Shown: positions 1 to 62,164 of the stretch, piece after piece
How positions within the stretch are numbered: position 1 is the stretch's first letter
Layout of the letters: each line of letters starts with the position of its first letter
Source of the DNA: Clostridia bacterium
GTDB lineage: Bacteria; Bacillota; Clostridia; Christensenellales; CAG-1252
Assembly (NCBI GenBank): GCA_017961365.1
Contig: JAGCXI010000068.1
Span: 1 to 62,164, forward strand
Direction of reading: 5' to 3'
Length of the DNA: 62,164 bases
The notes under the pieces: generated by a model
Database searches by the model: none
The model's input: the letters and a program-made list of their open reading frames with translations, nothing else
What the model was told of the DNA's origin: nothing
Program-made: the position numbers and the translations under genes

Positions 1-2
1 CA

Positions 3-185
3 GACGCTTGCAGCGCGTCGCGCGTCCTCTTGAACGGAAAAGAGGCGAAGCCGTCCAAGGAAGTGCGCGAAGGCGACGTCATCGAGATCGTCTATGGCAA
101 GGGCAGTTTGCGCGTGCGTGTGACGAGCGTCGTCGAAGTGACAAAAAAGGAGAGCGCGGCGGAGCTTTACGAAGTTATCGACTAA
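3..185 (+). CDS. S4-domain RNA-binding protein, C-terminal fragment (gene starts upstream of window)
   Basis: Frame is open from the window edge to TAA at 183-185. Translation ...RVLLNGKEAKPSKEVREGDVIEIVYGKGSLRVRVTSVVEV... fits the S4/Hsp15-like pattern. Not in the ORF track because no start codon lies in the window. Confidence 0.45.
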   Translation, partial: DACSASRVLLNGKEAKPSKEVREGDVIEIVYGKGSLRVRVTSVVEVTKKESAAELYEVID

Positions 186-232
186 GTAAAAAGGATCAAA
201 AAGACGGAAATATCCGAGGATTACAAGGAAAA

Positions 233-1369
233 ATGAAAGGCATCGCGATCATCGTTGCGGCAGGGAGCGGCTCCCGCGCCGGCGTAGATAAAATATGGGA
301 AAAGATGGGCGGCGAGACGGTCCTTATGCGGAGCGTTCGGCCCTTTCTTTCTTGCCCTGCCATCGAGGAGATCATCGTCGTTGTGCGCGAGGAGAAAAAG
401 TCCCTTGCGCAAGGGACTTTCAAGGGACTTCCCGTGTCGGTCGTCGTAGGGGGCGAGACGCGTAGCGAAAGCGTGCGGAACGCCCTTCGCTACGCCGTGG
501 AACGCTTTGGGGAAAAGGACGTCATCGTGGCGATACACGACGGCGCAAGACCGTACGTGAAAGAGGATTTGATCACGCGCTGTATGGCGCGCGCGGCGAA
601 AGAGGGGTCTGCCGTCCCTGCCCTGCCCTGCTCGGATTCGCTTCGCAAAATCACGGAAGAGGGGAATAAGGCGGTGGATCGCAGAGAGTACGTTTCCGTT
701 CAGACACCCCAATGCTTCGATCTCGGACGGATCCAAGAGGCATATCGGCGGGTGACGGAGGCTTCCGACGATGCGACGATTTACGAGGCGGCTTTCGGCT
801 CCGTTGCCCTCGAAGAAGGCGATCCGAAAAATAAGAAAATTACCTATTTATCCGATATTTACGAATATTTTTCTCGGCGCGTCGGCGTCGGCTTTGACGT
901 GCACGAATTGCGCGAGGGACGGCGGCTTGTCCTCGGCGGCGTGACGATCCCTCACGAGAAAGGACTTTACGGACACAGCGACGCGGACGTTTTGACCCAT
1001 GCGGTCATGGATGCGCTCCTCACCGCGGCGGATCTTCCCGATATCGGGCATTTCTTCCCGCCCGAGGATCCGAAATACGAGGGGGCGGATAGTTTGACAC
1101 TTCTTGCGGAGGTGCTCCGCGCCATTCGGACAAAAGGGTATGACGTCGAGAACATTTCGGCGACGATCATGGCAGAGAAGCCCAAGCTTGCGCCTTACCT
1201 CCCCGAGATGGAGGAGAAAATCGCAGGGGCGATCGGCAAGCCGAAGGAACGCGTCCGTTTTGCGGCCACGACGACGGAGAAGCTCGGGATCATAGGCGAA
1301 GAGAAAGGAATGGCTGCGGATGCGGTGGCGCTTCTCGTCCGTTCGGATGAGCTTGCGACGGAAGGTTGA
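233..1369 (+). CDS. ispDF: Bifunctional 2-C-methyl-D-erythritol 4-phosphate cytidylyltransferase / 2-C-methyl-D-erythritol 2,4-cyclodiphosphate synthase (IspDF)
   Basis: ORF track 8..1369 starts at TTG. The ATG at 233 gives MKGIAIIVAAGSGSRAG (IspD nucleotide-binding motif). The C-terminal half has GFDVHEL...GHSDADVLTHAVMDA (IspF metal-binding motifs). Confidence 0.9.
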   Translation: MKGIAIIVAAGSGSRAGVDKIWEKMGGETVLMRSVRPFLSCPAIEEIIVVVREEKKSLAQGTFKGLPVSVVVGGETRSESVRNALRYAVERFGEKDVIVAIHDGARPYVKEDLITRCMARAAKEGSAVPALPCSDSLRKITEEGNKAVDRREYVSVQTPQCFDLGRIQEAYRRVTEASDDATIYEAAFGSVALEEGDPKNKKITYLSDIYEYFSRRVGVGFDVHELREGRRLVLGGVTIPHEKGLYGHSDADVLTHAVMDALLTAADLPDIGHFFPPEDPKYEGADSLTLLAEVLRAIRTKGYDVENISATIMAEKPKLAPYLPEMEEKIAGAIGKPKERVRFAATTTEKLGIIGEEKGMAADAVALLVRSDELATEG

Positions 1370-1413
1370 CAACGCACGGGCGCGTGTGATACCTTGTAAG
1401 AAAGGAAAAGACG

Positions 1414-1854
1414 ATGGAGATCAAGACCGAGAAGCTTAAAATCAAAAAAGACGAGGGCGCGGCGCGCGTTTTGCGAAAATGGGCGGAAGCGCTGGTTTTT
1501 GCGACGCAGCATAGTGACGCGGCGAAAGCGGAAGTCTTGTACGGCTTGCCCGGCGTCTTCTCGATGTCGCTCCAAGCAGGTGGCAAAAGCCTGCGCCTGA
1601 TCAAAGAGGGCGATAGCTTTCGAATTCTGAAATCTTCCGAAATATCCGACGTTTTGCTGTCGATAAGACTGGAAGATCGCGGCGCGGAAGAGGATATCAT
1701 TGAGGGAAGGGCGTCGCTCGCGAAGCTTTTTTCCGAAGGGCGTGTGACCTATCGCGGATCGGGGAAATCGTTTAATTGCGTAATGCGGATCGACTGCGTC
1801 TCGGACAAGCTGAGGCTTTCCGAGCGCAAAAGAAAGGATCTTTACGGATCTTGA
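1414..1854 (+). CDS. Hypothetical protein (possibly SCP2-like fold)
   Basis: 146-aa ORF filling the ispDF-adh gap. C-terminal ...ASLAKLFSEGRVTYRGSGK... loosely resembles SCP2 sterol-carrier-like domains. No strong motif. Confidence 0.45.
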   Translation: MEIKTEKLKIKKDEGAARVLRKWAEALVFATQHSDAAKAEVLYGLPGVFSMSLQAGGKSLRLIKEGDSFRILKSSEISDVLLSIRLEDRGAEEDIIEGRASLAKLFSEGRVTYRGSGKSFNCVMRIDCVSDKLRLSERKRKDLYGS

Positions 1855-1862
1855 GGTGGAAT

Positions 1863-3023
1863 ATGCGGAAATATTTCGAATTTTATAATCCTACGAAGAT
1901 AAATTGCGGAAAAGATGCCTTGCGCACGATCGGTGCGGAGTTGGATTATTTCGGCGCAAATGCGCCGATGGTTCTCGCGTCGACGAACGCAACGAGGATG
2001 GGCTCGCTTGAAAAGGTTCTTGCGGCATTAAAGGGAAGCAAAATTTCGGTGGGCGTGGCGTATAACGCGATGCCGAGTTGCCTGGACCTCGATCTGTTGC
2101 GCGCGCTGAAGGCGAAATATGCCGAAGGCAGATGCGACAGTATCATCGCGATCGGCGGCGAAAGCACGATGGACAGCGCAAAGGCGTTGAAGCTCTTTCT
2201 TTCGGAAAATTGCGACGATTTTCTTCCGTTGGCGGGCGTCGCAAGGCAAACAATCCGCGAGATTCCGCTCATCACCGTGCCGACGGAGTGCGGCTCCGGG
2301 CATGAGGCGAGCGGCTTTATCGAGGTGGAAGAGAATTTCATTTCCAACCCGAGCATTATTCCCAACGTTGTCGTGATCGACAGTGAGGTGGCGGCGATCG
2401 CGCCCGCGCGCGTGACTGCGGCGGGCGGCATCTATATTCTTGCGAACGCCATCGAGGCATATCTTGCCGCCGAGGACATCTCCATTATAGAAGTTTTTGC
2501 GCAAAAGGCGGTCAAGCTTGTTTTCGAGCATCTTGAGCGGGTCGTGGGCGGCGAGGAGTCTGAAGATGACTGTGTCGGGCTCTCCCTTGCGTCTGTTTTT
2601 GGCGGAATTTCCTATGGAAACGCCCCGTATGGCGCGGCGCATGCCCTTGCAGAGGCGCTTGCGGATGCCACGAAAGAGCCGATCGAGGAAATGGTTTCCG
2701 CCGTGCTTGTCGCGACGTTAAAAAAGCTTTCCGAGGAAAAGAAAGAAAAGCTTGCAGAGCTGCTTCCTTGTATGTGCTCCGCGGAAAAACTTGCGGAGAT
2801 TCCGCACTCCGAGTGGATCACAAGGACGATCGCCGATATCGAAGACCTGCTTGTGCGTTTGCACGATAAAGCGGGAGTTCCTGCCAAGATCAGCGACACC
2901 AAGGTGCAGCGCGAGATCTTCGGGAGTGTGGCGGACACCGCGCAGAGCAAGCGCGCCGCGCTGACGGATATGCGCCCGATCGGACAAGAAGAGTTCTTAA
3001 AAATATTGGCTGAAGCGTATTGA
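1863..3023 (+). CDS. Iron-containing (group III) alcohol dehydrogenase family protein
   Basis: ATG at 1863 follows TGAGGTGGA. Translation MRKYFEFYNPTKINCG..., IAIGGESTMDSAKAL (GGGS-type motif), and the conserved downstream layout of Fe-ADH. Confidence 0.8.
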   Translation: MRKYFEFYNPTKINCGKDALRTIGAELDYFGANAPMVLASTNATRMGSLEKVLAALKGSKISVGVAYNAMPSCLDLDLLRALKAKYAEGRCDSIIAIGGESTMDSAKALKLFLSENCDDFLPLAGVARQTIREIPLITVPTECGSGHEASGFIEVEENFISNPSIIPNVVVIDSEVAAIAPARVTAAGGIYILANAIEAYLAAEDISIIEVFAQKAVKLVFEHLERVVGGEESEDDCVGLSLASVFGGISYGNAPYGAAHALAEALADATKEPIEEMVSAVLVATLKKLSEEKKEKLAELLPCMCSAEKLAEIPHSEWITRTIADIEDLLVRLHDKAGVPAKISDTKVQREIFGSVADTAQSKRAALTDMRPIGQEEFLKILAEAY

Positions 3024-3024
3024 T

Positions 3025-3255
3025 GTTCCACGTGGAACGTCTGCAGGTTTGACAAAAGCGAGAGGGGGGTGCGCGTTGTCGCCCCCCCTCTTTTTTTTTG
3101 TTCGAGGCGGTTTGCAAACCTTTCGTGCTCATCCGTCCGCCTCCTCCGAGGTTTTGTGCGTTTGCCGCAGGCGGCAGGTAACTCGCACTGTTCCACGTGG
3201 AACGTGCGGCATGCGCCGTTTTTTTTCTTTGATTGCTCCTTGTTCCACGTGGAAC
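3025..3255. repeat. Three copies of the perfect 14-bp palindrome GTTCCACGTGGAAC (3025-3038, 3190-3203, 3242-3255)
   Basis: Read directly from the sequence. Copy 3 extends to the 16-bp palindrome TGTTCCACGTGGAACA. Partial sites are CCACGTG at 3308-3314 and GTTCCAC at 3433-3439. Confidence 0.95.
3061..3099 (+). terminator. Rho-independent terminator downstream of the alcohol dehydrogenase gene
   Basis: GAGGGGGG...CCCCCCTC stem followed by a T9 run. Confidence 0.8.
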
Positions 3256-3609
3256 ACGCCCATGATCTTTGCTTGTCTTTTGTTTTGCGCCCTCATCCCG
3301 GCAAGCGCCACGTGTTTGGATGTGGGTAACAGAGGTTGCTTTTGCCGTTTTGAGCTAAACTATGCGCAAAATGACAAATTTAAGACGTTTTCAGGGCGGT
3401 TATGCACCGATCTGTCCACAATTTGTGAAAAAGTTCCACTTGTTTAACTTTTAGACAAATACAATAGGCGCCGTCCCTTTTGCCCTGCTATGAGCTTTTG
3501 CAAAGAGGGATTGTGGGAGAGGGCTCTTTTGTTTTTTGCGTTTTATCGTGTGTTTCTTCATATGTCGATGCCTTTCTCCAAAATCGGCGAAACTTTTCGG
3601 ACGCATTGC

Positions 3610-3639
3610 TTGACACTCTTACGCGCGCCTGCGTATAAT
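3610..3639 (+). promoter_or_regulatory. Sigma-70-type promoter of the stand-alone tRNA-fMet gene
   Basis: TTGACA (3610-3615), 18-nt spacer, TATAAT (3634-3639). The tRNA starts ~12 nt downstream. Confidence 0.7.
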
Positions 3640-3650
3640 AATATTGATAT

Positions 3651-3728
3651 CGCGGGGTGGAGCAGCTTGGTAGCTCGTCGGGCCCATAACCCGAAGGTCG
3701 TATGGTTCAAATCCTGCCCCCGCAACCA
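3651..3728 (+). tRNA. Initiator tRNA-fMet (CAT), variant copy with C33
   Basis: CGCGGGG 5-prime end (C1 opposite A72), GGG/CCC anticodon stem, CAT anticodon, encoded CCA. The anticodon loop reads CCCATAA (C at position 33). 78 nt because the T-stem needs a bulge (GTATGG vs CCTGC). Confidence 0.85.
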
Positions 3729-3734
3729 TTCATC

Positions 3735-3761
3735 AGGCTCGCCGTAAGGCGAGTCTTTTTC
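3735..3761 (+). terminator. Terminator after the stand-alone tRNA-fMet
   Basis: AGGCTCGCC-GTAA-GGCGAGTCT followed by TTTTT. Confidence 0.75.
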
Positions 3762-3995
3762 TATGTAAAACGGCAGGGGTTGAACGAGAGCGTCAAGAAA
3801 TCGACAGTCGACCTCTGTCGATTTTAGCGGCTGATCGAGGCAATGCGAAAAGCACTGAGCGCGCAAAAACGATATCGATACGTAGCGCGTGGCGTTTCTT
3901 CGCCTTGCAAGGCGTGATTTGGGGGCATTTCTTTTTGCGGAAAAAGCGGTTGTATGTTATAATAATATTATCAGGTTACGCAAGAGGAGGCGCGC

Positions 3996-4514
3996 ATGGC
4001 GAATTCTATGGACGGTTGGGTCGTTTATTTTGATATGGACGGGGTGCTTGCCGATTTCGACAGGGGCGTCGTGGAGCTTTGTCACCTTCCTTCTCAAGTC
4101 CAAGACTCGGTTTCCGCCGAAGAGGAAGAGACGATGTGGGGGCGCATCCGCGCTTTGGATCGCTTTTATTATAAGCTTGAGCCCATCCGCGGCTCGGTGG
4201 AGCTTTTCTTGAAAACATACGGAAAACTCGGGAGAAATTGTCAGATACTCACCGGGATTCCGAAGCCCAAGCGCGGCGTCCTTACCGCCGGAGAGGACAA
4301 GCGGGACTGGGCATATAAGTATCTCGGAAAGGACGTCATCGTCAATATCGTGTATAAGGAAGAGAAGCCGAACTTCTGCCTTCATTCGAAATGTGTCTTG
4401 ATCGATGATTTTGCGGCGAACATTCGTCAATGGGAGGCAACGGGCGGGATCGGCATATTATTCGAGAGCGCGGAATCTGCGACGAAAAGGCTGAAAGAGC
4501 TGGGCGTTTTGTGA
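3996..4514 (+). CDS. 5-prime(3-prime)-deoxyribonucleotidase-like HAD-superfamily phosphatase
   Basis: AGAGGAGG RBS. N-terminal VYFDMDGVLADF (HAD motif I, DxDGV). Size 172 aa is typical of the NT5C family. Confidence 0.65.
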   Translation: MANSMDGWVVYFDMDGVLADFDRGVVELCHLPSQVQDSVSAEEEETMWGRIRALDRFYYKLEPIRGSVELFLKTYGKLGRNCQILTGIPKPKRGVLTAGEDKRDWAYKYLGKDVIVNIVYKEEKPNFCLHSKCVLIDDFAANIRQWEATGGIGILFESAESATKRLKELGVL

Positions 4515-4608
4515 GGGACGAAAATCCATCTTTCGGGGCAGGGGAGCGCGGCGACTCTCGCTGAGGAAGCGGAAAAGCAGACTTTTCTTATAAAACGCAA
4601 AAAAAACA

Positions 4609-4637
4609 TTGACAAACGAACGCCCGCTTGATAGAAT
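4609..4637 (+). promoter_or_regulatory. Sigma-70-type promoter of the tRNA fMet-Met-Glu cluster
   Basis: TTGACA (4609-4614), 17-nt spacer, TAGAAT (4632-4637). Confidence 0.7.
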
Positions 4638-4652
4638 AAATAAGCATTTCGT

Positions 4653-4730
<78 letters not shown>

Positions 4731-4736
4731 TTTTGT

Positions 4737-4813
4737 GGCGGCGTAGCTTAGTTGGTTAGAGCGGCCGGTTCATACCCGGCAGGTCGTTGGTTCGAATCTG
4801 ACCGCCGCTACCA
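4737..4813 (+). tRNA. Elongator tRNA-Met (CAT)
   Basis: GGCGGCG acceptor, anticodon loop TTCATAC, ...CGCCGCTACCA 3-prime end. Resembles Firmicutes elongator Met rather than the lysidine Ile2 tRNA. Confidence 0.8.
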
Positions 4814-4819
4814 TATAAT

Positions 4820-4894
4820 GGCCCCTTGGTCAAGCGGTTAAGACATCGCCCTTTCACGGCGGTTACATGGGTTCGAATCCCGTAGGGGTCACCA
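4820..4894 (+). tRNA. tRNA-Glu (TTC)
   Basis: GGCCCCTTGGTCAAGCGGTTAAGACA...CTTTCAC...GGTTCGAATCCCGTAGGGGTCACCA. Close to Bacillus-type tRNA-Glu. Confidence 0.9.
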
Positions 4895-5067
4895 GAGGCG
4901 AAGACGGTTTGTGTGATAAGCACAGACCGTTTTTCTTCATGTTCGCTTGAAAGGGATTCGAATAGGGAGCCGCGAGGAACGAGCGCTTTGCCCTGCAAAG
5001 CGAAAAGGCTATGATGCCTTTTCGGCGGGTAGGCCCGCACAGGCGGGGAATCCCGTAGGGGTCACCA
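4886..5067 (+). repeat. Repeat unit A: begins with the tRNA-Glu 3-prime end and ends with an exact 20-bp second copy of that end (5048-5067 = 4875-4894)
   Basis: Direct comparison with 9509-9688 shows the same order of segments with scattered substitutions. GAATCCCGTAGGGGTCACCA occurs twice. Confidence 0.85.
4903..4936 (+). terminator. Terminator of the tRNA cluster (lies inside repeat unit A)
   Basis: GACGGTTTGTG-TGATAAG-CACAGACCGT followed by TTTTT. Confidence 0.7.
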
Positions 5068-5144
5068 TTCGGGATTTTGACGCGCCCATAAAGCGAGTCA
5101 AAATCCGTTTTGTATTCACTCGGAATTTTGGTGTTTGAAATTCT

Positions 5145-5558
5145 TTATTCTTGCTCGGGCGAAAGATTTCTAACTGTTTTCTCCGCAAAAGCGCGTGCGT
5201 CAGGCTCCTTATCCTTTACGCGGAGCATCTGCGCGTAAAAATACTCGTCATCTACGGGGATACCCTTCCCTTGGAAGATTTTTTTCAGACCTTTAACCGT
5301 CCGATGCGACCAACACGCCGTGGTAAAAAGTACAACCTTCCCGATTGACTCCTTGGTCAAGGCTTCCGCATAGGCTCTCAGTTCGGGCGCCATCACGTTA
5401 GCATAGGGCGCGCCGCCCAAAAACAGGACGTCGCAACTGCCCTGCGGCGCTTTTTCATCCAAAAGGGAAACGGCGGTCACGCCCGCCCCTTCCGCTATTG
5501 CGCGCGCTATCCTTTCGGTCCTGCCGAACTTTGAAAAATATCTGACTTTGATTTCCAT
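5145..5558 (-). CDS. Flavodoxin-like protein
   Basis: 137 aa. MEIKVRYFSKFGRTERIARAIAEG... has flavodoxin-fold N-terminal topology. Last gene of the minus-strand redox operon. Confidence 0.6.
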   Translation of the reverse strand: MEIKVRYFSKFGRTERIARAIAEGAGVTAVSLLDEKAPQGSCDVLFLGGAPYANVMAPELRAYAEALTKESIGKVVLFTTACWSHRTVKGLKKIFQGKGIPVDDEYFYAQMLRVKDKEPDARAFAEKTVRNLSPEQE

Positions 5559-5585
5559 ACGATTTCCTCCTTTTTGACATCTGTT

Positions 5586-6398
5586 TTACGACAAAGCGTA
5601 AGACGCAACGTAAAAAACGTCTTCCGGGACGGCAAGAGCGGGATCTTCTTGCAGGAAAATCACGGACAAGCCTTCTTCCTCCGCTCCAAGCGCAAAATGG
5701 CAGAGAGCTATGCCCATATCGATCCGCTGGATGTCCCAGCCGTCCGCAGCGACAAACCTTTTGTCGCTCTTTTGATAAAAATGGACCCTGTCCCCTTGTA
5801 CGACGATGCGCCACGGCTGTCTGTTCACCGCAGAGGGCGCAAGGCGCACCATTTCCAAGGGCAAGCGTAGCTTACCCGCCTTTTTCGGCGAGAGGGGAGT
5901 GTTGAAATCGCCGTCAAAGCAGATTTCCTTAAACTCCTTGCGGGTGTTAGCTTTGATGCCCTTACGCATCATCAATTCACGGAAGGACATCTTTTTTGCG
6001 GGGTAGCCAAGCGGGCTTACGCATGGCAAAACCTCGTCCGCGGCGACCGCCATCGCGTTTTCAAATGCGGAGCGGTTCATCGTGCCTGCTATCCAGGTGG
6101 TGCCCACTCCCATTTCCTCGGCAAAAAGCACCGCCTTTTCAAAGGAATACCCAAAGGCTTCCGCCGCGTGCCGGACGCGTTTTGCCTTCCCTGCAATCCA
6201 CAGGTTTGTCCCCACAATCACGGGGGAACGCAATCCATCCCTTTCCGCGTCGAGAAGCTTCCATTCGATGGGGATGCCGTACGGGTTTGCCGCACTCTCG
6301 GCAAACTCCAAAATCCTGTCCGCTTGCGCCAAGGGAAGCGCCTTGCCGTCAAAGGTTCTGACGCTGCGTCTTTTGCGAATGATATCCGATTTTTTCAT
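5586..6398 (-). CDS. Nitroreductase family protein
   Basis: MKKSDIIRKRRSVRTFDGKALP (the classic nitroreductase N-terminal RRSxRxF motif). 270 aa. Confidence 0.75.
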   Translation of the reverse strand: MKKSDIIRKRRSVRTFDGKALPLAQADRILEFAESAANPYGIPIEWKLLDAERDGLRSPVIVGTNLWIAGKAKRVRHAAEAFGYSFEKAVLFAEEMGVGTTWIAGTMNRSAFENAMAVAADEVLPCVSPLGYPAKKMSFRELMMRKGIKANTRKEFKEICFDGDFNTPLSPKKAGKLRLPLEMVRLAPSAVNRQPWRIVVQGDRVHFYQKSDKRFVAADGWDIQRIDMGIALCHFALGAEEEGLSVIFLQEDPALAVPEDVFYVASYALS

Positions 6399-6429
6399 AG
6401 AAATAACTCCTTAAAATTTTTGCAAAGGG

Positions 6430-7602
6430 TTACCCCTCCGCGCGATTGCCGCCTCGCGGGTCGGAGGCTTTCTCCTCCGCTATACGGCGCATTATTTCCT
6501 CCACCTGCGCTTTTTTTTCAAACAGGACGCACCCACCTGCGTGATCCTCCTCCAAAAGACGTCCGTCGCGTAACGCCGCAAACAGCCCGGAGTTAATCGC
6601 CGCTTCGAGGGAAGTGTCCTTTACGTTTATGTCGGAGTAAGCCGAAAAGGGGCACGGCTCGGCGCCGCCGTGCGAATTGATGTGGAAAAACCCACGTCCT
6701 GCGGCAAGGCACCCGCCCGAACTTTTTTCATCCCCGGGGAAGGAGATAAACATCATCTCCTGCTTTGTTTTGCGCAAGCGATCAAGTTCCTTTTGCATAA
6801 ACGCCCTGTCGGCGTCGTCCGGCGCCAACTTTTTGCCCTCCTCCGTCACGGGCACGAATTCGATGTAAAAAACAGCCTTGCACCCGCTCTTTTCAAGCGA
6901 ATTCAAAAACTCGTCCGATACAGACTGCTTGAGGTTCTCCTTGGTCACCGTGACCGAAACGCCGTAAATCAGCCCGCGGGAATGCAACTTATCCATATTG
7001 TCCACAAGCTTTTCGTACACCCCCGCGCCGCGCCGCGCGTCGGTCTCCGCCTTGCCCCCCTCGATGCTCATCACGGGCACAAGGTTGCGACAGCGGTCAA
7101 AAAGGTCAAAGTCCTTTTCATCCATAAAGGTCCCGTTTGTAAAGATGGGGAACAGAATGCTTTGCAATGACCCCGCCGCTACCATCACTCCTCTGCGGAG
7201 CATGGGTTCGCCGCCTGCCAAAAGGATGAAACTGACGCCGAGAGACTGCGCTTCCTTGAAGATTTTGAGCCATTCCTCGTCGGTAAGTTGTGCCACAGGC
7301 TTGCAATCAACCGTGGCGTGGTTTGAACGCGAGTAACACCCCGCGCAATGCAGGTTGCAAGAAGACGTTATGCTTGCTATCAAAAAGGGCGGCACGTCGA
7401 GCCCTTCCTTTTTCTTCTTGCGACGAAGACGCGTTGCCTTCCTGCTTGCCAAGGCAAATTTTGCCATAAAAGCGCTCTCGCGCGGGTCGCGGAAGGTGGC
7501 GCGGATCGCCTCTTTGACGATTTCCTCCACCCCCTTTGCCATATATTCCTGTACGTCAAAATTTTTGCTCACGGCTACCCCTCCTTTATCGATCGTCGCC
7601 AT
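6430..7602 (-). CDS. Radical SAM protein (function unknown)
   Basis: CNLHCAGCY (CxxxCxxC) cluster motif and a C-terminal Cys-rich segment GGCLAAGRGFFHINSHGGAEPCPF. The ATG at 7602 is preceded by GAGGAG. The ORF-track start at 7617 is TTG. Confidence 0.75.
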   Translation of the reverse strand: MATIDKGGVAVSKNFDVQEYMAKGVEEIVKEAIRATFRDPRESAFMAKFALASRKATRLRRKKKKEGLDVPPFLIASITSSCNLHCAGCYSRSNHATVDCKPVAQLTDEEWLKIFKEAQSLGVSFILLAGGEPMLRRGVMVAAGSLQSILFPIFTNGTFMDEKDFDLFDRCRNLVPVMSIEGGKAETDARRGAGVYEKLVDNMDKLHSRGLIYGVSVTVTKENLKQSVSDEFLNSLEKSGCKAVFYIEFVPVTEEGKKLAPDDADRAFMQKELDRLRKTKQEMMFISFPGDEKSSGGCLAAGRGFFHINSHGGAEPCPFSAYSDINVKDTSLEAAINSGLFAALRDGRLLEEDHAGGCVLFEKKAQVEEIMRRIAEEKASDPRGGNRAEG

Positions 7603-7945
7603 CGTACTCCTCGCCAAGCGCCCAATGCGCCAAGCGATGCAAGATGGGCCAAAGTTCCCTCCCCTTATCCGTCAGGGAGTATTCCACGCGCGGCGGGATC
7701 TCCTTGTACTGCTTCCGCAGGACGATACCCGCCCCCTCCAGTTGTTTAAGGGCGGAAGAAAGCGCGGCGTTGGTGATGCCTTTCGTCTTTTTCAAGAGAT
7801 CGTTGTATCGCGCGGTGCCGTCCACGTAAAGGGTGCAAATCAGGCGTATCTTCCACTTGCCGCCCACTATGGAAAGGGCAATCCCCAAGGGGCAATCCCC
7901 CTCGCAAGGGCACATCGCTTGCTTTGTGCGTTCTTTAGTTTTCAT
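7586..7945 (-). CDS. HxlR-family winged-helix transcriptional regulator with a Cys-rich N-terminal extension
   Basis: ATG at 7945 after GGAGGAAGC. CPLGIALSIVGGKWKIRLI...RYNDL...ITNAALSSALKQLEGAGIV..K.Y.EIPPRVEYSLT is the HxlR signature. The N-terminus carries CPCEGDCP. The stop overlaps the radical SAM start by 17 nt. Confidence 0.8.
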   Translation of the reverse strand: MKTKERTKQAMCPCEGDCPLGIALSIVGGKWKIRLICTLYVDGTARYNDLLKKTKGITNAALSSALKQLEGAGIVLRKQYKEIPPRVEYSLTDKGRELWPILHRLAHWALGEEYDGDDR

Positions 7946-8193
7946 ATGCTTCCTCCGTGTGAAACGTGTGGTTTCTGCCCGAATTATATTATACACGATA
8001 TTTTTTTTATTGTAAATATACTTTTTATATTTTCCATACCGCTTAATGAAAACCAAGGCAAGGAGGACGGCAATTTAAAAGAATCACGACCTACTTGAAA
8101 TAACGAAATTATGTAGTTGCTTTTTCGGAAGTAATATAGCAACGTAATATTAAATGACGGCGCTATTAGACCTGTGAGACGGTCACCACTTGG

Positions 8194-8226
8194 GACTCAA
8201 CTGAACCATTCAGTTGAGTCTTTTTC
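8194..8226 (+). terminator. Orphan plus-strand intrinsic terminator in an AT-rich spacer
   Basis: 12-bp perfect stem GACTCAACTGAA/TTCAGTTGAGTC followed by TTTTT. No plus-strand ORF lies upstream. Confidence 0.55.
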
Positions 8227-8549
8227 TATAAAAATCCCTAAACTTCCGCATTTTTCCTTCCCATCACTCCGTTCTCCTCTGACTTTTTGAAAAAAAACTA
8301 ACAAACTTTTGCAATACGGTTTTTGCTAAAAATAATCCGAAATATCCGAATTTTTTACCGTTTTGTCCGTGTTGTCGTAGCGTATACTTTTATTGTTTTG
8401 AGCTTCCCGTTTCAGTATAAGACCATTTGCAACCGAAAACCGGTTGGCACGAATTTTGTTATTCCGTAAGCGGGCGTGGCATAATGAAATCGAAAGGTTG
8501 AAGAAATAAGCGTTTCTTCGATCTTTTATGTTTTGAGGAGGAGGACGCT

Positions 8550-9140
8550 ATGGAGTTATCACAAGCAAACGATTATGCGAGAAAAATGATGAATTGCCGG
8601 TGGGTAAAATGGGTTCACCCGGGATCGCCGACGGCGGAAACTGCGGCAGAGAAAAGGAGAAATGCGGACAATGCGCTTTTGGACAAAAGGCATTGCGCGG
8701 ATTGCCTGAATATGAACGGGTGCTGCTTTGTAAAAGGAAATAGCCCCGAAAATCCTTTGCACGAACATTGCCATTGCCATTATGAAGACGTCGGGATCAT
8801 TGACGTTCAAGCAAAAAGCGTGATAGAAAAATATACAAAATATATTTTTGACGATGAAAAGAATAAAGGTAAAAAAATGATGTTTGAAGCTTGGGGTTTT
8901 TCTATCCTCGATTCCGAATATTTGAAAGAGGAAATCGAAAGACAAGCACAAATCGCATTTCAATGCGGGGAGTACATCCTCGGAAAAAGAAATGATTTTG
9001 GACAAAGGCTCAACATTGTGATACACTTAGTACGAAGAGATACCGGAGAAGAAATAACGTTTGTTGCGGGGTGGATGAGTTATCCGGATGGGAGAATAGA
9101 CTCATTACGCCATATGGAGATGAAAAATGAAAGATCTTGA
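8550..9140 (+). CDS. Fusion-like protein: phage gp7/Mu-F-type Cys/His segment plus a DUF6883-like C-terminal domain (toxin-like)
   Basis: GAGGAGGAGG RBS. The segment CADCLNMNGCCF...PENPLHEHCHCHYE resembles the C-terminal metal-binding part of SPP1 gp7/Mu F head-morphogenesis domains. The rest resembles DUF6883 from memory. The 3-prime end may be frameshifted (see findings). Confidence 0.5.
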   Translation: MELSQANDYARKMMNCRWVKWVHPGSPTAETAAEKRRNADNALLDKRHCADCLNMNGCCFVKGNSPENPLHEHCHCHYEDVGIIDVQAKSVIEKYTKYIFDDEKNKGKKMMFEAWGFSILDSEYLKEEIERQAQIAFQCGEYILGKRNDFGQRLNIVIHLVRRDTGEEITFVAGWMSYPDGRIDSLRHMEMKNERS

Positions 9141-9357
9141 TAGAGTAGAACTTATAAAGGATAGAGCTCAATATTTGAAAGAGGGCATAAAAGCCGGCGC
9201 AAGGGGAACGATCATGATGGGTGAAGAGCGAAACGGATATGTCTTAGTCTTCTTTGACGGAGATTGGTATAAAAATAAATATGGTTTTATGCTGATGCAC
9301 GAGATTGACGTTGCGGTTAGAGTAGAAGACTTAAAAGTAATCGAGGGCGAGGAATAA
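9127..9357 (+). CDS. DUF4926-like small protein (putative antitoxin/immunity partner)
   Basis: 76 aa. ...LKEGIKAGARGTIMM...GYVLVFFDGD... matches the DUF4926 pattern from memory. The start overlaps the upstream gene. Confidence 0.55.
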   Translation: MKDLDRVELIKDRAQYLKEGIKAGARGTIMMGEERNGYVLVFFDGDWYKNKYGFMLMHEIDVAVRVEDLKVIEGEE

Positions 9358-9409
9358 AACTTTACGGGATAATAAAAACATTTGCGAAGTTTATTTGTAT
9401 AAAAGCGAC

Positions 9410-9443
9410 GAGGCAGAGATTTTTTACTTCTCTGCCTCTTTTC
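9410..9443 (+). terminator. Terminator after the DUF4926-like gene
   Basis: GAGGCAGAGA...TCTCTGCCTC 10-bp stem followed by TTTT. Confidence 0.75.
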
Positions 9444-9508
9444 GTAACGTCAGCACAAATGCGAAGCAACCTTTGATAAAAGCAAAGGTGTTCGTTTTAT
9501 TAACGTTT

Positions 9509-9688
9509 GGGTCACCAAGAGCGAAGACGGTTTGTGTGATAAGCACAAGCCGTTTTTATTTATGTCTGTTTGAAAGGGATTCGAATAGGGAGCCGCGAGG
9601 AACGAGCGCTTTGCAAAGCAAAGTGAAAAGGCTATAATGCCTTTTCAGCGGGTAGGCGGAACAGACGGGGAATCGGAAGGGGTCACCA
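9509..9688 (+). repeat. Repeat unit B: diverged copy of unit A (starts GGGTCACCA, ends GAATCGGAAGGGGTCACCA)
   Basis: Collinear with 4886-5067, including the terminator hairpin and the GAAAGGGATTCGAATAGGGAGCCGCGAGGAACGAGCGCTTTGC core. Confidence 0.85.
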
Positions 9689-9748
9689 AAAAATCTCGGC
9701 TTTTTGTCCGAGTTATTTTGTATCCAAACCGAAGCGAAGCAAGGTTTG

Positions 9749-9848
9749 GTATATCATCAAGGGCTTGCCCCTTGTATATCATCTCCCACAGCCGTGCATA
9801 AAAATGCTTCAGTTTGATGATATGCAATGCTTTGCATTGATGATATAC
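9749..9848. repeat. Four copies of a 10-mer: GTATATCATC x2 direct, then its reverse complement x2. Each pair flanks a short hairpin.
   Basis: Copies at 9749-9758, 9774-9783, 9816-9825 (1 mismatch) and 9839-9848. Located upstream of the vat promoter. Confidence 0.85.
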
Positions 9849-9876
9849 ACGCATCCGCGTGATAAGTATTTGCGGA

Positions 9877-9905
9877 TTGAAAAGACAAGTTGATCGTAGT
9901 ATAAT
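9877..9905 (+). promoter_or_regulatory. Sigma-70-type promoter of vat
   Basis: TTGAAA (9877-9882), 17-nt spacer, TATAAT (9900-9905). Confidence 0.6.
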
Positions 9906-9926
9906 AAGAAAAAAGGCGGTGACAAT

Positions 9927-10556
9927 ATGGGACCCAATCCAAAGGTTATTTTTCCCAATCCGAACATTCCGAGCTTGTGCTACATTAAAAACGTCGTGAA
10001 AAATCCCAACATCATCGTGGGAGACTACACCTATTACGACGACAAGGATGGCGCTGCAGATTTTGAGAGTCACGTGACGCACCATTATGACTTTATCGGT
10101 GACAAACTTATCATTGGCAAATTCTGTGCGATAGCGAAGGGCGTCGAGTTCATCATGAACGGCGCAAACCATCGAATGGACTCCGTGACGACCTATCCCT
10201 TCTTTATTATGGGGCATGGGTGGGAAAAGTCCGCGCCAAAGAATGAGGAATTGCCCTTAAAGGGAGATACCGTGATCGGAAACGACGTTTGGATCGGACA
10301 AAACGTGACCATTCTCCCCGGCGTGCACGTCGGTGACGGAGCGATTATCGGCGCAAATTCCGTTGTATCAAAAGACGTGCCTCCCTATGCCGTGGTCGGT
10401 GGCAACCCGATCAAGCTCATTCGCAAGCGTTTCGACGACGAGACCATCGCCTTTCTGCTTGATCTCAAATGGTGGGACTGGCCCGCCGAAAAGATCTTCG
10501 CGAACCTCGACGCATTGACAAGCGGCGATTTGTCCAAGATGAAAGCCATCCAATAG
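9927..10556 (+). CDS. vat: Vat-family streptogramin A O-acetyltransferase (xenobiotic acyltransferase, hexapeptide repeat)
   Basis: MGPNP...GDYTYYD...HHY...DKL.IGKFC.I..GV.FIMNGANHRMD..TTYPF...GW......LP.KGDT.IGNDVWIG.NV.I.PGV.VGDGAI...NSVV.KDV.PY...GGNP...I.KRFD...I..LL...WW.W is collinear with VatD/SatA as I remember it. Confidence 0.85.
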   Translation: MGPNPKVIFPNPNIPSLCYIKNVVKNPNIIVGDYTYYDDKDGAADFESHVTHHYDFIGDKLIIGKFCAIAKGVEFIMNGANHRMDSVTTYPFFIMGHGWEKSAPKNEELPLKGDTVIGNDVWIGQNVTILPGVHVGDGAIIGANSVVSKDVPPYAVVGGNPIKLIRKRFDDETIAFLLDLKWWDWPAEKIFANLDALTSGDLSKMKAIQ

Positions 10557-10595
10557 CCGTTACCGGCATATTTTTGAAAATATAGAAAGAAGAAG

Positions 10596-10817
10596 ATGAA
10601 AAAGAAAGGATTCAAAATGTTCGATCCGGTAGAGTTGATCGTGGAAGACGAAAGATATTTCGGGATGCATAAAGGCGCCAGAGGAAATATCGTGGAATTT
10701 TACGGGGATCTGGCTGCCGAAGTGGATTTTCACGGAATCGATGAGAACGGAAACGAATATTGGGATTGTTTCTCGGTCTACTTAAAAGATTTGAAACCGA
10801 TCAAACTGCGTGATTAA
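10596..10817 (+). CDS. Second DUF4926-like small protein (orphan)
   Basis: ...FDPVELIVEDERYFGMHKGARGNIVEFYGDLAAEVDF... has the same pattern as 9127..9357. The alternative ATG at 10617 is equally plausible. Confidence 0.5.
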   Translation: MKKKGFKMFDPVELIVEDERYFGMHKGARGNIVEFYGDLAAEVDFHGIDENGNEYWDCFSVYLKDLKPIKLRD

Positions 10818-11017
10818 AAGCTTTTTCTTCCCACCAAACAATCAATATCGACGTCAAAGTAGTCCGCAAGAAGCCAAAGGGAGCGAATGTAGGGCTCTTT
10901 TCCCCCGAGAAGCCAAGCGCTGATTGTATTTTGCCTGACGCCGATCTTTTCTCCGAGTCTGCTTTGATTCAGCCCTTCCGTCCGCATAAGTTCGCGGAAT
11001 CTGTCAATGAGAAGCAT
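10814..11017 (-). CDS. XRE-family helix-turn-helix regulator
   Basis: ...RELMRTEGLNQSRLGEKIGVRQNTISAWLLGGKEP..RSLWLLADYFDVDIDCLVGR is a classic HTH_3 pattern. The first ATG is at 11017. The ORF-track start at 11044 is TTG. Confidence 0.7.
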   Translation of the reverse strand: MLLIDRFRELMRTEGLNQSRLGEKIGVRQNTISAWLLGGKEPYIRSLWLLADYFDVDIDCLVGRKSF

Positions 11018-11163
11018 CTCTATGAGATGTCGCCTCCTTGGCAAAAGAACTGCGATGAAATCGCTTGCTCCTCCGAGGTTTTTATAGTATACTGTCTAAG
11101 AAATTTCCGAAATAAAACTACGTTTTAGTCGCTTGCCGAAATGGCGCGCGAAGGGAGCTTGGG

Positions 11164-12855
11164 ATGAAACTGAACAACGTTTGGGGATACGGACAATTAT
11201 TTGCTTTTTCGGGCTTGGACGGCTTGACGCGTTATTACGACGATTTCGTCGCCACGCTGCGCTGGAAGAAGGGCGAGCTCCGCTTTGAGCTCAAGGAATG
11301 GGTCAAGGTCAGCTTCCCCCTTTCGGGCAGAGTCCGCTTTCGCGCCATCACGGGCGATATGATAGACGCGGAGACGGAGAAGGGCGAATTTTTCCTGACC
11401 TTCGCCGGCGAAGACGCATTGGTCGGCTACGTGCCGGAGCTTCCCTCCTTCAAGGGAGAAAAAGGGCTGAAAAAGCTGAAGTCTTGGGACGTCGACGTTT
11501 ATTGCACGACCTATGACCGCATCGGCGTCGCCTGGGAGAAAACGGATCGGGGCTATAAGATCGCCATTTATCACGCCTTCTCCATCGAGGGCGCGCGCGC
11601 AGGGGTGAATGAAACGCTGAGAACGGCGGATCTCGACGCGCTCAAAGCCGCGCGTTACGCTTATTTCGAGGGGCTTCCCAAGTGTAAAGATCGCAAATAC
11701 GAGCAGCTTTATTACAAGGCGCTCTCCGTGAATAAAGTCAACGTGCATTCTCCCCAAGGGACCATCCCTTGCCGCTGGACGACGCCAAACCGCGTGCCGC
11801 ATCGCCATATGTGGCTTTGGGACAGCGTGTTCCACGCGCTCGCAATGGTGAATTATAATCCCGAAATGGCGAAGGACGCTTTGCGCGCCGTGCTCGAGCA
11901 GGCGCATCCGGACGGCTTTATGCCACATATGATGTCGCCCTTTCAATGCTCGGACGTGACGCAGCCGCAAGTCCTTGCCTGGGGCGTCTGGATCGTCTAT
12001 AAGAAGACGGGGGACCGCGCTTTCCTCGCGCAATATACGGACGTCCTCGAAAAATATTTGACCTGGGATATGGAGCATCGCGACGCAAACGGGAATGGGC
12101 TCCTCGAATGGCTGACCGAGCCGGATCAGCCGAACTGCAAATGCGGCGAATCGGGGCTGGACAATAGCCCGCGCTTCGATTTCGATTACGAAATGGACGC
12201 CATCGATTTCTCCGCCTTCGCCGTGCACGACGCGCATTATCTTTCTCTGATCTTTGCGGAGCTCGGAGACGCGGAACGCGCGAAGAAATGGCAACTTACG
12301 GCGGACAGGATCAAAGACAGGATCAATGCCGAACTCTGGGACGAAGAGACGGGGACGTATTATGACAAATTGTTCTCGGGCGAATTGACCCGCGTGCTCT
12401 CTCCCCTCAGTTTCTTCCCGCTTTTCTGCGGCATTCCTTCGGCGGAACAGGCGAAGAGAATGGTCAAACTGCTGACCGATAAAACCAAGCTTTGGACGCC
12501 CGTCCCGCTCGCTTCCATCTCGCAAGATCATCCCGCATTCTCCACGGATATGTGGCGCGGCGGCGTATGGCTGAACCTGAATTATTTCATCATCAAGGGG
12601 CTTCAAGATTACGGCTATGACGCGATCGCGGAAGAGCTCCGAGTGAAGACCCTCGAGACCGTCAAAAAATGGTATAAGAAGACGGGCACAATCTTCGAAT
12701 TTTACGATCCGCTGGATCAGACCATCCCTTATCGCTGCGAGCGCAAAGGCAAGCAGCCCCGCGTGCCCGACTGGCGTAAGCAATGGCATTCCATCGTGGA
12801 TTTTAACTGGTCATCCTGCTTTACCTTGCTTTTTATCCTGAAGGAATTCTATTGA
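11164..12855 (+). CDS. (alpha/alpha)6-barrel glycoside hydrolase, GH63/MGH1-like (trehalase superfamily)
   Basis: 563 aa. GQLFAFSGLDG..., HMWLWDSVFHALAM, PDGFMPHM and GESGLDNSPRFD are motifs typical of GH63-like/mannosylglycerate hydrolase-type enzymes. Confidence 0.6.
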   Translation: MKLNNVWGYGQLFAFSGLDGLTRYYDDFVATLRWKKGELRFELKEWVKVSFPLSGRVRFRAITGDMIDAETEKGEFFLTFAGEDALVGYVPELPSFKGEKGLKKLKSWDVDVYCTTYDRIGVAWEKTDRGYKIAIYHAFSIEGARAGVNETLRTADLDALKAARYAYFEGLPKCKDRKYEQLYYKALSVNKVNVHSPQGTIPCRWTTPNRVPHRHMWLWDSVFHALAMVNYNPEMAKDALRAVLEQAHPDGFMPHMMSPFQCSDVTQPQVLAWGVWIVYKKTGDRAFLAQYTDVLEKYLTWDMEHRDANGNGLLEWLTEPDQPNCKCGESGLDNSPRFDFDYEMDAIDFSAFAVHDAHYLSLIFAELGDAERAKKWQLTADRIKDRINAELWDEETGTYYDKLFSGELTRVLSPLSFFPLFCGIPSAEQAKRMVKLLTDKTKLWTPVPLASISQDHPAFSTDMWRGGVWLNLNYFIIKGLQDYGYDAIAEELRVKTLETVKKWYKKTGTIFEFYDPLDQTIPYRCERKGKQPRVPDWRKQWHSIVDFNWSSCFTLLFILKEFY

Positions 12856-12942
12856 TCCGGAAGTGGTCGAAAAGCGGATCTTTCGCAAACGGTCAAGGGA
12901 CTGCGCGCCTTCGTGACGGGCGCCGATGCCAAAGGAGAAACC

Positions 12943-13497
12943 ATGAAAAAGAAAGTAGCGTTGCTCGGAGATTCCATTCGGCTTTTCGGATACGGTAAGG
13001 TCGTGCCCTCTCTCTTGAAGGGCAAAGCCACGGTTTTTCAGCCCAAAACAAACTGCAAGTTTTCCAAGAATTTGATGCGCATGATCTTCGATCTCCAAGC
13101 AGACCTTAAAGACTGCGCCGTCATCCATTTTAATTGCGGTCTTTGGGACGTGGCGAAGATCGTCGGCGACGGCAAGCCCTTTTCTTCCGATGAGGAGTAC
13201 AAGCAGAACGTCCTTCGCATCGCCGCGATGTTGCTGAAGATCACGCCCAACGTGATCTTTGCCACGACGACGCCTGTCAAGCCCGAGCATCCGCATAATG
13301 AAAACGAGGATATCCGCCGCTTCAATGCGCTTGTGGTGCCGGAGCTCAAGACAATGGGCATCGAAATAAACGATCTCCATTCCTTGGTGGCGGAAGACAT
13401 TGAGGGCAATATCTGCGAGGACTATATCCACCTGACCAAGCTCGGCGCCGAGCGTTGCGGAAAGCAAGTCGCCGCCGCCATCGAGGCAAAGCTCTGA
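12943..13497 (+). CDS. SGNH/GDSL hydrolase family esterase
   Basis: ATG at 12943 after AAAGGAGAAACC. MKKKVALLGDSIR (GDS block I) and C-terminal DYIHLT (block V DxxH). Confidence 0.7.
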   Translation: MKKKVALLGDSIRLFGYGKVVPSLLKGKATVFQPKTNCKFSKNLMRMIFDLQADLKDCAVIHFNCGLWDVAKIVGDGKPFSSDEEYKQNVLRIAAMLLKITPNVIFATTTPVKPEHPHNENEDIRRFNALVVPELKTMGIEINDLHSLVAEDIEGNICEDYIHLTKLGAERCGKQVAAAIEAKL

Positions 13498-13550
13498 ATG
13501 GGAAGTCTTGAACCAATCATCGCATTGCGTAGCCTTTGAGCAAAAATGCA

Positions 13551-13590
13551 AAAAAAACGACTTGCGCCGAAAGCGCAAGCCGTTTTTTTT
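13551..13590. terminator. Bidirectional terminator between convergent genes
   Basis: A-run, CGACTTGCGC-CGAAA-GCGCAAGCCG, T-run. Confidence 0.75.
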
Positions 13591-13627
13591 GTTTCGCAAG
13601 AGCGAATTTTGAGAAAAGGAGATTGCT

Positions 13628-16516
13628 TTATTGTTTCACGAGTTCGAGATCTCCGAGGGTGACATTGTCATTCTCCCCGCCGACGTAGTCCGTGAAGTTA
13701 AAGGCGATGCGGGTCACGTTTCTGCCGTCATAGGCGGCGCCGCTCGCCGTGAAGGAGGAGAGAGGGATCTCGAAATATCCTTCTTTCTTGGAGATGCGGT
13801 TCAGATCGTAGCTGAAATTCTTCTCGCCGCATTGCAGCTGGACGATGACGCCGCTGCCCTTATATTCATTGAGATCCATATAGAATTTCAGCGCGTCGTA
13901 GCCTGCGGTGATCCCTTGCTCGAGGTTCACGATGCAATACAGCCAGTCGCCCTTCTTGGACACATTGATCTTCATGCCTCTTTCGTCCTTGGAGAGCTTG
14001 AGATCCGTGTGCACCACCATATTCTTTCGGACGAAGTCTTGCAGGTCGGCGTCGCTTGCGAATGCGAAAGATTGGATGGTGCGGCTCTCCACGCCGTCCA
14101 GCCGAATGCCGCTATTCGAGGCGACGGTCTCGCCGAGCTCATTCAGGGCGATGACTTTCGCATAATAGGTCGTGCCCGCCGCGCAGAGCGAGGCGTCGAA
14201 GGAGACTTGCATAAGGTCCGTGGTCTTCTCGAAGACGGGGGAGGAGAATGCCGTTCCGTCCGCGGAGACGATGACGCGATAAGACTCGGCGAAAGCTGCT
14301 TGTCCGTACTTGACAAGGCATTCATGACCGTCGTTTCTCGCCTCGGTGATCGTGAAAGCGGTGGGCGCCGTCCTTTGGACCTCCACGAACGCAAAGCCGA
14401 GCACCGTGACGGTGGCGGAATGCTCCGCGCGAATGGTCACTTCCACGTCCATGATCTTTTGATAGTCGATGATCCCGTCTTGGCGGTTATAGACACAGGC
14501 GAGGTCAAGGGTGGAGACCGTAAAGTCCCGTTTGCCCGTGAAGTCGTCCGTGATCTCATACGCCCAGATCTCGCCCGCGCCCTCCACGATGCGGAAGAGG
14601 ACTTTCGCGCCGGAATTCGTGCCGATGAGGCTGAAGCGGACGCCCCATTCTTGATATCCGATGGCGGCGTATTTGTCCAAGATCAGGGAGCCGAAGTCTT
14701 TGCCGTCGTCTGCCTTGGTGATGCGGAGACCCGTTTCGCCGTTTTCGGTGACGACCGTATGCTCCATCGAAGAGCCGTCGGGATGCAGACGATAATTCGC
14801 GTCTTCGGAATAATCCAAGAGGTCGATATTGCGATTGTATTTATCCGTGCGGAAGGGGCTCATCAGGAAGCCGTCTTTATTATAGAGATTCAGGAAGGGG
14901 CTCTTCGAGAATCCGTATTTGATATAGACGGGTGAAGGGACTTTTTCGGAGGTGACGACGATCTTGCCGTCTTCGATGACCGCCGATGCCGCGTAATATT
15001 TGCCGTCCGCGCCCGCGAGAAGGAAGCCGCGGATCTCTTCTCCGTTTGAGGTGAGCCCTTCGCCGTTCTTTACGGAGATGATCGCGCGGGCGCCCTCCGT
15101 CGTATGTGAGAGATAGGTGGGGCTTTGGGGGAGATACGCTGCGCCGTAATGGGTGGAGAGGATGGATTTCGAGAGCCTCTCGGCGATATAACGCTTATGG
15201 ACGGGATGGATGTCATTCGGGTCGCCGTCGTCGCAGGTGGCGATGAGATAAGCATTCGCGTCCTCTTCGCAAGAGAGGTATTGCGATTCGCGCACGTAAG
15301 AGAAATCGTAATTATTGCCGCTGTCGCCGTCGAAGACGGGAAGCTGGACGACATAGAAGGGGAGATCCGCCTTGCGGAAGAGCGCGCGCCAATTCGCTTT
15401 GAGGGCGTTCAGCAAGTCTTTATAAGCGATGCCGCCCGCGGAATTATTGCAGCCTTGATACCAGACTACGCCGCAGAACTCGGCGTTGCGCAGGGGATGG
15501 ATCTTCGCATTGTAATGGACGTTTTTGTAGGAGATGGAGCCGTCGTAATAGTCCTTTCCGATCCAAGAGGCGATATTCGTATTGCCCTTGGTGGCGCAGA
15601 CGATGCCGACGGGCACCTTGCTCTCCGCGAGCGCCTCCCCGAGCATCGAGCCGAGCATAAAGGAGATGGCGGAGAATGACTTATACGTCTCGTCTCCGTC
15701 CGACATCTTGAACCATTCGCCGCCCTTGATCGCGTCCAGCGGCGTGGAGGAAGTATTCTCGAGGTCCATTTTGAAATAACGAACATCATGTGCCGCTGCT
15801 GTCGCGATATCCTCCTCTCGGCAGTCGGACTGCAAGACGGTGCGCTGGATATTGGACTGACCGCTGACCAAATAAACGTCGCCGACGAGCACGTCGCGGA
15901 GCACGAGTTTCTTTTCTTTCAAGAGGCGGAATTCCATGTCGGACGGGGTGGCATTCGCCTCCATCGCGGGCAGGGTGAAGGAGAAAGCGCCCGTTTCGTC
16001 CGAGACGGCGTAGCGCAGAGCGCCGAGGAAGTCCAGCGTGATGAGCGTATGCTCCCGCGCCGTTCCTTTGAGGGTGATCTCGCGCCCTCTTTGGATCACC
16101 ATATGGGACTTATAAGGCTCGCAGAGCGAGAGGCTCGACGCCGTGAGGCGGGGCGTGCCCGTGCCATCGAGGGTCTTGAAGGCGGCGGACATCTCTTTCC
16201 CGCTCGTGACGCCGCGGATGACGGCGGTGTATTTCGTGCCGTAGTCGAGGCATTTCGTGAGTTCGAAATGCGTGCTCTGCGTCTCCTCTTCGAGGATCAC
16301 CTTGTCTTCTCCGTCCTTGATGAGGAAGGAGAAGGAGGCGTCCCCCTTTTCGTTCGTCCAGTCAAAGACGGGATTCACCGTCGTCTTGTCGCCCACCCGA
16401 CCGTGGATCGTGATGGCGTCATTTTCCATAGTCGCCTCCTTTTTCTTGCAGCCGCCGACCGCGAGAAGACAGACGGCGAGGAAAGACAATAATAAAATCG
16501 AAAGGATCTTTTTCAT
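13628..16516 (-). CDS. Large secreted lipoprotein with a sialate O-acetylesterase (SASA/DUF303)-type domain and carbohydrate-binding-like modules
   Basis: Lipobox signal MKKILSILLLSFLAVCLLAVGGC. VYLVSGQSNIQ (the GQSN catalytic block of the SASA family). 962 aa. Confidence 0.7.
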   Translation of the reverse strand: MKKILSILLLSFLAVCLLAVGGCKKKEATMENDAITIHGRVGDKTTVNPVFDWTNEKGDASFSFLIKDGEDKVILEEETQSTHFELTKCLDYGTKYTAVIRGVTSGKEMSAAFKTLDGTGTPRLTASSLSLCEPYKSHMVIQRGREITLKGTAREHTLITLDFLGALRYAVSDETGAFSFTLPAMEANATPSDMEFRLLKEKKLVLRDVLVGDVYLVSGQSNIQRTVLQSDCREEDIATAAAHDVRYFKMDLENTSSTPLDAIKGGEWFKMSDGDETYKSFSAISFMLGSMLGEALAESKVPVGIVCATKGNTNIASWIGKDYYDGSISYKNVHYNAKIHPLRNAEFCGVVWYQGCNNSAGGIAYKDLLNALKANWRALFRKADLPFYVVQLPVFDGDSGNNYDFSYVRESQYLSCEEDANAYLIATCDDGDPNDIHPVHKRYIAERLSKSILSTHYGAAYLPQSPTYLSHTTEGARAIISVKNGEGLTSNGEEIRGFLLAGADGKYYAASAVIEDGKIVVTSEKVPSPVYIKYGFSKSPFLNLYNKDGFLMSPFRTDKYNRNIDLLDYSEDANYRLHPDGSSMEHTVVTENGETGLRITKADDGKDFGSLILDKYAAIGYQEWGVRFSLIGTNSGAKVLFRIVEGAGEIWAYEITDDFTGKRDFTVSTLDLACVYNRQDGIIDYQKIMDVEVTIRAEHSATVTVLGFAFVEVQRTAPTAFTITEARNDGHECLVKYGQAAFAESYRVIVSADGTAFSSPVFEKTTDLMQVSFDASLCAAGTTYYAKVIALNELGETVASNSGIRLDGVESRTIQSFAFASDADLQDFVRKNMVVHTDLKLSKDERGMKINVSKKGDWLYCIVNLEQGITAGYDALKFYMDLNEYKGSGVIVQLQCGEKNFSYDLNRISKKEGYFEIPLSSFTASGAAYDGRNVTRIAFNFTDYVGGENDNVTLGDLELVKQ

Positions 16517-16759
16517 AATGCACCTCGTAAGAAGCCCGCAGCCCCTTTCGCCAAGAGACGAAAAGCCGCGCGCAATGTCGGTTATCTATACTATACACTC
16601 TTTTTGCGGGGATTTCAAGAAGGGCGAACGGATTTCGGCGAAAAGCTGCCGAGATCACCCGAAAGGGTTGAAAGAAAAGAGAAGAAAGGGTATAATGGAT
16701 CTCGGAGCGCCTTATGGCGCAAAAAAGATAAAGTTTGCCAAAAGGCAAAGGAGACGGAA

Positions 16760-17518
16760 ATGAAAAAGACAGGTAAGATCATCATTTGCATTCTGATATT
16801 GGCGCTGGCGTGCTCCGCCATCCTCGGCGGATGCGACCTCGTGCGCAAGGTCAAAGGCGCGGAGCTCGGCTTCCAAAAGAAACTGAAAGCCGCCACAGAG
16901 GTCTCTTTCGATATGCACCTTGATATCACAAAGAGCGGGGTGACGAGCGGGATCGACCTCTCGTGTTACAAGAAGGGTGACGAATATGCCTACACCTTCT
17001 CCGATCCCGCCTTGAAGGGCGTGACGTACAGGAAGCTCTTCGCGGATAACTGCAAATACGAGTTCTGCGAGACGACCACACTCTTGAATGTCCGCACCGG
17101 CACGTACGTCAAAACGGAGGACGTTCCCTACACCGACGACAGCAACCTGCTTTACGTCGTGACGAAGAATATCATGCTCGTCACCGTCGCCGCTTTCATC
17201 ACCAAGGCGGAGAAGGAGACCCTCGGCGACACGGAGGTCTATCATTATTCCTTCGACTATAACGGCGATCAATATCATTTCTGGTATGACGCCGAAAACC
17301 TCGTGAAAGTCTCCGCCACTTTCAATTCGGAAGACGAGAACGGCTTGACGACGAGCGAGACTTATTCCGCTACCTTCACGAATTATCGTTTCGAGCGCGT
17401 CGCTGGCGATCCTTTCCTCCGTCCCGTTGCGCCCGCTTACGTGGAGAGCCCCTACACCGTGGAAGAATGGATGGAGATCCTGACGGAATTCGGCGCTCGC
17501 GCGGGAAATTGGATGTGA
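16760..17518 (+). CDS. Hypothetical lipoprotein
   Basis: ATG at 16760 after AAAGGAGACGGAA. Signal MKKTGKIIICILILALACSAILGGC. Confidence 0.6.
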   Translation: MKKTGKIIICILILALACSAILGGCDLVRKVKGAELGFQKKLKAATEVSFDMHLDITKSGVTSGIDLSCYKKGDEYAYTFSDPALKGVTYRKLFADNCKYEFCETTTLLNVRTGTYVKTEDVPYTDDSNLLYVVTKNIMLVTVAAFITKAEKETLGDTEVYHYSFDYNGDQYHFWYDAENLVKVSATFNSEDENGLTTSETYSATFTNYRFERVAGDPFLRPVAPAYVESPYTVEEWMEILTEFGARAGNWM

Positions 17519-17601
17519 TCCGAAGGGGAGAAAGATAAAGGCGATAATGTCGGATATTTCCGAAGAAAGGAGAAGGCGGGATACCGCCGAAGGAGAAGAA
17601 A

Positions 17602-18219
17602 ATGAAAGTGCTCATCATCAATGGAAGCCCGCGTAAAGAAGGAAACTCCGCTTTGCTCATCAAGGAAGCCATTCGCGTCTTCGAGGAGGCGGGCGTGGAG
17701 GTCATCCGCTATGACGTCGGCACGAAGGAGATCCGCGGTTGCATCGCTTGCGGCGGCTGTCTGAAGAAAGGGGAGTGCGTCCTCGGGGGCGACGTCCCGC
17801 GCCTTGCGAAAGAGCTCGCGAGCGCGGACGGAATGCTCATCGCTTCGCCCGTGTATTACGCCTCGCCGAATGGGAGCCTCATCAGCCTCTTGGACAGGCT
17901 CTTTATGAGCGCGAATTGTGACCTTCGGATGAAGGTCGGCGCCGCCTTTGCCGTGGCGAGAAGAGCGGGCACCGTGGCGTCTTTCGACGTGCTGAATAAG
18001 TATTTCACCATCAATCAAATGCCCGTCGTCAGCGGCAGGTATTGGAATAACGGATTCGGGAGAGCCCCCGGGGAGATCCGAGAGGATGAAGAAGGGCTGC
18101 AAAACGCCCGCTTCGTCGCGCGGAACATGGTCTTCCTGATGAGATCTGTCGCGTTGGGGAAAGAGAAATACGGCTTGCCCGAAAGCGAGACGGTCATCAA
18201 GACGCCTTTTGTGCGATAG
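17602..18219 (+). CDS. NADPH-dependent FMN reductase / iron-sulfur flavoprotein-like protein
   Basis: MKVLIINGSPRKEGNS..., CIACGGC cluster, ...ASPVYYASPNG. Confidence 0.7.
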   Translation: MKVLIINGSPRKEGNSALLIKEAIRVFEEAGVEVIRYDVGTKEIRGCIACGGCLKKGECVLGGDVPRLAKELASADGMLIASPVYYASPNGSLISLLDRLFMSANCDLRMKVGAAFAVARRAGTVASFDVLNKYFTINQMPVVSGRYWNNGFGRAPGEIREDEEGLQNARFVARNMVFLMRSVALGKEKYGLPESETVIKTPFVR

Positions 18220-18368
18220 TCCTCGCCGCGTCTGTCTTTGCGTATTGACAAAGAGTGCATAATGATGCTACACTTTATGTATGGCGTTTTTCGTCGAATA
18301 ATGCCAAAATAACACGACGGAGGAAGCCCGAAGCGGCGAAATGCGGCTCGCTTCGGCGCGAAGAAAAG

Positions 18369-19037
18369 ATGAAGTGTCCTCATTGCGGAATGATCTTTAA
18401 CGGCGTGACAGACACCTGCCCCCTTTGCGGGAAAGAGGTGTATGTCGGCTGCAAAAAACTCAAAAGTTTGACAACGAAGACCTATAAGATCGGTAAGCTG
18501 GACTGCAATATCATGCAGCTTTGCTTGATCTTTGCGGTGAATGTCGCCATCGTTTCCCTGATCGTAAATCTTTCGATGGGGATCGGCAAGCTTTGGTCTG
18601 CCTTTCCCATCGTCGGGATCTTTACGCTTTATTTCGTCTTTTCGATGATGCTGGGATATACGTCCGTAGCCTCCGGTATCCGCCGGCTCGCCTTGCTGCA
18701 TTTTGCGGGCGCGAGCGCCTTACAATTTCTCTTTTTCAAAGAGTGGTGGATGTATGGTTATTATCTCCCCGCCTTCCTCATCGCGATCAACCTCGTGGTT
18801 TGCGTCGTCTTTTTCCTGCCGAATACCAAGCGGGTGTCCCTCTTCCTCAGCGAAGTATTGCTGGCGCTGATGGGGGCGACGTTGCTCATCTTGATGGAGA
18901 CCTCCGTCATCGCGACGAATGAGGTGAGCCGCGTGCTCATCATCACGTCCTTCGCCATCGTCGCTTGCGTTTTCGCGAATTACTCCATCTATATGCTTTT
19001 CTGCCTGAAGGATAAGTTCCGCACCATCATAAAATGA
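18369..19037 (+). CDS. Zinc-ribbon membrane protein
   Basis: ATG at 18369. MKCPHCGMIFNGVTDTCPLCGKEV followed by about 5 hydrophobic helices. Confidence 0.6.
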   Translation: MKCPHCGMIFNGVTDTCPLCGKEVYVGCKKLKSLTTKTYKIGKLDCNIMQLCLIFAVNVAIVSLIVNLSMGIGKLWSAFPIVGIFTLYFVFSMMLGYTSVASGIRRLALLHFAGASALQFLFFKEWWMYGYYLPAFLIAINLVVCVVFFLPNTKRVSLFLSEVLLALMGATLLILMETSVIATNEVSRVLIITSFAIVACVFANYSIYMLFCLKDKFRTIIK

Positions 19038-19906
19038 CAGAAGACCTCAAGATCGGATTGGTCGTATCCGGCGGAAACGCGGTCGGCTCTTATCACGCGG
19101 GCGCGCTGAAGGCGCTTTCCGGGATCCTGCCGAAAGGCAGCGTCAAGGTGATCTCGGCGTCCTCTGTCGGCGTTTTGAATGCCTATGCTTACGCCACGGA
19201 CAAGATCGACGTGCTCGAGGACTGTTGGAAGAATCTTCCGACGGGCGGGCTTTTTTCGATGTTTCGCGCGCTTCGCAAGGACAGTCTGCTCCCGAAATAT
19301 ATCGACGACGTGATGAAAGAGACGGACGTTTTGGACGCTCCTTTTTATGTCACCACGAGTGAGCCGAAGAAGCCTCTCGTCGAGTACTGGAAGATCGAAG
19401 GGGCGTATAAGGAAAGCTGGCGCGATCTCTTTTACCAAGCGGCGTCCTTTCCATTTCTCGTGCCTAAGCTTCGCTCCGAGGAGAAGCGCCGTCTTGACGG
19501 CGGGCTTTTCGATAATATCCCCGTCTATCCTCTTTTCTATGAAAAAGATCTCGACATGATCCTGATCCTTCATTCCGATCCCAAATACACGCCGCCGGAG
19601 GAATGTTTTGCGGACGGAAAGATCGTCTTCGATTACGTGGTGAATCTGGGACTTTGCAAGGTGATCGACCATTATAAATTCGATCGGAAGCGCGTGGCGA
19701 AATGGTTTGACGAAGGCTATGCGCTCGCAAAAGAGGTCTTTCTTGAGATCTTTTCCGAGGCGGAAAGCAAGGAAGCGCTTCGGAGCAAGGTGACTGCTTT
19801 TTATCAAAGAAAACTTGCGGAACGCAAAAAGGCGCACGCCGCGGACTCCCTTGCAACGATGTGCAATAACATTTTTTGGAATCTTTTCGGACGGAAAGAG
19901 CTATAA
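19034..19906 (+). CDS. Patatin-like phospholipase
   Basis: GLVVSGGNAVGSYHAGALKAL (oxyanion G-rich), SASSVG (GxSxG) and DGGLFDNIP (DGG/A). ATGA overlap with the upstream gene. Confidence 0.75.
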   Translation: MTEDLKIGLVVSGGNAVGSYHAGALKALSGILPKGSVKVISASSVGVLNAYAYATDKIDVLEDCWKNLPTGGLFSMFRALRKDSLLPKYIDDVMKETDVLDAPFYVTTSEPKKPLVEYWKIEGAYKESWRDLFYQAASFPFLVPKLRSEEKRRLDGGLFDNIPVYPLFYEKDLDMILILHSDPKYTPPEECFADGKIVFDYVVNLGLCKVIDHYKFDRKRVAKWFDEGYALAKEVFLEIFSEAESKEALRSKVTAFYQRKLAERKKAHAADSLATMCNNIFWNLFGRKEL

Positions 19907-19915
19907 AGGGGGAAG

Positions 19916-20974
19916 ATGAAACGAGCCATAATTTTTCTGATGGTGATTATGTTTTCTGTCTTCGCTTTTGCGGCGTGTGCCGGAGAGGATGATCGCTTGT
20001 CTGCGCCGGACAATCTGCGCGTACAAGCCGAGATCTTGCTCTGGGATCGCGTCGACGGCGCGTCCGCATACAAGATCTTTGCGGATGGGAAAATGATGGC
20101 GACGACCGAAGCGTGTTATTACGATCTTTCCGAGTTGTCTCTCACAGAGGAAGAGGAATGTGTCCTGAATGTCAGGGCGATCCCCGAAGACAAGGAGAAA
20201 GCGCCGAGCGCGCTCTCGAGACCCTTTGCCTATACGCCGAGCAAGGAGGGGGAAGACGCGACGAACTCTGCGGGTGAATTCGGCACGGAAGAGCGCCCGT
20301 ACGTGATCTCGACGAAAGAAGATCTGGAAAATATTTTTATATGGGGCGCAGATAAATGCTATGTTTTGGGGAATGACTTGGAGCTGGGCGAGTGGACGCC
20401 GCTTGGCGCGTACAGTCAGCCTCACGGCGACAGAAGCCGCATCCCCGGCTTGGCAGAGCCGTTCAGCGGGCTTTTGATCGGAGACGGGCATACGATCTCA
20501 TATACGATCAACATTTCGGATACGGACGCCGATAAGGATTACGGATGGGGGCTCTTCGGCATTTCGGAAGGGGCGACGTTCAGATACTTGAAAATCGAGG
20601 CGACCATCCAAGGTGCGCAGCCGGCGAATAGCTCTTCGTCTGTCGCGGGCGGGTTGACCGGCTGGGCGAAAAACTGCCGATTCGACTGTTGCGAGACGAG
20701 CGGAACGATCCGTCAAGACCATAATGGATCCGCAAACTACGGATGCATACGCTCCGGCGGGCTTGTGGGGATGGCGGAGGGCTGCGCTTTCTATCGTTGC
20801 ACAAATCGCGCCGACGTGCTTGCGGGCGGATTCTTTGCCTCGGCAGGCGGCATCGTCGGCGGGCAAAAGGATTGCGATTTCGACAGTTGCGTTAATCACG
20901 GCGAGATCAGCTCGAATCACGGATCGTGGCTTTTCGGCGGAGATAATCACGGGGATCTTTACGGGAGGACGTAA
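19916..20974 (+). CDS. Secreted lipoprotein with GLUG-motif repeats
   Basis: Signal MKRAIIFLMVIMFSVFAFAAC. Repeated GGLTGWAKNC.F..C / GGLVGMAEGC.F..C / GGIVGGQKDC.F..C units. Confidence 0.6.
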   Translation: MKRAIIFLMVIMFSVFAFAACAGEDDRLSAPDNLRVQAEILLWDRVDGASAYKIFADGKMMATTEACYYDLSELSLTEEEECVLNVRAIPEDKEKAPSALSRPFAYTPSKEGEDATNSAGEFGTEERPYVISTKEDLENIFIWGADKCYVLGNDLELGEWTPLGAYSQPHGDRSRIPGLAEPFSGLLIGDGHTISYTINISDTDADKDYGWGLFGISEGATFRYLKIEATIQGAQPANSSSSVAGGLTGWAKNCRFDCCETSGTIRQDHNGSANYGCIRSGGLVGMAEGCAFYRCTNRADVLAGGFFASAGGIVGGQKDCDFDSCVNHGEISSNHGSWLFGGDNHGDLYGRT

Positions 20975-21049
20975 AAATAAATCCCCATCAAAGAAAAGGA
21001 AAAGAAGTCGGCGCTTTGCCGACTTCTTCTTTGTAAGATCACTTGTTTT

Positions 21050-22531
21050 TTATTTCTTTTCCGGCTTCATCGTCGGGAATAAGAGCACGTCGCGAATGGA
21101 GCGGGAATCCGTGAGGAACATCACCATTCTGTCGATGCCGATGCCGAGGCCGCCCGTCGGGGGCATGCCGTATTCCAGCGCCGTGCAGAAGTCCTCGTCA
21201 TAAGGCTGGGCTTCTTCGTCTCCCTTCGCTTTCGCTGCCATCTGCGCCTCGAAACGCTTCCTTTGGTCGATGGGGTCATTCAGCTCGCTGAAAGCATTGC
21301 CGCCTTCGGACGCGAAGATGAAGAACTCGAATCTTTCCGTAAGGCGCGGATCGGAGGGCTTCCTCTTTGCGAGGGGGCTCACTTCCACGGGATAATCCGT
21401 GATGAAGACGGGGCCCATAAGCTTCTCCTCTACGAAAGCGTCGAAGATATTGTAAAGCGCGTTGCCCCAAGAAGTGTCCGGCGCCATGTCGAGCCCCATT
21501 TTATTCCCGCGCTCGATGAGGGAGGGGAGATCGTCCTTGTCGAAGTCCATCCCCGTGTATTTCTTCACGGCTTCCACCATCGTGAGGCGTTCCCACGGCG
21601 TTTGGAGATGGAGCTCTTGTCCTTGATAGGTGAGATCGAGCGATCCATTCACTTTCATCGCTGCGGCGGTGTAAAGCTCTTCGGTGATGCGCATCATCTC
21701 CTGATAGTCCACGTAAGCTTGATAAAGCTCGATGGTCGTGAACTCGGGATTATGCTTGGTGTCCATCCCTTCGTTGCGGAACTGTCTTCCGATCTCATAG
21801 ACCTTCTCGAAGCCGCCCACGATGCAGCGCTTGAGATGAAGCTCCGTGGCGATGCGCATATACATGTCGATATCCAGCGTATTGTGATGCGTGACGAAAG
21901 GACGCGCGTTCGCGCCGCCCGCGAGCGTATTCAAAACGGGGGTCTCCACCTCGATGAAGCCCTTCTTGTCGAGGACTTCGCGGATCGTGGAGATGATCTT
22001 GCTGCGCTTGATGAAGACGTCCTTCACCTCGGGATTTGCAATGAGGTCTACATAGCGCTGACGATAGCGGAGGTCGGTGTCTTGCAGCCCGTGGAACTTC
22101 TCGGGGAGGGGGAGAAGGGACTTGGAGAGGAGCTTATAGCTTTTCGCATGCACGCTGATCTCGCCCGTCTGCGTGGTGAAGACGAAGCCCGTCACGCCGA
22201 TGATGTCGCCGATGTCGAGCTGCTTGAAGCTCATGTATTCCGCTTCGCCGATGTCGTCGCGGCGCACGTAGATCTGGATCTTGCCGTCGCCGTCCAAAAG
22301 ATGAGCAAAGCTTGCTTTGCCCATAATGCGGCGGGAAACCAGCCTCCCTGCGATCGTGACCTCTTTCTCAAAAAGAGCTTCGGCATTCGCCTTGATCTCC
22401 GCGGAGGAATGCGTCTTGTCGAATTTCACCTCCGTGAAAGGGTCTGCGCCCGCGTCCACGAGGGTCTGCAGCTTCGCAAGGCGGACTCTCTTCGCTTCTT
22501 GTACGTTCTCTAAAGTCGTCGTTTCTTCCAT
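21050..22531 (-). CDS. lysS: Lysine--tRNA ligase (class II)
   Basis: ATG at 22531 after GGAGACAG. OB-fold N-domain, then class II motifs (...FRNEG..., ...[15 protein letters not shown]). Confidence 0.9.
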
Positions 22532-22627
22532 ACTGTCTCCTGATGATTCTTGCTTAAAACAAGGGAGAAAGTCCCTTGCGGAATGCTCAAATGAAAAGGG
22601 CAAGGGACTTTTTGAATGATTGATTCT

Positions 22628-23098
22628 TTATTTGCGGATGCCGAGGATCTTGTATTGGCTGACGCCTGCGGGCGCCTTCACCTCGACGATCTCGTTCTTC
22701 TTATGTCCGATGAGCGCCGCGCCGAGGATGGACTCATTCGAGATCTTATGATCGGCGTAATTCGCTTCCGCGCTGCCGACGATCTTGAATTCCTCCACTT
22801 CGTCGTATTCGATGTCATGCACCTTCACAAAGCAGCCCACGCTGACCACGGTGGTGTCGATGGCTTCGCCGTCGATGACTTTCGCGAGCTTCAAGGTCTC
22901 TTCGAGCTCACGGATGTGCCCTTCGACGATGCCCTGCTCGTCCTTCGCCGCGTCGTATTCCGCGTTTTCGCTGAGGTCTCCGAATTCACGCGCGAGCTTC
23001 ACTCTCTCCGCGGCTTCGGGTCTCTTTACTTTGACGTAGAAATCAAGCTCTTCTTCCAGCTTTTTATACCCTTCCGGGGTAAGTACGATCTCTGCCAT
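22628..23098 (-). CDS. greA: Transcription elongation factor GreA
   Basis: 156 aa. ...LTPEGYKKLEEEL....R.E......A...GDLSENAEYDAAK.EQ.. Confidence 0.9.
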   Translation of the reverse strand: MAEIVLTPEGYKKLEEELDFYVKVKRPEAAERVKLAREFGDLSENAEYDAAKDEQGIVEGHIRELEETLKLAKVIDGEAIDTTVVSVGCFVKVHDIEYDEVEEFKIVGSAEANYADHKISNESILGAALIGHKKNEIVEVKAPAGVSQYKILGIRK

Positions 23099-23278
23099 AT
23101 TCTCTCCTTTCTCGCTTTATGCGAGCTCGCTCAAGCGAGCCTTCCCTCGGGACGGTCTGTCCTCGCGAGGGGCGCGTGTCTCCACGCAATGCGGCTTCCG
23201 TCGAGGCTTTCTCGGCGAAACGCCATAAAAAAGGCGCAATTCGAAGCGGAAACTCGACTGCGCCTTCTGTCTTCCCGA

Positions 23279-23542
23279 TTACTCTTTATCCGAGCCCGGT
23301 TCCGGAAGAAGCGCCATCACTCTTGCGCGTTTGATCGCGGCGGCGAGAAGCCTCTGATGCTTCGCGCAAACGCCGGTGGAACGCCTCGGAGCGATCTTTC
23401 CGCTCTCGGTGATGAACTTTCTGAGCTTCGCCACGTCCTTATAATCGATGTCGTTGATCTTGTCCACGCAGAAAATGCAAACCTTTTTCTTCGCGGGCTT
23501 CTTCATGGGGCGCTTTGCCCCTTTCTCTTCCATATTTTTCAT
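23279..23542 (-). CDS. rpsR: 30S ribosomal protein S18
   Basis: KKVCIFC...IDYKDV..LRKFI...GKI.PRR.TG.CAKHQR.L..AIKRAR..ALLP. Confidence 0.9.
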
Positions 23543-23577
23543 ATTACACTCCTTAAAATTCTGCCGTTATCGGCGCA

Positions 23578-23970
23578 TTAGAAGGGAAGATCGTCCTCCA
23601 CGACTTCCGAACCGATGCGAGCGCTCGACGCGCCGCTGACCGGAGCGGGGGGAATCTCGCCCTCACCTTTGGTGGAGAGGAACTGCACTTCGTCGGCAAC
23701 GATCTCGGTGATGTAACGCTTGGAACCGTCGTTCGCGTCGTACGAACGGGTCTGCACAGCGCCCGCAACAGCCGCCTTGCTGCCCTTTTTCAGGAACTTG
23801 CCGCAATTCTCCGCCTGTCCTCTCCATACGATGACGGGAAGGAAGTCGGTCTCGGTATTGCCGAATCTTCTGGACACCGCAAGCGTAAACTTGCAGACGG
23901 GGATGCCGTTATTGGTGTTCGACAGCTCGGGATCTTTGGTCAAATTGCCGATCAAAAATACTTTATTCAT
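23578..23970 (-). CDS. ssb: Single-stranded DNA-binding protein
   Basis: MNKVFLIGNLTKDPEL... OB fold and an acidic tail ending DDLPF. Confidence 0.9.
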   Translation of the reverse strand: MNKVFLIGNLTKDPELSNTNNGIPVCKFTLAVSRRFGNTETDFLPVIVWRGQAENCGKFLKKGSKAAVAGAVQTRSYDANDGSKRYITEIVADEVQFLSTKGEGEIPPAPVSGASSARIGSEVVEDDLPF

Positions 23971-24004
23971 TGTTTCTCCTCCGAATTACTTTGCTACTCG
24001 CGAA

Positions 24005-24286
24005 CTATTTTCTCGTGACCATAAAACGAACTACGTTTTCGTCGTTTCTCATCTGACGCTCGAGCTCAGCGGGGAGCGCGGGAGCGGACTCGAAATTCAT
24101 AAGAACGTAATAGCCTTCGGTCTTGTAATTGATGGGGTAAGCGAATTTCTTCATGCCCCACTTGTCTACGGTCGTCACCGTGCCGCCGTTTTCCGCGATG
24201 AGCTGAGAGAACTTCTCGACCGTCGCGTTTTTGACGTCGTCCGACGCTTCGCCGTACAAGATGTACAAAACTTCGTACTTATTCAT
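24005..24286 (-). CDS. rpsF: 30S ribosomal protein S6
   Basis: MNKYEVLYIL... 93 aa. First gene of the conserved rpsF-ssb-rpsR operon. Confidence 0.9.
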   Translation of the reverse strand: MNKYEVLYILYGEASDDVKNATVEKFSQLIAENGGTVTTVDKWGMKKFAYPINYKTEGYYVLMNFESAPALPAELERQMRNDENVVRFMVTRK

Positions 24287-24435
24287 TTTGCTACCTCCTT
24301 TTGGACTTGATGACCTTTGCGCTTGGCAAAAGTAAGGAACACTCGCCCTTTGCGAGTTATGGTGATTATACTATATAAATAAATAAAAGTAAAGCGTTTT
24401 TGTAAAAAATAGTTTGCGCTTCGGCGCGTCGAAGA

Positions 24436-25029
24436 TCAAAAGAGACGGAGGAGCATATCGAGGACGATCTTCCTCATCTCGGCATAGTCGATATAATCGT
24501 GATGGTCATAGACCTCTTCGTGCGCGAAAGACTGGACGACCATAATGACGGTATGGACTTTCTCGAAAAGATGCTCGCCTTTATAGCCGAGATCGACGAG
24601 CTTTGCGGAGAGCTTTTTCGTCATCTCTTCTTCGAGGGCGGAGAATCTCGCGTCCACGATCTCATCCTTCGAGAAGAGAGAATGAAGGGTCGTGTGCATG
24701 GCGGCGTTCGTACGATGCACGTTCACGGCGTGCTCGATCGCGCGGGAGAGGATGAAGGGGAAGTCCGGCGTCGTGACGTCGTCCAAAAGCGAGAGGATGG
24801 GGGTGAAGACGTTATTCAGATAAATGTCCATCGCCTCGAGGAGGATGTCACGCTTGTCGCGGAAATATCCGTAGACGATGCCCGTGGAGACGCCCGCTTC
24901 CTTTGCGATCTCGGCGGTATTCGTATTAAAATACCCCTTTTCCGCAAAGAGCTTGTAGCCCGCTTTGATGATGCGCTCCTTTTTCTCGATGGAGCGCTTT
25001 TGTTTCGGTTCTCTGACGATCTCTGCCAT
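24436..25029 (-). CDS. TetR/AcrR-family transcriptional regulator
   Basis: ATG at 25029. ...KQKRSIEKKERIIKAGYKLFAEKGYFNTNTAEIAKEAGVSTGIVYGYF.DK is the TetR HTH signature. Confidence 0.8.
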   Translation of the reverse strand: MAEIVREPKQKRSIEKKERIIKAGYKLFAEKGYFNTNTAEIAKEAGVSTGIVYGYFRDKRDILLEAMDIYLNNVFTPILSLLDDVTTPDFPFILSRAIEHAVNVHRTNAAMHTTLHSLFSKDEIVDARFSALEEEMTKKLSAKLVDLGYKGEHLFEKVHTVIMVVQSFAHEEVYDHHDYIDYAEMRKIVLDMLLRLF

Positions 25030-25178
25030 AGATATCATTATAGCGCGGAAGAGAGAAAAAGGCAATACAAATCTGCTTTTCCGTCTCGGAGGAGAAAAAC
25101 ACGAAAAAGAGAAGCGACTCGACGCCGAGGGAGGCGTCAAAGGAGAAATGCGGAATGATCCGATGATTTCGGAGGAAT

Positions 25179-26465
25179 TTATTCGTTCCGGGAAAGCAGG
25201 AAATCGCGGATTTCGCGGGCGCAAGCTTCCGCGAGCGCGGCGTCGGGGCATTCCGTCATAATGCGGACGACGTTCTCCGTTCCGCTCGCGCGGACGAGGA
25301 CGCGTCCCCGCGGCAGGCGTGCTTTGACTTCCGCGGCGAAGGCTTGGGTGGCTTCGGCGTAGGCGACGCTTTTGTCAGGCAGGCGAAGATCGATGCGGCT
25401 TTGCGGATAGACCGTGAGTTCCTTCGGCAGAAGGACAGGCTCTCCCGCGCGGAGCATTTTGAGGAGCATTCCGCCGACGAGGATGCCGTCTCCCGTCATC
25501 AAGAGATCGCCGAGGACGATATGTCCGCTCTGTTCCCCGCCGAGGGACAGCCCCTCGCTCCGCATCGCCGCCGTGACGGCGCTGTCTCCGACGTTGCAGA
25601 GGACCGGCGTGACGCCGATTTCGGTGAGACTATGCAGTACGCCGCCGTTCGTCATCACGGTGAGCGCCACTTTGTCTTTCGCGAGGCTGCCTTCTCGCTT
25701 CATTTTTCGCGCGAAAAGATAGAGGATCGCGTCTCCGTCGAGGATGTCGCCCTCTTTGGTGACGACAAGGATGCGGTCACCGTCTCCGTCCAGCGCGATC
25801 CCGAGATCGGCTTTGACGCGAAGCGTCTCTTCGCGAAGCGCGCCCGGGAAGAGCGCGCCGCATCCGACGTTTACGGCGTCTCCTTTTTCGGAGAGGCCGA
25901 GGGGAAAGACCTCCGCGCCGAGCGAGGGGAGGAGATCTCGAAAGACGTAGCCCGCGCCGCCGGCATAGTCAAAGGCGACTTTCAAGCCGTCCAGCCGACC
26001 GACCGCCTCTCGGAAGAAGGCGCGATAGCCCTCGAGAAGAGAAGGATCCTCCCTTTCCGTCCGATAAGAAACAGAAGAGAGAGAAATGCTCTGCATTTCT
26101 TCTTCTAACGCACGACAGGCGTCGTTGCCGAGCTTTCCCGCTTTGTCGAAGACTTTCAGTCCGTTATGATCGGGGGGATTGTGACTCGCCGTTATCATCA
26201 CGGCGGTTTCCGCGTCGGAATGGGTGAATGCGTAGTAAAGAGCGGGGGTGGTGGAGAGCCCGAGAAAGGAAAAGCGCCCGCCTGCCGCCGTTACGCCGCC
26301 GAGAAAGGCGCTTGCGAGAATGGGAGAGGAGAGGCGATTGTCGCGCGCAAGAAGGATCTTTCCCCGTTTTGCCAATGCCGCGCCGAGACGATAAGCCGTC
26401 TCGTCCGTGACGTCTTTTCCGTATATGCCGCGTATGCCGTCCGTGCCGAAATGAGAGGTATTCAT
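25179..26465 (-). CDS. glmM: Phosphoglucosamine mutase (alpha-D-phosphohexomutase family)
   Basis: ATG at 26465. FGTDGIRG, ITASHNPPDHNGLKVF (phosphoserine loop), ALDGDGDR (Mg loop). Divergent from glmS. Confidence 0.75.
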   Translation of the reverse strand: MNTSHFGTDGIRGIYGKDVTDETAYRLGAALAKRGKILLARDNRLSSPILASAFLGGVTAAGGRFSFLGLSTTPALYYAFTHSDAETAVMITASHNPPDHNGLKVFDKAGKLGNDACRALEEEMQSISLSSVSYRTEREDPSLLEGYRAFFREAVGRLDGLKVAFDYAGGAGYVFRDLLPSLGAEVFPLGLSEKGDAVNVGCGALFPGALREETLRVKADLGIALDGDGDRILVVTKEGDILDGDAILYLFARKMKREGSLAKDKVALTVMTNGGVLHSLTEIGVTPVLCNVGDSAVTAAMRSEGLSLGGEQSGHIVLGDLLMTGDGILVGGMLLKMLRAGEPVLLPKELTVYPQSRIDLRLPDKSVAYAEATQAFAAEVKARLPRGRVLVRASGTENVVRIMTECPDAALAEACAREIRDFLLSRNE

Positions 26466-26558
26466 ACGATATAATATGCGCGCTTTCCTCGTCGTGACAG
26501 TGTCAGCGCAGGGCGGAAGGGGCATATAGTATAGAAAAATTTTTCGGAGGAAAAGGAC

Positions 26559-28355
26559 ATGTGCGGCATCGTGGGATACGTCGGAAAAGGAGAGGCGACA
26601 GAGTACCTCATCAAGGGGCTCGAGTCCCTTGAATACAGGGGATATGACAGCAGCGGGATCGCCCTTCATAACGGCGCGAATCTCGTCTTGGAGAAGCGCG
26701 CGGGGCGGCTCGCAAAGCTCAGAGAAGCGCTCGCGAAAAGACCTTTGGAAGGGCATTGCGGGATCGGACATACGCGCTGGGCGACGCATGGGGCGGCGAC
26801 GGACGATAACGCCCATCCTTTTGCCTCGGAATACGGTAAATTCGCCGTGGTGCATAATGGGATCATCACGAATTACGAAGAGATCGCAGGCTTTTTGCGT
26901 GCGCGCGGCGTTCGCCTGCGGTCAGAGACGGATAGCGAAGTCATCGCGCATTTGATCGACCTTTATTACACGGGCGACACCCTTTCCGCGATCTGTCGCG
27001 CCGTCAAAGATCTCGAAGGGAGTTTTGCCTTGGGGATCCTTTCCGTATATGAAGAAAAGGCGCTTTTCGGCGTGAGAAAGGACAGCCCCCTCATCGTCGG
27101 GAGAGGCGAGGAAGAAAGCTTCATTTGTTCGGATATTTCGGGAATTTCCGAATTTTGTGACGAGGTGTCTTTTCTCGAGGATGACACCGTCGTGCGCGTG
27201 ACGGCGGAAGGGGCTGATGCATACGATCTCTCGAGGGGAAAGCGCTCGCTCTCCTTTCGAAAGAATCGCCGCGCGGAAAGGGGACGGGAGGGGGTGTTTT
27301 TCGGCTCGCATATGCTCTCCGAGATCCGAGAAGTCCCCCTTTCGATCAAAGAAACGCTCGAGGCGTATCCCGAAGAAGCGGTGGGACGGATCTTGCGGGG
27401 GGAATATGACGGCATCGCTCTTTTGGGCTGCGGCAGCGCCTATCACGCGGGCTTGGTCTTTAAAACGGCGATGCGTGAGATCGCCGGAGTGCTTGTCCGA
27501 GACTGCATCGCGAGCGAATATCTGACCGAGCGACAGACGGAGGACGAGCGCACGCTCTTTATCGCGGTGAGCCAAAGCGGCGAAACGGCGGACACCCTTC
27601 AAGCCGTCCGTCGCGCGAAGAAAAAGGGCGCGAAGATCCTCGCGGTCTGCAATGCGCCCGAGTCCTCTCTTTCGCGCCTTGCGGATGAGACCGTGATGAC
27701 GCAATGCGGCGTGGAACGCGCCGTCGCCGCCACGAAATCTTATTCCGCGCAAGCCGCCGTGCTTTTGCGCATTTGCTTGCAATATGCGGATATTTGCGGA
27801 AAAATCAAAAAAGAGGAGAGTCTCCGTTATCATGCGGAACTCTCTCGCCTCGCCGAAAAAGCAGAGAAAGTCATCGGGGCGGAAAAAGCGCTCGAAGAGA
27901 TCGCGGAGAGCCTTGCCTTGGGAGACGCGCTCTTTTGTCTCGGACGGGGCGCGGATCATTGCGCCGCCAAAGAGGCGAGCCTGAAGATCAAAGAGGTCAG
28001 CTATCTTTTTTCCGAAGCCTATCCTTCGGGCGAGCTCAAGCACGGCACTCTCGCTTTGATGACGAAGGGGGTCTTTGCCCTCTTTTTCTCCACGGATCCT
28101 GTGCTCGCGGAGAAGAATGCCGCGTCCGTGGAGGAGGTCAGATGCCGCGGGGCGCAAGCCGTCGTCCTCGCCGCGGAAAGCGCCGCAAAAGCGATCCGCA
28201 CGGAGCGGATCTTCCTCCTCCCCGACACGATCCCCGTTTTCTCGCCCGTCGTCTCTTCCGTGGCGGCGCAGCTTATCGCGTATTTCGTGGCGGTCAAACG
28301 AGGATGCGACGTGGATAGGCCTAGGAATTTGGCGAAATCCGTAACCGTAGAATGA
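26559..28355 (+). CDS. glmS: Glutamine--fructose-6-phosphate aminotransferase (isomerizing)
   Basis: MCGIVGYVG N-terminal nucleophile, two SIS domains, C-terminal ...DRPRNLAKSVTVE. Confidence 0.92.
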   Translation: MCGIVGYVGKGEATEYLIKGLESLEYRGYDSSGIALHNGANLVLEKRAGRLAKLREALAKRPLEGHCGIGHTRWATHGAATDDNAHPFASEYGKFAVVHNGIITNYEEIAGFLRARGVRLRSETDSEVIAHLIDLYYTGDTLSAICRAVKDLEGSFALGILSVYEEKALFGVRKDSPLIVGRGEEESFICSDISGISEFCDEVSFLEDDTVVRVTAEGADAYDLSRGKRSLSFRKNRRAERGREGVFFGSHMLSEIREVPLSIKETLEAYPEEAVGRILRGEYDGIALLGCGSAYHAGLVFKTAMREIAGVLVRDCIASEYLTERQTEDERTLFIAVSQSGETADTLQAVRRAKKKGAKILAVCNAPESSLSRLADETVMTQCGVERAVAATKSYSAQAAVLLRICLQYADICGKIKKEESLRYHAELSRLAEKAEKVIGAEKALEEIAESLALGDALFCLGRGADHCAAKEASLKIKEVSYLFSEAYPSGELKHGTLALMTKGVFALFFSTDPVLAEKNAASVEEVRCRGAQAVVLAAESAAKAIRTERIFLLPDTIPVFSPVVSSVAAQLIAYFVAVKRGCDVDRPRNLAKSVTVE

Positions 28356-28433
28356 GCGCGGATAAACGCGCATCTGCGGCGTTTACTGCCGTCGTCGCGG
28401 CGAAATCACGTACTTTTGTACGCTCATTCGTCG

Positions 28434-28643
28434 TCTCCTCGGCGAGCCTTGCATCCGCACGCTTCTCCGCGCTCATTTTGCGTGTTTAAGACCCGCCTCC
28501 TCGGAGAGCACTCGCCTCTACGCCGCTCTCCGCTGTCACTTGCGGTTATAATGAGAACGGTTTGCGTTTTTTAAGGTATTGATTGGGTTTCTTTGATCGG
28601 GCAGGCGCATTTGGCGCCTCCTCGGCGAGCCTTCATCCGCACG
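28434..28643. repeat. Degenerate intergenic repeats (CTCCTCGGCGAGCCTTxCATCCGCACG at 28435-28461 and 28618-28643, plus a weaker third unit near 28494)
   Basis: Read from the sequence. Also an 11-bp inverted repeat, AATGAGCGCGG (28351-28361) / CCGCGCTCATT (28468-28478). Confidence 0.7.
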
Positions 28644-28789
28644 ATTTTTGAAGGCAGCGCGCAATTCGCGCACGGCAGCGCATTACATGACCGAAGGTCA
28701 AGTCATGCGCGAAGGGAATTCATCCTTGTTTGATAAAAAAAAGGAAAAGCGATTTTGCCTTTCCTTCTCCGTCTTATTTTGTCTGTCCT

Positions 28790-29065
28790 TTATTTATTCA
28801 TCACAGCCACGAATGTTTTGCTCGCTTTAAAGGTGGGGACGCAACGACCTGCGATCTTGATACGCTCGCCGGTCTTCGGATGCAAGCCCTCTTTCGAGGC
28901 GCGTTGTTTCGCTTTGAAGCAGCCGAAGCCCGCAAACGTGACGGAATCTCCCGCTTTCAATGCTTGCGCGATGGTCTCGATAAATGCCTCGGACACGCGG
29001 CGGCAATCCGCCTCGGTAATATTTGTTTTATCAGAGATGACCTTGATGACGTCGCTCTTATTCAT
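28790..29065 (-). CDS. hup: HU-family DNA-binding protein
   Basis: ATG at 29065 after GGAGGAAAGGAA. MNKSDVI..IS.K....K.D......AF...I...L..GD.V...GFG.F....R..R.G.NP.TGE.I.I. Confidence 0.9.
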   Translation of the reverse strand: MNKSDVIKVISDKTNITEADCRRVSEAFIETIAQALKAGDSVTFAGFGCFKAKQRASKEGLHPKTGERIKIAGRCVPTFKASKTFVAVMNK

Positions 29066-29258
29066 TTCCTTTCCTCCCAACGGTTGTTGTATTCATCATA
29101 CAATAAATAAGTGGGGCTTGTCAATACCCAAAATTTTGAAAAATGTCGTAAATTTCGCGGAAAAATATCTATCGAAATGAGATGTGAACTCTCAAAATCG
29201 GGGGGGGGTGCCCTTTTGAAGGCTCCCCTTCTGCCTCGATTTTTCTCGAAAAATTGCG

Positions 29259-30302
29259 TTATTGCAGGTCGTCTTTGCTCTCGCCCGGGATGTTCTTGCT
29301 GAGCTCGCGCTGATCCTCCACGAAGCGCTCCGCGACGCGCTTCGTCTTCGCGTCCGCTTTTTCGAAAGTGGTGGGTTCGTGCACGACGACTTGCGTGAAG
29401 GGGATATTGATGTCGTTCTCATCGAAGAGGAGCTTCATCTGACGATTCATATCCCTCTCCACTTGGAAGCGGGCGGATTCCTGACAGCGCGCGATGAAGC
29501 GGAGGGTGACGCCCGAGGCGCCGAGGGAGGCGACGCCTTTGTAATAAGGGCCGTCCTCGATGTCGGGAATGGAGGCTTTCACTTTGTCAAGATTGCGCTT
29601 GACCACGGCTTCCACGCGCTCGATGGACTCGCCGTATTCGATGTCGATGTCGCAGATGGCAAGGGAGAGCTCGCTCGTCATATTCACGAGGGTGCGGATC
29701 TCGGAATTATTCACCACTTTTACGTTGCCGCCCGCGTCCACGATCTGCGTCGTGCGCACGCCTATCTCTTTCACCGTGCCGCGGAAACCGTCCACGACGA
29801 TGATGTCGCCGATGTCGAAGACCTCCTCAAAGACGATGAAGAGCCCGGCGATGACGTCGGAGATCAGCGGCTGCGCGCCGAGACCGATGACCAAGCTCAA
29901 GATCCCAGCGCCGGCAAGAAGCGTCACGGTGTCCACTTTGAAGGCTTTCAAGATCAGGAAGAGCAGGACGATGACCGCGAGGTACTTGATGATGGATGAG
30001 AGGAGATTCACGACCGCCTTTCCTTTCTTCATAAAGCGCGTGGATTGATTCAGCACGAGGCGGAGCAGATAGCTCGCGCTCAGGATGAAGAATGCGTAGC
30101 TCAGGATGCGCACCGCGATATTGGGATCGCCCGCGCCCGAGAAAAGATTCAGGCTGCGGTAAAATGCGTTTTCCGGCTTGAAGACGAATCTGCCGAAGAT
30201 GAGGAGCACGTAATATGCTGCCACAAGCGCCAGAAGAAGGATCTTTACGATGAGATCCAAATAGTCGGGAAAGGTCTTTGGTTTTTCAAAATGCTTTTTC
30301 AT
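29259..30302 (-). CDS. Mechanosensitive ion channel family protein (MscS-like)
   Basis: Multiple N-terminal TM helices, then ...PLISDVIAGLFIVFEEVFDIGDIIVVDGFRGTVKEIGVRTT (MscS pore-helix/beta-domain signature). Confidence 0.8.
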   Translation of the reverse strand: MKKHFEKPKTFPDYLDLIVKILLLALVAAYYVLLIFGRFVFKPENAFYRSLNLFSGAGDPNIAVRILSYAFFILSASYLLRLVLNQSTRFMKKGKAVVNLLSSIIKYLAVIVLLFLILKAFKVDTVTLLAGAGILSLVIGLGAQPLISDVIAGLFIVFEEVFDIGDIIVVDGFRGTVKEIGVRTTQIVDAGGNVKVVNNSEIRTLVNMTSELSLAICDIDIEYGESIERVEAVVKRNLDKVKASIPDIEDGPYYKGVASLGASGVTLRFIARCQESARFQVERDMNRQMKLLFDENDINIPFTQVVVHEPTTFEKADAKTKRVAERFVEDQRELSKNIPGESKDDLQ

Positions 30303-30320
30303 ATTGCCTCCGTTTTTGCA

Positions 30321-32600
30321 TTATTCGGTGGGGTAAGTATAGAACACATCTTGATAAATCAAGATGGGATCTTCGTTGTTTGCGGTGTTTCCGCCCGTGG
30401 GATCGCCGACGCGTTGCGCGAAGATGCGCAGGAGATACATCGTCTCCGGATCGAGATCGGACGCGCGGATGGTATAGTCGTCTCCCGTCATCGAGAGCGA
30501 CGCTTCCGTCTCGTTCAGGAAGACGAAGAATTGATAATCCTCCGCGTTGTACGGGGTGAAATACGCGGTGAAAGAGGTCGCTTCGATGGCATAATCACCA
30601 CAGCTCAGCGAAATGTCTGGCTCCGAGAGGGTATTGACGTTTCCGATGTAAAGGACGCTTTCCCCCGACGCGTCTTTGACGGAGAGGGTATAAAAGCTAT
30701 CCGGCTCTAAGTTTTGGAAGAGGGCGTAACAGGAGCGACCGAGGCGGTCGGTGGTGAGCTCATATGCCTCTTCGTCGAGGAACGCCGTAAGGGTGGTGTT
30801 CGCGGCATTCGTCGGCATGGAGAAGGACACGAAAGCGGAATCATGCGTGACGGTATAGAGCAAAAGCTCCATCGCGGAGTCGGAAGTCGGCGTAGCGCTC
30901 GTTTCCGTGCGGAAGTCTTCCGAGTAGACCGTTCTGTCATAGTCGTCCGTCAGCTCGATGCGATAAGAGGTGTCCGGATCAAGATCCGTGAGTCGGATCA
31001 GGTAATTCCCGTCCGAAACGGAAGCGAAGTCCGCATTGTCACCGTTTACGGTGAGATAAAGGACGGCGTCGGGGACGGAGGATTCCAAGGAGAGCGAAAT
31101 GCTGTCGGAGGTGACGGAAGAAGAGCCTCTCGTGATCGTCGGGATCTCGGGCGCAAGGGGATCGCCGGACGCGCTCTCTGTGGAGTATTCTTTGGAAAAG
31201 ACCTCTCTTCCGTATTCGTCCGTGATCGTGATGGTGTAAGACGTGAGAGGCGCAAGATCGGTCAACTCGATGGCGTATATGCCGTCCGACACGGAGGAGA
31301 AGTCTCGGACGTCACCATCCACGGAAAGAGTAAGGGTCGCTTCGGGAAGGGAGGATTCCAAGACGATGGAAAGAGAAGCGGAGGAAGCGGAGAAAGAGCT
31401 CTCCGTTACGGTCGCGAGCTCCGGTTCGGTCGGCTCCGTGGTTTCGGTCGGTTCCGTGGGGGTCGTAGGTTCTGTGGGTTCCGTGGGCTCCGTGGGCTCC
31501 GTCGTCGGCGCCTGCTTGCTTTCGGTGCGATAGTCTTGGGAAAAGACCTTTCGTCCATAGGGATCGGTCAGCTCGATGCGATAGAGGGTATCCGGCGTAA
31601 GCCCGGAGAGGTCTATGACGCAGGCTCCGCTTTGTTCTTTGAGGAGCGGGGCGCTTTCGCCGTTCACCGTCAGCGAGAAAGAGACGTCCGTCCTCGAAGG
31701 ATCGAGGGAAAGGAAGAGCGCTTCGGCGCTGACGGAGAAAGAGGTCACCGTGAATTTCGCGGGAAGGAAATCTTCCGCGGGAAGAGAGAGGGAGGCGACG
31801 CCTTTTCCGCTCACGGTGATGGTGGCGTAACAATTCTTGTCAAAGGGATAATCGGGAATGCGGAAGAGGGTCTTTCCCGTCGCGGCGCAGTCCGAGACGA
31901 AGATCTCCGCGCCCTTTTCGTCCGAGACGCGCAAGGTGTAGAAGGAGAGCTTTTCTCCGGAGACGTCGGCTTGGAGAGAGAGCTCGCTCTCCGAGAAAGT
32001 CATCACGCGGATCTCCGCCGCATAAGAAACGCTTTTGGTCTTGTAATTTCCCTCATAGAAGACTTCGCCGTCTCCGTTGATGAGGGAAAGATGGTATTCC
32101 GTGTCGGGGGAAAGCCCTTCGAAGGTGATGTATTTTTCTCCATCGAGGGCGAGAGAATAAGCCGTCCCTTCCGTCTCCAAAACGGCGACGGGGGAGGTGA
32201 GTTTTTCGTAATTCAGATCCAGCTCAAAGGTCAGGAAAGTTGCACCTGCGGCGAAAAGAAGGATATTATAGACGAGGGCGGTCACCACAGCGGAGACGAC
32301 GACGCCCGCCGTTCCCACGAAAGCCGTGATGCCGAGAAGCACTTTTTGGAGATTCGAAGAGGCTTTCTTGCTCTCGACTTCCTCGCGAGAAGCGGACGAA
32401 GCGACCTCTTCGGAAGAGGAAAGAGAAGGGGTAGGCGCGGGGGATGCAGCGGAGAAGGACTCCTCGCCGCTCGGACGATAAGACTCCGCCGTTACGGCGT
32501 TTCGCTCGGAGGCGAAAGAAAAGCTCTCGCGGAAAGAAGTCTCCTTCGCTTGAAAGGATTCCGAACCGTAGATCTCGTCTTGTCTTTCGTCTTGTTTCAT
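30321..32600 (-). CDS. Membrane-anchored surface protein with tandem ~85-95-aa Ig/FN3-like repeats and a PTEPTEPTEP linker
   Basis: One TM helix (VLLGITAFVGTAGVVVSAVVTALVYNILLFAA), then repeated units ...L.L.V.G....F..VSDG.Y.I.LTDL.P.TSY.I..TD.Y.R.V.S.....E. Confidence 0.65.
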   Translation of the reverse strand: MKQDERQDEIYGSESFQAKETSFRESFSFASERNAVTAESYRPSGEESFSAASPAPTPSLSSSEEVASSASREEVESKKASSNLQKVLLGITAFVGTAGVVVSAVVTALVYNILLFAAGATFLTFELDLNYEKLTSPVAVLETEGTAYSLALDGEKYITFEGLSPDTEYHLSLINGDGEVFYEGNYKTKSVSYAAEIRVMTFSESELSLQADVSGEKLSFYTLRVSDEKGAEIFVSDCAATGKTLFRIPDYPFDKNCYATITVSGKGVASLSLPAEDFLPAKFTVTSFSVSAEALFLSLDPSRTDVSFSLTVNGESAPLLKEQSGACVIDLSGLTPDTLYRIELTDPYGRKVFSQDYRTESKQAPTTEPTEPTEPTEPTTPTEPTETTEPTEPELATVTESSFSASSASLSIVLESSLPEATLTLSVDGDVRDFSSVSDGIYAIELTDLAPLTSYTITITDEYGREVFSKEYSTESASGDPLAPEIPTITRGSSSVTSDSISLSLESSVPDAVLYLTVNGDNADFASVSDGNYLIRLTDLDPDTSYRIELTDDYDRTVYSEDFRTETSATPTSDSAMELLLYTVTHDSAFVSFSMPTNAANTTLTAFLDEEAYELTTDRLGRSCYALFQNLEPDSFYTLSVKDASGESVLYIGNVNTLSEPDISLSCGDYAIEATSFTAYFTPYNAEDYQFFVFLNETEASLSMTGDDYTIRASDLDPETMYLLRIFAQRVGDPTGGNTANNEDPILIYQDVFYTYPTE

Positions 32601-32856
32601 CGCGCTCCCGAGCGGGCGCTCGCCGTACTTGGCGAAAGCGCCGCTTTACATATGGTCTCTTTTTTTATAATAAGACTTGTCGCGCGCGCTTGTCAATATC
32701 CTCGCCCGCCGAAAAGCGCCGCGAGATGCCTTTTCTTGCGAAAAGTCTTTCGGAATTAAACTTGCTCCCGCTTTCGTAATACGCTATAATAAAGGAAACC
32801 CGAGCGCAGCGCCCCTTCGCCTCTTGCGGAAGCGCGCGCGGATAGGAGGGAAGGAT

Positions 32857-34065
32857 ATGAAGAAGAGCACCAAGAGAAAAGTCGTTCGCACGGCGAAAAA
32901 GCATCCCGGCGCGGTCATCGCGGTCGTGGTCATCCTCGTCGTCATCATTGCGGTCGGCGCGCTTTTGTATTTCAAAGTGGACAGCGTCCATAACGCGGTG
33001 GACGATCTCGTAAAGCGATTCACGGCGTCCGACGTCGAAAATGCGTCGGGCGGGAAGACCTCCGCTCCCACCTTCACGACCTATGGCGAGGACGATCTTT
33101 CTTTCCATTTCCTCGAACTCGGAAATGCTTATACGGGGGACAGCGTCTATATCAAGGCGGGCGAGATCGACATCTTGATCGATGCGGGCTCTCGCCAAGA
33201 CAGCGCGGAGGCGATCTCCGCTTACGTGAATCAATACTGCACGGACGGCAAGCTCGAATACGTCATCGCCACCCACGCCCATCAAGACCATATCGCGGGC
33301 TTTGTCAGCACGAAAAACAATCCGGGCATTTTCGAGCGATACGAATGCGAAACGATCATCGATTTCGCGCTTACGAACGCAGAGACTGCGGTCTATAATA
33401 ATTACGTCGCGGCGCGCGACGCGGAACCGGGCGCAAAGCACTATACGGCGCTCGAATGTTATCGAGAGTCCAAAGAGGGCGCGCAACGCGTTTATTCCCT
33501 CGGAGAAGGGATGAGCATGACCATCCTTTATCAGGAGTTTTATGAGAAAAAGACGTCGGACGAGAACGATTATTCCGTTTGCCTTCTGTTTACGCACGGA
33601 AGCAAGCATTATCTTTTCACGGGGGATCTGGAGAAGGACGGAGAGGCCTCTCTCGTGAAGAACAACGCGCTTCCCGAAGTGGAGCTTTTCAAGGCGGGGC
33701 ATCACGGCTCTTACACCGCTTCCACAGATACGTTGCTCTCCGTCATTCGCCCCAAGATCGTCTGCGTGTGTTGCTGCGCGGGGTCCACGGAGTACACGAG
33801 CAATACGGCGAATACCTTCCCTTCGCAGAAATTCGTGGATAACGTTGCGCCTTATACCGACTGCGTCTACGTGACGACGGTCGTCTCCGTGGTGTATGAC
33901 GAGAAGAAAGGGAAAGACGTGGAGAAGGGCGTCTCGATGAATGGAAACATCACGGTCCTGAGCTCCGGCGGCACGGTGACCGTCTCTTGCAAAAACGACA
34001 CCAAGCTGAAAGATACCGAGTGGTTTAAGGCGAATCGAACCTGCCCTGCGGCGTGGTCGAGCTAA
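32857..34065 (+). CDS. Membrane-anchored MBL-fold metallo-hydrolase (ComEC C-terminal-domain-like)
   Basis: ATG at 32857 after GGAGGGAAGGAT. N-terminal TM, THAHQDHIAG (HxHxDH), GHHGS. Confidence 0.65.
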   Translation: MKKSTKRKVVRTAKKHPGAVIAVVVILVVIIAVGALLYFKVDSVHNAVDDLVKRFTASDVENASGGKTSAPTFTTYGEDDLSFHFLELGNAYTGDSVYIKAGEIDILIDAGSRQDSAEAISAYVNQYCTDGKLEYVIATHAHQDHIAGFVSTKNNPGIFERYECETIIDFALTNAETAVYNNYVAARDAEPGAKHYTALECYRESKEGAQRVYSLGEGMSMTILYQEFYEKKTSDENDYSVCLLFTHGSKHYLFTGDLEKDGEASLVKNNALPEVELFKAGHHGSYTASTDTLLSVIRPKIVCVCCCAGSTEYTSNTANTFPSQKFVDNVAPYTDCVYVTTVVSVVYDEKKGKDVEKGVSMNGNITVLSSGGTVTVSCKNDTKLKDTEWFKANRTCPAAWSS

Positions 34066-34137
34066 AAAACGCTTGCAAGCGCAGGGCGCGCGTGCTATAA
34101 TCAAACTATCGAAAAACCTATAAGGAGAGTTTTTACA

Positions 34138-34356
34138 ATGGCAAAGAAGAGCTCAAAAGGCGCATACGGTTTCGGCTGGATCATCAATATCATTCTCGCG
34201 ATCATTCCCATCACGAATATCATTTTCGGCATCGTGAAGCGCGCGACGAGCGGGCACGTCATCGGCGCGATCTTGAATTTCTTCCTGTCCCCGCTTTTCT
34301 ATCTCGTGGATCTCATCACGGTCATCTTCACGAACAAGCTCGTTTTAGCGGCGTAA
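34138..34356 (+). CDS. Small two-helix membrane protein
   Basis: 72 aa, AAGGAGAG RBS, two hydrophobic helices. Confidence 0.5.
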   Translation: MAKKSSKGAYGFGWIINIILAIIPITNIIFGIVKRATSGHVIGAILNFFLSPLFYLVDLITVIFTNKLVLAA

Positions 34357-34531
34357 GAACGGACATGAAAGCAAGTCGTTTCTTTTATTACGCATATTAT
34401 TACCGCGCGGATATCCAATAATATCGGCTGTTTTTAGCGTATAGAAAGAGAAAAAGCGGTCGATATTCGATCGCTTTTTATTTTTTTGAAATAAGGCGCC
34501 TCATTGCGGAGCGCGAAAAAGGAGAAGAACA

Positions 34532-35542
34532 ATGATCATCGTACTGAAAAAGGACAGGGACGAAGAGCAATACAAACATCTGACGGAATGGATCAAGTCC
34601 CTCGGGCTTAAGACGGATATCAGCCAAGGCGAGAATACCATCGTGATGGGGCTCGTGGGCGATACCAGCCGCGTGGACATCGATCTCGTGCGCTCCCTCG
34701 ACATCGTCGAGGACGTGAAGCGCATCCAAGAGCCTTTCAAGATGGCGAATCGGAAGTTCCACCCCGAAGACACCGTCGTGAAAGTGGGCGGTCTCACGAT
34801 CGGCGGCGGAAGCTTCCATTACATCGCGGGCCCCTGCTCCGTGGAGAGCGAGAAACAGATCATCGAGGTGGCGGCGGCCGTTAAAGAGGCGGGCGCCACG
34901 ATCTTGCGCGGCGGCGCGTTTAAGCCGAGGACCTCGCCCTACGCTTTCCAAGGCTTGCGGGAAGAGGGCATTCGCCTGCTCCTTCGCGCGAAAGAGGAGA
35001 CGGGGCTCCCCATCGTGACCGAGATCATGAGCGAGACGCATATCGACCTTTTTCGTGACGTGGATATCGTCCAAATCGGCGCGCGCGATATGCAAAATTT
35101 CGAACTGCTGAAAGCCGTGGGGAAGATGGGCAAGCCTGTCGTCTTGAAACGCGGCATCGCCGCCACCATTCAAGAATGGCTGATGAGCGCGGAATATCTC
35201 ATGAGCGAAGGCTGCCACGACATCGTGCTTTGCGAGCGCGGCATCCGCACCTATGAGACCTATACGAGGAACACTTTGGACATCAGCGCGGTGCCCGTCT
35301 TGAAAGAGCTCACGCATTTGCCCGTCATCGTGGATCCTTCCCATGCGAGCGGCGTGGCGAGGCTGGTGAAGCCCCTTGCGAAGGCGAGCGCGGCGGCGGG
35401 CGCGGACGGCGTGATGATCGAAGTGCATAACGATCCGCCGAGAGCGCTCTGCGACGGCGCGCAGTCTCTCCGTCCGGAGCAATTCCGCGACGTGGTCACG
35501 GAAGTGAATAAAGTCATTACGGCGGTGGGGAAGACGATATGA
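34532..35542 (+). CDS. aroF: 3-deoxy-7-phosphoheptulonate (DAHP) synthase, type I-beta, with an N-terminal regulatory domain
   Basis: MIIVLKK... ferredoxin-like N-domain, GPCSVES, ...LKRG....EW.. Confidence 0.85.
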   Translation: MIIVLKKDRDEEQYKHLTEWIKSLGLKTDISQGENTIVMGLVGDTSRVDIDLVRSLDIVEDVKRIQEPFKMANRKFHPEDTVVKVGGLTIGGGSFHYIAGPCSVESEKQIIEVAAAVKEAGATILRGGAFKPRTSPYAFQGLREEGIRLLLRAKEETGLPIVTEIMSETHIDLFRDVDIVQIGARDMQNFELLKAVGKMGKPVVLKRGIAATIQEWLMSAEYLMSEGCHDIVLCERGIRTYETYTRNTLDISAVPVLKELTHLPVIVDPSHASGVARLVKPLAKASAAAGADGVMIEVHNDPPRALCDGAQSLRPEQFRDVVTEVNKVITAVGKTI

Positions 35543-36378
35543 TAAAAAAGATCGGGATCGTCGGGCTCGGGTTGATGGGCGCGAGCTTCGGCAGGCTCCT
35601 CGTCCAGAGAGGATATACGGTGTACGGCGCGGACAGAGACCCCGCCGTGATGACGAGGGCGTTGATGGCGAAAGCGTATGGCGAGCCTTTGACGGAGGAG
35701 ACGGCAAAGGAAGTCGATCTTCTCATCGTCGCCATCTTTCCGCGCGATTTCAAGGCGGCGGCGGAGACCTATCTTCCCTTTCTCAAAAAGGGAGCGATCC
35801 TTTCCGACTTTTGCGGGAATAAGCGCATCGTCGTTCGCGCGATGAAGGAGCTCAAAGAGAAATATCCTTCGGCGATATATTGCGGCGGACATCCGATGGC
35901 GGGGAGAGAGTACAGCGGCGTGGAGCATTCTTCCGTGCGCCTTTTCGAGAATGCCTCGATGATCCTCGTCCCGGTGACGGAGGATCTCTTCATTCTTTCG
36001 GAATTGAAGAAATTTTATCTTTCGCTCGGCTTCGGCGAAGTGGTGATCACCACCCCCGAAAAGCACGACGAGATGATCGCTTATACCTCTCAGCTTTGCC
36101 ACGTTGTGAGCAATGCTTTCATCAAGAGCGAGACGGCGAAGCGGCACGGTGGTTATTCCGCCGGGAGTTACAAAGATCTCACCCGCGTGGCGCGGCTGAA
36201 TCCCGCGATGTGGTCGGAGCTGATGGAGGATAATCGGGACTATCTCAAGGCGGAGCTTGATCTTCTTATCGGAAATTTGGAGAAATACAGAGACGCCCTT
36301 GCCTCGGGAGACGAAGCGGAGCTTCGCGCGCTTCTCGCGGAAGGGGATAAGATCAAGCGGGAGATCGATAAAAGATGA
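35539..36378 (+). CDS. tyrA: Prephenate dehydrogenase
   Basis: IGIVGLGLMGASFG (Rossmann), ...GGHPMAG.E. ATGA overlap with aroF. Confidence 0.8.
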   Translation: MIKKIGIVGLGLMGASFGRLLVQRGYTVYGADRDPAVMTRALMAKAYGEPLTEETAKEVDLLIVAIFPRDFKAAAETYLPFLKKGAILSDFCGNKRIVVRAMKELKEKYPSAIYCGGHPMAGREYSGVEHSSVRLFENASMILVPVTEDLFILSELKKFYLSLGFGEVVITTPEKHDEMIAYTSQLCHVVSNAFIKSETAKRHGGYSAGSYKDLTRVARLNPAMWSELMEDNRDYLKAELDLLIGNLEKYRDALASGDEAELRALLAEGDKIKREIDKR

Positions 36379-37613
36379 GTGACGCGCGGATATTTCCCTC
36401 TGCATTGAAAGGACGGGTTGCGGCGGCGCCCTCCAAGTCTTACGCGCATCGCCTGCTCATCGCGGCGGCGCTTTCGGGCGGAAGTCTCTCCTTCGGCGAT
36501 TCGGACGACGCCTATCGCACGGCGAAAGGGCTGGAAGCTTTGGGCTTTGAGGCGGCGTTTGAAGGAGATCGCGTTCGTTACGGCGCTTTTCATCCCTCGG
36601 CGGAGGAGAAGATCGTCCGCGTGGGAGAGAGCGGCAGTACGCTGCGTTTCTTGCTTCCTTTGGCGGCGGCGCTTGGCGTGAGCGCGACCTTTCTCAGAGA
36701 GGGAAGGCTTGCGGAACGTCCGATGGGCGCTCTGACCGAGACGCTTCTGGCGCATGGCGCGGCGTCGGACGGCGGGAAGACCCGCGGCGCATTGACGGCG
36801 GGCAGATATGAGATCGACGCGACGGTGAGTTCGCAGTACGTTACGGGACTCTTGATGGCGCTTCCGCTTCTCGAGGGAGACAGCGAGATCGTCCTAAAAG
36901 GGAGAATGGTCTCCGCGCCCTACGTGGAGATCACGTTGGATGTGCTTGGAAAGGCGGGGATCGAGATCCATCGCACGGCGGAAGGCTTTTTCGTCGCGGG
37001 AGGACAAAAATATCATTTGACGGAGAGCCGCGTGCCCGGGGATTTTTCGGGCGCGGCGTTTTATCTCGTCGCGGGGGCGCTCGGCGAGGGCGTCGAGGTG
37101 ACGGGGCTGGATCTTACTTCCGCCCAAGGGGATAAAGCCGTCTTGGACGCGCTCCGAGCGGCGGGGGCGGAGGTCTCCTCGCAAGGGGAGGCGGTGAAGG
37201 TGAAAGGTGGTGCGCTTCGCGCTTTCCGCTTGAACTTGGAAAATATCCCCGATCTTGCGCCGATCCTCTCCGTTCTCGCGGCGTTCGCCAAAGGCGAAAG
37301 CGTCTTTGAAAAAGTGGGCAGACTGCGGGATAAAGAGAGCGACCGTCTCTTTGCCATCCGCGATATGCTCGGACGGGCGGGGATCGAGACCAAAGAGGAA
37401 GGAGACGCCCTCTTTATTCGCGGCGGGAAGCCGAGGGGCGGCGTCTTCGAGAGCTTTTCCGATCATCGAATGTGTATGTCGGCGGCGGTGCTCGCGAGTT
37501 TTGCGGAGGGCGAAAGCCGCGTGAAAGAAGTTGAATGCGTAAGAAAATCCTATCCTTCTTTTTGGGAGGATCTGAAGAAAGTGGGAGGACGATATGAAAT
37601 GGAGAGGAGATAA
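36375..37613 (+). CDS. aroA: 3-phosphoshikimate 1-carboxyvinyltransferase (EPSP synthase)
   Basis: ...PSKSYAHR.L..AALS.G..., GESGSTLRFL, ...DHRM.M. Overlaps tyrA. Confidence 0.88.
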   Translation: MSDARIFPSALKGRVAAAPSKSYAHRLLIAAALSGGSLSFGDSDDAYRTAKGLEALGFEAAFEGDRVRYGAFHPSAEEKIVRVGESGSTLRFLLPLAAALGVSATFLREGRLAERPMGALTETLLAHGAASDGGKTRGALTAGRYEIDATVSSQYVTGLLMALPLLEGDSEIVLKGRMVSAPYVEITLDVLGKAGIEIHRTAEGFFVAGGQKYHLTESRVPGDFSGAAFYLVAGALGEGVEVTGLDLTSAQGDKAVLDALRAAGAEVSSQGEAVKVKGGALRAFRLNLENIPDLAPILSVLAAFAKGESVFEKVGRLRDKESDRLFAIRDMLGRAGIETKEEGDALFIRGGKPRGGVFESFSDHRMCMSAAVLASFAEGESRVKEVECVRKSYPSFWEDLKKVGGRYEMERR

Positions 37614-38640
37614 GATCGCGTTCGAGGTCTACGGCACGTCGCATGCGCCCGAAATAGGCGTCATCGCGAAAGGCGTGCCCGATCTGCCTTGGGAAGAGGC
37701 TGCGCTTCGTCCTTTCCTCGAGCGGAGACGGGCGAAAAACGCCGTGTATTCCACAAAGAGGATGGAGGCGGACGTCCCCGTCATCGAGAGAACGGGAGAG
37801 GAGCTTCGCGCCGTGATCCGCAATGAAAATGTGCGCAGCGGGGATTATAATGAGCTTTACGGCATCCCCCGTCCCTCGCACGCCGATTACGCGGCGCACC
37901 TTTTGGACGGCAGACTGGATTTTTCGGGCGGCGGCGAATTCAGCGGCAGGCTCACGGCGCCTCTTTGCGTGCTCGGCGGGATCGCAAAAGAGATATTGCG
38001 CGGCGCGGGCGTGAAGGTGTCCGCTTGGGTCAGCGAGATCGGCGGCGTCAAGGGCGTCAGCTATAAAGACGGGCTCTCCGAAGCGGCGCTCTCCTGCGGA
38101 GAGGAAGGGAAATGGACCCCCGTGAAGGAAGGGGAAATGCTCTCGGTCATCGAGGGCGCGGCGGCGGAAAAGGACTCCGTCGGCGGCAGGGTGGAATGCG
38201 CCGTCATCGGGCTGCAAGGCGCGGTGGGCGGCGGCTCTTTCGGCTCCTTGGAGGGGAAGATCGCTTCGCTTTTATACCTCATCCCCGCCGTGAAAGCGGT
38301 GGAATTCGGGCTGGGCTTCGGCTTTGCAATCGCATTCGGCTCGCAGGCAAATGACCCCCTGCGGATGGAGGGAGGAGAAGTGCGCGTCGTGAAGAACGAT
38401 GCGGGCGGCATCAATGGCGGCTTGTCCAACGGAAATCCCGTCACGCTCGGCGTCTCCATTCGCCCCACGCCGTCCATCGGACGGAAGCAGGCTTCCGTGG
38501 ATCTTATAAAAAAGGAGAATGCGGAGATCGAGATCAAGGGTAGACACGATGCCTGCATCGTGCCGCGCGTCGTTCCTGTCGTGGAAGCGGCGGTCGCCAT
38601 CGCGCTTTTGGACGCATTGCTTGAAGGAGGAAGATTATGA
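37594..38640 (+). CDS. aroC: Chorismate synthase (divergent N-terminus)
   Basis: RPSHADY, GGGEFSGRLTAP, GGINGGLSNGNP. The N-terminal motif reads YGTSHA instead of the usual GESHG. Overlaps aroA by 20 nt. Confidence 0.8.
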   Translation: MKWRGDKIAFEVYGTSHAPEIGVIAKGVPDLPWEEAALRPFLERRRAKNAVYSTKRMEADVPVIERTGEELRAVIRNENVRSGDYNELYGIPRPSHADYAAHLLDGRLDFSGGGEFSGRLTAPLCVLGGIAKEILRGAGVKVSAWVSEIGGVKGVSYKDGLSEAALSCGEEGKWTPVKEGEMLSVIEGAAAEKDSVGGRVECAVIGLQGAVGGGSFGSLEGKIASLLYLIPAVKAVEFGLGFGFAIAFGSQANDPLRMEGGEVRVVKNDAGGINGGLSNGNPVTLGVSIRPTPSIGRKQASVDLIKKENAEIEIKGRHDACIVPRVVPVVEAAVAIALLDALLEGGRL

Positions 38641-38894
38641 CGGAAATCACGAAACAGAGAGAAGAGATCGACCGTATAGACGCGGCGATCATCCCTTTAT
38701 TGCTTGAGCGCTTCGCCGTCGTCAGGAAGATCGGCGCCGCAAAGAAAGAAGCAGGACTTCCCGTCTTTGACCCCGCGCGAGAAAAAGCCGTTTTGGAGAA
38801 GATCTCGGCGAAAGCGGGGACGGAAGAGGAGAAAAAAGCGCTTTGCGCGGTCTATGAGAGCATCATGACCGCCGCAAAAGAGCTGGAAAAATAA
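38637..38894 (+). CDS. Chorismate mutase (AroQ class)
   Basis: 85 aa. ...REEIDRIDAAIIPLLLERFAVVRKIGAAKKEAGLPVFDPAREKAVL. Confidence 0.8.
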   Translation: MTEITKQREEIDRIDAAIIPLLLERFAVVRKIGAAKKEAGLPVFDPAREKAVLEKISAKAGTEEEKKALCAVYESIMTAAKELEK

Positions 38895-38982
38895 AAAGAT
38901 CCGCTTTGCGGAATGAAACTTTCGAAAAAAGATCTCGGCGACCGCCGAGATCTTCCTTTTTATAGGGGACATTTCCGAAGGA

Positions 38983-39408
38983 TCATTCGCAGATGCGCCT
39001 CAGAAGCGCGTATTCTTCCCGCGTGACTTTATCGTCGCTGACGAGCAGGCAGAGCCCGAAAAGACAGATGTAATGCTTGAGATCGGGGTCGAGCGCGTCG
39101 ATGAAAGCGTCCATCGCCGTGATAAAACGGGGGTTGGTGCCGCCATTGGAGAAATCAAAAAACTCGTCATAGGACATGTCGGTGAATTCGTAGATGTCTT
39201 TCACGAGGCAATATTCTTCCTGCGAGCATTTTTTGTCCGCGCTGACGAAAAGACGGATGCAGTCACAGATCCTGGTGCTCGCCATCTCTTCGCTGAATCC
39301 GATCGCGAAAAGCCCGTCGCTGATCTCTTGCACGCATTTTCTGCCGAGTGTCACCTTCTGGTCGTAATTCAGATCGATCGTCGTCAATATCATTTCATCT
39401 AACGTCAT
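38983..39408 (-). CDS. Hypothetical protein (possibly TerB-like helical fold)
   Basis: GGAGGAAGAAT RBS. 141 aa, helical, acidic. No firm motif. Confidence 0.5.
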   Translation of the reverse strand: MTLDEMILTTIDLNYDQKVTLGRKCVQEISDGLFAIGFSEEMASTRICDCIRLFVSADKKCSQEEYCLVKDIYEFTDMSYDEFFDFSNGGTNPRFITAMDAFIDALDPDLKHYICLFGLCLLVSDDKVTREEYALLRRICE

Positions 39409-39719
39409 ATTCTTCCTCCGAAAAGAGCATGCATTTATGATACAGGATTTTTACAACTCTTGTAAAGAACTTTTGCGGGAAAGGCGCGTATGTGATCGCG
39501 GGAAGAAGGAAAATGATGCTTTTCGGGCGGCGTTTTCGCGCCTTTTTCTTTTTCGCCGCGGCGTCTCTTCGCTCGTCGCATTTCAAGGGGTTCGCAAGGG
39601 GCTTTAAGGGGCGGAAGAAGGGAGAAGAACTCCCGCCAGAAGCATTGACGAACGCCCCGAAACGTGCTATACTGACCGAAGACGCGGCGGGAAGTTTTTT
39701 GCGGCGTCGGGAGGAAAGA

Positions 39720-40448
39720 ATGAAAAAGTTTCTCAGCATCCTTGCTTTTTGCGTCGCCGCGGTCTTTACGCTCGTGGGGGCGGTGGCGATCCTGAAGACG
39801 GGGCAGACCGCCATCGGGATCGCGATGCTCGTCGGCGCCGGACTTTTTGCGGCGCTTGGCATTTTCCTTCGGAAAAAGAGGAGGAGACGCCCCTCCAAGC
39901 CGCGCGGGAGCAGAGGCGCTTCCCGCAAGACACCGAAGGTCAAGACGTCTTCCGGGAAAGGAAGATCCTCCGGGCGTCCCGAAAAGAAGGAGCCGAAAAA
40001 GCCCGTAGAGCCTAAGGTCGAGCCGAAGAAAGCGGAGCCCGAAGAAAAGAGCGCGCCCAAGAAGACGGCAGAGCCTTTGAAGCCGAGGAAAGCCGACCCC
40101 GTTTCCGAGCCTGCGTCGCCCGAACCTCCCGCGGAAGAAGAGAAGGACGTCGCCACGCAGGTGCGCGAGCTTGCGGAAAGCGCGAAAGAGGGCTATGTCT
40201 ATGCGTCGGATAACGGCATCGCGAAGATCAAAGAAGTGGCGGTCTCCGAGGCGGAGACGCATTTTGCGATCGAGCTCGTCGTCGAGATATCCTTCTTTCA
40301 AGGCAAGCTTGCGGACGAAGTCGCCGTCAAGGCGGAGACGAATCACGTCATCGCCGCGGTCAATGAGAAGATCAAATGGCTGAAGACCCGAGCGGAGAAG
40401 CTCGGCGCGGAGACGGAGATCGACGCGCAGTACGATTTCAACGAATAA
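39720..40448 (+). CDS. Membrane protein with a Lys/Pro/Glu-rich disordered linker
   Basis: ATG at 39720. Two TM helices, a KKRRRRPSKPRGS... basic low-complexity region, and a folded C-terminus. Confidence 0.6.
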   Translation: MKKFLSILAFCVAAVFTLVGAVAILKTGQTAIGIAMLVGAGLFAALGIFLRKKRRRRPSKPRGSRGASRKTPKVKTSSGKGRSSGRPEKKEPKKPVEPKVEPKKAEPEEKSAPKKTAEPLKPRKADPVSEPASPEPPAEEEKDVATQVRELAESAKEGYVYASDNGIAKIKEVAVSEAETHFAIELVVEISFFQGKLADEVAVKAETNHVIAAVNEKIKWLKTRAEKLGAETEIDAQYDFNE

Positions 40449-40635
40449 TAATCTATTATAAAAAGGCTTCCCCGAAAAACTTCTTGACTGCAAGAAAAAA
40501 AATGACGCGGGGAAGTCTTTTTTTTATCGTTTGCGCCACGCCCCGATTCCTCGGGTGAAGAAAAGTGAATTGTCAAACTAAGTGCAAAGCGTTTATGAAG
40601 GGAATCTGCTTCTCCCCATACTTCGGTCAGCCGCT

Positions 40636-40663
40636 AAAAAAGCGCCAAGTCAAGGCGCTTTTT
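40636..40663. terminator. Bidirectional terminator at the chromosome/element junction
   Basis: AAAAA-AGCGCC-AAGTCAA-GGCGCT-TTTTT. Confidence 0.65.
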
Positions 40664-40680
40664 CCAAACGCTCTCGGTTC

Positions 40681-42264
40681 TCACCCCTTGCTTAGGCAAA
40701 AATAAAAAATGTCGGAAAAATCCGACATTTTTCTGGTTGGTGGGCAGTAACTCTTTTGTTTAGAACTCTGGGAACGCAAAGAAGAGGGGGTTGTTTCCGC
40801 TATTTCGGACTCAACTTTTTGAAGTTGTTCTTTAGTCTTTTTCAGAGTGGGGAAATCGTCCGTAAAGTTATAGGTTATTACTATTCTATCATCATATAAT
40901 AGCACCTCTCGCACGAAGGTATTTATCAGCTGTTTTTTGAGATCAATATTGGTCGGATCGGTAAAGAACTCTGCCCTCAAAAAGTCCTCGATTTGCTCGA
41001 CGGTCAAATAGGCAAAATTACGGTTTTTCTCTTTCTCAATATCCACGTCAAGGATGGCGATTTCGGTTTCAAGTTCTTTCAGCCTGCTTTTCGTTGCCTC
41101 GGTGATGATCCCTTGTTCAATGGCTTTAATCATATTGGTTTGAGCACGTATCGCATCCCTTTGTTTTTGCTCTAACGCTCGGAGCGCCGTATGATCCTGC
41201 ATACCGTTTTTGTGCATTTTGAAAACCTGTGTGGCGATCTCGTGAATGTTCGCATTTTCGCAAAGAAGCCTCGCCGTCGTATGGACGACGATATCCTCAA
41301 TCACTTGTTTCTTGATTGCGCGCGTCGGACACTTTTTCTTCCGCCCTCTACCGGGGAGACAATCATAATAATAGTGGGTAGCGCCCGTCTTGGAACGTCC
41401 GCTGACACCGGACATCCTTCGTTTGCAGTTACCGCAAAACAGTTTCCCCGAAAGGATGAAGTCGCAAATCTCTTTCTTGCGGCAGGGAGCAAGCTTGTTT
41501 TCCTCGTTTATTGCGCTAACGGCTCTCCATAATTCCTCGGAGATGATGCGAGGGAAGATCTTGTCATAAACGATGCCTTGATGTTCGACGATTCCCGTAT
41601 AACGCACATCGTGTAAAAGGTCGTAAAGGTATTTCAAGTTAAGCGGTCTGCCGTTCTTCCTTCGATACCCCCGCTTCTCAAAATTAGCCAAAATGGCAGG
41701 GACGGTGTATCCCTTTGCATACTCCGTGAAGGCTTCAATGACGATATTGCTTTCGTATGGATTGATGACGCACCTTTTATCTACGACGTCGTATCCGAAA
41801 ACCGCTTTGCCCCCTCCGGTCTGACCTTTGCTCCAGCTCTCCCTCAGCCCGCGATTGACCTTTTGTTTCAGCTCCGCCGAATAGTATTGGTTCATACCCT
41901 CCAGCAAGCTTTCGAGGATGATACCCTCGGGGCTGTCGGGAATATTCTCCATCGCGGATACGAGTTTGACGCCGTTTTCTCTCAAGGTGTGTTTATGGAT
42001 AGTCGTTTCGTACTTGTCTCGAGAAAAACGGTCTAACTTGTAGACCAAAACGATCTCCCATTGACCTTTGGCACTATCTCGAATCATCCTCTGGAAATCC
42101 GGTCTCATATCGTTCGTGCCCGACATCGCGCGGTCGATATAGGTATCCACGATCAAAATATCGTTGCTTTTGGCGTAATCCTTACAAACGCGGAGTTGTC
42201 CTTCGATCGACTGCTCCGTTTGGCTATCGCAGGAATACCTTGCATAAATCACTGCTTTCTTCAT
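40681..42264 (-). CDS. Large serine recombinase (integrase)
   Basis: MKKAVIYARYSCDSQ...SIEGQ (resolvase catalytic Ser domain), recombinase domain, Cys4 zinc ribbon CGNCKRRM...YYYDC, and a coiled-coil C-terminal region. 527 aa. Confidence 0.88.
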   Translation of the reverse strand: MKKAVIYARYSCDSQTEQSIEGQLRVCKDYAKSNDILIVDTYIDRAMSGTNDMRPDFQRMIRDSAKGQWEIVLVYKLDRFSRDKYETTIHKHTLRENGVKLVSAMENIPDSPEGIILESLLEGMNQYYSAELKQKVNRGLRESWSKGQTGGGKAVFGYDVVDKRCVINPYESNIVIEAFTEYAKGYTVPAILANFEKRGYRRKNGRPLNLKYLYDLLHDVRYTGIVEHQGIVYDKIFPRIISEELWRAVSAINEENKLAPCRKKEICDFILSGKLFCGNCKRRMSGVSGRSKTGATHYYYDCLPGRGRKKKCPTRAIKKQVIEDIVVHTTARLLCENANIHEIATQVFKMHKNGMQDHTALRALEQKQRDAIRAQTNMIKAIEQGIITEATKSRLKELETEIAILDVDIEKEKNRNFAYLTVEQIEDFLRAEFFTDPTNIDLKKQLINTFVREVLLYDDRIVITYNFTDDFPTLKKTKEQLQKVESEIAETTPSSLRSQSSKQKSYCPPTRKMSDFSDIFYFCLSKG

Positions 42265-42489
42265 TTCATTCTCCTTTTTCTTTTATTTTGTCTTTCGACG
42301 GAAACCCGTTCAGCCGAGGGTGGAGACAGCAGTCAAGGAAGAAGAAAAAACTTATAGGTCATCGTTATCTTTCTTTATGGTTTTTCCTATAATTTTTTCC
42401 CTTTACGGCTGGATCCGCACTCGGGTAGGCTTTCCGCAGAGAAAGATAAAATTGCCTGTCTTTCTCTTTGAAATGAAGATTACGAACTC

Positions 42490-42560
42490 AATATGAAAGC
42501 CTTTTTCATATTCAAGATTTTTCGGTAAATCCATTCAATGTGAAAAATGCCTTCATATTC
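42490..42560. promoter_or_regulatory. Two related palindromic candidate operators (AATATGAAA-N5-TTTCATATT at 42490-42512; imperfect CAATGTGAA-N7-TTCATATTC at 42536-42560)
   Basis: Read from the sequence. A 21-nt stretch TGAAAAATGCCTTCATATTCG (42541-42561) recurs exactly at 43336-43356. Confidence 0.5.
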
Positions 42561-42790
42561 GTCCGATATGCTGTTCTCACCAAGGAAAAGGAGGATGAAA
42601 AAGATCGTGAACAAGAGTACTGCTTTACGGCGAAATGAAGACCCGAGGAAGGTATGCGCGGTGGGTGTTCCCAAGTTTTCCAATCTGCCCAAACAAGACG
42701 CAAGCGTCTTGTTTTCCGCTCTCGTATCAATCGTAAACGAGCATTTCAAAGTGACATCGAAAAAAGGTTAAAAAACTTTCTTTCGGGGTC

Positions 42791-42819
42791 TTGACAGACA
42801 CCTTTTTATGATATATAAT
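42791..42819 (+). promoter_or_regulatory. Consensus sigma-70 promoter driving the plus-strand genes of the element
   Basis: TTGACA (42791-42796), 17-nt spacer, TATAAT (42814-42819). Confidence 0.65.
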
Positions 42820-42940
42820 AGCCTTGCGATATGAACAAATGTTCGTATTAAATAAGGCAAAAAGAGGTAAAAAGGACTGATAAAATGCAAAAATCTAGCG
42901 GCTTGTGTGTGGCGACCTCTTATACGGGAGGTGAGATTAT

Positions 42941-43135
42941 ATGCAAGACAAATGGATTGCCCCGCTGGAGCGATACTGCGGAAACTGCGGAATGCACCTA
43001 TACGGATGCGCGGATGCAAAAGGATTTGTGAAATTTCAATGTCCCCGCTGCGGTATGGTGTGTACGATGAAAAAGAAAAGCAGGAGGTTGGTGCATATTG
43101 AGGAATATGCGCCGCAAGGAGAACAATTTATATAG
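42941..43135 (+). CDS. Small double CxxC zinc-ribbon protein
   Basis: GGGAGGTGAG RBS. CGNCG...CPRCG, 64 aa. Confidence 0.6.
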   Translation: MQDKWIAPLERYCGNCGMHLYGCADAKGFVKFQCPRCGMVCTMKKKSRRLVHIEEYAPQGEQFI

Positions 43136-43330
43136 AATAACGACGGTAAGGTCTGTCGGCTGAAAAAGCGCCGGGTGTTGTGTAAATCCTTATCAGGTCA
43201 TATTCCGAAAACAGTCGGAAGTTAATCCGAGAAAATCGAGAGGCTCCGACGGATGGATTTTTCCTTTATGGGAAGGGTCTGTCTGTCGGGGCCTTTTTTG
43301 TTCTCCTCAAAAAAATCAAAAAACTTTTAC

Positions 43331-43355
43331 GAATATGAAAAATGCCTTCATATTC
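43331..43355. promoter_or_regulatory. Perfect 9-7-9 palindrome GAATATGAA-AAATGCC-TTCATATTC upstream of the HTH gene (candidate operator)
   Basis: Read from the sequence, 50 nt upstream of the ATG at 43406. Confidence 0.55.
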
Positions 43356-43405
43356 GCCAAATAGAATGCAATCGTAAGTTCGGAAAAAGGAGGTGAAGAT
43401 CGGAA

Positions 43406-43747
43406 ATGACGGCGACGGAAAGACGGCAAGCCATCTTGGAAACGTTGTGTGTCAGACGCCACGAAACGAGCGCAAATCTCGCGTTCGAGTTCGGCGTAAC
43501 TGTTCGCACGATCGTTAATGATGTGTTGCTTCTTTCGCTTGAATATCCGATCTATACCCAGAAAGGCGGTGGCGGCGGCATTTTTGTAGAGAATGGTTAC
43601 TATCTTCACAAATCGCGCTTTGCCGATGCTGAACTGGATGTTTTGGAGGAAGCGCTCCCTTACTTTTCCGGAAAGAAAAGGGAAATACTGCTCGGAATAA
43701 TTTTGAAACACGGAGGTGAAAAACGACATGGAAAAAAGCATCAATGA
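43406..43747 (+). CDS. HTH (DeoR/HTH_11-type) DNA-binding protein
   Basis: AAAGGAGGTGAAG RBS. ERRQAILETLCVRRHETSANLAFEFGVTVRTIVNDV is a winged-HTH pattern. Confidence 0.65.
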   Translation: MTATERRQAILETLCVRRHETSANLAFEFGVTVRTIVNDVLLLSLEYPIYTQKGGGGGIFVENGYYLHKSRFADAELDVLEEALPYFSGKKREILLGIILKHGGEKRHGKKHQ

Positions 43748-43976
43748 TTTGCTTGAAGGAGCAACTAACGTTTATCGGACGCGGGATTACATTGTGAAGC
43801 AAGAGATCGAAGTATTGGTCAATCGCCATGATAACAATGCCGTAGTCAGTCATGATACGTTCATTCGTCGAACGAAGCTTCGGGATAGATTCTATGAGAT
43901 CCTGTTCTGCGCTCGTAAGAATATCGACGGAAAACGCTTGCCCAGCACTATGTACGATCGAAAGTACGTAGTCTAA
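43728..43976 (+). CDS. Hypothetical protein
   Basis: ATG at 43728 after GGAGGTG. Overlaps the end of the HTH gene. 82 aa. Confidence 0.45.
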   Translation: MEKSINDLLEGATNVYRTRDYIVKQEIEVLVNRHDNNAVVSHDTFIRRTKLRDRFYEILFCARKNIDGKRLPSTMYDRKYVV

Positions 43977-44214
43977 TCAATTTGGGTTTATCGAACGCAG
44001 AGATATAACCGATCGTTCGAGCGGTACTTGCAAGATAAGAGTGGCCACTCACCGTAAGAAATCGCCCGAAACGAGATGTTTCAACAAATTGCGTTCGTTA
44101 CCGATACAACTGAATAGCGGCAAACAGATCTGAGCGAGGAGCTGGATCAAAAAAAGCCGCACCGCTGTGCTATCGGCGTCACGGGCAACGATACCACAAA
44201 GAGGAGGAAACAAT

Positions 44215-44499
44215 ATGTCGAACAAATCGTCCGGAGCGGGCTCTGCCGGTAAGTACAACAACCGCAGATGGTCCGTTCCTTCCAAGCGTGCAAAAGCATA
44301 CGCGGAAGACAGAAAGGCGAAAGTCCATACCTATGGTAAGAAGGAAGGTCAGCAGCTCACCGACTACGAAGCCGGTATGCGTTCCGGTTACCTGCAATGC
44401 CAAGGGGATCACGCCGGTCTGTACAAGTACAAGAAAGCCCTTGCGGAGGGCAAATCTAAGAGCGAGGCAAAGAAGATCTCGCAACAGAAAAAGAAATAA
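44215..44499 (+). CDS. Lys-rich small basic protein (candidate nucleic-acid-binding protein)
   Basis: ATG at 44215 after AGAGGAGGAAACAAT. 94 aa with a KKISQQKKK tail. Confidence 0.55.
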   Translation: MSNKSSGAGSAGKYNNRRWSVPSKRAKAYAEDRKAKVHTYGKKEGQQLTDYEAGMRSGYLQCQGDHAGLYKYKKALAEGKSKSEAKKISQQKKK

Positions 44500-44517
44500 A
44501 AGGAGGAAAAACAGAGA

Positions 44518-44859
44518 ATGAGCAACAAGATTTTTGTGGAAAGAGACACCTACGAGAGTAAGGGTAAGACCTATTACTCTTATTTCATCAAGGGACAAAT
44601 CAGAGGTAAGGACGTTCGCGTCGCCATCGTTCCCCCGGATCTCGGCGGATATGCCGTTTTGGAGATCGTCTTCGGAGAAGCTATGGCTGCGGAACTCATC
44701 GCCAAACCGTTTGAGATCAAGGACGACAAGACGGGTTCCGTCATCAGCGGAAACACCTATATGGTCCGCACCGAAGACGAAAACGGCATGGTGTACGAGT
44801 GCAATGTCAAGCCTTTCCGTTCGTCCGATAAATCGCTTCTCAATATGCTTTTGAGATAA
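44518..44859 (+). CDS. Hypothetical 113-aa protein (candidate ssDNA-binding/OB-like; speculative)
   Basis: AAAGGAGGAAAAAC RBS. Beta-strand-rich sequence. Its position resembles gene V in filamentous phages. Confidence 0.5.
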   Translation: MSNKIFVERDTYESKGKTYYSYFIKGQIRGKDVRVAIVPPDLGGYAVLEIVFGEAMAAELIAKPFEIKDDKTGSVISGNTYMVRTEDENGMVYECNVKPFRSSDKSLLNMLLR

Positions 44860-44870
44860 GGAGGTAAAAC

Positions 44871-45977
44871 ATGGAATTCAGTAAAGAAAAAATCAGATGG
44901 ATCATTATCATCTCGGCAATTCTCGTCATCCTCGGTCTCACGATCGCGGCGGTCGTCGTTTCGCAGAAGCAAGCCGCGCAAGTAAATGAAACCGTGTCGG
45001 AATTGCTCCTTGAGGATAACTCGGAAACCCTTTCGGCAGAACCTATCGCCATCACGACCATTTCCGGAAGCGGCATTATGGTGCTTGAAAAACCGATGTA
45101 CCTTGGTGCCGGTGACGGCGGTAGCGGCGATTCTGCGTTCGCAAAGACCCTCACCGCAACCGTCCTTCCCGTGGACGCACCGGATAAGAGCGTGGATTGG
45201 TCTGTCGCTTGGGCATCGGACGCAAGTCGTAGTTCCCAACAGGTTAATCAGTATATTACTGTTACCCCGAATGCAGACGGCTCTAACGTCGCAGTCGTTC
45301 GTTGCTTGAAGAGTTTCGAGGGAGACCACATCCTTGTCACGGTCACGACCCGCGTAGGTGGCTTCTCTGCAACCTGTCAGGTGGAGTATGTCGGTGTGCC
45401 GCAGACCATGACGATTAACACGACCGGTAAGACGGTAAAAACCGATACTGCTTGGAACAAGTCCATGGTGGAATTACAGTGCGGTTCGGAATACTATTTC
45501 GACCTCGATCTGGATAACGAACTTCATGCGGTCGGATCTTCGTATGGCAACTATACTTTCTCGGTCGCCGCTTATGGTTCGGTTGACGTCAACGTTCATG
45601 CTCACAACAATTCGACCGGAGAGGATACTTATTCCGTTGAAACGGAAGAGCATAAGGTCGGAGATGTTCTTGAATCAAGTGGCTATATTTATACCTTCTT
45701 CTCTGAGCCCAGTAGTCTTCTCCCGGTGGTTCATGTTGAATTGCGTGATGGCAAACTGTATGTGAAAGCCGAAAGAGCAATTTCTTCGCTCAGTGGGATA
45801 AACGGTAACCGTGGTGGCTATGCCGAGAGATCATTCAAGCAGTACACCGACGGTAAGTGCCCGTATGCCACCATCACCGTGACTGAGACCACGACCGGCC
45901 TTTCCAAGTCTATTAACGTGAAGACCATCGCGACCGTCACGAACGTGAATATGTCTGCCGCAACGATGTCCTTCTGA
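44871..45977 (+). CDS. N-terminally anchored membrane protein with a Big_2-like Ig segment
   Basis: TAAGGAGGTAAAAC RBS. TM segment IRWIIIISAILVILGLTIAAVVV. ...LTATVLPVDAPDKSVDWSVAWASD...ITVTPNADGSNVAVVRCLKSFEGDHILVTVTT..GGFSATCQVEY resembles bacterial Ig-like group 2. Confidence 0.65.
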   Translation: MEFSKEKIRWIIIISAILVILGLTIAAVVVSQKQAAQVNETVSELLLEDNSETLSAEPIAITTISGSGIMVLEKPMYLGAGDGGSGDSAFAKTLTATVLPVDAPDKSVDWSVAWASDASRSSQQVNQYITVTPNADGSNVAVVRCLKSFEGDHILVTVTTRVGGFSATCQVEYVGVPQTMTINTTGKTVKTDTAWNKSMVELQCGSEYYFDLDLDNELHAVGSSYGNYTFSVAAYGSVDVNVHAHNNSTGEDTYSVETEEHKVGDVLESSGYIYTFFSEPSSLLPVVHVELRDGKLYVKAERAISSLSGINGNRGGYAERSFKQYTDGKCPYATITVTETTTGLSKSINVKTIATVTNVNMSAATMSF

Positions 45978-45991
45978 GAAGGAGGTGTCGT

Positions 45992-46585
45992 ATGAGTGGA
46001 AAGAGCGCAAAACTTAAAATAAGCAAGGTCATAACTTACATCTTGATCTTCCTCGTTTTGGTGGGCTGTTTAGGTTTCGTCGCCTATTTCACGAATGGGT
46101 TTACCGGTGATTTCAAAGAGTTCTATGTCAATGTTGACGGCAAGAACGTACTGGCAGAAGCGGAGGGGTATATGCTCGCAGCAGACGCCCCTCTATCCGC
46201 AAACGTCAAATACACGTTCGGCGCCATAAGCAAAGACATTTCGGGCTACCATCTCGCAGTCCTTCCCGCGACGGATTTCACCTTTACCGTAGATGGTGAA
46301 GAACACAAGTTCGCCGACGAGAAGGACCTCTCCGCGGGTTTTGAGATCATCGAAGGCGAGGAGGAGTTCACGCTGACGCCGAAGGGCTCGCTGATGGATA
46401 TCTTACAGGCAGTCTATTCGGATACGGAGATCGTTATGGATAAGAGCCAAATCTCCCTAGACAAAGACCTTTTTAAGGTCGTCGTCTATTCCGAGGACAA
46501 GTCCGCGAAGGTCGTCATCGGTTGCCGCCTCAAGGATCCCTTTATGGAGGGTGTGAGGTTGGATAAGGAGGTGATCACGTTTTGA
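45992..46585 (+). CDS. N-terminally anchored membrane protein
   Basis: GAAGGAGGTG RBS. TM segment VITYILIFLVLVGCLGFVAYF. 197 aa. Confidence 0.6.
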   Translation: MSGKSAKLKISKVITYILIFLVLVGCLGFVAYFTNGFTGDFKEFYVNVDGKNVLAEAEGYMLAADAPLSANVKYTFGAISKDISGYHLAVLPATDFTFTVDGEEHKFADEKDLSAGFEIIEGEEEFTLTPKGSLMDILQAVYSDTEIVMDKSQISLDKDLFKVVVYSEDKSAKVVIGCRLKDPFMEGVRLDKEVITF

Positions 46586-48003
46586 CCAGAGAGATTAGAA
46601 CGAGAGTAATCATTGGTTTTCTCGCTCTGATCTTGGGGGTAGGTGTCGTCCTATTGATGGCACTTTCCCCCACTATGGCAAGCGCGGAAACCAAAACCTA
46701 TTCGGGCGTATTGTCCGATCTCAAGCGCGACGCTACCTTCAAAGAAAGTAACTATCCGGAGAACCCAACGGACTATTCCCTCTCTATCATCCAAATAGCG
46801 GAGAGCGAGGACAGCGAACTATTCTTGTATGTCTACCAACCGAGCCGAAAGACCAAGGAACTGGCGGCGTGCTCGATCAATATCTCCACGACCATCAACG
46901 ATGCCATATCGTTCACGAACTATAAGCTGGAACTGCTAAATAGCAGCGGCGTGTTCTGCAAGTATAAGGTCAAGGATTTCACGGTACGGACGGATCCCGT
47001 CAGGTACTATGTCATCACTTCAATCTATCGTCCCTTCGACGAGTCCATAGACCTAGGAACGGGAAACAGCAATACCATTACCGAAGTCAACTACGCCGTG
47101 AACAAGCAATACTGTTTCGGATCGATCAACGGCAACCCGTACTGTTCCGTCGTGGATATAGAGACCATCGTCGTCACGGATAAGTTTGTCGGCTTCGTTC
47201 GTTACCCGGACGGATTCAAGCTGTATATCGGCGCTTGTGACGCTCACTTCGTCGCGTTCAACACGGACCGACCTATGGACAAGCTCTTAGAAGCTGACGT
47301 GTATTACACGCAACAGAAATACGAGATGTCCTCCGCAATGATCGTCGGAAAGCAAGAAACCTTCGGGACCAAAGAGGACAAGTATGCCTATTTGAAGTAC
47401 ACGGATAAGGTGGAACACAATGGCGGAGGTTGGTTCGCCGGGACGTACCGATGGGATCGTATTCAAACGGTTTCGGATTTCATATCCAAAGAAAACCGTG
47501 AGAATATTTACCATGGCGCCATCCTCGATGTGGAGACCTCTTCCAAGCTGACGGATGCGGCTCTTAGGGAGCTTCAAGGGAAACAATGGGTGTTGCGTTT
47601 CGCCGAAACGAGCTATGAGTTCAATTCGGTAAACGGTGTCACTTGGCAATTTTCATCCATCGTAGGTGACGTAACCATTCTGCGCTTGAAGTTCGAAACA
47701 GACGGTATCACCTATAACCTCGGTGTGATCGATAACAAGCAAACGGGAAGCACGGAGCCTGTGAATGAAGTAGAGTATGAGGTCAGCGTTTCAAGTCGAG
47801 CAAAGAAACTGCTCATGCTGTTGCTGTTGATCTTACTGCTCATCATCCTTGCACCAATCCTGCCCTATATCCTGAAAGTCGTGTTTTGGATCATCACACT
47901 ACCGTTCAAGATCCTCGGCGGCATTCTGAAGGCGTGGAAGAAAGCCAGAGAGAAACGGGCGGAGAGAAGGAATAAACCGCCACAACGAGATCCCACGGGA
48001 TAA
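46582..48003 (+). CDS. Protein with a signal-like N-terminus and a C-terminal TM anchor plus basic tail (adsorption/spike-like topology)
   Basis: TTG start after AAGGAGGTG, overlapping the upstream stop. N-terminus ...VIIGFLALILGVGVVLLMALSPTMASAE. C-terminus KKLLMLLLLILLLIILAPILPYILKVVFWIITLPFKILGG...KKAREKRAERRNK. Confidence 0.6.
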   Translation: MTREIRTRVIIGFLALILGVGVVLLMALSPTMASAETKTYSGVLSDLKRDATFKESNYPENPTDYSLSIIQIAESEDSELFLYVYQPSRKTKELAACSINISTTINDAISFTNYKLELLNSSGVFCKYKVKDFTVRTDPVRYYVITSIYRPFDESIDLGTGNSNTITEVNYAVNKQYCFGSINGNPYCSVVDIETIVVTDKFVGFVRYPDGFKLYIGACDAHFVAFNTDRPMDKLLEADVYYTQQKYEMSSAMIVGKQETFGTKEDKYAYLKYTDKVEHNGGGWFAGTYRWDRIQTVSDFISKENRENIYHGAILDVETSSKLTDAALRELQGKQWVLRFAETSYEFNSVNGVTWQFSSIVGDVTILRLKFETDGITYNLGVIDNKQTGSTEPVNEVEYEVSVSSRAKKLLMLLLLILLLIILAPILPYILKVVFWIITLPFKILGGILKAWKKAREKRAERRNKPPQRDPTG

Positions 48004-48077
48004 CCGAAGGATCACAATCAAACGGGCGTCGGCGGAGAAATCTGTCGGCGCCTTACTTTTATAAAGGAGGAAAAACA

Positions 48078-48209
48078 ATGAAAACAGTAAAAAGAATCGT
48101 GGCAGTCCTTGTGGTTGTCCTGATTATCGCCGTTGTGTCCTATATGGTCTATACGGCAAAACAAATAGATATGGATCAAGTCAAGGAGGCTGCCTATGCG
48201 AGTGCGTAA
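48078..48209 (+). CDS. 43-aa single-TM protein (candidate major coat/virion membrane protein). Not in the supplied ORF track.
   Basis: TAAAGGAGGAAAAACA RBS. MKTVKRIVAVLVVVLIIAVVSYMVYTAKQIDMDQVKEAAYASA. The stop at 48207-48209 overlaps the next gene, which starts at 48196. Confidence 0.5.
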   Translation: MKTVKRIVAVLVVVLIIAVVSYMVYTAKQIDMDQVKEAAYASA

Positions 48210-50310
48210 AGCATTGAATATCATCCTAACGGTCGCCTTATCCGGTTTGTTCCTATTGTTCGGGTACCGACATTTCACCGGATCGTATATCCGCCTCGGA
48301 GAGAGTTTTAAGGACTTGTTCGGGAGTTTGAAATACTACTTCTATATGCTCTTTGATAAGCCCGTGGGAGAAACGCCGCACGTCGCCGAGTATTCCGAGT
48401 TCGTGAAGTGGGAGATCCTACTTCCCAAAGACTTTGAAACCTTCAAATCGGGAGCTGCGGCGTACTTCAAGGCGCTGTTCAACGGCAAGAACTTCGTAGG
48501 CTGGCTGACCTCGGCACTGACCGATGTGGGAGGCTTCGCTAAGGTAATGATGTTGATCCTGCCGTGCATTGTCGTGGGAATCATCGTCATTAAGCGTATC
48601 TATGGACAGGAGAATACCGATCACGGCAAGGACACGGTGCCGTTGCGCGTCTATAAGTTCATATCGAAGAAAACCTATCAACCGACCAAGGGCTTTGTGC
48701 AGCAATACATAGAGTTCATAAAGGCCAATTCGTGGATTTTGATTTCTTGGGCGGTCTTGTGGGGCTTGCACTTCAATCTCGGCGCGATCGTCGTTGAGTT
48801 CTTCGCGTATTACTTCTTCTTTTCGGTATCATTCGGTTGGGAGACTTTGTACGTGCAGTTCGTCAAGCTCGTACTGGATCTTCAAACGATTATACGCTTC
48901 TTCCCGTGGTGGGTGCTAGCGTTCTTCGCCTATGCGATCTTCCATCATATTCGCAAGAAGATTGCACTTGCTCTGCTCCGAAACTACGAAGCGAGGAATT
49001 GCGGATTCATCAACAGCCTGCCGATCGTGTCTATCACTTGCGGGAGCATGGGCAAAAAGAAAACCACAATGATCACCGACATGACTCTCTCCCAAGAGGT
49101 TATGTTTCGGCAGAAAACCTTTGAGATCATCCAAAAGGGAGATATGCAATTTCCACACTTCCCGTGGATCCACTTTGAGGACGAACTGCTCCGCTGTATG
49201 GAACACGGCACCGTCTATAATCTCGCAACCGTTAAGGCTTGGGTGGCAAAGAAACAGGAGCGGTACGAAAAGCATCACAACAGCGACTTGCAACTCTACG
49301 GATACGATACCAAACGCTACGGTCTCGTGTATAACGATGCCCTGAAACCTCGCCATCTCTTCGAGGTCTTAGAAACCTATGGGCAGGCGTACTTTATCTA
49401 TGCCATGCAGACGAGCCTCATCGTAGCGAATTACTCCGTGCGAACGGACAACGAAATGGTGTCGGTCGGCAACTTCCCGATGTGGTTGACGGACTTTTTC
49501 GCCGAGGAGCGACGGAACAGTAGGCATTCTCATATCTTGGACTTTGATGTACTACGCCTCGGTAAGAAAGTGATGGAGAGCAATCCCAACGCAGGCAGTT
49601 TCGAGTTCGGTGTGGTAGCTATAACGGAGATCGGGAAAGAGCGCGGCAACAACCTTGAGTTGAAAGAGATCAAGAAGAAAAACGACGAGACCAACCAAAA
49701 GAACGACCTCTTCAATTCGTGGCTGAAAATGTGCCGTCATTCGGCGACCGTGGATAATTTCCCGTTTATCAAGGTGTTTACCGACGAACAACGGCCCGAA
49801 AGTTGGGGAGCGGACGCACGGGATCTTTGCGACATCGTGAATATCGCTCAAGCGGGAGAAACTAAACTTGCGCTGCCGTTCTACACCATAGAGGAAATGC
49901 TGTCCGAGTGGGCGTATAGCTGGTTCATTTCGCTGTATTACGACTTCCGCTATCGTCGAGGGGACAATACTCTCCTTGTGCACATCTTGAAGTCCGTGAC
50001 ATCGTGGCTTTGGAAACGAAATCATCGGATCTATAACCGTTTCGGGTACTCCGAATTGAAGGTTGAAAAGGAACGCGGGACGATGGACGGTCGCGCGGAA
50101 AGCAAGAAGTATTACCTCATGCACAACAAGATTTACAGCGGCAGGTTCACGACGGACTGCTTTTCGGATTATTTCAACGACTTAGCGAAGAAGACGCCGG
50201 TGGGACTCTTGGATTATCCGGAGTACGAGACCGAGAAAGCAAGCATCGACGAGCTGAAAATGCAGAACAGCTATTTCATCAATTCGCTGTATAAGGACGA
50301 GGAGGAATAA
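48196..50310 (+). CDS. 704-aa protein: N-terminal polytopic membrane domain plus a cytoplasmic domain with a deviant P-loop (candidate assembly/extrusion ATPase)
   Basis: AAGGAGG RBS. About 4-5 hydrophobic helices in residues 7-250. ITCGSMGKKKTT (residues 281-292) is Walker-A-like. FGVVAITEIG is a possible Walker B. Confidence 0.6.
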   Translation: MRVRKALNIILTVALSGLFLLFGYRHFTGSYIRLGESFKDLFGSLKYYFYMLFDKPVGETPHVAEYSEFVKWEILLPKDFETFKSGAAAYFKALFNGKNFVGWLTSALTDVGGFAKVMMLILPCIVVGIIVIKRIYGQENTDHGKDTVPLRVYKFISKKTYQPTKGFVQQYIEFIKANSWILISWAVLWGLHFNLGAIVVEFFAYYFFFSVSFGWETLYVQFVKLVLDLQTIIRFFPWWVLAFFAYAIFHHIRKKIALALLRNYEARNCGFINSLPIVSITCGSMGKKKTTMITDMTLSQEVMFRQKTFEIIQKGDMQFPHFPWIHFEDELLRCMEHGTVYNLATVKAWVAKKQERYEKHHNSDLQLYGYDTKRYGLVYNDALKPRHLFEVLETYGQAYFIYAMQTSLIVANYSVRTDNEMVSVGNFPMWLTDFFAEERRNSRHSHILDFDVLRLGKKVMESNPNAGSFEFGVVAITEIGKERGNNLELKEIKKKNDETNQKNDLFNSWLKMCRHSATVDNFPFIKVFTDEQRPESWGADARDLCDIVNIAQAGETKLALPFYTIEEMLSEWAYSWFISLYYDFRYRRGDNTLLVHILKSVTSWLWKRNHRIYNRFGYSELKVEKERGTMDGRAESKKYYLMHNKIYSGRFTTDCFSDYFNDLAKKTPVGLLDYPEYETEKASIDELKMQNSYFINSLYKDEEE

Positions 50311-50313
50311 GGT

Positions 50314-51213
50314 ATGCCATTTGAAGAAACGAAAGTATATTACGACGGTAGCCATTACGTGGCGATTCCCCACACCGAACGAGGTTCCCGAAAGCGTAAA
50401 AAGCTAAAGGAAGAGCCGATCGTGGTGGAGAATAGAACAACTACGCGGAAGGAGCTGTTCAATGATTTGTACGCCTCGTCGGAAAGCAAGACCAAACGAA
50501 GCAAGAAGAAGGAAATTACCGATCAGATGAAAGACTTTTTCCCCAATAAAAAGGACGCGGATATGTTCGTGGAAGAGAACTTCCAAAGGAAACGTCGCAA
50601 TCTTATTTGTCGAAGAACAAGGCTCTTTCGGAAGGCAGCGATGCAGGAGTTCAATTACTTTTGTACCTTCACCTATGATCCTCAAAAGATGGACGAAGAT
50701 ACTTTTCGAACAAAGCTACAATATGTGTTTAGACACAATAGCACGCGCAAAGGCTGGAAGTATATAGGGGTATGGGAGCGATCCCCGGAGAAGCACAGAC
50801 TTCACTTTCACGGGATCTTTTATATCCCCGACGGTACAATGCTCGGTGAATTTGAAGAAAAGAGCGATTACAGCATCGGAGACGCCAAACGGAGAAAGAC
50901 GAAGCAGAACACTTACTTCGCGGAACGCTTCGGGCGAAACGTCTTTGATCGCTTGGAACACACCACTGATGCAAATCGATCTTTGACGTACATTATAAAG
51001 TACCTCGAAAAAACGGAAGAACGGATCGTGTATTCCAAGGGAATGAAGCAATATTTCATATCGGATGTGATGGAGGAAGACGTCGCTTGTCCGTGCGGCA
51101 TCGGCGACGCAAAGCTTCTTTTATTCGATGACTTCATCTGCTACGATCAAGGGGAAATCAAGGGACAAGTATCGCCGAAAGTCATAGCGGAAATGCGGAA
51201 AACAGATTCGTGA
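50314..51213 (+). CDS. HUH-superfamily rolling-circle replication initiator (two-tyrosine, superfamily I type)
   Basis: AGGAGGAATAAGGT RBS. Motif 1 FCTFTY (116-121), motif 2 LHFHGIFY (H164-F-H166), motif 3 YIIKYLEK (Y226, Y230). Confidence 0.75.
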   Translation: MPFEETKVYYDGSHYVAIPHTERGSRKRKKLKEEPIVVENRTTTRKELFNDLYASSESKTKRSKKKEITDQMKDFFPNKKDADMFVEENFQRKRRNLICRRTRLFRKAAMQEFNYFCTFTYDPQKMDEDTFRTKLQYVFRHNSTRKGWKYIGVWERSPEKHRLHFHGIFYIPDGTMLGEFEEKSDYSIGDAKRRKTKQNTYFAERFGRNVFDRLEHTTDANRSLTYIIKYLEKTEERIVYSKGMKQYFISDVMEEDVACPCGIGDAKLLLFDDFICYDQGEIKGQVSPKVIAEMRKTDS

Positions 51214-51349
51214 TAAAGAACCGAAAAAGCAAACTGCATTTCGCCGCCGAGAGGAAACGAGGGCGCGACGCAAGCGGATTAGCGCGACCGCCCCGTCCTC
51301 CGCGGCGCAGTTGCTTCGGTTTTGATCGAATCGCCGCGCGCTATGCGGG

Positions 51350-51469
51350 CGTGTGCTTGTTGGCGGATCGAAGCGCGGCGACAGCCGCGCGAAGAGACGC
51401 CACTTGATATATACAAGCACACGTCCGAGTGCCAATTGTATTATCAAGCTTGTTTTATACAAGCACACG
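51350..51469. repeat. ori-like repeat cluster downstream of rep: ACAAGCACAC(G) in three copies (inverted at 51350-51360; direct ATACAAGCACACG at 51411-51423 and 51457-51469) plus the GC hairpin GCGCGGC-GACA-GCCGCGC (51373-51390)
   Basis: Read from the sequence. Confidence 0.6.
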
Positions 51470-51691
51470 CATTACTGCCAATCGAGGTTTTTTAGGTATT
51501 TTCGGTCAAAAACACAGTTGCTCTTTCGCTCGATTTTTCAGTAAAAATAGCTGTGGCTATTTGGAGCAGAGAGAGCGGCTTGATAAATATTTGCTAAGGT
51601 CTATTATTATGCTTTTTTGCGGTTTGTTCGACACCAGACACATACTTTGCATTGAACGACACTAACTTGTATTTTAAATAACTCTTGGTTC

Positions 51692-52939
51692 TTAATTTAT
51701 CGTTTGATTACTATATAGCAGTTTAATACTCTCTTTTAGTGAAGGCTCCCGATGAATTCCAAGAGCCAATAAGAATTCGACATATAGCTTTTTTTTCATG
51801 AATTCATATTCGTCATCACTTATAATATCGTTATAAACCACCGGATTTGTTATAATGAGATTTCGATCCAATCTAACATCATAATTGTTATCGTTCACAA
51901 ACACATTTTGGCAGTTTATAAGAGACAAGCAAACAAAGATTTTTCTATTGCTAAAAATGTTTTTAAAAACACTGGTATAGCTTTCTAACAAGCCTCCCAA
52001 TTGATTCCATAATGGGCACCATTCAAAATAATCTTTGCCGGAACTAGCATGACGTAATAAATCTCCTTGATTTAAGGGGCAAAGACATTCTACAATTCCG
52101 TTATATGTTATTAAACCTTCATAATTTCTGTAATCGCTTTCAGGTGAGGCGATGAATCTTAGCCCGTCCACACTGGGCAAAGATGTATGTCCACAATTAA
52201 AATGATTAAAGATATCACTAAATTTAATATGCTTAATAATACTTAACGCAAAAGGATTAATATTATAACTTGAATCAATAAACGTTTCAGGAATTAAATG
52301 AATAAGTAAAAATTTTTTACCATTATCCCAATTTATATTTGTTTTATCTTCGCAAAATTTTATCCGATCTAACCGAAAATTATAGATTTCTTTTTCCAAG
52401 ATAATTGATTGATTAAATCTATTTTTAAGTTCATTATAAGTCATAGAAAATTTCCTGTTCCCGTTTCTTGTGTATGCATAATATCTACATTGGTTTTCTA
52501 AAAATAAATATGGTGCAAAGTTATCGCTCTGAATGAACAAAACAACAACATATTTACCATTTTCAAGTTTGATAAAATGAAAAATAATAAAAGGAGTTTT
52601 GGGAAATATAGACAAAAGGTTGTTACGTCTTTCTTGTTCAAATGAATCCGTATTGTTGTTAGGAATATTAATCCCAACTATGTTCGTAGCTATACCATTT
52701 TTTTCAGAAATTCCAAAAATTAAATATCCACCTTCGGAATTAGCAAAAGAACAAACGTCGTTTTTAAATTCAACTATTTTTTCATTTCGTTTATTATCGT
52801 TTTTATCAAATTCTAGAAAAGCAAAATTTTCCTTGTAGTCTATATATTCGTTCTCTCTATAATCTTGGTTATCTAAGAGAAGTTTTAATTCATCCTCATT
52901 TATTTCTGTAAATGATTTCCCATTAATTGTTGGTAGCAT
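51692..52939 (-). CDS. AlbA_2 (Schlafen-like, divergent AAA_4) DNA-binding-domain protein with an unknown ~300-aa C-terminal domain
   Basis: ATG at 52939. ...ENEYIDYKENF........IVEFKNDVCSFANSEGGYLIFGISEKNG matches the AlbA_2 core (E..fK...........i....aFANt.GG.l.iGv). Confidence 0.65.
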   Translation of the reverse strand: MLPTINGKSFTEINEDELKLLLDNQDYRENEYIDYKENFAFLEFDKNDNKRNEKIVEFKNDVCSFANSEGGYLIFGISEKNGIATNIVGINIPNNNTDSFEQERRNNLLSIFPKTPFIIFHFIKLENGKYVVVLFIQSDNFAPYLFLENQCRYYAYTRNGNRKFSMTYNELKNRFNQSIILEKEIYNFRLDRIKFCEDKTNINWDNGKKFLLIHLIPETFIDSSYNINPFALSIIKHIKFSDIFNHFNCGHTSLPSVDGLRFIASPESDYRNYEGLITYNGIVECLCPLNQGDLLRHASSGKDYFEWCPLWNQLGGLLESYTSVFKNIFSNRKIFVCLSLINCQNVFVNDNNYDVRLDRNLIITNPVVYNDIISDDEYEFMKKKLYVEFLLALGIHREPSLKESIKLLYSNQTIN

Positions 52940-52943
52940 AGTT

Positions 52944-53309
52944 TTACTCCATAGTTTTGATTTTCGACTCGATATAAGATTGTTCTTCCACAGTAAGATA
53001 GTCACTCAAATCGACGCCCAATTTAACAAGCCCTTTACAGCCAAGCGCACATAAAAAATGACGTGCCGATAAGTATTTATCCTTCATTGTCTTTGGTTTG
53101 TGGGTGTTTATTCTATTCCATATTTTCATTTCTTCCTGATGCTTATTCGCTATCTCGACAATATGCTTGTTCATTTCGTGGAACCTTTGATCTAGGTATA
53201 AAAAATCCAGTTTATTCAGATCACGTTGAATATCATTTATATCATGACGGTCCTTAAACACATCAAAAAGTTTACGAAAATTATCCATTTCGTTAGGTTT
53301 CAGTTCCAT
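52944..53309 (-). CDS. Hypothetical 121-aa helical protein
   Basis: AAAGGAG RBS. The stop lies 4 nt before the AlbA_2 gene ATG. Confidence 0.55.
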   Translation of the reverse strand: MELKPNEMDNFRKLFDVFKDRHDINDIQRDLNKLDFLYLDQRFHEMNKHIVEIANKHQEEMKIWNRINTHKPKTMKDKYLSARHFLCALGCKGLVKLGVDLSDYLTVEEQSYIESKIKTME

Positions 53310-53386
53310 CTCGGGACTCCTTTTTCCGCATTAGGGCGTATTTCATGTGTTTTCACTTTAACATTTGTTGAAAACCTAGATGCCAT
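53300..53386 (-). CDS. Candidate 28-aa leader ORF (MASRFSTNVKVKTHEIRPNAEKGVPRWN)
   Basis: AAAGGAGAATTTATT-ATG. Its stop overlaps the ATG of the 121-aa gene (AGATGGAACTGA). Too short for the ORF track. Confidence 0.25.
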   Translation of the reverse strand: MASRFSTNVKVKTHEIRPNAEKGVPRWN

Positions 53387-53421
53387 AATAAATTCTCCTT
53401 TCTAAATATTATTTGTTTATA

Positions 53422-54168
53422 TCATATTAAATCAGATCTCAAAATACTATCATATGAAATCGATATTTTATCTATCTCATATAAACGTGAATTTATTGCC
53501 TTACAGTCTTCCGAGTAAAAGAAGACTAACACATCTCCATCAGGATGCAAAGAACTTTGAAATACAACACCATCGAACCCCATATTTATAAACTGTCCTG
53601 CCAAGTACTGAGTAAACCAATAGTTATGCCCCGAATAATGTGGCCGTGAAAATTCTTCAGCTATTCTTGAAATAAGATAGCTTAATACTTCATTATCAAT
53701 TAATTTTGCTGATACATTTTTTCGTAAATCGGCAAAATTTAAATCCCGTGTTGTTATAAATTCTGCTATGGAAATTCTTTCATGTTTTATGGGGCGTAGT
53801 TCATATATAACTGTTGTTGGATTGTTACAAGTATAAAGAAATGACTGTCCTTTACAATTAAGCCTCCCTTCTGCTGCAAGTTCGTGAGGTGGCGCGCCAG
53901 ACTTATCTGCATCATATCCTTGAAAAACCTCCTCATCTGAATCAATAAATTTATCAAAGTCCTCGCTATTAGAAACTACTTCATCCAAATTAAAAATACG
54001 TCCTCTAAAAAAGGATAAGCCCTCTTTTATTCGACAAGAAAATAGTCCTCTATTTTTTTCTAATATAGATAAAAAAGGGTTTCTCGTATCAAATCTATTA
54101 AATTTTACAATCGTTTCTTTCCAATGATAAAAATCAAAACGAACTTTATTTCTTAACTGTTTATCCAT
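53422..54168 (-). CDS. RES-domain protein with an N-terminal extension
   Basis: ATG at 54168 after TAAGGTG. GRLNCKGQSFLYTCNNPTTVIYELRP (R...E) and FDGVVFQSSLHPDGDVLVFF (S) match the RES (Arg-Glu-Ser) domain pattern. Confidence 0.65.
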   Translation of the reverse strand: MDKQLRNKVRFDFYHWKETIVKFNRFDTRNPFLSILEKNRGLFSCRIKEGLSFFRGRIFNLDEVVSNSEDFDKFIDSDEEVFQGYDADKSGAPPHELAAEGRLNCKGQSFLYTCNNPTTVIYELRPIKHERISIAEFITTRDLNFADLRKNVSAKLIDNEVLSYLISRIAEEFSRPHYSGHNYWFTQYLAGQFINMGFDGVVFQSSLHPDGDVLVFFYSEDCKAINSRLYEIDKISISYDSILRSDLI

Positions 54169-54209
54169 TGTGCACCTTATTGTTTTTCTGATACTTTGCA
54201 AAAGCAATT

Positions 54210-57200
54210 TTACTCCATAGGCTTAATCATCGACTCAATGAAAGCGATTTCGGATTCGTCGAGATTGTATTTAGCATATAAATCGGCATCCGCCCAAGCT
54301 CGTGAAAAGTCTTGTACGGAGACGAAACGATATGTTTTTGCCGTGCCGTGCTGACTGATTTTAGCGAGACTCAACAAGTATCTTGCGAACTTGGTTTTCA
54401 AATAATTGCAAAGATTGGTTGCTTTGTTTTCATCAAGATTCAAATCGGCACCAACCACAAGAAACGTTTCCGTACAAACAGTGTTCGGCGAGCCGACAAA
54501 TGCATTTTGATTATCATCATTTAACTCGGTACCGATATTATTAGATTCGGGAATGTACACCTTCCATAGTTTCACCCATTCTTTATGGGTGGAAATTTCA
54601 GAATAGTCTACATAGCCTTCTTTCCCGGAACGCCCATAGCATTTTACTGGATTCTTTAATCCAATGGGTTCCGCTCTAAATTTCGAATCATTTATAAAGA
54701 ATGTTCTAAAGCCAAACGCTTTAGCTGCCGATATGTGTCTCTCAAAGGTGTCCAAAGTTTGTTCCTGCGGCAAAACCTTGTCAAGTATGGAGATTGCTCG
54801 ACTATCGCGAATAAAAATATCAAGATCCCTTGTTTTCAAGGAACGTTGTGAAATATGCGTTTTCCCTTCGCCTTCGTGTGTAACAATCGTCACGCCGACT
54901 TGAGAATTATCAAAGGACTTATTTCTTGCAAAATAGCAAATACCGCCTCTATTGTTTGTATCGGGGAAAACTTCTTCGGGATGCAGAAAATCGTGTAGCT
55001 CCTTTATGTGTTTATCTCTCAACATTTCATCTCTAAATTCATCAAGCCCCTTGCCGCCGGCATACCAACGAGTAGGCATAATAATAGAGAGATATTCGGG
55101 TTGAAGTTTCTTTCCTACTTTAACAAAAGCGTTATAGATAGGTTTTGCGCTTTTCTGCGCGCCGCCGTCGTCTTCTTGATAAGGCGGATTTCCTACTACT
55201 GCATCGAATTGAATCATATCTGCTTCTCCTTGTGTCGGATCGTCTGTCAGTTTTATCTCATCAAAGGGTTTGCTCTGCGCTATTATCTTGGCTATCTTTT
55301 CGTAGTCGATTTCGTCATCCGTTTTCACGTCAAGCAAATCTGTTGCAATGAATCGCTTTGCGATATTGGCACCGTTCAAACCGAGCATTTCATACAGCTT
55401 TCGCGTCAGTTCATAACAAATGGATGACTTCGGAATGGTGTAAATCATATCGGCAACAACCTGTCTGTCAATGCCAAGTGATAGCAATCTCTTTTGCAAT
55501 GCTAATGCGTATTCGCCCGACGTACCGGCAATATCCAATATCCTGCCGCGCCTTTCGGCAACTTCTTTCAGGAAGTCATCGGAGAAGAGATTGACCATAT
55601 CGTCGCAAATATTCGACGGCGTAATAACGATGGCGTCGCCAAGCTTGCCGAACTTCTTGACGGCGACCGCCGCTCTGTCCTCGGGCGACATATCCGACGC
55701 TTGCGACAAATCGTTTAGGTCTTGGATTTTGTAATCCAAATCGCTCAACACAAACTTGTTGGATTTTTGGTAAAGTAGGACAAGTATCTCCTTTTTCAGT
55801 CCAAGGTTATAGGCAATGCGCTTGTTGTCTTCCGTCTCCATCTTCTCGATAATGTCGGAAACGGAAATAACTCTGTCTTTTGTGATGTATGCAAAGAGCA
55901 AGATTCGGACATAAAAACCCTGTATCTTTTTCTTGTTGCTGATCTCTTGCTTCCGCGTATCGTCAGGTGAAGAAGGCGCATTATCGTGCGGAGCCGTATC
56001 CTCCGTTTCCTCCGCATCGGGATCGGGCGTGCCGCCGTCCGGCGTATTTAAGTCATTGCCTTCGTTCCCGTCCGTGCCATCATGTGCGGGCGTGGATAAA
56101 CCGGCTTTTGATCCAATCTCGTTTTCCTGTTCGATTGCCGCACGAATGGTCGCGTCCTCCAAAATACTCAAATCGACGGGCGTTTCAAGCGCTTCGTCCT
56201 TAATGCCTTTGTCTTTTTTATAGTTGCTTACCACTTGAAGGATATCCGCCGCCTTTACTTCAACGATCTTATCTGTATTGATGGTAACGATGGGAGAAAT
56301 GCGCAACTCTTCGATTATGCGCTTTTCCAGCTCACGATTGCCGCCGGTGTCGACGTTTGCGTTGTAGATTTTAGACTTTGTTTCTTGCATGACAAACATT
56401 CTGTTCGGCATAAAGTCCACAAGCAACGTCTGCGGCTTCATATTGTACTTGATTGTATCACCGTTGTCGTCAACGTAAGTTTTTATATATTGATTTTGCA
56501 AACGGAAAATTGCTTGGTCGTATTCCTGCGGAGAAGCGGTATCTTTTAGATACAACATCGTATCCCACTCCGGTACAGTGCTACCCGTAAGCATACGATT
56601 TACGGTCAACGTGATCGTCTTTTGCCCGTTCTTTTCCGCTACACGAACGGCGGCTTTTATCGCGTTCGGAGTCTTGTAAGCATTTGGATTATCCACGCCG
56701 GAAATGTTGATGATTTTGTATCCATTCAGATTGCGGAACCTATCCGTATTGGCCGCGATCAAGGTTTCAAGAGCGTCGCAAGAAGCGCAATAAGGCAAAA
56801 CAATAACGATATGGCGACACATCTTGCCGTCTTTGATCTTATCGTAATTGAGGAAACCCAACAATTGGTCGTCTGCTTTGCTTCCGTCTATGACTTCCAA
56901 CAAATCAAGTATCTCTCGCTCGTATTTGAATTTCTTATGCAAACCGCTTTCGTTCTTTTTGATTGACATCGGCTTGAAGAGCGCAGAAAACGCATAAGTC
57001 ATTCCCGACTTTTTCAATTCTTCCAAACGCTTGCGGGAAGATTCGTTCGGATTGAAGGCAAATCGTACCATCTGCGGGAATCCGAAATAAGGATTATCCC
57101 ATTCTTTGTAGTCATCGTCCAAGACGTGTTCTTTATCCCACGCTTCCTGATCGTGGACGATGTCGATGAATTGATAGAAGGCGATGATGTCTTCTTTTTT

Positions 57201-58253
57201 GAACTCGCTTCCCATCAAGATACGATACGGTGTACCCGACAGGTGAATGGTGATGTTGGTATGAAGCGTTTTTATCGTTTCGTCCGCTTCTTCCACATCA
57301 ATGAAATCATCTGCGTCTTTCTTGTTTTTGACATCTTTTTCGTATTTCTCGCCTTTAAGCACTGCACCGTACTTATCGGCACGCGCGCCGAAATGTGTTT
57401 CGTCCACAAGCAAAAGATCGATGTCTTGCCCAAATACTTCTTGGTGCTTATCCTTAATGGTATCGCCTTGCAGATCTTGCAAGGTTAAAAAGACGGCAAC
57501 CTTCTTTCCGTTCGATAGCGTTTCCGTGATAATTTTGTTGTTGCGGTTGAGTTCGTCGCTTGTTAAAAAGACATAATCCGCAAATTTGACATGGCTTTCG
57601 ACCGTCTTCTTCCATTCCATCTTTACGTCCGCTTTTGCCGAAACGATAACGACCAATTTGGCGTCCATCTCCGCGGCGCAACACATCGATGTAAACGATT
57701 TCCCGAAACGCATAACGGCATACATCAAAAGATTCTTGCGACCGCTATCTATTGCTTGTCTGAACGCTTTGATCGTTTTCTCTTGATTGGGGCGAGGAGA
57801 AAAGGTTTCGGTGCGTGCAAATGTGAAGGTTTCGGCAAGGCGATTTTCGGCATTGTAGAATTGATACTTCTCGGCATTATCCGAGAAATCTTTTTCAATA
57901 TCCGCGATTGCCGCTTGTATGTCTTCGGAATTGGCATCCTTAAAAAACTCTCGGGAGTAATAAACGCCCGCAGGGATGTCCGTTGGCGTTAATCTTGCTC
58001 TTTGCTTGTCTGTCTCCAAAAATTGATGGACAGCATAATCACGGAAATAAACATCGTCGTTGATTCTCGCCGTACCTTCGTATTGTTTTTCAAGCTCGGG
58101 AAAATGCACGCGCCATTCGTCCAACCGCGTTGAAACGGGTCGATATGTATCGCCGACTTTCAAATAATTGGGAATCGTGTTGGTCGTAAAGGCATAAATG
58201 CGAGGCTCGACTCTTCCGATAATGATATTGTCCAAACAGCTTTTATCTATCAT
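54210..58253 (-). CDS. 1347-aa fusion: GIY-YIG/T5orf172-like N-domain, SF2 (DEAH-type) helicase, acidic linker, gamma-class N6-adenine DNA methyltransferase (Eco57I-type) and TaqI_C-like specificity region
   Basis: IYAFTTNTIPNYLKVGDTYRPVSTRLDEW; AVMRFGKSFTS (motif I); LLLVDETH (motif II); QAIFRLQN (motif VI-like); ITPSNICDDMV, ILDIAGTSGEYA, VVGNPPYQ (residues 1020-1026). Confidence 0.8.
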   Translation of the reverse strand: MIDKSCLDNIIIGRVEPRIYAFTTNTIPNYLKVGDTYRPVSTRLDEWRVHFPELEKQYEGTARINDDVYFRDYAVHQFLETDKQRARLTPTDIPAGVYYSREFFKDANSEDIQAAIADIEKDFSDNAEKYQFYNAENRLAETFTFARTETFSPRPNQEKTIKAFRQAIDSGRKNLLMYAVMRFGKSFTSMCCAAEMDAKLVVIVSAKADVKMEWKKTVESHVKFADYVFLTSDELNRNNKIITETLSNGKKVAVFLTLQDLQGDTIKDKHQEVFGQDIDLLLVDETHFGARADKYGAVLKGEKYEKDVKNKKDADDFIDVEEADETIKTLHTNITIHLSGTPYRILMGSEFKKEDIIAFYQFIDIVHDQEAWDKEHVLDDDYKEWDNPYFGFPQMVRFAFNPNESSRKRLEELKKSGMTYAFSALFKPMSIKKNESGLHKKFKYEREILDLLEVIDGSKADDQLLGFLNYDKIKDGKMCRHIVIVLPYCASCDALETLIAANTDRFRNLNGYKIINISGVDNPNAYKTPNAIKAAVRVAEKNGQKTITLTVNRMLTGSTVPEWDTMLYLKDTASPQEYDQAIFRLQNQYIKTYVDDNGDTIKYNMKPQTLLVDFMPNRMFVMQETKSKIYNANVDTGGNRELEKRIIEELRISPIVTINTDKIVEVKAADILQVVSNYKKDKGIKDEALETPVDLSILEDATIRAAIEQENEIGSKAGLSTPAHDGTDGNEGNDLNTPDGGTPDPDAEETEDTAPHDNAPSSPDDTRKQEISNKKKIQGFYVRILLFAYITKDRVISVSDIIEKMETEDNKRIAYNLGLKKEILVLLYQKSNKFVLSDLDYKIQDLNDLSQASDMSPEDRAAVAVKKFGKLGDAIVITPSNICDDMVNLFSDDFLKEVAERRGRILDIAGTSGEYALALQKRLLSLGIDRQVVADMIYTIPKSSICYELTRKLYEMLGLNGANIAKRFIATDLLDVKTDDEIDYEKIAKIIAQSKPFDEIKLTDDPTQGEADMIQFDAVVGNPPYQEDDGGAQKSAKPIYNAFVKVGKKLQPEYLSIIMPTRWYAGGKGLDEFRDEMLRDKHIKELHDFLHPEEVFPDTNNRGGICYFARNKSFDNSQVGVTIVTHEGEGKTHISQRSLKTRDLDIFIRDSRAISILDKVLPQEQTLDTFERHISAAKAFGFRTFFINDSKFRAEPIGLKNPVKCYGRSGKEGYVDYSEISTHKEWVKLWKVYIPESNNIGTELNDDNQNAFVGSPNTVCTETFLVVGADLNLDENKATNLCNYLKTKFARYLLSLAKISQHGTAKTYRFVSVQDFSRAWADADLYAKYNLDESEIAFIESMIKPME

Positions 58254-58262
58254 TTTAGCCCC

Positions 58263-59234
58263 TCATTTCCTCAGTAAGTTGACGAATTTGATCTTCTTTC
58301 CCGTTTCCCAGTCCTTTACGTAGCAATATATCCCGTTGTGCTTTTTGTGATTGTTTTTCTTGCAGCCATCACACATTTCTTCGTGGACTTCTTCTCCAAA
58401 AAAAGTGTAGTCCACGACTTTTTCATTATGGCAGCTATTCGGAATGACAAACTTTAATCCATCCATTTGCCAAATATTCCAAGAGAGGATCTCGGCGACC
58501 TCGCGCAAGTATTCTTTGATAGGATAGACGCCGAATTTGTTTTCATAATGATCGGTGAAGGTGAACAGTAAGTTTTCACGGGCAAGCAGCACGTTATCTC
58601 CTTGCCAATCATAGCCGTATATACTCTTAAAAGCTTCTTTTGCCCATTCGTACCATTCTTGCTCGCCGTCGATGTTTTCCGAAACGACGCGCAGTTTGCG
58701 ATCCAAAAGTCCGATACGGTCTTTAACCTCGATAACTTCACCTGTCACGGTATCATAACGGCTTGCAAGGTAAGGGGCCTCGCCGCAAGTTATTTCAAGA
58801 CGTTGTGCTTTGACATAGTCTTGCCAAGTTTTCCCCTCCGGGAACACTATCTTTTCGGAATTGGTCGTCCACCCTTTTTCTGTTTCGGTGTTGAAGACGC
58901 CCTCGCATCCAAACCAAGCGTTATCTACGAGATTGTTTTGTTGATTGCATATCCAAGACGGGGTGAAAACTTCCGCTTTATCGCGGACACGGGAAAGCTG
59001 CTCCTTCTTGCTCTTTTCGGTTCTTGGGCGGATCAAATTACCGCTTTTTCCGGTGATGGAATAAATCGTAATATAGTCGCTTGCGCTGTATCCGTTGCCG
59101 TTTGAAATATAGTCATCCGTTGCCCATATCAGATTCTTCCCGGACGAATTGTCTTTCAGCAGGATTGACAAAAGTTGAGCGTCACGCTCCAATATTCTAT
59201 TTTCTTTGACGTCAACCCGTATTTCTTTTGCCAT
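58263..59234 (-). CDS. Methyltransferase-fold-like protein lacking the (N/D)PP(Y/F) catalytic motif, with a C-terminal Cys/His cluster
   Basis: AEVFTPSWICNQQNNLVD (motif X-like) and LEITCGEAPYL (motif I-like). No PP dipeptide anywhere. C-terminal CHNEK...CDGCKKNNHKKHNGIYC. 9-nt gap to the fusion gene. Confidence 0.6.
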   Translation of the reverse strand: MAKEIRVDVKENRILERDAQLLSILLKDNSSGKNLIWATDDYISNGNGYSASDYITIYSITGKSGNLIRPRTEKSKKEQLSRVRDKAEVFTPSWICNQQNNLVDNAWFGCEGVFNTETEKGWTTNSEKIVFPEGKTWQDYVKAQRLEITCGEAPYLASRYDTVTGEVIEVKDRIGLLDRKLRVVSENIDGEQEWYEWAKEAFKSIYGYDWQGDNVLLARENLLFTFTDHYENKFGVYPIKEYLREVAEILSWNIWQMDGLKFVIPNSCHNEKVVDYTFFGEEVHEEMCDGCKKNNHKKHNGIYCYVKDWETGKKIKFVNLLRK

Positions 59235-59369
59235 TATTATCCTTTACATTGCTTTGCGCAATTCGTTTTTTGTCTATTTTATATAATAACATATCTACCT
59301 CTTCTTTCTCAATACCTAAGTTGAACTTCTTTATCTTGACTATTGAGGCGACTTGTGCCATAATTAGAG

Positions 59370-59507
59370 TGGACTACAACTTAATATACGACGAGAGAGG
59401 CGCTTTTCTTGGTAAAAGTGTCTCCCTATCTCTCGTCGTAGAGTTGTAGTCCAATACAAGGGAGGCATTTTTCGGTGCGCTCCCGTAATAAGGAGCGCAC
59501 TCTTTTT
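59370..59507 (+). ncRNA. Candidate small structured RNA: long imperfect hairpin (59370-59453) plus an intrinsic terminator (59475-59507)
   Basis: Upstream TTGACT (59336-59341), 17-nt spacer, CATAAT (59359-59364). Helices TGGACTACAAC/GTTGTAGTCCA (11 bp) and TACGACGAGAGA/TCTCTCGTCGTA (12 bp), with apical CTTTT/AAAAG. Then GTGCGCTCC-N8-GGAGCGCAC followed by TCTTTTT. Confidence 0.35.
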
Positions 59508-59529
59508 ATTAAGCAGTCGAAGCGATGAG

Positions 59530-59994
59530 ATGGTGAAAAACCGAGGGAAACAGAATTGGCTACGGCATACGGTTATTATCGTTATAATCGCGGTTTCTTT
59601 GTTTCTCATCAATACTCTCTGGCTCGGATCAACCGCACACAAAACCGTATCGGTAAATGAATCTCAACCCAAGGTTTATATAACCAAGTCGGGAGATAAA
59701 TATCACAACGTTTCTTGCGGTTATTTACATTCTTCGAGCATTCCCATCGGCAAGAATGAAGCGGAAAAGAAAGGATACACAGCCTGTTCTGTTTGCGGCG
59801 GGACGGCAAGCGGGACCATTACCATTTCTCACAAGGAGAGTAAGGTTGTGAAGGGGAACGCTTGGAACTCACAAAATATTATCTTGAACGTGGTTTTGGC
59901 CGTTTTCGCCGCGCCGATGCTCTATATATTTTTTTGTTGTATTGTAGAAAAGAAAGAAAAGTTCGAATCGAATAAAAAAAGCCGAGAGATATAA
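59530..59994 (+). CDS. Membrane protein with an H-C...C-C zinc-binding-like motif
   Basis: N-terminal TM. VYITKSGDKYHNVSCGYL...GYTACSVC. C-terminal TM. 154 aa. Confidence 0.5.
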   Translation: MVKNRGKQNWLRHTVIIVIIAVSLFLINTLWLGSTAHKTVSVNESQPKVYITKSGDKYHNVSCGYLHSSSIPIGKNEAEKKGYTACSVCGGTASGTITISHKESKVVKGNAWNSQNIILNVVLAVFAAPMLYIFFCCIVEKKEKFESNKKSREI

Positions 59995-60128
59995 ATATGT
60001 TTATACCTCCCGGCTCTGTTTTAGTTATGCTTCAAGAGTGATTGTGTAATGCTTCCCGCCCGCCGAAAGCTCATCTGTTCTGTTTCCCAATTTTGCCGCA
60101 TTTTCCCGCGCATTTGTCTTATAAAAGA

Positions 60129-61037
60129 CTACAGAAGAAGTTTATTTCGATAGTTGTATTTCGATAGTACTTTTTTCTTTCTGTTGATTGTGACTTCGGT
60201 ATATATCTCGGTGGTGGAGACGCTTGCGTGTCCCATAATTTCTTGCACGGAACGAAGATCGGCTCCGTTTGCAAGCAAGTTTGTCGCAAAGGTATGGCGA
60301 AGGAAGTGCGGCGTTGCTTTTGTGTTAATTCCCGTTAGATCCCGATATTTGCTAAAGATGTTTTCTGCACCGTACACGCTGAGCGGAGAGTGTTCCCGAT
60401 TGACGAAGAGAAAGCCGCAGTTAATACCGCGCTCTTTGCGCAGTCGTAGCCAATCTTTTAGGTTGTTCCATGTATCTTGGCAGGATATGTAGAGAAGACG
60501 TTGTTTGCGTCCTTTTCCATGGATTAGAATCGTGTGTTCCGAGTGTACGACGTCATCGAGAGTCAGTGCCACAGCCTCTCCCACACGTATGCCGGTGCTG
60601 AGCATAAGGTCGATTAAGCAGAGGTCGCGGGTGGTTTGAAAAACTGCGAACGGGGTGACAGCTTCGGTCTTGCGGGTTTTCAGACAGTTGATCAAAGCGC
60701 GCACCTCTTTTACTTCAAGGGTTTTGGGTAGGCGCCGTTCTTTTCTGAAGGGGAAAGATATCTCTCGCATCGGGTTCTCCGTCAAGTGCTTTGTCTTGCA
60801 AAGGTAATCCAAAAATTGCTTGATCGAGATCAATTTTCGCTTGATAGAGGTGTCTTTGAGTCCTTGCGCCTTCAGCCCGTCTATATAATTGAAAATCTCA
60901 GATAAGGTCACCGCGCCCACATCCTCGTTCTCCGCAAGAAATCCCTTCAAATCCGATCGATACGCCTTAATTGTCTTTTCCGACAGATTCTTCGTCGTGC
61001 GTATTTTTTGTATAAATTCATCCAAACACATTCCCAT
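60129..61037 (-). CDS. Tyrosine recombinase (XerC/XerD-like phage integrase family)
   Basis: N-terminal SAM-like domain (...KTIKAYRSDLKGF...), catalytic ...TGIRVGEA...LIHGKGRKQR...HFLRHTFATNLL..GADLRSVQEIMGHASVSTTEIYT. The ATG at 61031 has better RBS spacing than the one at 61037. Confidence 0.85.
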   Translation of the reverse strand: MGMCLDEFIQKIRTTKNLSEKTIKAYRSDLKGFLAENEDVGAVTLSEIFNYIDGLKAQGLKDTSIKRKLISIKQFLDYLCKTKHLTENPMREISFPFRKERRLPKTLEVKEVRALINCLKTRKTEAVTPFAVFQTTRDLCLIDLMLSTGIRVGEAVALTLDDVVHSEHTILIHGKGRKQRLLYISCQDTWNNLKDWLRLRKERGINCGFLFVNREHSPLSVYGAENIFSKYRDLTGINTKATPHFLRHTFATNLLANGADLRSVQEIMGHASVSTTEIYTEVTINRKKKVLSKYNYRNKLLL

Positions 61038-61125
61038 TTCCTCCTAAAATGCTTAATATTGACAATTATATTTCTTTTTGCTACAATTAAATAAAAATAA
61101 CTATAAATTATTTTAGGAATGATAA

Positions 61126-62130
61126 ATGAGAAACTATATACCAGTATTCACGGATGAAGAAACAGATAATGTTTTAAAAAAATTGAAGCCATCAAACAGC
61201 AAAGCTTGTAACGATAATTTATTATGGGGTTCTGCAACCTCACAAGCTTATTCCGGAAAGTATCATGGCTATAGTTTTAAAAGATCCAACTTATATAAGG
61301 TAGCTTTTTCTTCGGCAGAATTCGATCATTGTAATTTTACGGGATCGATTCTAAAAGAAGTAATTTTTGAGTCAACTTGTAATTTTTCTTCAGTTAATTT
61401 TCAGCGATCTATTCTTGATGGTTGTTCATTTAATAGTGAAGAAACAATGCATGCTTTAAATTTTTCCGCATGCATTTTAGACAATGTTGATTTTAGCAAT
61501 AATACCATACGCGGCAGTTATTTTAATAATGCGAAAATTAATAATTGCAGATTTAACAATACTGTAATTCGATCTACGTCTTTTGATAATTGTATTATAA
61601 AGAATTCTTCATTTTTAAATTGTAATATGAAAAATTTAAACTTGGAGTTTTCAACATTTATTAATGTAGATTTAGAAAATGCGCAGATTTCTTTTTATCA
61701 ACTACCGTATATAATAGGGATATTTAATGAGCCTAATAGGTTAAAAAATCTACTCATAGGATGTGGTGAAGGAAAAACTATAAATTTTTCAGATTATGTG
61801 CACAATATACAAGACTCCATCGTTTATTTTACCAATAAAAATCAATTCCTTCCCCTTGCTAATTTATACTATTTAAAAGGTGACTACAACATTGCGAAGA
61901 ACTGCATTTTGTCTGGGGTGGAAAATTCACTGCTGAGAAACGATTATACTTTAATAAAGTATTTGATTAAATTGGCGATAATACTTAAATTGTTAGACTA
62001 TTCAGAAATTAATCATCTATTAAATAAGGTAGATTTGCATTTAAATAAAATAAAGGATGATGAGAACTATACATATTACTTGTTACAATCATTTGAAATG
62101 CAAATTGAACATTGGAAACATCTGTTGTAA
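61126..62130 (+). CDS. Pentapeptide-repeat protein with a helical C-terminal domain
   Basis: Runs of A(D/N)LxF-like pentapeptides (...AEFDHCNFTGSILKEVIFESTCNFSSVNFQRSILDGCSFNS...NVDFSNNTIRGSYFNNAKINNCRFNNTVIRSTSFDNCIIKNSSFLNCNMKNLNLEFSTFINVDLENAQI). Very AT-rich. Confidence 0.7.
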   Translation: MRNYIPVFTDEETDNVLKKLKPSNSKACNDNLLWGSATSQAYSGKYHGYSFKRSNLYKVAFSSAEFDHCNFTGSILKEVIFESTCNFSSVNFQRSILDGCSFNSEETMHALNFSACILDNVDFSNNTIRGSYFNNAKINNCRFNNTVIRSTSFDNCIIKNSSFLNCNMKNLNLEFSTFINVDLENAQISFYQLPYIIGIFNEPNRLKNLLIGCGEGKTINFSDYVHNIQDSIVYFTNKNQFLPLANLYYLKGDYNIAKNCILSGVENSLLRNDYTLIKYLIKLAIILKLLDYSEINHLLNKVDLHLNKIKDDENYTYYLLQSFEMQIEHWKHLL

Positions 62131-62164
62131 GTCTTGTTATTAAACTACTTGTTGAAAATTTATC

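Follow-up and report, generated by a model that had tools for sequence, protein, structure and literature searches.

The window of 62,164 nucleotides from a Clostridia bacterium contains a series of co-oriented genes which code for small and membrane-anchored proteins and end with a gene for a rolling-circle replication initiator, raising the question of what kind of mobile element is present and what its membrane proteins are used for. As judged from the data presented here, an integrated rolling-circle element has its core in this region, with functions in regulation, export and replication, and represents a large undescribed family from gut Clostridia. Its membrane proteins and an orphan ATPase probably export the ssDNA of the element, either as a virus-like particle or straight into another cell.

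Organization and boundaries of the element

Eleven plus-strand genes (42.9-51.2 kb) are located downstream of a perfect sigma-70 promoter, the only perfect match within 40.4-52 kb (Table 1). Each ORF is preceded by a ribosome-binding site of the GGAGG type at a distance of 5-10 nt, and the core ORFs overlap or are spaced by 3-18 nt, the sole exception being a 74-nt gap with a terminator-like hairpin between the genes for p473 and p43. The sequence-only reading of this DNA had described the consensus promoter, the plus-strand orientation of every convincing ORF, the AGGAGG-type sites of abutting or overlapping ORFs, and ORFs for proteins of 94, 113, 368, 197, 473, 43, 704, and 299 aa at 44215-51213, all of which is borne out, the credible ORFs extending from 42941 to 51213 with small gaps between some of them. 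In contrast, its proposal of a compact replicon of about 9 kb has to be abandoned, because the left end is formed by a serine recombinase, and the related elements are integrative units of 20-35 kb with either a serine or a tyrosine integrase. Of 82 related loci, 16 have a recombinase homologue that is placed and oriented in the same way, while the element in MT835493 (about 35 kb) is bounded by tRNA-Arg repeats and carries a tyrosine integrase.

Table 1. Positions of the identified features in the window and their supporting data.
Feature	Position	Strand	Basis or remarks
Large serine recombinase, 527 aa (integrase, left end of element)	40681..42264	-	Pfam Resolvase, Recombinase, Zn_ribbon_recom; PHROG integrase 8e-99
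Consensus sigma-70 promoter TTGACA-17-TATAAT	42791..42819	+	12/12 positions
Four-cysteine Zn-ribbon protein, 64 aa	42941..43135	+	ORF with RBS
Conserved structured non-coding leader	43136..43300	+	ends in 20-bp terminator-like hairpin 43244-43291
HTH_11 regulator, 113 aa	43406..43747	+	Pfam HTH_11 3e-5
Conserved protein, 82/86 aa (orf86)	43716..43976	+	probable ATG 43728; 82 aa by gene callers
K94, very basic protein, 94 aa (first core gene)	44215..44499	+	23 K+R
b113, soluble, apparently beta-rich, 113 aa	44518..44859	+	96/102 loci, ~64% identity
p368, N-terminally anchored, 368 aa, Big_2 Ig-like domain	44871..45977	+	TM residues 11-29 (hydropathy)
p197, N-terminally anchored, 197 aa	45992..46585	+	TM residues 13-31 (hydropathy)
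p473, type-I membrane protein, 473 aa	46582..48003	+	TTG start; hydropathy
Terminator/attenuator-like hairpin, p473-p43 interval	48024..48053	+	
p43, single-TM protein, 43 aa	48078..48209	+	basic N-terminus, acidic C-terminus; overlaps ATPase gene
P704, polytopic membrane domain plus orphan P-loop ATPase, 704 aa	48196..50310	+	AlphaFold, hydropathy
Two-tyrosine HUH rolling-circle Rep, 299 aa	50314..51213	+	PF23343 REP_ORF2-G2P, E 2e-10
Origin cruciform	51347..51470	+	conserved in ~45/63 related loci
Low-GC cargo	51692..59234	-	SLFN/AlbA_2, RES-domain, Type IIG restriction-modification enzyme, Type II methyltransferase (Pfam, PADLOC)

Ahead of the core, this copy carries behind the promoter only the genes for the Zn-ribbon protein, whose family has an upstream homologue in 44 of 97 loci, the HTH_11 protein (57 of 97 loci; its match of 24.3 bits is slightly below the 25-bit cut-off), and the orf86 product (68 of 99 loci). 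The non-coding leader shows DNA identities of 72-79% to seven loci, and the fold predicted from the alignment comprises 31 pairs, the terminal stem showing covariation; no Rfam family matches it. Relatives carry a LexA/S24-type repressor and defence or methylase cargo, and in these elements the repressor, the cargo and a block of ArdA, PcfJ, and PcfK genes lie within one att-bounded unit; the copy described here differs in containing neither a LexA-type repressor nor the ArdA block. The cargo adjoining the origin ranges from 0.5 to 14 kb among related elements, and that of the present copy (GC 28-46%) has no homologues in the related loci.

Replication initiator and origin

The Rep protein exceeds the gathering cut-off of PF23343, which is entitled 'Replication-associated protein ORF2/G2P' in Pfam and which we take to be a grouping of ssDNA-phage initiators. 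Together with the motifs FCTFTY, HFHGIFY, and YIIKY, this match confirms the assignment of the last gene to a two-tyrosine HUH Rep. It follows the P704 gene in 141 of 143 loci, and the sole part missing here in comparison to the relatives is their acidic linker.

The repeats suspected behind the rep gene also proved to be real, forming a 46-bp direct repeat (at 51413 and 51459) inside a conserved cruciform. After its 5' arm GCGTGTGCTTGT (51349-51360) come an inner hairpin and a bulge, CACTTGATATAT (51401-51412), which contains the nick-like sequence CTTGATA (51403-51409; consensus among related origins CTTG(A/T)AT), while the 3' arm ACAAGCACACG occurs twice at a distance of 46 bp (51413-51423 and 51459-51469). 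Compensatory changes are observed in 15 of 28 pairs, a value reached by none of 500 shuffles, and the DNA fold has an energy of -42 kcal/mol (z = -6.5). The inner heptamer reads GCGNAGC in 31 of 35 loci, corresponding to a DNA-specific mini-hairpin which the ssDNA phages G4, St-1, and alpha3 have at their sites of complementary-strand priming (PMC13037366). The plus-strand specificity of this mini-hairpin and the precedent of CTTG↓ATA in phiX174 and pC194 suggest the probable position and strand of the nick.

Distribution of the family

Homologues are found in 317 species-representative genomes and at least 487 metagenome contigs, mostly from gut Clostridia and often in several copies per genome. 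The eight-gene core from K94 to Rep is near-invariant across 160 independent loci, which excludes a chance arrangement of these genes. In more than 90% of the loci its genes share one orientation, are coupled in translation and are inherited together with Rep, at a protein divergence of 30-70%. The HUH Rep and structurally conserved origin, the variable chromosomal contexts, the several copies per genome and the different integrases support the view that the element is integrated, mobile and replicates by a rolling-circle mechanism. Only two loci were retrieved from IMG/VR and one record from INPHARED, the latter 'phage' being a chromosomal fragment, and PLSDB contained no plasmid-borne homologue. 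Circular contigs collinear with the module, as proposed in the sequence-only reading, or contigs with terminal overlaps were absent among the fetched loci, many of which are complete contigs.

Membrane proteins and the orphan ATPase

No function could be assigned by family searches to six of the eight core proteins. K94 (96 of 100 loci, ~70-76% identity) is a candidate DNA-coating or DNA-binding protein without a family match; some relatives code for a further basic protein (69-99 aa) whose composition is similar. Likewise, b113 matches no family and shows no similarity to M13 pV, yet may be considered as a candidate ssDNA-binding protein. The membrane topologies predicted earlier for the following proteins agree with the hydropathy profiles. 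The guess of a Big_2 domain in p368 (99 of 107 loci, one to four paralogues in relatives) holds at the family level, since it is detected in 10 of 47 members (best E 4e-6), and p197 is present in 112 of 119 loci. With its signal-like N-terminus (…MASA↓E), variable ectodomain, C-terminal TM segment and basic tail, p473 is a candidate adsorption or adhesin protein; it contains no Pfam domain and forms one family with a variant of 650-760 aa (c4_675), either of which occurs in 122 of 125 loci. The intergenic DNA between the p473 and p43 genes is conserved in three loci (L001, L002, and L069), and p43, although very small, was recognized in 94 of 148 loci. Its reversed polarity and the location of its gene after the attenuator argue against a role as major coat protein of the inovirus type.

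P704 consists of a membrane domain (about residues 1-270) with at least four TM segments (hydropathy), followed by a P-loop domain with Walker A at residues 283-290, and all of 128 representatives share the residues K289, E478, N485, and R533. Its family comprises 1184 clusters at 50% identity. No significant match was obtained with Pfam, PHROG, NCBIfam, or PADLOC, and none of the Zot, coupling or T4SS-type families of Pfam matched any of 66 family members. The AF2 model (pLDDT 95.4, pTM 0.90) did not retrieve any PDB entry with E < 0.1, the best, weak fold matches being HerA, the packaging ATPase B204 of STIV2, a corticovirus protein, and a poxvirus A32-like protein. Profile-profile comparison with the SpV1 ORF2-like family yielded 55-58% (29% with the single SpV1 ORF2 sequence), and a control ABC ATPase, used as single sequence, reached 41%. 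The similarity of P704 to inovirus pI is no better than that to the control, nor does the profile similarity to the SpV1 ORF2 family rise above it, and a homology to either is not supported.

Proposed virus-like or conjugation-like export

We tentatively favor the reading, at a probability of roughly 40%, that the element is a new, temperate, non-lytic and membrane-assembled ssDNA virus-like element. This is suggested by the PF23343 Rep, the covarying cruciform with its GCGNAGC heptamer and the near-invariant core, whose order p473-p43-P704-Rep has its counterpart in Orf6-Orf7-Orf8-Orf9 of B5, an inovirus of Gram-positive bacteria. In the ORF2 protein of the plectrovirus SpV1, the presumed pI counterpart, the TM helices also precede the P-loop, and Roux et al., who classed pI as an FtsK-HerA ATPase, accepted an N-terminal TMD in pI-like proteins (PMC6813254). 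Further support comes from the weak matches of P704 to HerA and viral ATPases, the variable ectodomain protein, the multi-copy Ig-like protein and the very basic small proteins, from the lack of any lysis gene, T4SS gene or plasmid homologue, from the LexA-type repressors of relatives, and from the occurrence of secreted inoviruses in gut Clostridia (PMC10061712). The logic of an extruding or budding virus assumed in the sequence-only reading is thus retained for the membrane module, the TM-then-P-loop ATPase and the B5 and SpV1 parallels, but not at the level of homology: none of the proteins is specifically homologous to those of inoviruses, plectroviruses, pleolipoviruses, or plasmaviruses, and a major coat protein of the inovirus type was not detected. 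The likeness to inoviruses and plectroviruses is therefore one of analogy, without demonstrable homology. Also the missing Zot or PHROG match, the SpV1 similarity at control level, the near absence from IMG/VR and INPHARED, the lack of terminal overlaps, a size (up to 35 kb, of which 0.5-14 kb is cargo) that would be large among the known filamentous phages, and the presence of ArdA, PcfJ, and PcfK, which are typical of conjugative elements, argue against a virus.

Family searches matched no protein to terminase, portal, tail, lysin, or T4SS families, as claimed before, but the dismissal of a conjugative element derived from this absence is not upheld in view of the anti-restriction block. The main rival, which we consider somewhat less probable, is an integrative conjugative element independent of a T4SS, in which Rep would be the relaxase acting at the cruciform as oriT, P704 a membrane DNA pump that takes the place of a coupling protein or translocase, and p368, p197, p473, and p43 would provide the mating junction and adhesins. 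In ICEs and IMEs of Firmicutes, initiators of the RCR type (MOB_T/Rep_trans families) function as relaxases. The plus strand would enter the recipient 5'-first, making the ArdA/PcfJ/PcfK block its leading region: all detected copies of ArdA (46/46), PcfJ (40/40), and PcfK/MutS_I (16/16) are on the minus strand and convergent on the origin, so their template would be the displaced plus strand, which fits the leading-region rule of conjugative plasmids (PMC11541004). The methylase and defence cargo beside the origin, the flexible element size and the scarcity in virus collections point in the same direction. However, genes for VirB4, VirB6, a coupling protein of the VirD4/FtsK type, or a cell-wall hydrolase are absent within 10 kb in every locus, P704 reaches an hhalign probability of only 8% with the FtsK motor besides lacking matches to coupling or T4SS-type families, plasmid-borne homologues are missing from PLSDB, and there is no obvious role for the abundant, very basic K94. 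No ssDNA conjugation system is known to operate without a T4SS with VirB4.

It is considerably less probable that an integrative mobilisable or non-autonomous element is present, whose mobility would depend on integrase, Rep, and origin alone via the machinery of a helper, with the membrane proteins and ATPase serving another role, e.g., surface exclusion, transport, or host fitness. The many core proteins of unassigned function, the lack of the LexA-type repressor and ArdA block in this copy and the fact that all contigs sharing the identical left-flank host protein and reaching past the junction carry the element would agree with this, whereas the co-inheritance of the eight coupled genes with Rep and the invariant catalytic residues of P704 indicate a single machine under selection that is linked to replication. 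A membrane-containing virus with an icosahedral particle as in PM2/FLiP/PRD1, with P704 as packaging ATPase and p368 or its paralogues as capsid proteins, appears very improbable, because p368 is anchored by an N-terminal TM segment and has a Big_2 Ig domain instead of a jelly-roll signature, the variable cargo in elements of ~20-35 kb hardly fits a fixed capsid and no lysis gene is present, despite the RCR Rep also found in PM2 and the weak P704 matches including STIV2 B204, the corticovirus protein, and PM2 P9 (hhalign 14%, 171 columns).

For the favored virus-like element, a cycle may be proposed in which it resides in the chromosome by means of its serine recombinase and would be excised upon de-repression. 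Rep would then introduce a plus-strand nick at the CTTG(A/T)AT sequence of the unpaired bulge, about 190 nt past its gene, and drive rolling-circle synthesis, consistent with its motifs and the cruciform. K94 and b113, as small and abundant proteins, may coat the displaced plus strand, which would be handed to a membrane complex of P704 and its small partner p43, as suggested by their architecture and the invariant catalytic residues, to exit without lysis in company of the anchored membrane proteins p368, p197, and p473. The next host would be selected by p473 through its variable ectodomain, and in this host the mini-hairpin would prime complementary-strand synthesis, and in the relatives the ArdA, PcfJ, and PcfK genes, with the entering strand as their template, may shield the DNA in the new cell.

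Organization of the Element in the Window

The promoter-led run of plus-strand genes described by the sequence-only reading holds up: a perfect TTGACA-17-TATAAT promoter is present at 42791-42819, all credible ORFs between 42941 and 51213 lie on the plus strand, and every ORF is preceded by a GGAGG-type Shine-Dalgarno sequence at a distance of 5-10 nt. The eight core genes, named here after the length of their products in amino acids except for the 299-aa HUH initiator Rep, abut or overlap as claimed, save for one 74-nt gap holding a hairpin. Hydropathy analysis also bore out the proposed topologies, with N-terminal anchors in p368 and p197, a signal-like N-terminus, a C-terminal TM helix and a basic tail in p473, one TM segment in p43, and four or more before the P-loop of P704. 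On the 5' side, the core is preceded by ORFs for a Zn-ribbon protein and an HTH_11 regulator and by a conserved ORF of 82/86 aa, and the left end of the element is formed by a large serine recombinase, in which the catalytic Resolvase domain, the Recombinase domain and the zinc ribbon are all present. The GC content of the module is 46-51%, compared to 55-59% in the flanking chorismate-pathway genes.

Features of the element in the window and occurrence of the core genes in related loci. Synteny was counted over 160 loci; the denominators are the loci with enough flank.
Feature	Position	Strand	Description	Related loci
Large serine recombinase, 527 aa	40681-42264	-	Pfam Resolvase, Recombinase, Zn_ribbon_recom	
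K94	44215-44499	+	core ORF	96/100
b113	44518-44859	+	core ORF	96/102
p368	44871-45977	+	core ORF	99/107 (1-4 paralogues)
p197	45992-46585	+	core ORF	112/119
p473	46582-48003	+	core ORF	122/125 (p473 or 650-760-aa variant)
Terminator-like hairpin	48024-48053		inside the 74-nt gap between p473 and p43	
p43	48078-48209	+	core ORF	
P704	48196-50310	+	core ORF	
Rep	50314-51213	+	core ORF	141/143 (after P704)
Origin cruciform, variant copy of the window	51347-51470	+	conserved fold	
Low-GC (28-46%) defence cargo	51692-59234		directly past the origin; absent from related elements	

Structured and conserved non-coding DNA (43136-43300) is found between the Zn-ribbon and HTH_11 genes, ending in a 20-bp terminator-like hairpin. 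It shares 72-79% DNA identity with 7 related loci, matches no Rfam family and could act as a leader RNA in regulation, as an attenuator or as a single-strand origin. More than 10 related loci share further non-coding DNA 5' of K94 (44017-44120, within 43977-44214), conserved at 74-81%. This stretch probably serves the structural operon as promoter/operator and is perhaps the target of the sigma-70-region-4 protein encoded by relatives.

K94 is very basic, and a second basic protein of similar composition is encoded in some relatives, while for b113 no relative of known function was detected. A Big_2 Ig-like domain is present behind the N-terminal anchor in 10 of 47 members of the p368 family. 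p473 and its longer variant c4_675 (650-760 aa) belong to one family with conserved N- and C-terminal parts and a variable middle, in which Pfam recognizes no domain, including no cell-wall hydrolase domain. The sole small TM ORF is p43, located 3' of the attenuator hairpin; its basic N-terminus and acidic C-terminus give it a topology compatible with that of the major coat protein of Tubulavirales (30-90 aa, one TM segment, acidic at the outer and basic at the DNA-facing end), but with reversed polarity. No other small TM ORF is present on the plus strand, neither of at least 20 aa in the 43.95-44.23 kb gap nor of at least 40 aa elsewhere in the module.

Rep Protein and Replication Origin

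The element combines an HUH Rep with a conserved cruciform origin containing an ssDNA-type hairpin. Rep matches the Pfam family PF23343 (REP_ORF2-G2P) with 41.3 bits against a cut-off of 27.8, and as a two-tyrosine HUH protein it keeps FCTFTY, HFHGIFY and YIIKY relative to the family consensus, its sole difference from the relatives being a missing acidic linker. In about 45 of 63 related loci, an origin motif of the form GGCGTGTGCTTGTC-[hairpin]-CTTGTATCAA-GACAAGCACACGCC follows 140-200 nt past the Rep stop codon. Covariation was computed on an alignment of 35 sequences, with 500 shuffles and slid controls: 90% of the cells pair, compensatory changes occur in 15 of 28 pairs, and the score of 0.218 (versus 0.058 in shuffles) is reached by none of the 500 shuffled alignments, while pairing in the slid controls is at most 50%. 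The outer stem has an invariant core, suggestive of sequence-specific recognition, and covariation is seen in its flanks and in the inner hairpin.

In 31 of 35 loci, GCGNAGC (N being any base) caps this hairpin; it is the DNA-specific mini-hairpin also found at the complementary-strand (minus-strand) priming sites of the ssDNA phages G4, St-1 and alpha3 and in ssiA of RSF1010 (PMC13037366). As the loop G and A are conserved in the plus-strand reading only, we infer that it is the plus strand which is displaced and occurs as ssDNA; an ssDNA stage would also be argued for by the ssDNA-specific nature of the mini-hairpin.

The copy in the window contains a longer GCGCGGC-GACA-GCCGCGC hairpin in place of the mini-hairpin and has a folding energy as DNA of -42 kcal/mol (z = -6.5). 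Its bulge, CACTTGATATAT, includes CTTGATA (51403-51409) in the unpaired part, which we take to be the phiX174/pC194 nick consensus, with the putative nick site between CTTG and ATA. The phiX174 and pC194 origins are alike in combining a two-tyrosine Rep (YxxKY) with CTTGATA in an unpaired part of the origin, whereas most relatives differ from them, their plus strand reading CTTGTATCAA and their minus strand CTTGATAC. Unlike in the phiX174/pC194 and G4 types, nick-like and priming signals are nested here in one cruciform. The 3' arm of the window's origin with its flank (ACAAGCACACG......TGCCAAT) is duplicated in tandem at 51413-51469 with a 46-bp period, and the outer stem can be closed by either copy; this duplication may be a relic of aberrant rolling-circle termination.

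The P704 ATPase

An AlphaFold model of P704 from a shallow alignment was unusable (pLDDT 49) and was replaced by one based on 128 diverse representatives (pLDDT 95.4, pTM 0.90), which shows ~270 aa of helical membrane domain and, C-terminal to it, an alpha/beta P-loop domain of ~430 aa. The Walker A consensus of the family is a canonical GxMGxGKTT, the copy in the window reads GSMGKKKT, and K289, E478, N485, and R533 are invariant in the family. The HMM and fold searches that the sequence-only reading had proposed gave neither a Zot match nor, in Foldseek, any PDB match with E <0.1. The best PDB matches are weak and comprise HerA and the STIV2 B204 packaging NTPase (E 0.1-0.4, TM-score up to 0.33), while the only BFVD hit below 1e-3 is an unnamed 269-aa protein (A0A894JLK1), followed by ATV ORF286, a corticovirus protein and a poxvirus A32-like ATPase. 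Searches with PDB sequence profiles yielded nothing significant for P704, p368, or p473. Pfam, PHROG, NCBIfam, and PADLOC contain no match to P704 and no consistent one among 66 diverse members of the family, none of which matches Zot (Pfam) at E<=1. As calibrated on known proteins, the Zot model detects M13 pI with 181 bits and Orf8 of Propionibacterium phage B5 with 25 bits, but misses ORF2 of the plectrovirus SpV1, so that the negative scan leaves room for distant pI-like proteins.

In hhalign, P704 and the SpV1 ORF2 family, compared profile against profile, gave a probability of 55-58% with collinear Walker A, SNY, Walker B and RH..QR motifs, a value devalued as a specific sign of a pI-like protein by the 41% obtained with the nucleotide-binding domain of an unrelated ABC ATPase, entered as a single sequence. 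Because of this control and the 8% obtained with the FtsK motor, P704 is treated as an orphan ASCE P-loop protein, which may belong to the FtsK-HerA class. An assignment as ABC half-transporter was rejected, since the alignment past Walker A is noise and Foldseek returns no ABC exporter.

Distribution and True Extent of the Element

A word-sharing comparison gives P704 more than 2900 homologues, and not one of them bears a functional name or a Pfam domain; the family comprises at least 1184 clusters at 50% identity (617 at E<=1e-30). Species-representative genomes account for 317 hits, most of them from Clostridia, Christensenellaceae or 'Gallimonas' and with 2-3 copies in some MAGs, and at least 487 metagenome contigs carry the family. 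IMG/VR contains two hits and PLSDB no plasmid homologue, and the sole match in 50,697 phage records is MT835493.1 ('UNVERIFIED: Bacteriophage sp.').

All core genes with counts in the table are co-oriented across the synteny loci. Further 5', the relatives encode HTH_11 and sigma-70-region-4 proteins, a LexA/S24 repressor (45/86), a WYL regulator and an integrase of the serine (16/82) or tyrosine type. The origin is followed on its 3' side by variable cargo, in which, judged by eye, methyltransferases and HsdM-like, DUF262-like and radical-SAM proteins appear to be encoded, and past the cargo by a convergent minus-strand block (the gene family c14, PcfJ, PcfK/MutS_I ... ArdA) of 100% consistent orientation. 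This block includes a protein of 330-380 aa (e.g., in the loci L011, 12117-22109, L016, and L044) composed of a PcfK-like N-terminus and MutS domain I, the mismatch-binding domain, an unusual fusion which might act on entering DNA.

The element is an integrase-bearing mobile element found in variable contexts. In MT835493.1 (loci L086/L087), the whole unit spans ~35.3 kb (record positions 10895-46294) between tRNA-Arg(CCT) and a partial repeat of it, its two ends being occupied by a tyrosine integrase and the ArdA block, respectively. The genes beyond the tRNA-bounded unit are ordinary bacterial ones, which identifies this "phage" record as a chromosomal fragment. As judged from this att-bounded unit, the region of 42.8-51.7 kb, previously claimed as a compact replicon, represents only the core, and the elements of the relatives amount to 20-35 kb including integrase, cargo and ArdA block.

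Past its origin, the window's element runs into unrelated cargo coding for an SLFN/AlbA_2 protein, a 1347-aa Type IIG restriction-modification enzyme, a Type II methyltransferase, and a 121-aa ORF with a RES-domain protein, which are possibly a toxin-antitoxin pair. A LexA-type repressor and the ArdA block are absent within the window. All contigs with an identical left-flank protein that reach past the junction carry the element, and none presents an empty integration site; the search for circular contigs returned fetched loci without terminal overlaps. The restriction-modification genes adjoin a XerC/D-like tyrosine recombinase of 302 aa (60129-61037), and the contigs of other samples carrying it break at ~61.1 kb, a position that may mark a repeat, an invertible segment or a second island boundary. 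Elsewhere in the window, a dip to 39-41% GC at 8001-10000 inside surroundings of 52-57% may be another small foreign insert, and a tRNA cluster (3 tRNA-Met and 1 tRNA-Glu) is located at 3651-4894.

Relation to Known Viruses and Conjugative Elements

The reading we favor, with a probability of about 0.4, is a virus-like ssDNA element: plus-strand ssDNA made by Rep would be handed to a membrane complex of P704 and p43 and exported non-lytically along with K94, b113 and the anchored surface proteins. The core encodes a tightly coupled and strongly conserved set of membrane proteins with a membrane ATPase predicted to be catalytically intact, and lacks lysis, tail, capsid and T4SS genes. The virus-like reading is based on the phage-type Rep, the B5-like order of pIII-like protein, small TM protein, ATPase and Rep, the plectrovirus-like architecture of the ATPase, the basic candidates for DNA coating and the variable receptor-type protein, and also on the fact that, to our knowledge, every known ssDNA conjugation system uses a T4SS. 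A fixed icosahedral capsid is spoken against by the variable cargo.

The main competing reading, somewhat less probable, is that the element is instead conjugative and transferred independently of a T4SS. It shares many features with the ICEs of Firmicutes and the AICEs (pSAM2-type) of actinomycetes, such as the integrase at one end, a tRNA target in one relative, the repressor, the defence/methylase cargo and an ArdA/PcfJ/PcfK block with the orientation of a leading region. AICEs, too, rely on an RCR Rep and a single DNA-translocase ATPase in the membrane, along with small membrane proteins. Should the plus strand be the displaced one, the minus-strand ArdA/PcfJ/PcfK block on the origin side of the relatives would have the transferred strand as template, as in plasmid leading regions, where anti-restriction genes are templated by the entering strand (PMC11541004). 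Conjugation would also fit elements of large and flexible size, their defence and methylase cargo, their near absence from virus collections and the lack of circular contigs among the fetched loci. However, the element differs from ICEs and AICEs in the absence of T4SS proteins, in P704 not being FtsK/TraB-like and in a Rep of an ssDNA-phage-type family, and AICE hosts are mycelial, whereas the host here is unicellular. The module in the window contains no VirB4, VirD4/FtsK-type coupling protein, VirB6-like channel or cell-wall hydrolase; nor do such genes occur among the gene families that recur up to 10 kb from P704 in the first 83 related loci, of which only some were scanned against Pfam, and no T4SS Pfam family matches any of the 66 P704 members.

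Among the known viruses compared, Paulinoviridae such as phage B5 are alike in their rolling-circle Rep, the absence of secretin and lysis genes and the order of Orf6-9 (long signal/C-anchored protein, small TM protein, membrane-associated P-loop ATPase, Rep). B5 differs in that Orf8 matches Pfam Zot, which P704 and 65 relatives do not, and in its Rep belonging to Rep_1 instead of PF23343. A temperate or chronic lifestyle in Firmicutes is shared with Gram-positive filamentous phages and gut Clostridia inoviruses (PMC10061712, PMC8530359). The former have coat proteins of 30-60 aa and genomes of 5.6-9.4 kb (PMC8530359), the latter genomes of the same size with a stand-alone Zot and a recognizable coat protein (PMC8530359, PMC10061712), whereas the elements studied here reach up to 35 kb, lack a recognizable coat protein and encode a 704-aa ATPase with a 270-aa polytopic domain. 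In Tubulavirales, the closest domain of the pI-like ATPase is Zot, with 1-2 TMD (PMC6813254), while P704 has no Zot or PHROG match and at least four TM segments; their genomes are circular ssDNA of ~4.5-12 kb, compared with elements of 20-35 kb that have Rep and origin but of which no circular form was found among the fetched loci.

The Spiroplasma phage SpV1-R8A2B (Plectroviridae), whose host lineage is related to Firmicutes, is alike in that the TM helices of ORF2, the presumed pI counterpart, precede the P-loop, and its 715-aa signal/C-anchored ORF1 resembles p473/c4_675 in architecture. SpV1 ORF2 (7492..232 in locus L088) starts with two N-terminal TM helices, followed by GKLGTGKT. Unlike P704, it is only 337 aa long, and the other SpV1 proteins show no similarity and include no Rep of the PF23343-type family. 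Pleolipoviridae and Plasmaviridae (HRPV-1, Acholeplasma phage L2) share the gene logic of Rep, signal/C-anchor spike, small membrane proteins and NTPase as well as non-lytic release and flexible genome size, but their hosts lack a thick cell wall. The homology searches envisaged by the sequence-only reading came back empty for all these groups, both for HMMs of all core families against M13, B5, MV-L1, SpV1, and L2 proteins and for those against VP8, ORF7, and ORF1 of HRPV-1 and against L2 (0.4% for VP8 in hhalign). A canonical inovirus is rejected for lack of Zot, PHROG, BLAST or HMM similarity to M13, B5, SpV1, or MV-L1 proteins, and no pleolipovirus, plasmavirus or corticovirus homology was found.

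Significance

No description of the element family, of MT835493 or of the BFVD hit was found in the literature. Integrative rolling-circle elements are a known kind, of which this family is a variant, while the export/morphogenesis module without recognizable homologue may represent a new mechanism. A more far-reaching and doubtful proposal is that the core constitutes a hitherto unknown ssDNA export machine, consisting of an orphan polytopic-membrane ATPase, five membrane/DNA-binding partners, an HUH Rep and a cruciform in which nick and priming sites are combined, which would move 20-35-kb elements between gut Clostridia without a T4SS or known capsid. It would then stand for a new virus lineage of high rank or for a new, phage-assembly-like kind of conjugation bridging filamentous phages and conjugative elements.

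The family is abundant in genomes and metagenomes of gut Clostridia, often with several copies per genome, and invisible to current virus, plasmid and ICE annotation, as there are no Pfam, PHROG or NCBIfam models and only the two IMG/VR hits. Experimental handles are offered by its invariant origin cruciform and by the orphan ATPase, for which a confident model exists. The family is a clean system for the long-standing question of how ssDNA leaves and enters Gram-positive cells without a secretin or T4SS. In view of the restriction-modification, methylase and defence cargo, these elements are likely a major unrecognized route of gene flow among the Clostridia of human and animal guts.

Follow-up and report, generated by a model that had tools for sequence, protein, structure and literature searches.

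Membrane ATPases and transporters can include small single-TM subunits, of which KdpF, AcrZ and CydX are examples. Among filamentous phages, the pI/Zot ATPases (PF05707) have been assigned to the FtsK-HerA superfamily, and inovirus structural proteins have been recognised by a length of 30-90 aa and a single TM domain (PMC6813254). The known inoviruses of gut Clostridiales all carry a stand-alone Zot together with recognisable coat genes (PMC8530359, PMC10061712). Here we describe two overlapping genes, for a microprotein and a large membrane protein with a P-loop NTPase domain, in a stretch of 62,164 nucleotides from a Clostridia bacterium (contig JAGCXI010000068.1; this whole stretch is what we call the window). 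Read from its sequence, the pair most likely represents a novel membrane export/assembly ATPase with a microprotein subunit, carried by inovirus-like elements.

Results

A microprotein gene overlaps the gene for a membrane ATPase

The ORFs for the 43-aa and 704-aa proteins overlap by 14 nt, and each has a strong RBS of its own (Table 1). The initial annotation had called attention to the small ORF, its RBS and its overlap with the start of the larger gene at 48196, and both ORFs and both RBS were confirmed. This layout indicates that microprotein and ATPase are made from one mRNA by translational coupling. The terminator-like hairpin ahead of the small ORF has a 13-pair stem with 8 GC pairs, and the closest relatives (L001-L011) have an equivalent hairpin and T tract with different bases in the stem. 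Across related loci, a hairpin followed by a T tract occurs in 33 of 72, versus 10 of 70 control stretches.

Table 1. Features of the element in the window (positions in nt; residue numbers refer to the encoded protein).
Feature	Position	Strand	Remarks
Large serine recombinase	40681..42264	-	NCBIfam CcrB/CcrA/XisF-type matches, best E 9e-35, below curated equivalog cut-offs
Upstream module	44167..46585	+	four genes: 110, 113, 368, 197 aa
Basic 110-aa protein	44167-44499	+	
113-aa protein	44518-44859	+	
368-aa protein	44871-45977	+	N-terminal anchor, one TM
197-aa protein	45992-46585	+	N-terminal anchor, one TM
473-aa protein	46582..48003	+	N-terminal signal/TM, C-terminal TM anchor and basic tail (g3p-like architecture)
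Terminator-like GC-rich hairpin, then T-rich tract	48024..48053	+	separates the gene for the anchored surface protein from the 43-aa ORF
RBS of 43-aa ORF	48063..48070	+	AAAGGAGG, 7 nt before ATG
Single-pass membrane microprotein, 43 aa	48078..48209	+	TM helix residues 7-27 (hydropathy scan)
RBS of ATPase gene	48183..48189	+	AAGGAGG, inside small ORF
704-aa protein	48196..50310	+	N-terminal membrane domain, predicted C-terminal cytoplasmic P-loop NTPase
Membrane domain, residues 1-255	48196..48960	+	hydropathy scan
Walker A / P-loop	49042..49065	+	G283-S-M-G-K-K-K289-T290 (GxxGxGKT, G288K)
Strand SLIVANYSVR	49414..49443	+	N412 and R416 near-invariant; aligns with hhTN strand of Zot/pI
Walker-B-like strand GVVAITE	49609..49629	+	E478 invariant; strand in AlphaFold model
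D530-E-Q532-R533	49783..49794	+	end of next core strand; R533 invariant, D530 and Q532 near-invariant
Rolling-circle replication initiator (Rep), 299 aa	50314..51213	+	HUH motif HFHGIF; two-Tyr motif YIIKYLEK

The microprotein is conserved in a short core

The small ORF starts with ATG and encodes MKTVKRIVAVLVVVLIIAVVSYMVYTAKQIDMDQVKEAAYASA. Its single TM helix, noted at the outset, is borne out by the hydropathy scan, and the predicted topology is N-in, C-out, with the basic N-terminus (K2, K5, R6) in the cytoplasm and a short variable tail outside. In 76 related loci the ATPase gene is immediately preceded by an ORF of this pattern, which always overlaps or abuts the ATPase start; its 3' end reaches from 4 to about 35 nt into the ATPase gene in most of them and stops about 16 nt before the start in a few, and GGAGG-type sites precede it in most related loci. 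Over codons 2-27, pS is 0.72 and pN 0.30 (pN/pS 0.41); as for the control frames, +1 always contains stops and +2 gives a ratio of 1.46. The conserved core consists of MKxxKR, the TM helix and Y..[YF]T[GA], and K2, K5, R6, A9, Y22 and T26 are near-invariant across the 76 loci.

Beyond this core the tail varies, so that nearly all versions are 30-50 aa long, and many are just 30-33 aa, with about 8 residues outside the membrane and no acidic C-terminal tail. The charge pattern first described for the 43-aa protein, a basic N-terminus and an acidic C-terminus, is therefore general only in its first half. Conservation, on which the initial annotation had made its view of the small ORF depend, extends to distant clades in which ATPase identity is 33-50%, and gene callers have annotated the ORF in other assemblies. 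A search for microprotein-ATPase fusions among longer homologues (a Rosetta-stone test) found none. Its pattern of conservation marks the small ORF as a genuine gene, far beyond chance.

The large protein combines a membrane domain with a P-loop domain

Hydrophobic helices in the membrane domain lie at about residues 6-24, 114-132, 181-211 and 231-249, with a loop of about 90 residues between TM1 and TM2 (hydropathy scan). The membrane domain does come first, as originally proposed, and the 4-5 helices then estimated for residues 7-250 resolve into four hydropathy peaks. By the positive-inside rule we infer an N-in, C-in orientation for this domain, and AlphaFold models residues 1-260 as all-helical with block-mean pLDDT of about 50-87. 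A full-length AlphaFold run on a shallow alignment left the C-domain at pLDDT <50; more distant relatives were then gathered and residues 255-704 modelled alone, which gave pLDDT 86 and pTM 0.84. In this model, a strand (beta-1) leads into the P-loop, a long helix follows, Walker-B and sensor strands come later, and a helical insertion occupies about residues 324-400. The structure prediction that had been suggested as a check on the NTPase fold thus places the P-loop after a strand and before a helix.

The motif ITCGSMGKKKTT covers ATPase residues 280-291 at nt 49033-49068, 3 nt from where it was initially located (about 49036-49071). It had been taken for a non-canonical Walker A, a view that comparison with 61 diverse relatives reverses. 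Position 288 is Gly in 34 of the 61 (Lys in 16, Ser in 4), K289 is present in all 61 and T290 in 59, and the family consensus is GxMGxGKTT, so we regard the window P-loop as canonical in the register GxxGxGKT, with one clade-specific substitution (G288K). VVAITE (residues 473-478), earlier named as a possible Walker B, fares well: it forms a strand in the model, ends in the invariant glutamate, aligns with LLVLDE of M13 pI and is followed by invariant K481 and N485, with Thr/Ser at the position where Asp is usual. A Walker A lysine and a catalytic glutamate at the end of the Walker-B strand, two features expected of FtsK-HerA/ASCE proteins, have invariant counterparts in the 61 sequences (K289, E478). 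D530, Q532 and R533 are candidate sensor and arginine-finger residues.

A large family outside described ATPases

More than 2900 homologues of the ATPase were found, forming 1187 clusters at 50% identity; they all share its architecture and a length of about 700-800 aa. Among the species genomes scanned we located 323 genome loci, mostly in MAGs of Clostridia/Christensenellaceae, often with several copies per MAG. Only 2 loci of the family were found in IMG/VR, none among 72,556 plasmids (tblastn), and a tblastn search of phages with the C-domain, at E 10, returned noise only. The 704-aa protein has no match in Pfam, PHROG, NCBIfam or PDB, and literature searches did not find a description of the family. 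When the C-domain model was compared with the PDB by Foldseek, nothing appeared at E <= 1e-3; the best P-loop match, HerA 4d2i, ranked third with E 0.69 and probability 0.13, which is not significant, and about half of the top 50 matches, none of them significant, are P-loop NTPases judged by their entry names. A single BFVD match (A0A894JLK1, E 4e-4) is an unnamed entry, and Foldseek of the poor full-length model against the PDB gave nothing meaningful. By these searches, the protein belongs to no described family of phage assembly or packaging ATPases, in agreement with the initial annotation, which had not recognised a protein of this membrane-first, NTPase-second order among them. Spiroplasma phage SpV1 has an ORF1 whose length of 715 aa made it a candidate homologue, but it was rejected, as it has no P-loop and no HMM match (E 7).

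We also looked closely at Zot. The Zot Pfam model (PF05707) does not match the window protein at E <= 0.1 or any of the 61 diverse relatives at E <= 0.01, and the same model does match the positive controls M13 pI (E 3e-53) and B5 Orf8 (E 1.5e-5). The profile-profile comparison that had been proposed yields a weak similarity to Zot/pI: hhalign against a pI alignment gives a probability of 32-40%, P 3-5e-4 (about 4e-4) and a score of 35.8 over 195-239 collinear columns. Column shuffles score 15.7 +/- 2.9, but block shuffles reach 37.2, as high as the real score, so Walker A may account for most of the Zot signal. Scans of IMG/VR with B5 and Pf1 pI, made to widen the Zot alignment, returned identical or near-identical sequences only.

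The pair sits in a small integrated element

The two genes belong to an integrated element of 9-12 kb that encodes the anchored surface protein, the microprotein, the ATPase and a phage-type rolling-circle Rep. Over 42-51.5 kb of the window, GC falls from about 55% to about 49%. The Rep matches Pfam PF23343 REP_ORF2-G2P (E 2e-10, above the curated cut-off) and is encoded downstream of the ATPase in 80 of 81 loci; a PDB profile search with it found nothing. Homologues of the 473-aa protein occupy the same position in 39 of the 81 loci and also occur in distant clades. The upstream module genes are syntenic in 56-61 of the 81 loci, and their proteins have no family matches; for the 113-aa protein, searches that included a PDB profile search gave no support for a proposed role in ssDNA binding. 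The serine recombinase, encoded at the element's left end, is probably its integrase; 16 related loci have a homologue, in most cases likewise at the left end. A defence island adjoins the element.

Among relatives, Rep and integrase modules are swapped and the microprotein-ATPase pair stays; such swapping of modules also occurs in filamentous phages (PMC6668415). Across the loci compared, this pair is evidently the most conserved part of the element. Neither clean circular contigs nor exact terminal overlaps were found, and one contig of about 8.8 kb (L254) has only an imperfect end repeat of 182 nt. No major coat protein is recognisable in the element. Its order of anchored 473-aa protein, small TM protein, ATPase and Rep is that of Orf6-7-8-9 in the Propionibacterium filamentous phage B5, in which Orf8 is Zot. 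The Rep family (PF23343) and this B5-like gene order support the view that the element is inovirus-like.

Discussion

We propose, with a probability of roughly one half, that the microprotein and the 704-aa ATPase form one membrane machine for chronic, inovirus-like export or assembly of DNA. In this model, Rep would yield circular single strands, and the ATPase complex, probably an oligomeric ring, would drive their movement or assembly across the cytoplasmic membrane at the expense of ATP. The microprotein would join the ATPase membrane domain as a subunit of fixed stoichiometry; its gene may occupy the pVI position of filamentous phages, and its role might resemble that of pXI, pVII and pIX, the small partners of pI. 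In contrast to pI/Zot, the motor would carry its membrane domain ahead of its ATPase domain; it could act in concert with the membrane-anchored products of the genes immediately upstream, the g3p-like 473-aa protein among them. The outcome would be chronic, non-lytic, inovirus-like release. In its favour are the coupled and conserved pair, the NTPase motifs and C-domain model, the Zot-like order of motifs, the Rep family and B5-like gene order, the constancy of the pair under module exchange, the several copies per MAG and the lack of homologues on the plasmids searched. Against it stand the lack of a recognisable major coat protein and of a Zot Pfam match, the block-shuffle scores, the lack of a significant Foldseek match among solved structures, the small number of loci in IMG/VR, the failure to find a clean circular contig and the negative searches on ssDNA binding by the 113-aa protein.

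Other explanations have to be weighed against this proposal. We consider it unlikely that we are dealing with a minimal element of the integrative conjugative or mobilisable kind, in which the 704-aa protein would be a coupling protein or a TraB/FtsK-like DNA translocase, Rep a relaxase, the anchored surface proteins a means of cell contact and the microprotein a channel subunit. Such an origin might explain the membrane domain-then-P-loop architecture shared with T4CP/FtsK-type translocases, the adjoining HUH nuclease gene, the integrase, HerA as the best (if weak) P-loop structural match, the near absence of the family from IMG/VR and our failure to find a coat protein. Yet neither the window protein nor its 61 diverse relatives match the Pfam models FtsK_SpoIIIE, T4SS-DNA_transf, TrwB (TrwB_AAD_bind) or TraG-D_C, the plasmids searched hold no ATPase homologue, no conjugation families occur among the neighbouring genes, the Rep is of phage type and not a known MOB relaxase or Rep_trans, and the gene order copies that of a filamentous phage. 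The gene set of the element (a C-anchored spike-like protein, small membrane proteins, an NTPase and an RCR Rep), its integration and its lack of a capsid gene also invite comparison with pleolipoviruses. An enveloped, pleomorphic virus resembling plasmaviruses or pleolipoviruses, with the 473-aa protein as spike, the TM proteins and microprotein in the envelope and the TM-ATPase driving genome loading into budding vesicles, nevertheless strikes us as quite unlikely. The ORF3 protein of plasmavirus L2 is likewise TM-first and then P-loop, and the soluble basic proteins of the element could condense DNA, but L2 ORF3 and the window protein have nothing detectable in common outside Walker A (P 0.068), and the known enveloped viruses of this type have hosts that are archaeal or lack a wall, unlike the Clostridia here, which are presumably walled.

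If the microprotein instead served filamentous virions as their major coat protein, with its charge polarity reversed, one might expect its exposed N-terminal part to be conserved and its C-terminal part to be basic and to bind DNA; its basic residues are N-terminal, its tail is not conserved and many versions are only 30-33 aa long. A coat gene would also be expected to precede the gene for the adsorption protein and to belong to the strongly expressed portion of the operon, but this gene lies after the g3p-like gene and the terminator-like hairpin and is coupled to a low-copy ATPase, unlike the coat genes of M13 and B5, and its product matches no coat family. The resemblance to inovirus coat proteins seen by the initial annotation thus holds for size and single TM, which fall within the inovirus structural-protein criterion (PMC6813254), and the coat interpretation itself is improbable given the variable tail and gene position, even though the ORF has a strong RBS, is the sole small TM ORF of the module and encodes a basic cytoplasmic N-terminus that could contact DNA. 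Finally, the pair might be cargo with no part in DNA export, such as a transporter or an ATPase for superinfection exclusion or defence. The missing family assignment and the neighbouring defence island would fit cargo, but cargo genes vary, and across more than 1000 clusters nothing in the element is as constant as this pair, which always sits beside Rep; we consider the cargo reading very improbable.

Having favored a machine for inovirus-like export, we tentatively entertain a broader possibility, which we hold with rather less confidence: that gut Clostridia (Christensenellales and relatives) harbour, in these elements, a hitherto overlooked lineage of non-lytic ssDNA viruses, and a very abundant one. 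Such viruses would lack a canonical Zot and an inovirus coat; in their place, a polytopic membrane ATPase would make the particles together with an obligatory microprotein subunit of 30-50 aa. If so, a new virus family or order would be justified, and it would be clear why standard virus detectors miss the elements. A large share of gut Clostridia genomes would then contain a chronic virus or transfer element missed by current tools, and the ATPase family would serve as a marker for finding more of them. Were the microprotein indeed a subunit, it would offer a testable case of a conserved sub-50-aa component of a membrane motor, and the inverted domain order would bear on the evolution of filamentous-phage-type export machines in single-membrane bacteria.

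Comparison with known systems

Among described translocases, T4CPs and FtsK/TraB-type proteins resemble the window protein in having an N-terminal membrane domain before the P-loop NTPase, an adjoining HUH gene and an integrating element; they differ in that there is no Pfam or significant structural match, no copy on the plasmids searched and a partner nuclease that is a phage-type Rep. Acholeplasma phage L2 (L13696) is, like the virus we envisage, small, integrating, non-lytic and membrane-associated, and its ORF3, by our reading, has TM segments followed by a GGGKS P-loop, LILDE and LRHQG..LLSQ, but ORF3 is 312 aa long versus 704 aa, and L2 has a dsDNA genome and infects hosts without a wall. 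With pI/Zot, the window protein shares its nature and setting, a membrane-anchored P-loop ATPase encoded between g3p-like and small hydrophobic genes on one side and Rep on the other in a small rolling-circle element, as well as collinear motifs (GxxGxGKT, the hh[TS]N strand, hhhh[DT]E and the RH helix) and tiny single-TM partner proteins. In pI/Zot, however, an N-terminal ATPase domain precedes one TM, whereas here a 255-residue, 4-TM domain comes first and the P-loop follows at residues 283-290; the ATPase domain has about double the length and contains a helical insertion, the Walker B Asp is replaced by Thr/Ser, and the element has no recognisable major coat gene. Proteins of the KdpF, AcrZ and CydX type are unrelated in sequence to the microprotein, whose partner is an element-encoded NTPase, but they share its arrangement: a single-pass protein of 30-50 aa, encoded immediately upstream of a large membrane partner and co-translated with it.

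A microprotein gene coupled to an ATPase gene

The initial annotation had drawn attention to a 43-aa ORF with a ribosome-binding site 5' of its ATG and an overlap with the following gene, and the sequence agrees: AAAGGAGG lies 7 nt 5' of the start codon, the microprotein and ATPase ORFs overlap by 14 nt, the latter having a site of its own, and a hydropathy scan predicts a single TM helix in the microprotein. Scanning 185,579 species genomes yielded 323 loci encoding a relative of the large protein, of which 80 were retrieved, and nearly all of those possessing upstream sequence carry, immediately 5' of the ATPase gene, a small ORF with the pattern MK-x-x-K-R, about 20 hydrophobic residues and Y-x-x-[YF]-T-[GA]. 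It ends 4 to ~35 nt into the ATPase gene at most loci, and ~16 nt short of its start at a few. That the small ORF is a gene is borne out by its conservation in 76 loci (71 distinct nucleotide versions, by pattern search), by a pN/pS of 0.41 over codons 2-27 in related loci (pS 0.72, pN 0.30) and by its persistence at loci whose ATPase shares only 33-50% identity with that of the window (e.g. L254, L256, L260 and L261); in every case the +1 frame contains stops, and for the +2 frame the ratio is 1.46. K2, K5, R6, A9, Y22 and T26 are almost invariant, while the region C-terminal of the helix is unconserved and total length is 30-52 aa at nearly all loci, with 30-aa versions and a 4-nt overlap in L254 and L260. 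Gene callers annotate the small ORF in other assemblies. The microprotein is thus real, conserved and translationally coupled to the ATPase.

A family of membrane-anchored P-loop proteins

The large protein is polytopic, with four hydrophobic peaks within residues 6-249 in a hydropathy scan, and carries a P-loop NTPase domain that is conserved. The first impression of a protein unlike the known phage assembly or packaging ATPases stands, as single-sequence and profile searches gave no match in Pfam, PHROGs, NCBIfam or PDB sequences. Its family comprises 1187 50%-clusters at E <= 1e-3 in an exhaustive search, and more than 2900 90%-clusters at the same threshold as a lower bound. Among the 150 50%-clusters listed, nearly all members are ~700-800 aa long and match end to end; 'hypothetical protein' is the sole name given by the source databases, and the searchable literature yielded no description of the family.

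The P-loop had been read as a non-canonical Walker A in which Lys replaces Ser/Thr, a reading that the family corrects. Because the consensus of 61 diverse members is GxMGxGKTT, with K289 in all 61 and T290 in 59, the P-loop of the window's clade, judged from these sequences, conforms to canonical GxxGxGKT apart from one G-to-K change, at position 288 (Gly in 34 members, Lys in 16, Ser in 4). VVAITE, put forward as a possible Walker B, is a Walker-B-like strand whose terminal E478 is invariant, as are K481, N485 and R533, and Thr/Ser takes the place of the usual Asp throughout the family. N412, R416, D449, D451, R514, H515, D530 and Q532 are nearly invariant; a separate, nearly invariant motif, HILDFD, lies 25 residues before the Walker B.

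Structure prediction had been proposed as a check on the C-terminal domain. With a shallow alignment AlphaFold modelled the N-terminal helical domain alone, and residues 255-704, modelled alone with an alignment widened by more distant relatives, gave an NTPase layout (pLDDT 86, pTM 0.84) in the order strand, P-loop, long helix, helical insertion (~324-400), NYS strand, Walker-B strand, RH helix and DEQR strand. Foldseek against solved structures returned none at E <= 1e-3; HerA came third (E 0.69), and roughly half of the best 50 were P-loop NTPases, judged from entry names. One unnamed 269-aa protein in a viral structure library matches the domain (E 4e-4, TM 0.52 on the target). By motifs and layout the predicted fold is that of a P-loop NTPase, without placement in any known family.

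The profile-profile comparison with Zot came out divided. Against a small pI alignment (M13-like phages, Pf1 and B5), hhalign gave a probability of 32-40% and P 3-5e-4 over 195-239 collinear columns, pairing the two Walker A motifs with each other, LIVANYS and VVAITE with KIATNL and LLVLDE respectively, and the RH helix with its (R)K/RH counterpart in pI. The real score, 35.8, stands well above column shuffles (15.7 +/- 2.9), but 12-column block shuffles reach 37.2. The similarity signal is real, yet it may mostly reflect the P-loop, and Pfam Zot matches M13 pI and B5 Orf8 but not the large-protein family; Zot membership is therefore not established. Domain order is, moreover, opposite to that of pI.

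Layout and neighbourhood of the element

The element (~49% GC against ~55% in the flanking genome) has a large serine recombinase at its left end. Its + strand series runs from a Zn-ribbon protein, an HTH protein, a basic 110-aa protein and a 113-aa protein, through N-terminally anchored 368-aa and 197-aa proteins and a 473-aa protein that has a signal/TM segment at its N-terminus and an anchor at its C-terminus, to the microprotein, the ATPase and a 299-aa Rep (PF23343, REP_ORF2-G2P, E 2e-10; HUH and YxxKY motifs), and this gene order is largely kept across 81 loci. The 110-aa protein, very basic and soluble and without a family match, is among the best-conserved proteins of the element, reaching 84% identity between loci whose ATPases are ~65% identical; distant clades have a different basic protein of 116-122 aa just before the microprotein gene. 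Repeats 3' of Rep may represent an origin or attachment region. The stretch directly to the right of the element, low in GC (28-46%), is an island with defence-type genes, and the tRNA cluster belongs to the host DNA of the window and has no connection with the element.

Features of the window and of comparison loci
Feature	Position	Strand	Remark
tRNA cluster	3651-4894		three tRNA-Met, one tRNA-Glu
Perfect sigma-70 consensus	42791-42819	+	TTGACA, 17 nt, TATAAT; upstream of Zn-ribbon/HTH genes
Basic 110-aa protein	44167-44499	+	
GC-rich hairpin and T tract	48024-48053		between 473-aa and microprotein genes
Microprotein ORF	48078-48209	+	ATG start, 43 codons
AAGGAGG	48183-48189	+	site of ATPase gene
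ATPase ORF	48196-50310	+	704 codons; start inside small ORF
P-loop region, ITCGSMGKKKTT	residues 280-291		ATPase
HILDFD	residues 446-451		nt 49531-49548
Walker B	residues 472-478		nt 49609-49629
VVAITE	residues 473-478		Walker-B-like strand
Inverted repeat, 15 nt	51346-51360 / 51413-51427		3' of Rep
Direct repeats, 34 nt	51403-51436, 51449-51482		3' of Rep; 79% identical
Defence-type island	51692-62130		
Schlafen AlbA_2 protein	51692-53005	-	
121-aa ORF	52944-53309	-	adjoins RES-domain gene on 3' side
RES-domain protein	53422-54207	-	
ResIII + Eco57I-methylase fusion	54210-58253	-	1347 aa
Tyrosine recombinase	60129-61037	-	
Pentapeptide-repeat protein	61126-62130	+	
Basic protein, distant clades	L255:3136-3486, L256:9219-9587		
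Non-coding segment, ~250 nt	L260:351-596, 7098-7355		83% identity
Acholeplasma phage L2 ORF3	L259:2278-3216		312 aa

Among relatives the microprotein/ATPase pair is kept while other modules are exchanged: Rep is of the PF23343 type or Rep_OBD + SF3 helicase, and the integrase is a serine recombinase or an IS30-like DDE enzyme (L254/L255 and L260 show such replacements, the latter enzyme being HTH_38+rve). Filamentous phages likewise exchange modules, with the morphogenetic module holding them together (PMC6668415). In L254 (9142 nt) the first 182 nt recur near the end at 95.6% identity, which suggests a circle of ~8.8 kb or a tandem copy; L260 carries a non-coding segment twice, between the ATPase and Rep genes and upstream of the first structural genes. 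Several MAGs hold two or three element copies, IMG/VR has two loci only, and PLSDB plasmids contain no ATPase homologue. Microprotein and ATPase together form the core of an integrating element that is widespread and has a phage-type Rep.

Possible function and comparison with known systems

We infer that the microprotein belongs to the ATPase membrane domain as a subunit, and that the complex would act at the membrane to export or assemble element DNA, much as inoviruses do. The size and single helix of the microprotein had earlier suggested an inovirus major coat protein, a role that is unlikely because only the basic cytoplasmic end and the helix are conserved, because in versions of 30-33 aa almost nothing is left beyond the membrane, and because the gene sits behind a terminator-like hairpin kept in the nearest relatives. 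That hairpin holds its position in L001-L011 with altered stem bases, and a hairpin with T tract occurs at 33 of 72 loci, compared with 10 of 70 control stretches. It may act as a terminator or attenuator, or instead, in a single-stranded genome, as a packaging or origin hairpin.

Rather than serving inovirus-like assembly, the large protein might be a conjugation-type translocase, or the element a budding, enveloped virus. The plasmavirus L2 lends the latter some support, its ORF3 having a TM-first layout too (hydrophobic segments, then GGGKS, LILDE and LRHQG..LLSQ motifs), but we found no specific similarity between ORF3 and the large protein. ORF3 scores P 0.002 against the pI profile and has no Pfam Zot match; it gives a second case of an ATPase with its TM segments first, here in a virus that is small and non-lytic.

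Returning to inovirus-like export or assembly, gut Clostridiales inoviruses already described have a Zot that stands alone and coat genes that can be recognised (PMC8530359, PMC10061712), and the present elements are therefore distinct from them. The pair is of a familiar kind, an NTPase encoded by the element, anchored in the membrane and accompanied by a small protein; its architecture and sequence family are new. The order anchored protein, small TM protein, ATPase and Rep is that of Orf6-Orf7-Orf8(Zot)-Orf9(Rep) in B5, a filamentous phage of Gram-positive bacteria, and its first three members come near to III-VI-I of M13.

Follow-up and report, generated by a model that had tools for sequence, protein, structure and literature searches.

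The locus examined here raises the question of whether a RES-domain gene, a 28-codon ORF, a gene for a 121-aa protein (p121) and an AlbA_2 (Schlafen-like) gene, all behind a restriction–modification (RM) operon, form one defence system or are separate neighbours. They lie in a window of 62,164 nucleotides, the whole stretch of Clostridia bacterium DNA that was analysed (contig JAGCXI010000068.1). A sequence-only reading of this window had proposed either an effector/sensor set working jointly with the RM-like genes or two independent abortive-infection-type modules. The latter fits best; the joint set is not supported, its neighbours not being conserved. The block is probably a row of independent, likely co-transcribed defence genes on the 3′ end of a methyltransferase plus Type IIG operon, not one multi-gene system. 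Seen as a whole, it is a defence island of mosaic make-up, in which two genes are candidate single-gene effectors and a tail may anchor the exchange of cargo.

An ORF coordinate check confirms the layout first described: all four ORFs are present on the minus strand. The operon begins with a 323-aa DNA methyltransferase (58263..59234, minus strand; PADLOC MTase_II PDLC03390, E=1.9e-123), whose homologue in locus L014 (61% identical) also precedes a Type IIG gene; many p121 loci have a ~329-aa ORF in the matching position. The second gene encodes a 1347-aa helicase–methyltransferase fusion (54210..58253, minus strand), a Type IIG/ISP-like RM enzyme. PADLOC REase_MTase_IIG matches it at full length (residues 6–1346, E=0), Pfam finds ResIII and Eco57I, and the helicase/nuclease and Eco57I-type methyltransferase regions are joined in a single polypeptide, as defines Type IIG. 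This gene ends at 54210. The RES ATG stands 41 nt on, at 54168, preceded by an AAGGTG ribosome-binding site; the RES stop is at 53422, and a 112-nt gap then separates it from the 121-aa ORF (53309–52944). The 28-codon ORF (53386–53300) has an AAAGGAGA site and overlaps the start of the 121-aa ORF by 10 nt. The 415-aa AlbA_2 ORF starts at 52939, 4 nt past the 121-aa stop, and ends at 51692. The peptides originally quoted for the block (GRLNCKGQSFLYTCNNPTTVIYELRP, VVFQSS and FANSEGGYLIFGI) are all found. As context only, a tyrosine recombinase flanks the island (60129..61037, minus strand; Pfam Phage_integrase, E=4e-39, plus a SAM-like N-terminal domain).

A promoter and terminator scan gave no signal above chance and no convincing internal promoters or terminators, so co-transcription is assumed. 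No Rfam family matches in 51.0–54.4 kb, which gives no support to an RNA antitoxin belonging to any known family. The block is also not uniquely the most AT-rich stretch (GC 0.284 at 52–53 kb vs 0.280 at 61–62 kb). A PADLOC search, proposed earlier as a check, matches no model to RES, p121 or the Schlafen protein, and NCBIfam matches none of the three; PHROGs has no match for RES or p121 and one weak match for the Schlafen protein (a “DNA helicase” family, on the AlbA_2 region), and p121 also has no Pfam match (E≤0.01). Neighbour genes in related loci come mostly from a longest-ORF routine, with approximate starts and gaps; for L014–L021, the source-pipeline gene calls agree with it.

The RES protein (RES-248; 53422..54168, minus strand) is a stand-alone RES-domain protein of 248 aa, predicted to be an NAD+ phosphorylase/NADase effector. 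Its domain assignment is genuine: Pfam RES matches at E=1.2e-9, and 74 full-length homologues define a ~248-aa family conserved end to end. The catalytic residues are neither misaligned nor absent, as Arg102, Glu123, Ser205 and Ser206 are invariant in 70 homologues, and the window copy has 25 of the 25 invariant family positions. In the AlphaFold model (pLDDT 91.8), the entire protein is one compact fold, for which Foldseek returns NatT (250 aa; best), MbcT, Xre-RES and ParT, all at probability 1.0. At the sequence level, the RES profile finds no relative among PDB sequences and no match to any solved RES toxin. The ~125-aa N-terminal extension ascribed to the protein was overstated. In the model, a beta-hairpin at residues 44–58 appears to be already part of the RES core; the additions would therefore be only ~43 N-terminal helical residues and, ahead of the catalytic Arg102, a helical insert of ~30 residues. 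In NatT, the catalytic Arg is residue 82 (PMC11535050).

The lack of an Xre-type antitoxin, suspected from the start, extends to the family. The RM gene and RES have no HTH/DUF2384 gene between them, and no Xre/HTH/DUF2384 antitoxin neighbours RES in any of about 24 loci examined (L001–L013, L014, L022, L087, L088 and L090–L096); a metagenome scan for RES yielded just two more usable loci. The gene 5′ of RES is on the same strand, mostly 12–80 nt off, and is usually an unrelated RM or defence gene: Type IIG, Type III Res subunit, DndB/DpdB-like, Hypoth_Ymh HEPN, PDC-S37/Hhe, PDC-S02 (Mrr), PARG, specificity subunit, IetS, hsdR or DUF6414. In L092, RES stands without an upstream defence gene. 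In L006, a PARG macrodomain gene directly before RES could be a DarG-like antidote. Gene order differs between loci, with IIG–p121–106aa–RES–675aa in L014 and RES–helicase–DUF2971 in L022. The family occurs only in MAGs of gut Clostridia, where it sits at the 3′ end of RM/defence operons. Co-occurrence of RES, p121 and AlbA_2 is not seen elsewhere: AlbA_2 is in 0 of 13 RES genome loci, and a p121 relative is in one of them (L010), directly upstream of RES; p121 is likewise found in 0 of 33 AlbA_2-family loci. Pattern scans of IMG/VR found no relatives of RES-248 or p121, and thus gave no sign of either being a phage gene.

Judged from its alignment and model, the RES gene looks intact and functional, since its 25 invariant positions are kept, its RES-like fold is predicted with confidence, and the gene is intact although both of its recurrent neighbours are absent or displaced in the window. 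The protein would act as an effector on its own, within a family specific to Clostridia, and homology predicts that it cleaves NAD+ through phosphorolysis to ADP-ribose-1''-phosphate, like MbcT and NatT. Its own N-terminal helices and helical insert might hold it off without an antitoxin until it fires during infection. An antitoxin-less RES family that consistently follows RM/defence genes offers a specific target for cloning, as a candidate single-gene defence of a new kind that depletes NAD.

The 28-codon ORF (53300..53386, minus strand) had been taken for a leader; a role as regulatory leader or small antitoxin is rejected, because the ORF shares homology with the first codons of a 675-aa gene. 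In tblastn, 23 codons align at 70% identity with the beginning of this gene in L014 (8661–10688), which comes after RES in that locus, and DNA homology spans the RES stop to ~53318 and then stops. A complete 675-aa gene also lies 3′ of RES in L088. The ORF is the 5′ remnant (ribosome-binding site and ~23 codons) of this GHKL-ATPase-like gene and, on this homology, a recombination scar. RES and the start of its former downstream neighbour would have recombined between the RM gene and p121, with the rest of the neighbour lost and the stump left as the 28-codon ORF. The 675-aa gene was also considered as an obligate RES partner and rejected as a general rule, being seen in just two loci plus the remnant here. 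A two-gene RES plus 675-aa system in some lineages is possible, given the same follower in two loci and this remnant.

The last gene of the block encodes a predicted prokaryotic Schlafen (pSlfn) nuclease of 415 aa with a ~240-aa C-terminal domain (pSlfn-415; 51692..52939, minus strand). The Schlafen-like AlbA_2 assignment stands. Pfam SLFN_AlbA_2 matches at E=8.6e-16 over profile positions 1–117 of 118, i.e. PF04326 at full length (>100 aa), more than 300 full-length homologues exist, and Foldseek aligns the N-terminal part only with SLFN13, SLFN11, SLFN12, SLFN14 and the SAMD9 tRNase. Its RENEYIDYK peptide reads E29-x4-D34-x-K36; E29 and K36 are invariant in 71 homologues and D34 is kept in ≥90%. 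This arrangement fits Ex4(E/D)xK, the catalytic motif of prokaryotic Schlafen nucleases (PMC13056530). The C-terminal ~240 aa are confidently folded in the AlphaFold model (pLDDT 90.1) and match neither a Pfam family nor, with confidence, any PDB fold in Foldseek. A 2026 study established that genes for prokaryotic Schlafen nucleases with fused sensor domains of unknown kind act in phage defence (PMC13056530), and the earlier remark that no described system has this combination is outdated as far as the AlbA_2 protein is concerned. The window protein joins a putative sensor fusion with a defence neighbourhood, lying behind the Type IIG operon and p121. In L057, L066 and L068, its homologues lie between hsdS and hsdR in Type I RM operons; most pSlfn-415 loci are not within RM operons. 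By analogy with tested relatives, pSlfn would be an Ex4DxK nuclease that cleaves tRNA once its C-terminal domain senses a phage cue. It extends the recently established Schlafen class of defence proteins by an uncharacterised putative sensor domain.

Between the two candidate effectors lies p121 (52944..53309, minus strand), a small protein that, judging from its HMMER family and contexts, is encoded at the end of RM operons and has a C-terminal tail like that of RM genes. An exhaustive HMMER search gives 57 clusters at E<0.001, all but two of 68–124 aa; the family is rare. In most of 23 loci, p121 overlaps, or sits ≤22 nt 3′ of, Type IIG or Type III RM genes. Its profile retrieves only chance xylanase matches among PDB sequences, Pfam and PDB sequences give no DUF4065/Panacea or other antitoxin domain, hhalign finds it unrelated to RES, and a BLASTP comparison with the final 229 aa of the Type IIG enzyme finds no similarity. 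The two share just a short tail, visible in the peptides and as a DNA repeat.

This tail is the feature that p121 and the RM gene have in common. The RM tail comprises the last ~25 codons, ending in YNLDESEIAFIESMIKPME, and the stop codon (54208..54284, minus strand); the p121 tail ends in YIESKIKTME and the stop codon (52942..52978, minus strand), with GGAG 6 nt before the next start codon. Together they form the longest direct repeat of the region (37 nt, 78% identical), and across loci the last ~40–75 nt are common to RM gene and p121, with the consensus end FIESxIKPME before the stop codon. The last 75 nt of the Type IIG gene are 84% identical to those in L014; for the rest of the gene, identity is ~52% at the DNA level and 24% at the protein level. 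Loci that are otherwise unrelated show homology that begins or ends at the tail, and relatives' sequences part directly after the p121 stop codon. The L100 p121 tail is 100% identical to the RM-gene tail of L113 over at least the last 40 nt, with unrelated flanks. Exact tail DNA occurs in 26 genome loci, where it ends large RM ORFs, ends p121 or stands as a remnant of 12–35 codons, and the cargo usually starts 2–9 nt past it. RM-tail remnants of 8–25 codons are also noted in front of cargo genes in other loci. The tail motif is also retained at the protein level in p121 relatives merely ~30% identical.

What follows the tail is highly variable. After p121, 18 unrelated gene clusters occur in 23 loci, at a gap of 1–5 nt in 14 of them. 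Seven of 10 sampled cargo genes match PADLOC models, namely AbiTii, DolA (Dodola), PD-T4-6, PDC-S60, Old/AriA/GajA-like, PDC-S19 and DUF3644. Cargo appears to be independent of p121, because it is missing from nearly all loci of the RES and pSlfn families and because one and the same DUF3644 cargo stands behind an RM tail in L098 and behind a p121 tail in L043; between these two loci, DNA identity of 79–90% begins inside the last ~40 nt of the tail, against ~52% upstream. A tyrosine recombinase lies 6 kb off in the window, and none is apparent by p121 in most related loci. A repeat search (51200–54400) found no recurrent imperfect hairpin after genes.

These break-points suggest that cargo is exchanged at the conserved ~40–75-nt tail ending both the RM gene and p121. 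The tail may be a homology anchor, and its GGAG (in ATGGAGTAA) a ribosome-binding site for promoterless cargo, which would make the tail an exchange mechanism rather than a by-product. p121 is the terminal gene of such RM operons, and the cargo appears not to need it. Such exchange would move cargo like RES, Schlafen, Dodola, Old and kinase genes. Tentatively, with doubt somewhat outweighing belief that all parts hold jointly, we propose the portable tail as a dedicated exchange site (homology arm plus ribosome-binding site for promoterless defence genes) between RM operons of gut Clostridia, p121 as a tail-bearing adaptor that regenerates the site, and RES-248 as the first RES-domain NADase to act as a stand-alone anti-phage effector. 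The shared tail offers a testable molecular account of base-pair-precise cargo swaps in gut Firmicutes defence islands, and it can be used for mining, with genes directly behind tails as candidate defence genes.

Other readings tie these genes more closely together. The main idea of the sequence-only reading, one new multi-gene defence system uniting RES, leader, p121 and AlbA_2 with the helicase–methyltransferase, draws on the genes' common strand, short gaps, position directly behind RM genes and the absence of convincing internal promoters and terminators. It is very improbable: the combination is seen only in near-identical copies of the locus (P0001, P0075 and P0078), the closest relatives, L014 and L022, have the different gene orders given above, the leader is a scar, and the RES, p121 and AlbA_2 families each have their own, differing contexts. 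It is also quite unlikely that RES, pSlfn or both are back-up guards, silent while RM works and freed by a phage anti-restriction protein, like PrrC for EcoprrI. RES does lie directly behind RM/defence genes in most loci, pSlfn-415 relatives occupy the PrrC position (hsdS–hsdR) in three, and both would be suicide-type effectors by homology. However, the upstream partners of RES belong to at least 10 unrelated protein families, yet its N-terminal region is conserved, so specific binding to each is unlikely; some RES loci, such as L092, have no defence gene upstream, and pSlfn-415 loci are mostly outside RM operons.

An unlikely role for p121 is that of a promiscuous antitoxin or adaptor, translated immediately ahead of whichever effector follows it (pSlfn here, RES in L010) and keeping that effector in check, much like a PrrC-type guard or a PanA-type antitoxin. 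Its RM-like tail might then link the effector with the condition of the RM enzyme. The 1–5-nt spacing to a different follower in 14 of 23 loci exceeds the tightness expected of unrelated neighbours and could reflect a functional link. Many followers are toxin-like (RES, pSlfn, AbiTii, membrane proteins and DUF4062), one is possibly HEPN-like (a single Rx4H motif by eye, without a domain match), a p121 relative stands immediately 5′ of RES in L010, and the tail motif survives as protein in the ~30%-identical relatives. But the RES-248 and pSlfn-415 families almost always lack p121, and p121 shows no similarity to DUF4065 or another antitoxin domain. Its followers include stand-alone systems (DolA with an AAA protein, a PD-T4-6 kinase, Old-like proteins and a 996-aa Type IIG enzyme), and the same cargo sits behind a bare RM tail in L098 and L113. 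Independent genes on the end of an RM operon remain the preferred explanation.

To our knowledge, every RES toxin described so far is one half of an Xre-RES toxin–antitoxin (TA) pair. The window RES shares the RES fold and the invariant Arg/Glu/Ser with these systems (MbcTA, ParST, P. putida Xre-RES and NatRT), and resembles NatT in its length of ~250 aa and in extra helical elements before the catalytic Arg (PMC11535050). It differs from them in that an Xre/COG5642 antitoxin gene is absent in the window and in the related loci, and in its confinement to the 3′ end of RM/defence operons in gut Clostridia MAGs. According to the 2024 NatT paper, no RES TA system had been implicated in immunity (PMC11535050). 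CapRel(SJ46), in which a toxin is held off by an attached pseudo-antitoxin and triggered by a phage protein, would fit an antitoxin-less RES with conserved extra helices; it has no homology to the window RES, for which autoinhibition is a proposal.

The pSlfn defence nucleases RorSlfn5 and EcoSlfn7 (Nat Microbiol 2026, PMC13056530) share with the window protein PF04326, Ex4(E/D)xK, a single-gene design with a fused non-nuclease domain and a defence-island site. The host here is a Clostridia bacterium, in contrast to the Enterobacterales of that study, and the C-terminal domain would fall in the 17% of fusions to unannotated domains (PMC13056530). PrrC of the EcoprrI Type I RM system is likewise a suicide nuclease tied to an RM operon, as pSlfn is predicted to be with tRNA as its target, and three pSlfn-415 homologues lie between hsdS and hsdR. 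The window pSlfn, however, has another nuclease fold and no ABC-ATPase domain (SLFN_AlbA_2 is its sole Pfam match), and it lies behind a Type IIG operon and p121, not between hsdS and hsdR. Unlike PanA, p121 has no DUF4065/Panacea domain and no consistent co-occurrence with a toxin.

As a whole, the locus is reminiscent of P2/P4 hot spots and integron cassettes, which also place changing, apparently promoterless defence cargo, expressed from upstream, at a fixed site by conserved genes. Integrons may differ from it: no attC-like hairpins emerge from the repeat search of 51200–54400, and no dedicated integrase is consistently nearby. What sets it apart from both hot spots and integrons is the junction itself, a ~40–75-nt coding tail common to RM genes and p121, inside which homology breaks.

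The island is ordered Int, methyltransferase, Type IIG, RES, scar, p121 and pSlfn, and lies on the minus strand from the methyltransferase onwards. PADLOC, proposed as a check in the sequence-only reading, recognises the 323-aa methyltransferase (59234-58263) as a Type II methyltransferase and the 1347-aa helicase-methyltransferase (58253-54210; Pfam ResIII and Eco57I) as Type IIG (E=0), but finds no match for p121. The 248-aa RES protein (54168-53422) begins 41 nt past the preceding stop. It is followed by a 28-codon ORF (53386-53300), the 121-aa p121 (53309-52944) and the 415-aa AlbA_2 (Schlafen-like) protein pSlfn (52939-51692), whose start lies 4 nt past the p121 stop. The peptides and intergenic distances quoted earlier were correct on re-check. 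GC content of the RES-to-pSlfn block falls to 0.28-0.34; it is not uniquely the most AT-rich coding stretch, as had been claimed, since a pentapeptide gene at 61-62 kb matches it.

On one flank of the island (40.7-51.2 kb), an integrated rolling-circle-Rep element carries a serine recombinase; on the other are a tyrosine recombinase and the pentapeptide gene. After the serine recombinase (40681-42264, minus strand), which has Resolvase, Recombinase and Zn_ribbon_recom domains, come about 9 kb of plus-strand genes, mostly without annotation; they encode small proteins, membrane proteins and a 704-aa protein whose GSMGKKKT motif is P-loop-like. The stretch is closed by the gene for a rolling-circle Rep (50314-51213; Pfam REP_ORF2-G2P, E=2e-10). 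The whole (40681-51213) resembles a small ssDNA-phage-like or plasmid-like element that integrated beside the defence island. The chromosome to its left holds chorismate synthase (37594-38640), and elsewhere in the chromosomal part lies a tRNA cluster (3651-4894; three tRNA-Met and one tRNA-Glu). Between the Rep and Schlafen genes, the non-coding DNA (51346-51482) has a local GC content well above that of the island. Two copies of a 34-nt direct repeat occupy 51403-51436 and 51449-51482 (79% identity), and the arms of a 15-nt inverted repeat, 93% complementary, are at 51346-51360 and 51413-51427. Both repeats are based on a ACAAGCACACG motif and resemble iterons, an origin or an attachment site. 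The 334-aa pentapeptide-repeat protein (61126-62130), directly past the tyrosine recombinase in a 28% GC stretch, has the Hailong effector HalA as its top NCBIfam match (E=4.5e-9; 36 bits against a 250-bit cut-off) and may be further defence-type cargo. In the Type IIG enzyme, about 130 N-terminal residues precede the helicase region; they match PADLOC PDC-S57 weakly (E=3e-4, residues 19-129) and hold IYAFTT...LKVGDT motifs, which we take to be reminiscent of GIY-YIG/T5orf172-type nuclease domains.

No domain or family match to p121 was found in any library tried, including Pfam. Exhaustive HMMER over 1.8 billion representatives yielded 57 clusters of relatives, all small proteins (68-141 aa) apart from one of 163 aa and a repetitive 1531-aa match taken as spurious. 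At the 23 loci with sufficient context, p121 overlaps or closely trails one of two operon types: methyltransferase (about 329 aa) plus Type IIG, with or without an intervening 253-aa membrane protein, or Type III-like N6_N4-MTase plus ResIII. The predicted membrane protein (L028, L033, L034, L037, L038 and L041, about 6220-6981 in each) is conserved, has no Pfam match and overlaps the Type IIG end by 4 nt; in L040, an apparently truncated Type IIG gene is fused to the end of its gene.

The gene after p121 is nearly always another one (18 clusters in 23 loci), following after 1-5 nt in 14 of the 23 and within 18 nt in 20. Gene calls at most related loci come from our own longest-ORF routine; independent calls for L014-L021 agree on these followers. 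They include AbiTii, DolA (DUF6414) with an AAA protein, a PD-T4-6-type kinase, PDC-S60/DUF4062, an Old/AriA/GajA-like ATPase-TOPRIM, PDC-S19/DUF3644, DUF5677, another Type IIG enzyme, membrane proteins, RES (L010) and, in the window, the Schlafen protein.

The Type IIG gene and p121 share a tail, formed by roughly their last 40-75 nt. The Type IIG end (...YNLDESEIAFIESMIKPME) and the p121 end (...LTVEEQSYIESKIKTME) form a 37-nt repeat, the longest direct repeat in the region. The window and L014 Type IIG enzymes are 24% identical in protein and about 52% in DNA, whereas identity reaches 84% over the final 75 nt. Upstream of close p121 relatives lies either a complete Type IIG gene or no more of it than the last 8 or 19 codons, which are out of frame with the gene before. 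A scan found exact tail DNA at 26 genome loci, as the end of large RM ORFs, the end of p121 or a 12-35-codon remnant. The same DUF3644 cargo follows an RM tail in L098 and a p121 tail in L043; in DNA these loci are 79-90% identical from within the last 40 nt or so of the tail and about 52% identical upstream. The L113 RM gene and the L100 p121 have unrelated flanks, and their tails match at 100% over the final 40 nt or more. These alignments show homology break-points at a fixed site, the tail. Its ATGGAGTAA segment places GGAG at Shine-Dalgarno distance before the next start codon, and across the 26 loci the cargo usually begins 2-9 nt past the tail. We read the tail as an anchor for recombination and a platform for expression; alternatively, it may be a by-product of operon compaction. 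Literature searches found no earlier description of p121 or of a tail-anchored cargo slot, and both are candidate novelties.

The 28-codon ORF, previously read as a leader, is instead a scar. It is 70% identical to the first 23 codons of a 675-aa gene 3' of RES in L014, and beyond the RES stop, DNA homology with L014 covers the ribosome-binding site and those 23 codons and ends at about 53318, just ahead of the p121 start. RES and the stump of its former neighbour thus became joined to p121. For the 675-aa protein, Pfam gives a weak GHKL ATPase signature under its cut-off (HATPase_c_3), and PADLOC gives no match. Its gene follows RES at two loci (L014, 8661-10688; L088, 5765-7789), where RES is 83% and 48% identical to that of the window and the two 675-aa proteins are 72% identical; some lineages may have a two-gene RES+ATPase system.

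RES was compared at about 24 loci (13 genome loci, three close relatives, six further contigs and two metagenome loci), every host being a Clostridia MAG; a pattern scan of IMG/VR turned up no relatives. Neither an HTH or DUF2384 gene nor a conserved small neighbour accompanies it at these loci, which bears out the proposed lack of an Xre-type antitoxin. In most cases a defence gene, differing between loci, lies a short way 5' of it on the same strand: Type IIG, Type III Res subunit, DndB/DpdB-like, Hypoth_Ymh HEPN, PDC-S37/Hhe, PDC-S02 (Mrr), specificity subunit, IetS, hsdR, DISARM-like helicase with Eco57I, DUF6414 and, once, a PARG macrodomain. We conclude that this is an antitoxin-less RES family of defence islands. 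Literature searches found no report of such a RES, and it is a new form within a known toxin family. The microbial PARG macrodomain gene (L006, 5077-5952) is directly 5' of RES, and an ADP-ribosylglycohydrolase gene (L090, 7774-8589) lies 2 kb 3' of it; by analogy with DarG, such ADP-ribose-processing enzymes could be occasional antidotes or partners. In L090, RES follows the hsdR of a Type I RM operon with a TIR-domain gene between hsdS and hsdR (855-4836), a further case of a suicide-type effector embedded in an RM operon.

The RES domain is genuine (Pfam RES, E=1.2e-9), as had been proposed. R102 (GRLN), E123 (YELRP), S205/S206, R55 and R57 are invariant in 70 sequences. The AlphaFold model is a single compact fold (pLDDT 91.8, pTM 0.88), and its top Foldseek PDB matches are NatT, MbcT, P. 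putida Xre-RES and ParT, all at probability of about 1; no solved RES toxin matches at sequence level. Nearly all of the 74 homologues from the database search are 243-262 aa and align over their full length, which makes the N-terminal region a conserved feature of the family. NatT is likewise about 250 aa, has a helix-loop-helix "Flap" ahead of catalytic R82 and is non-toxic alone (PMC11535050). The supposed N-terminal extension of about 125 aa therefore shrinks to about 43 N-terminal helical residues and an insert of about 30. By homology, RES is probably an NADase or NAD+-phosphorylase, and its own extra helices would hold it in check.

More than 300 pSlfn homologues (400-420 aa) are conserved end to end. 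The AlbA_2/Schlafen-like assignment of the N-terminus stands (Pfam SLFN_AlbA_2, E=8.6e-16): the family conserves RENEYIDYK (E29-x4-D34-x-K36), and Ex4(E/D)xK is the catalytic motif of Schlafen nucleases (PMC13056530). In the two-domain AlphaFold model (pLDDT 90.1), Foldseek aligns the N-terminal 140-200 residues with the SLFN13 N-domain, SLFN11, SLFN12, SLFN14 and the SAMD9 tRNase; it gives no confident match for the C-terminal domain. Prokaryotic Schlafens with varied, often unannotated, fused sensor domains defend E. coli via tRNA cleavage (PMC13056530). By sequence and model, pSlfn is a new member of this class, itself of known kind; the earlier statement that no described system has this combination no longer holds for the AlbA_2 protein.

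The best reading, and a fairly probable one, is that independent defence genes make up the island as a mosaic string of cargo. RES, leader, p121 and AlbA_2 adjoin in the window, but that they form one integrated system is highly improbable: the expected co-conservation failed, with p121 beside pSlfn at 0/33 genome loci. p121 is hardly ever found beside members of the RES-248 and pSlfn-415 families and is therefore not their obligatory partner. Its tight coupling to changing followers could suit a promiscuous antitoxin or adaptor, an unlikely role, as several followers are known systems functional on their own. Compared with the mosaic reading, it is also doubtful, somewhat more so than the adaptor role, that RES and/or pSlfn are RM-guard effectors; RES trails RM and other defence genes alike, and pSlfn homologues lie between hsdS and hsdR of Type I operons at 3/33 genome loci. 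The slot held at those three loci is the position of PrrC.
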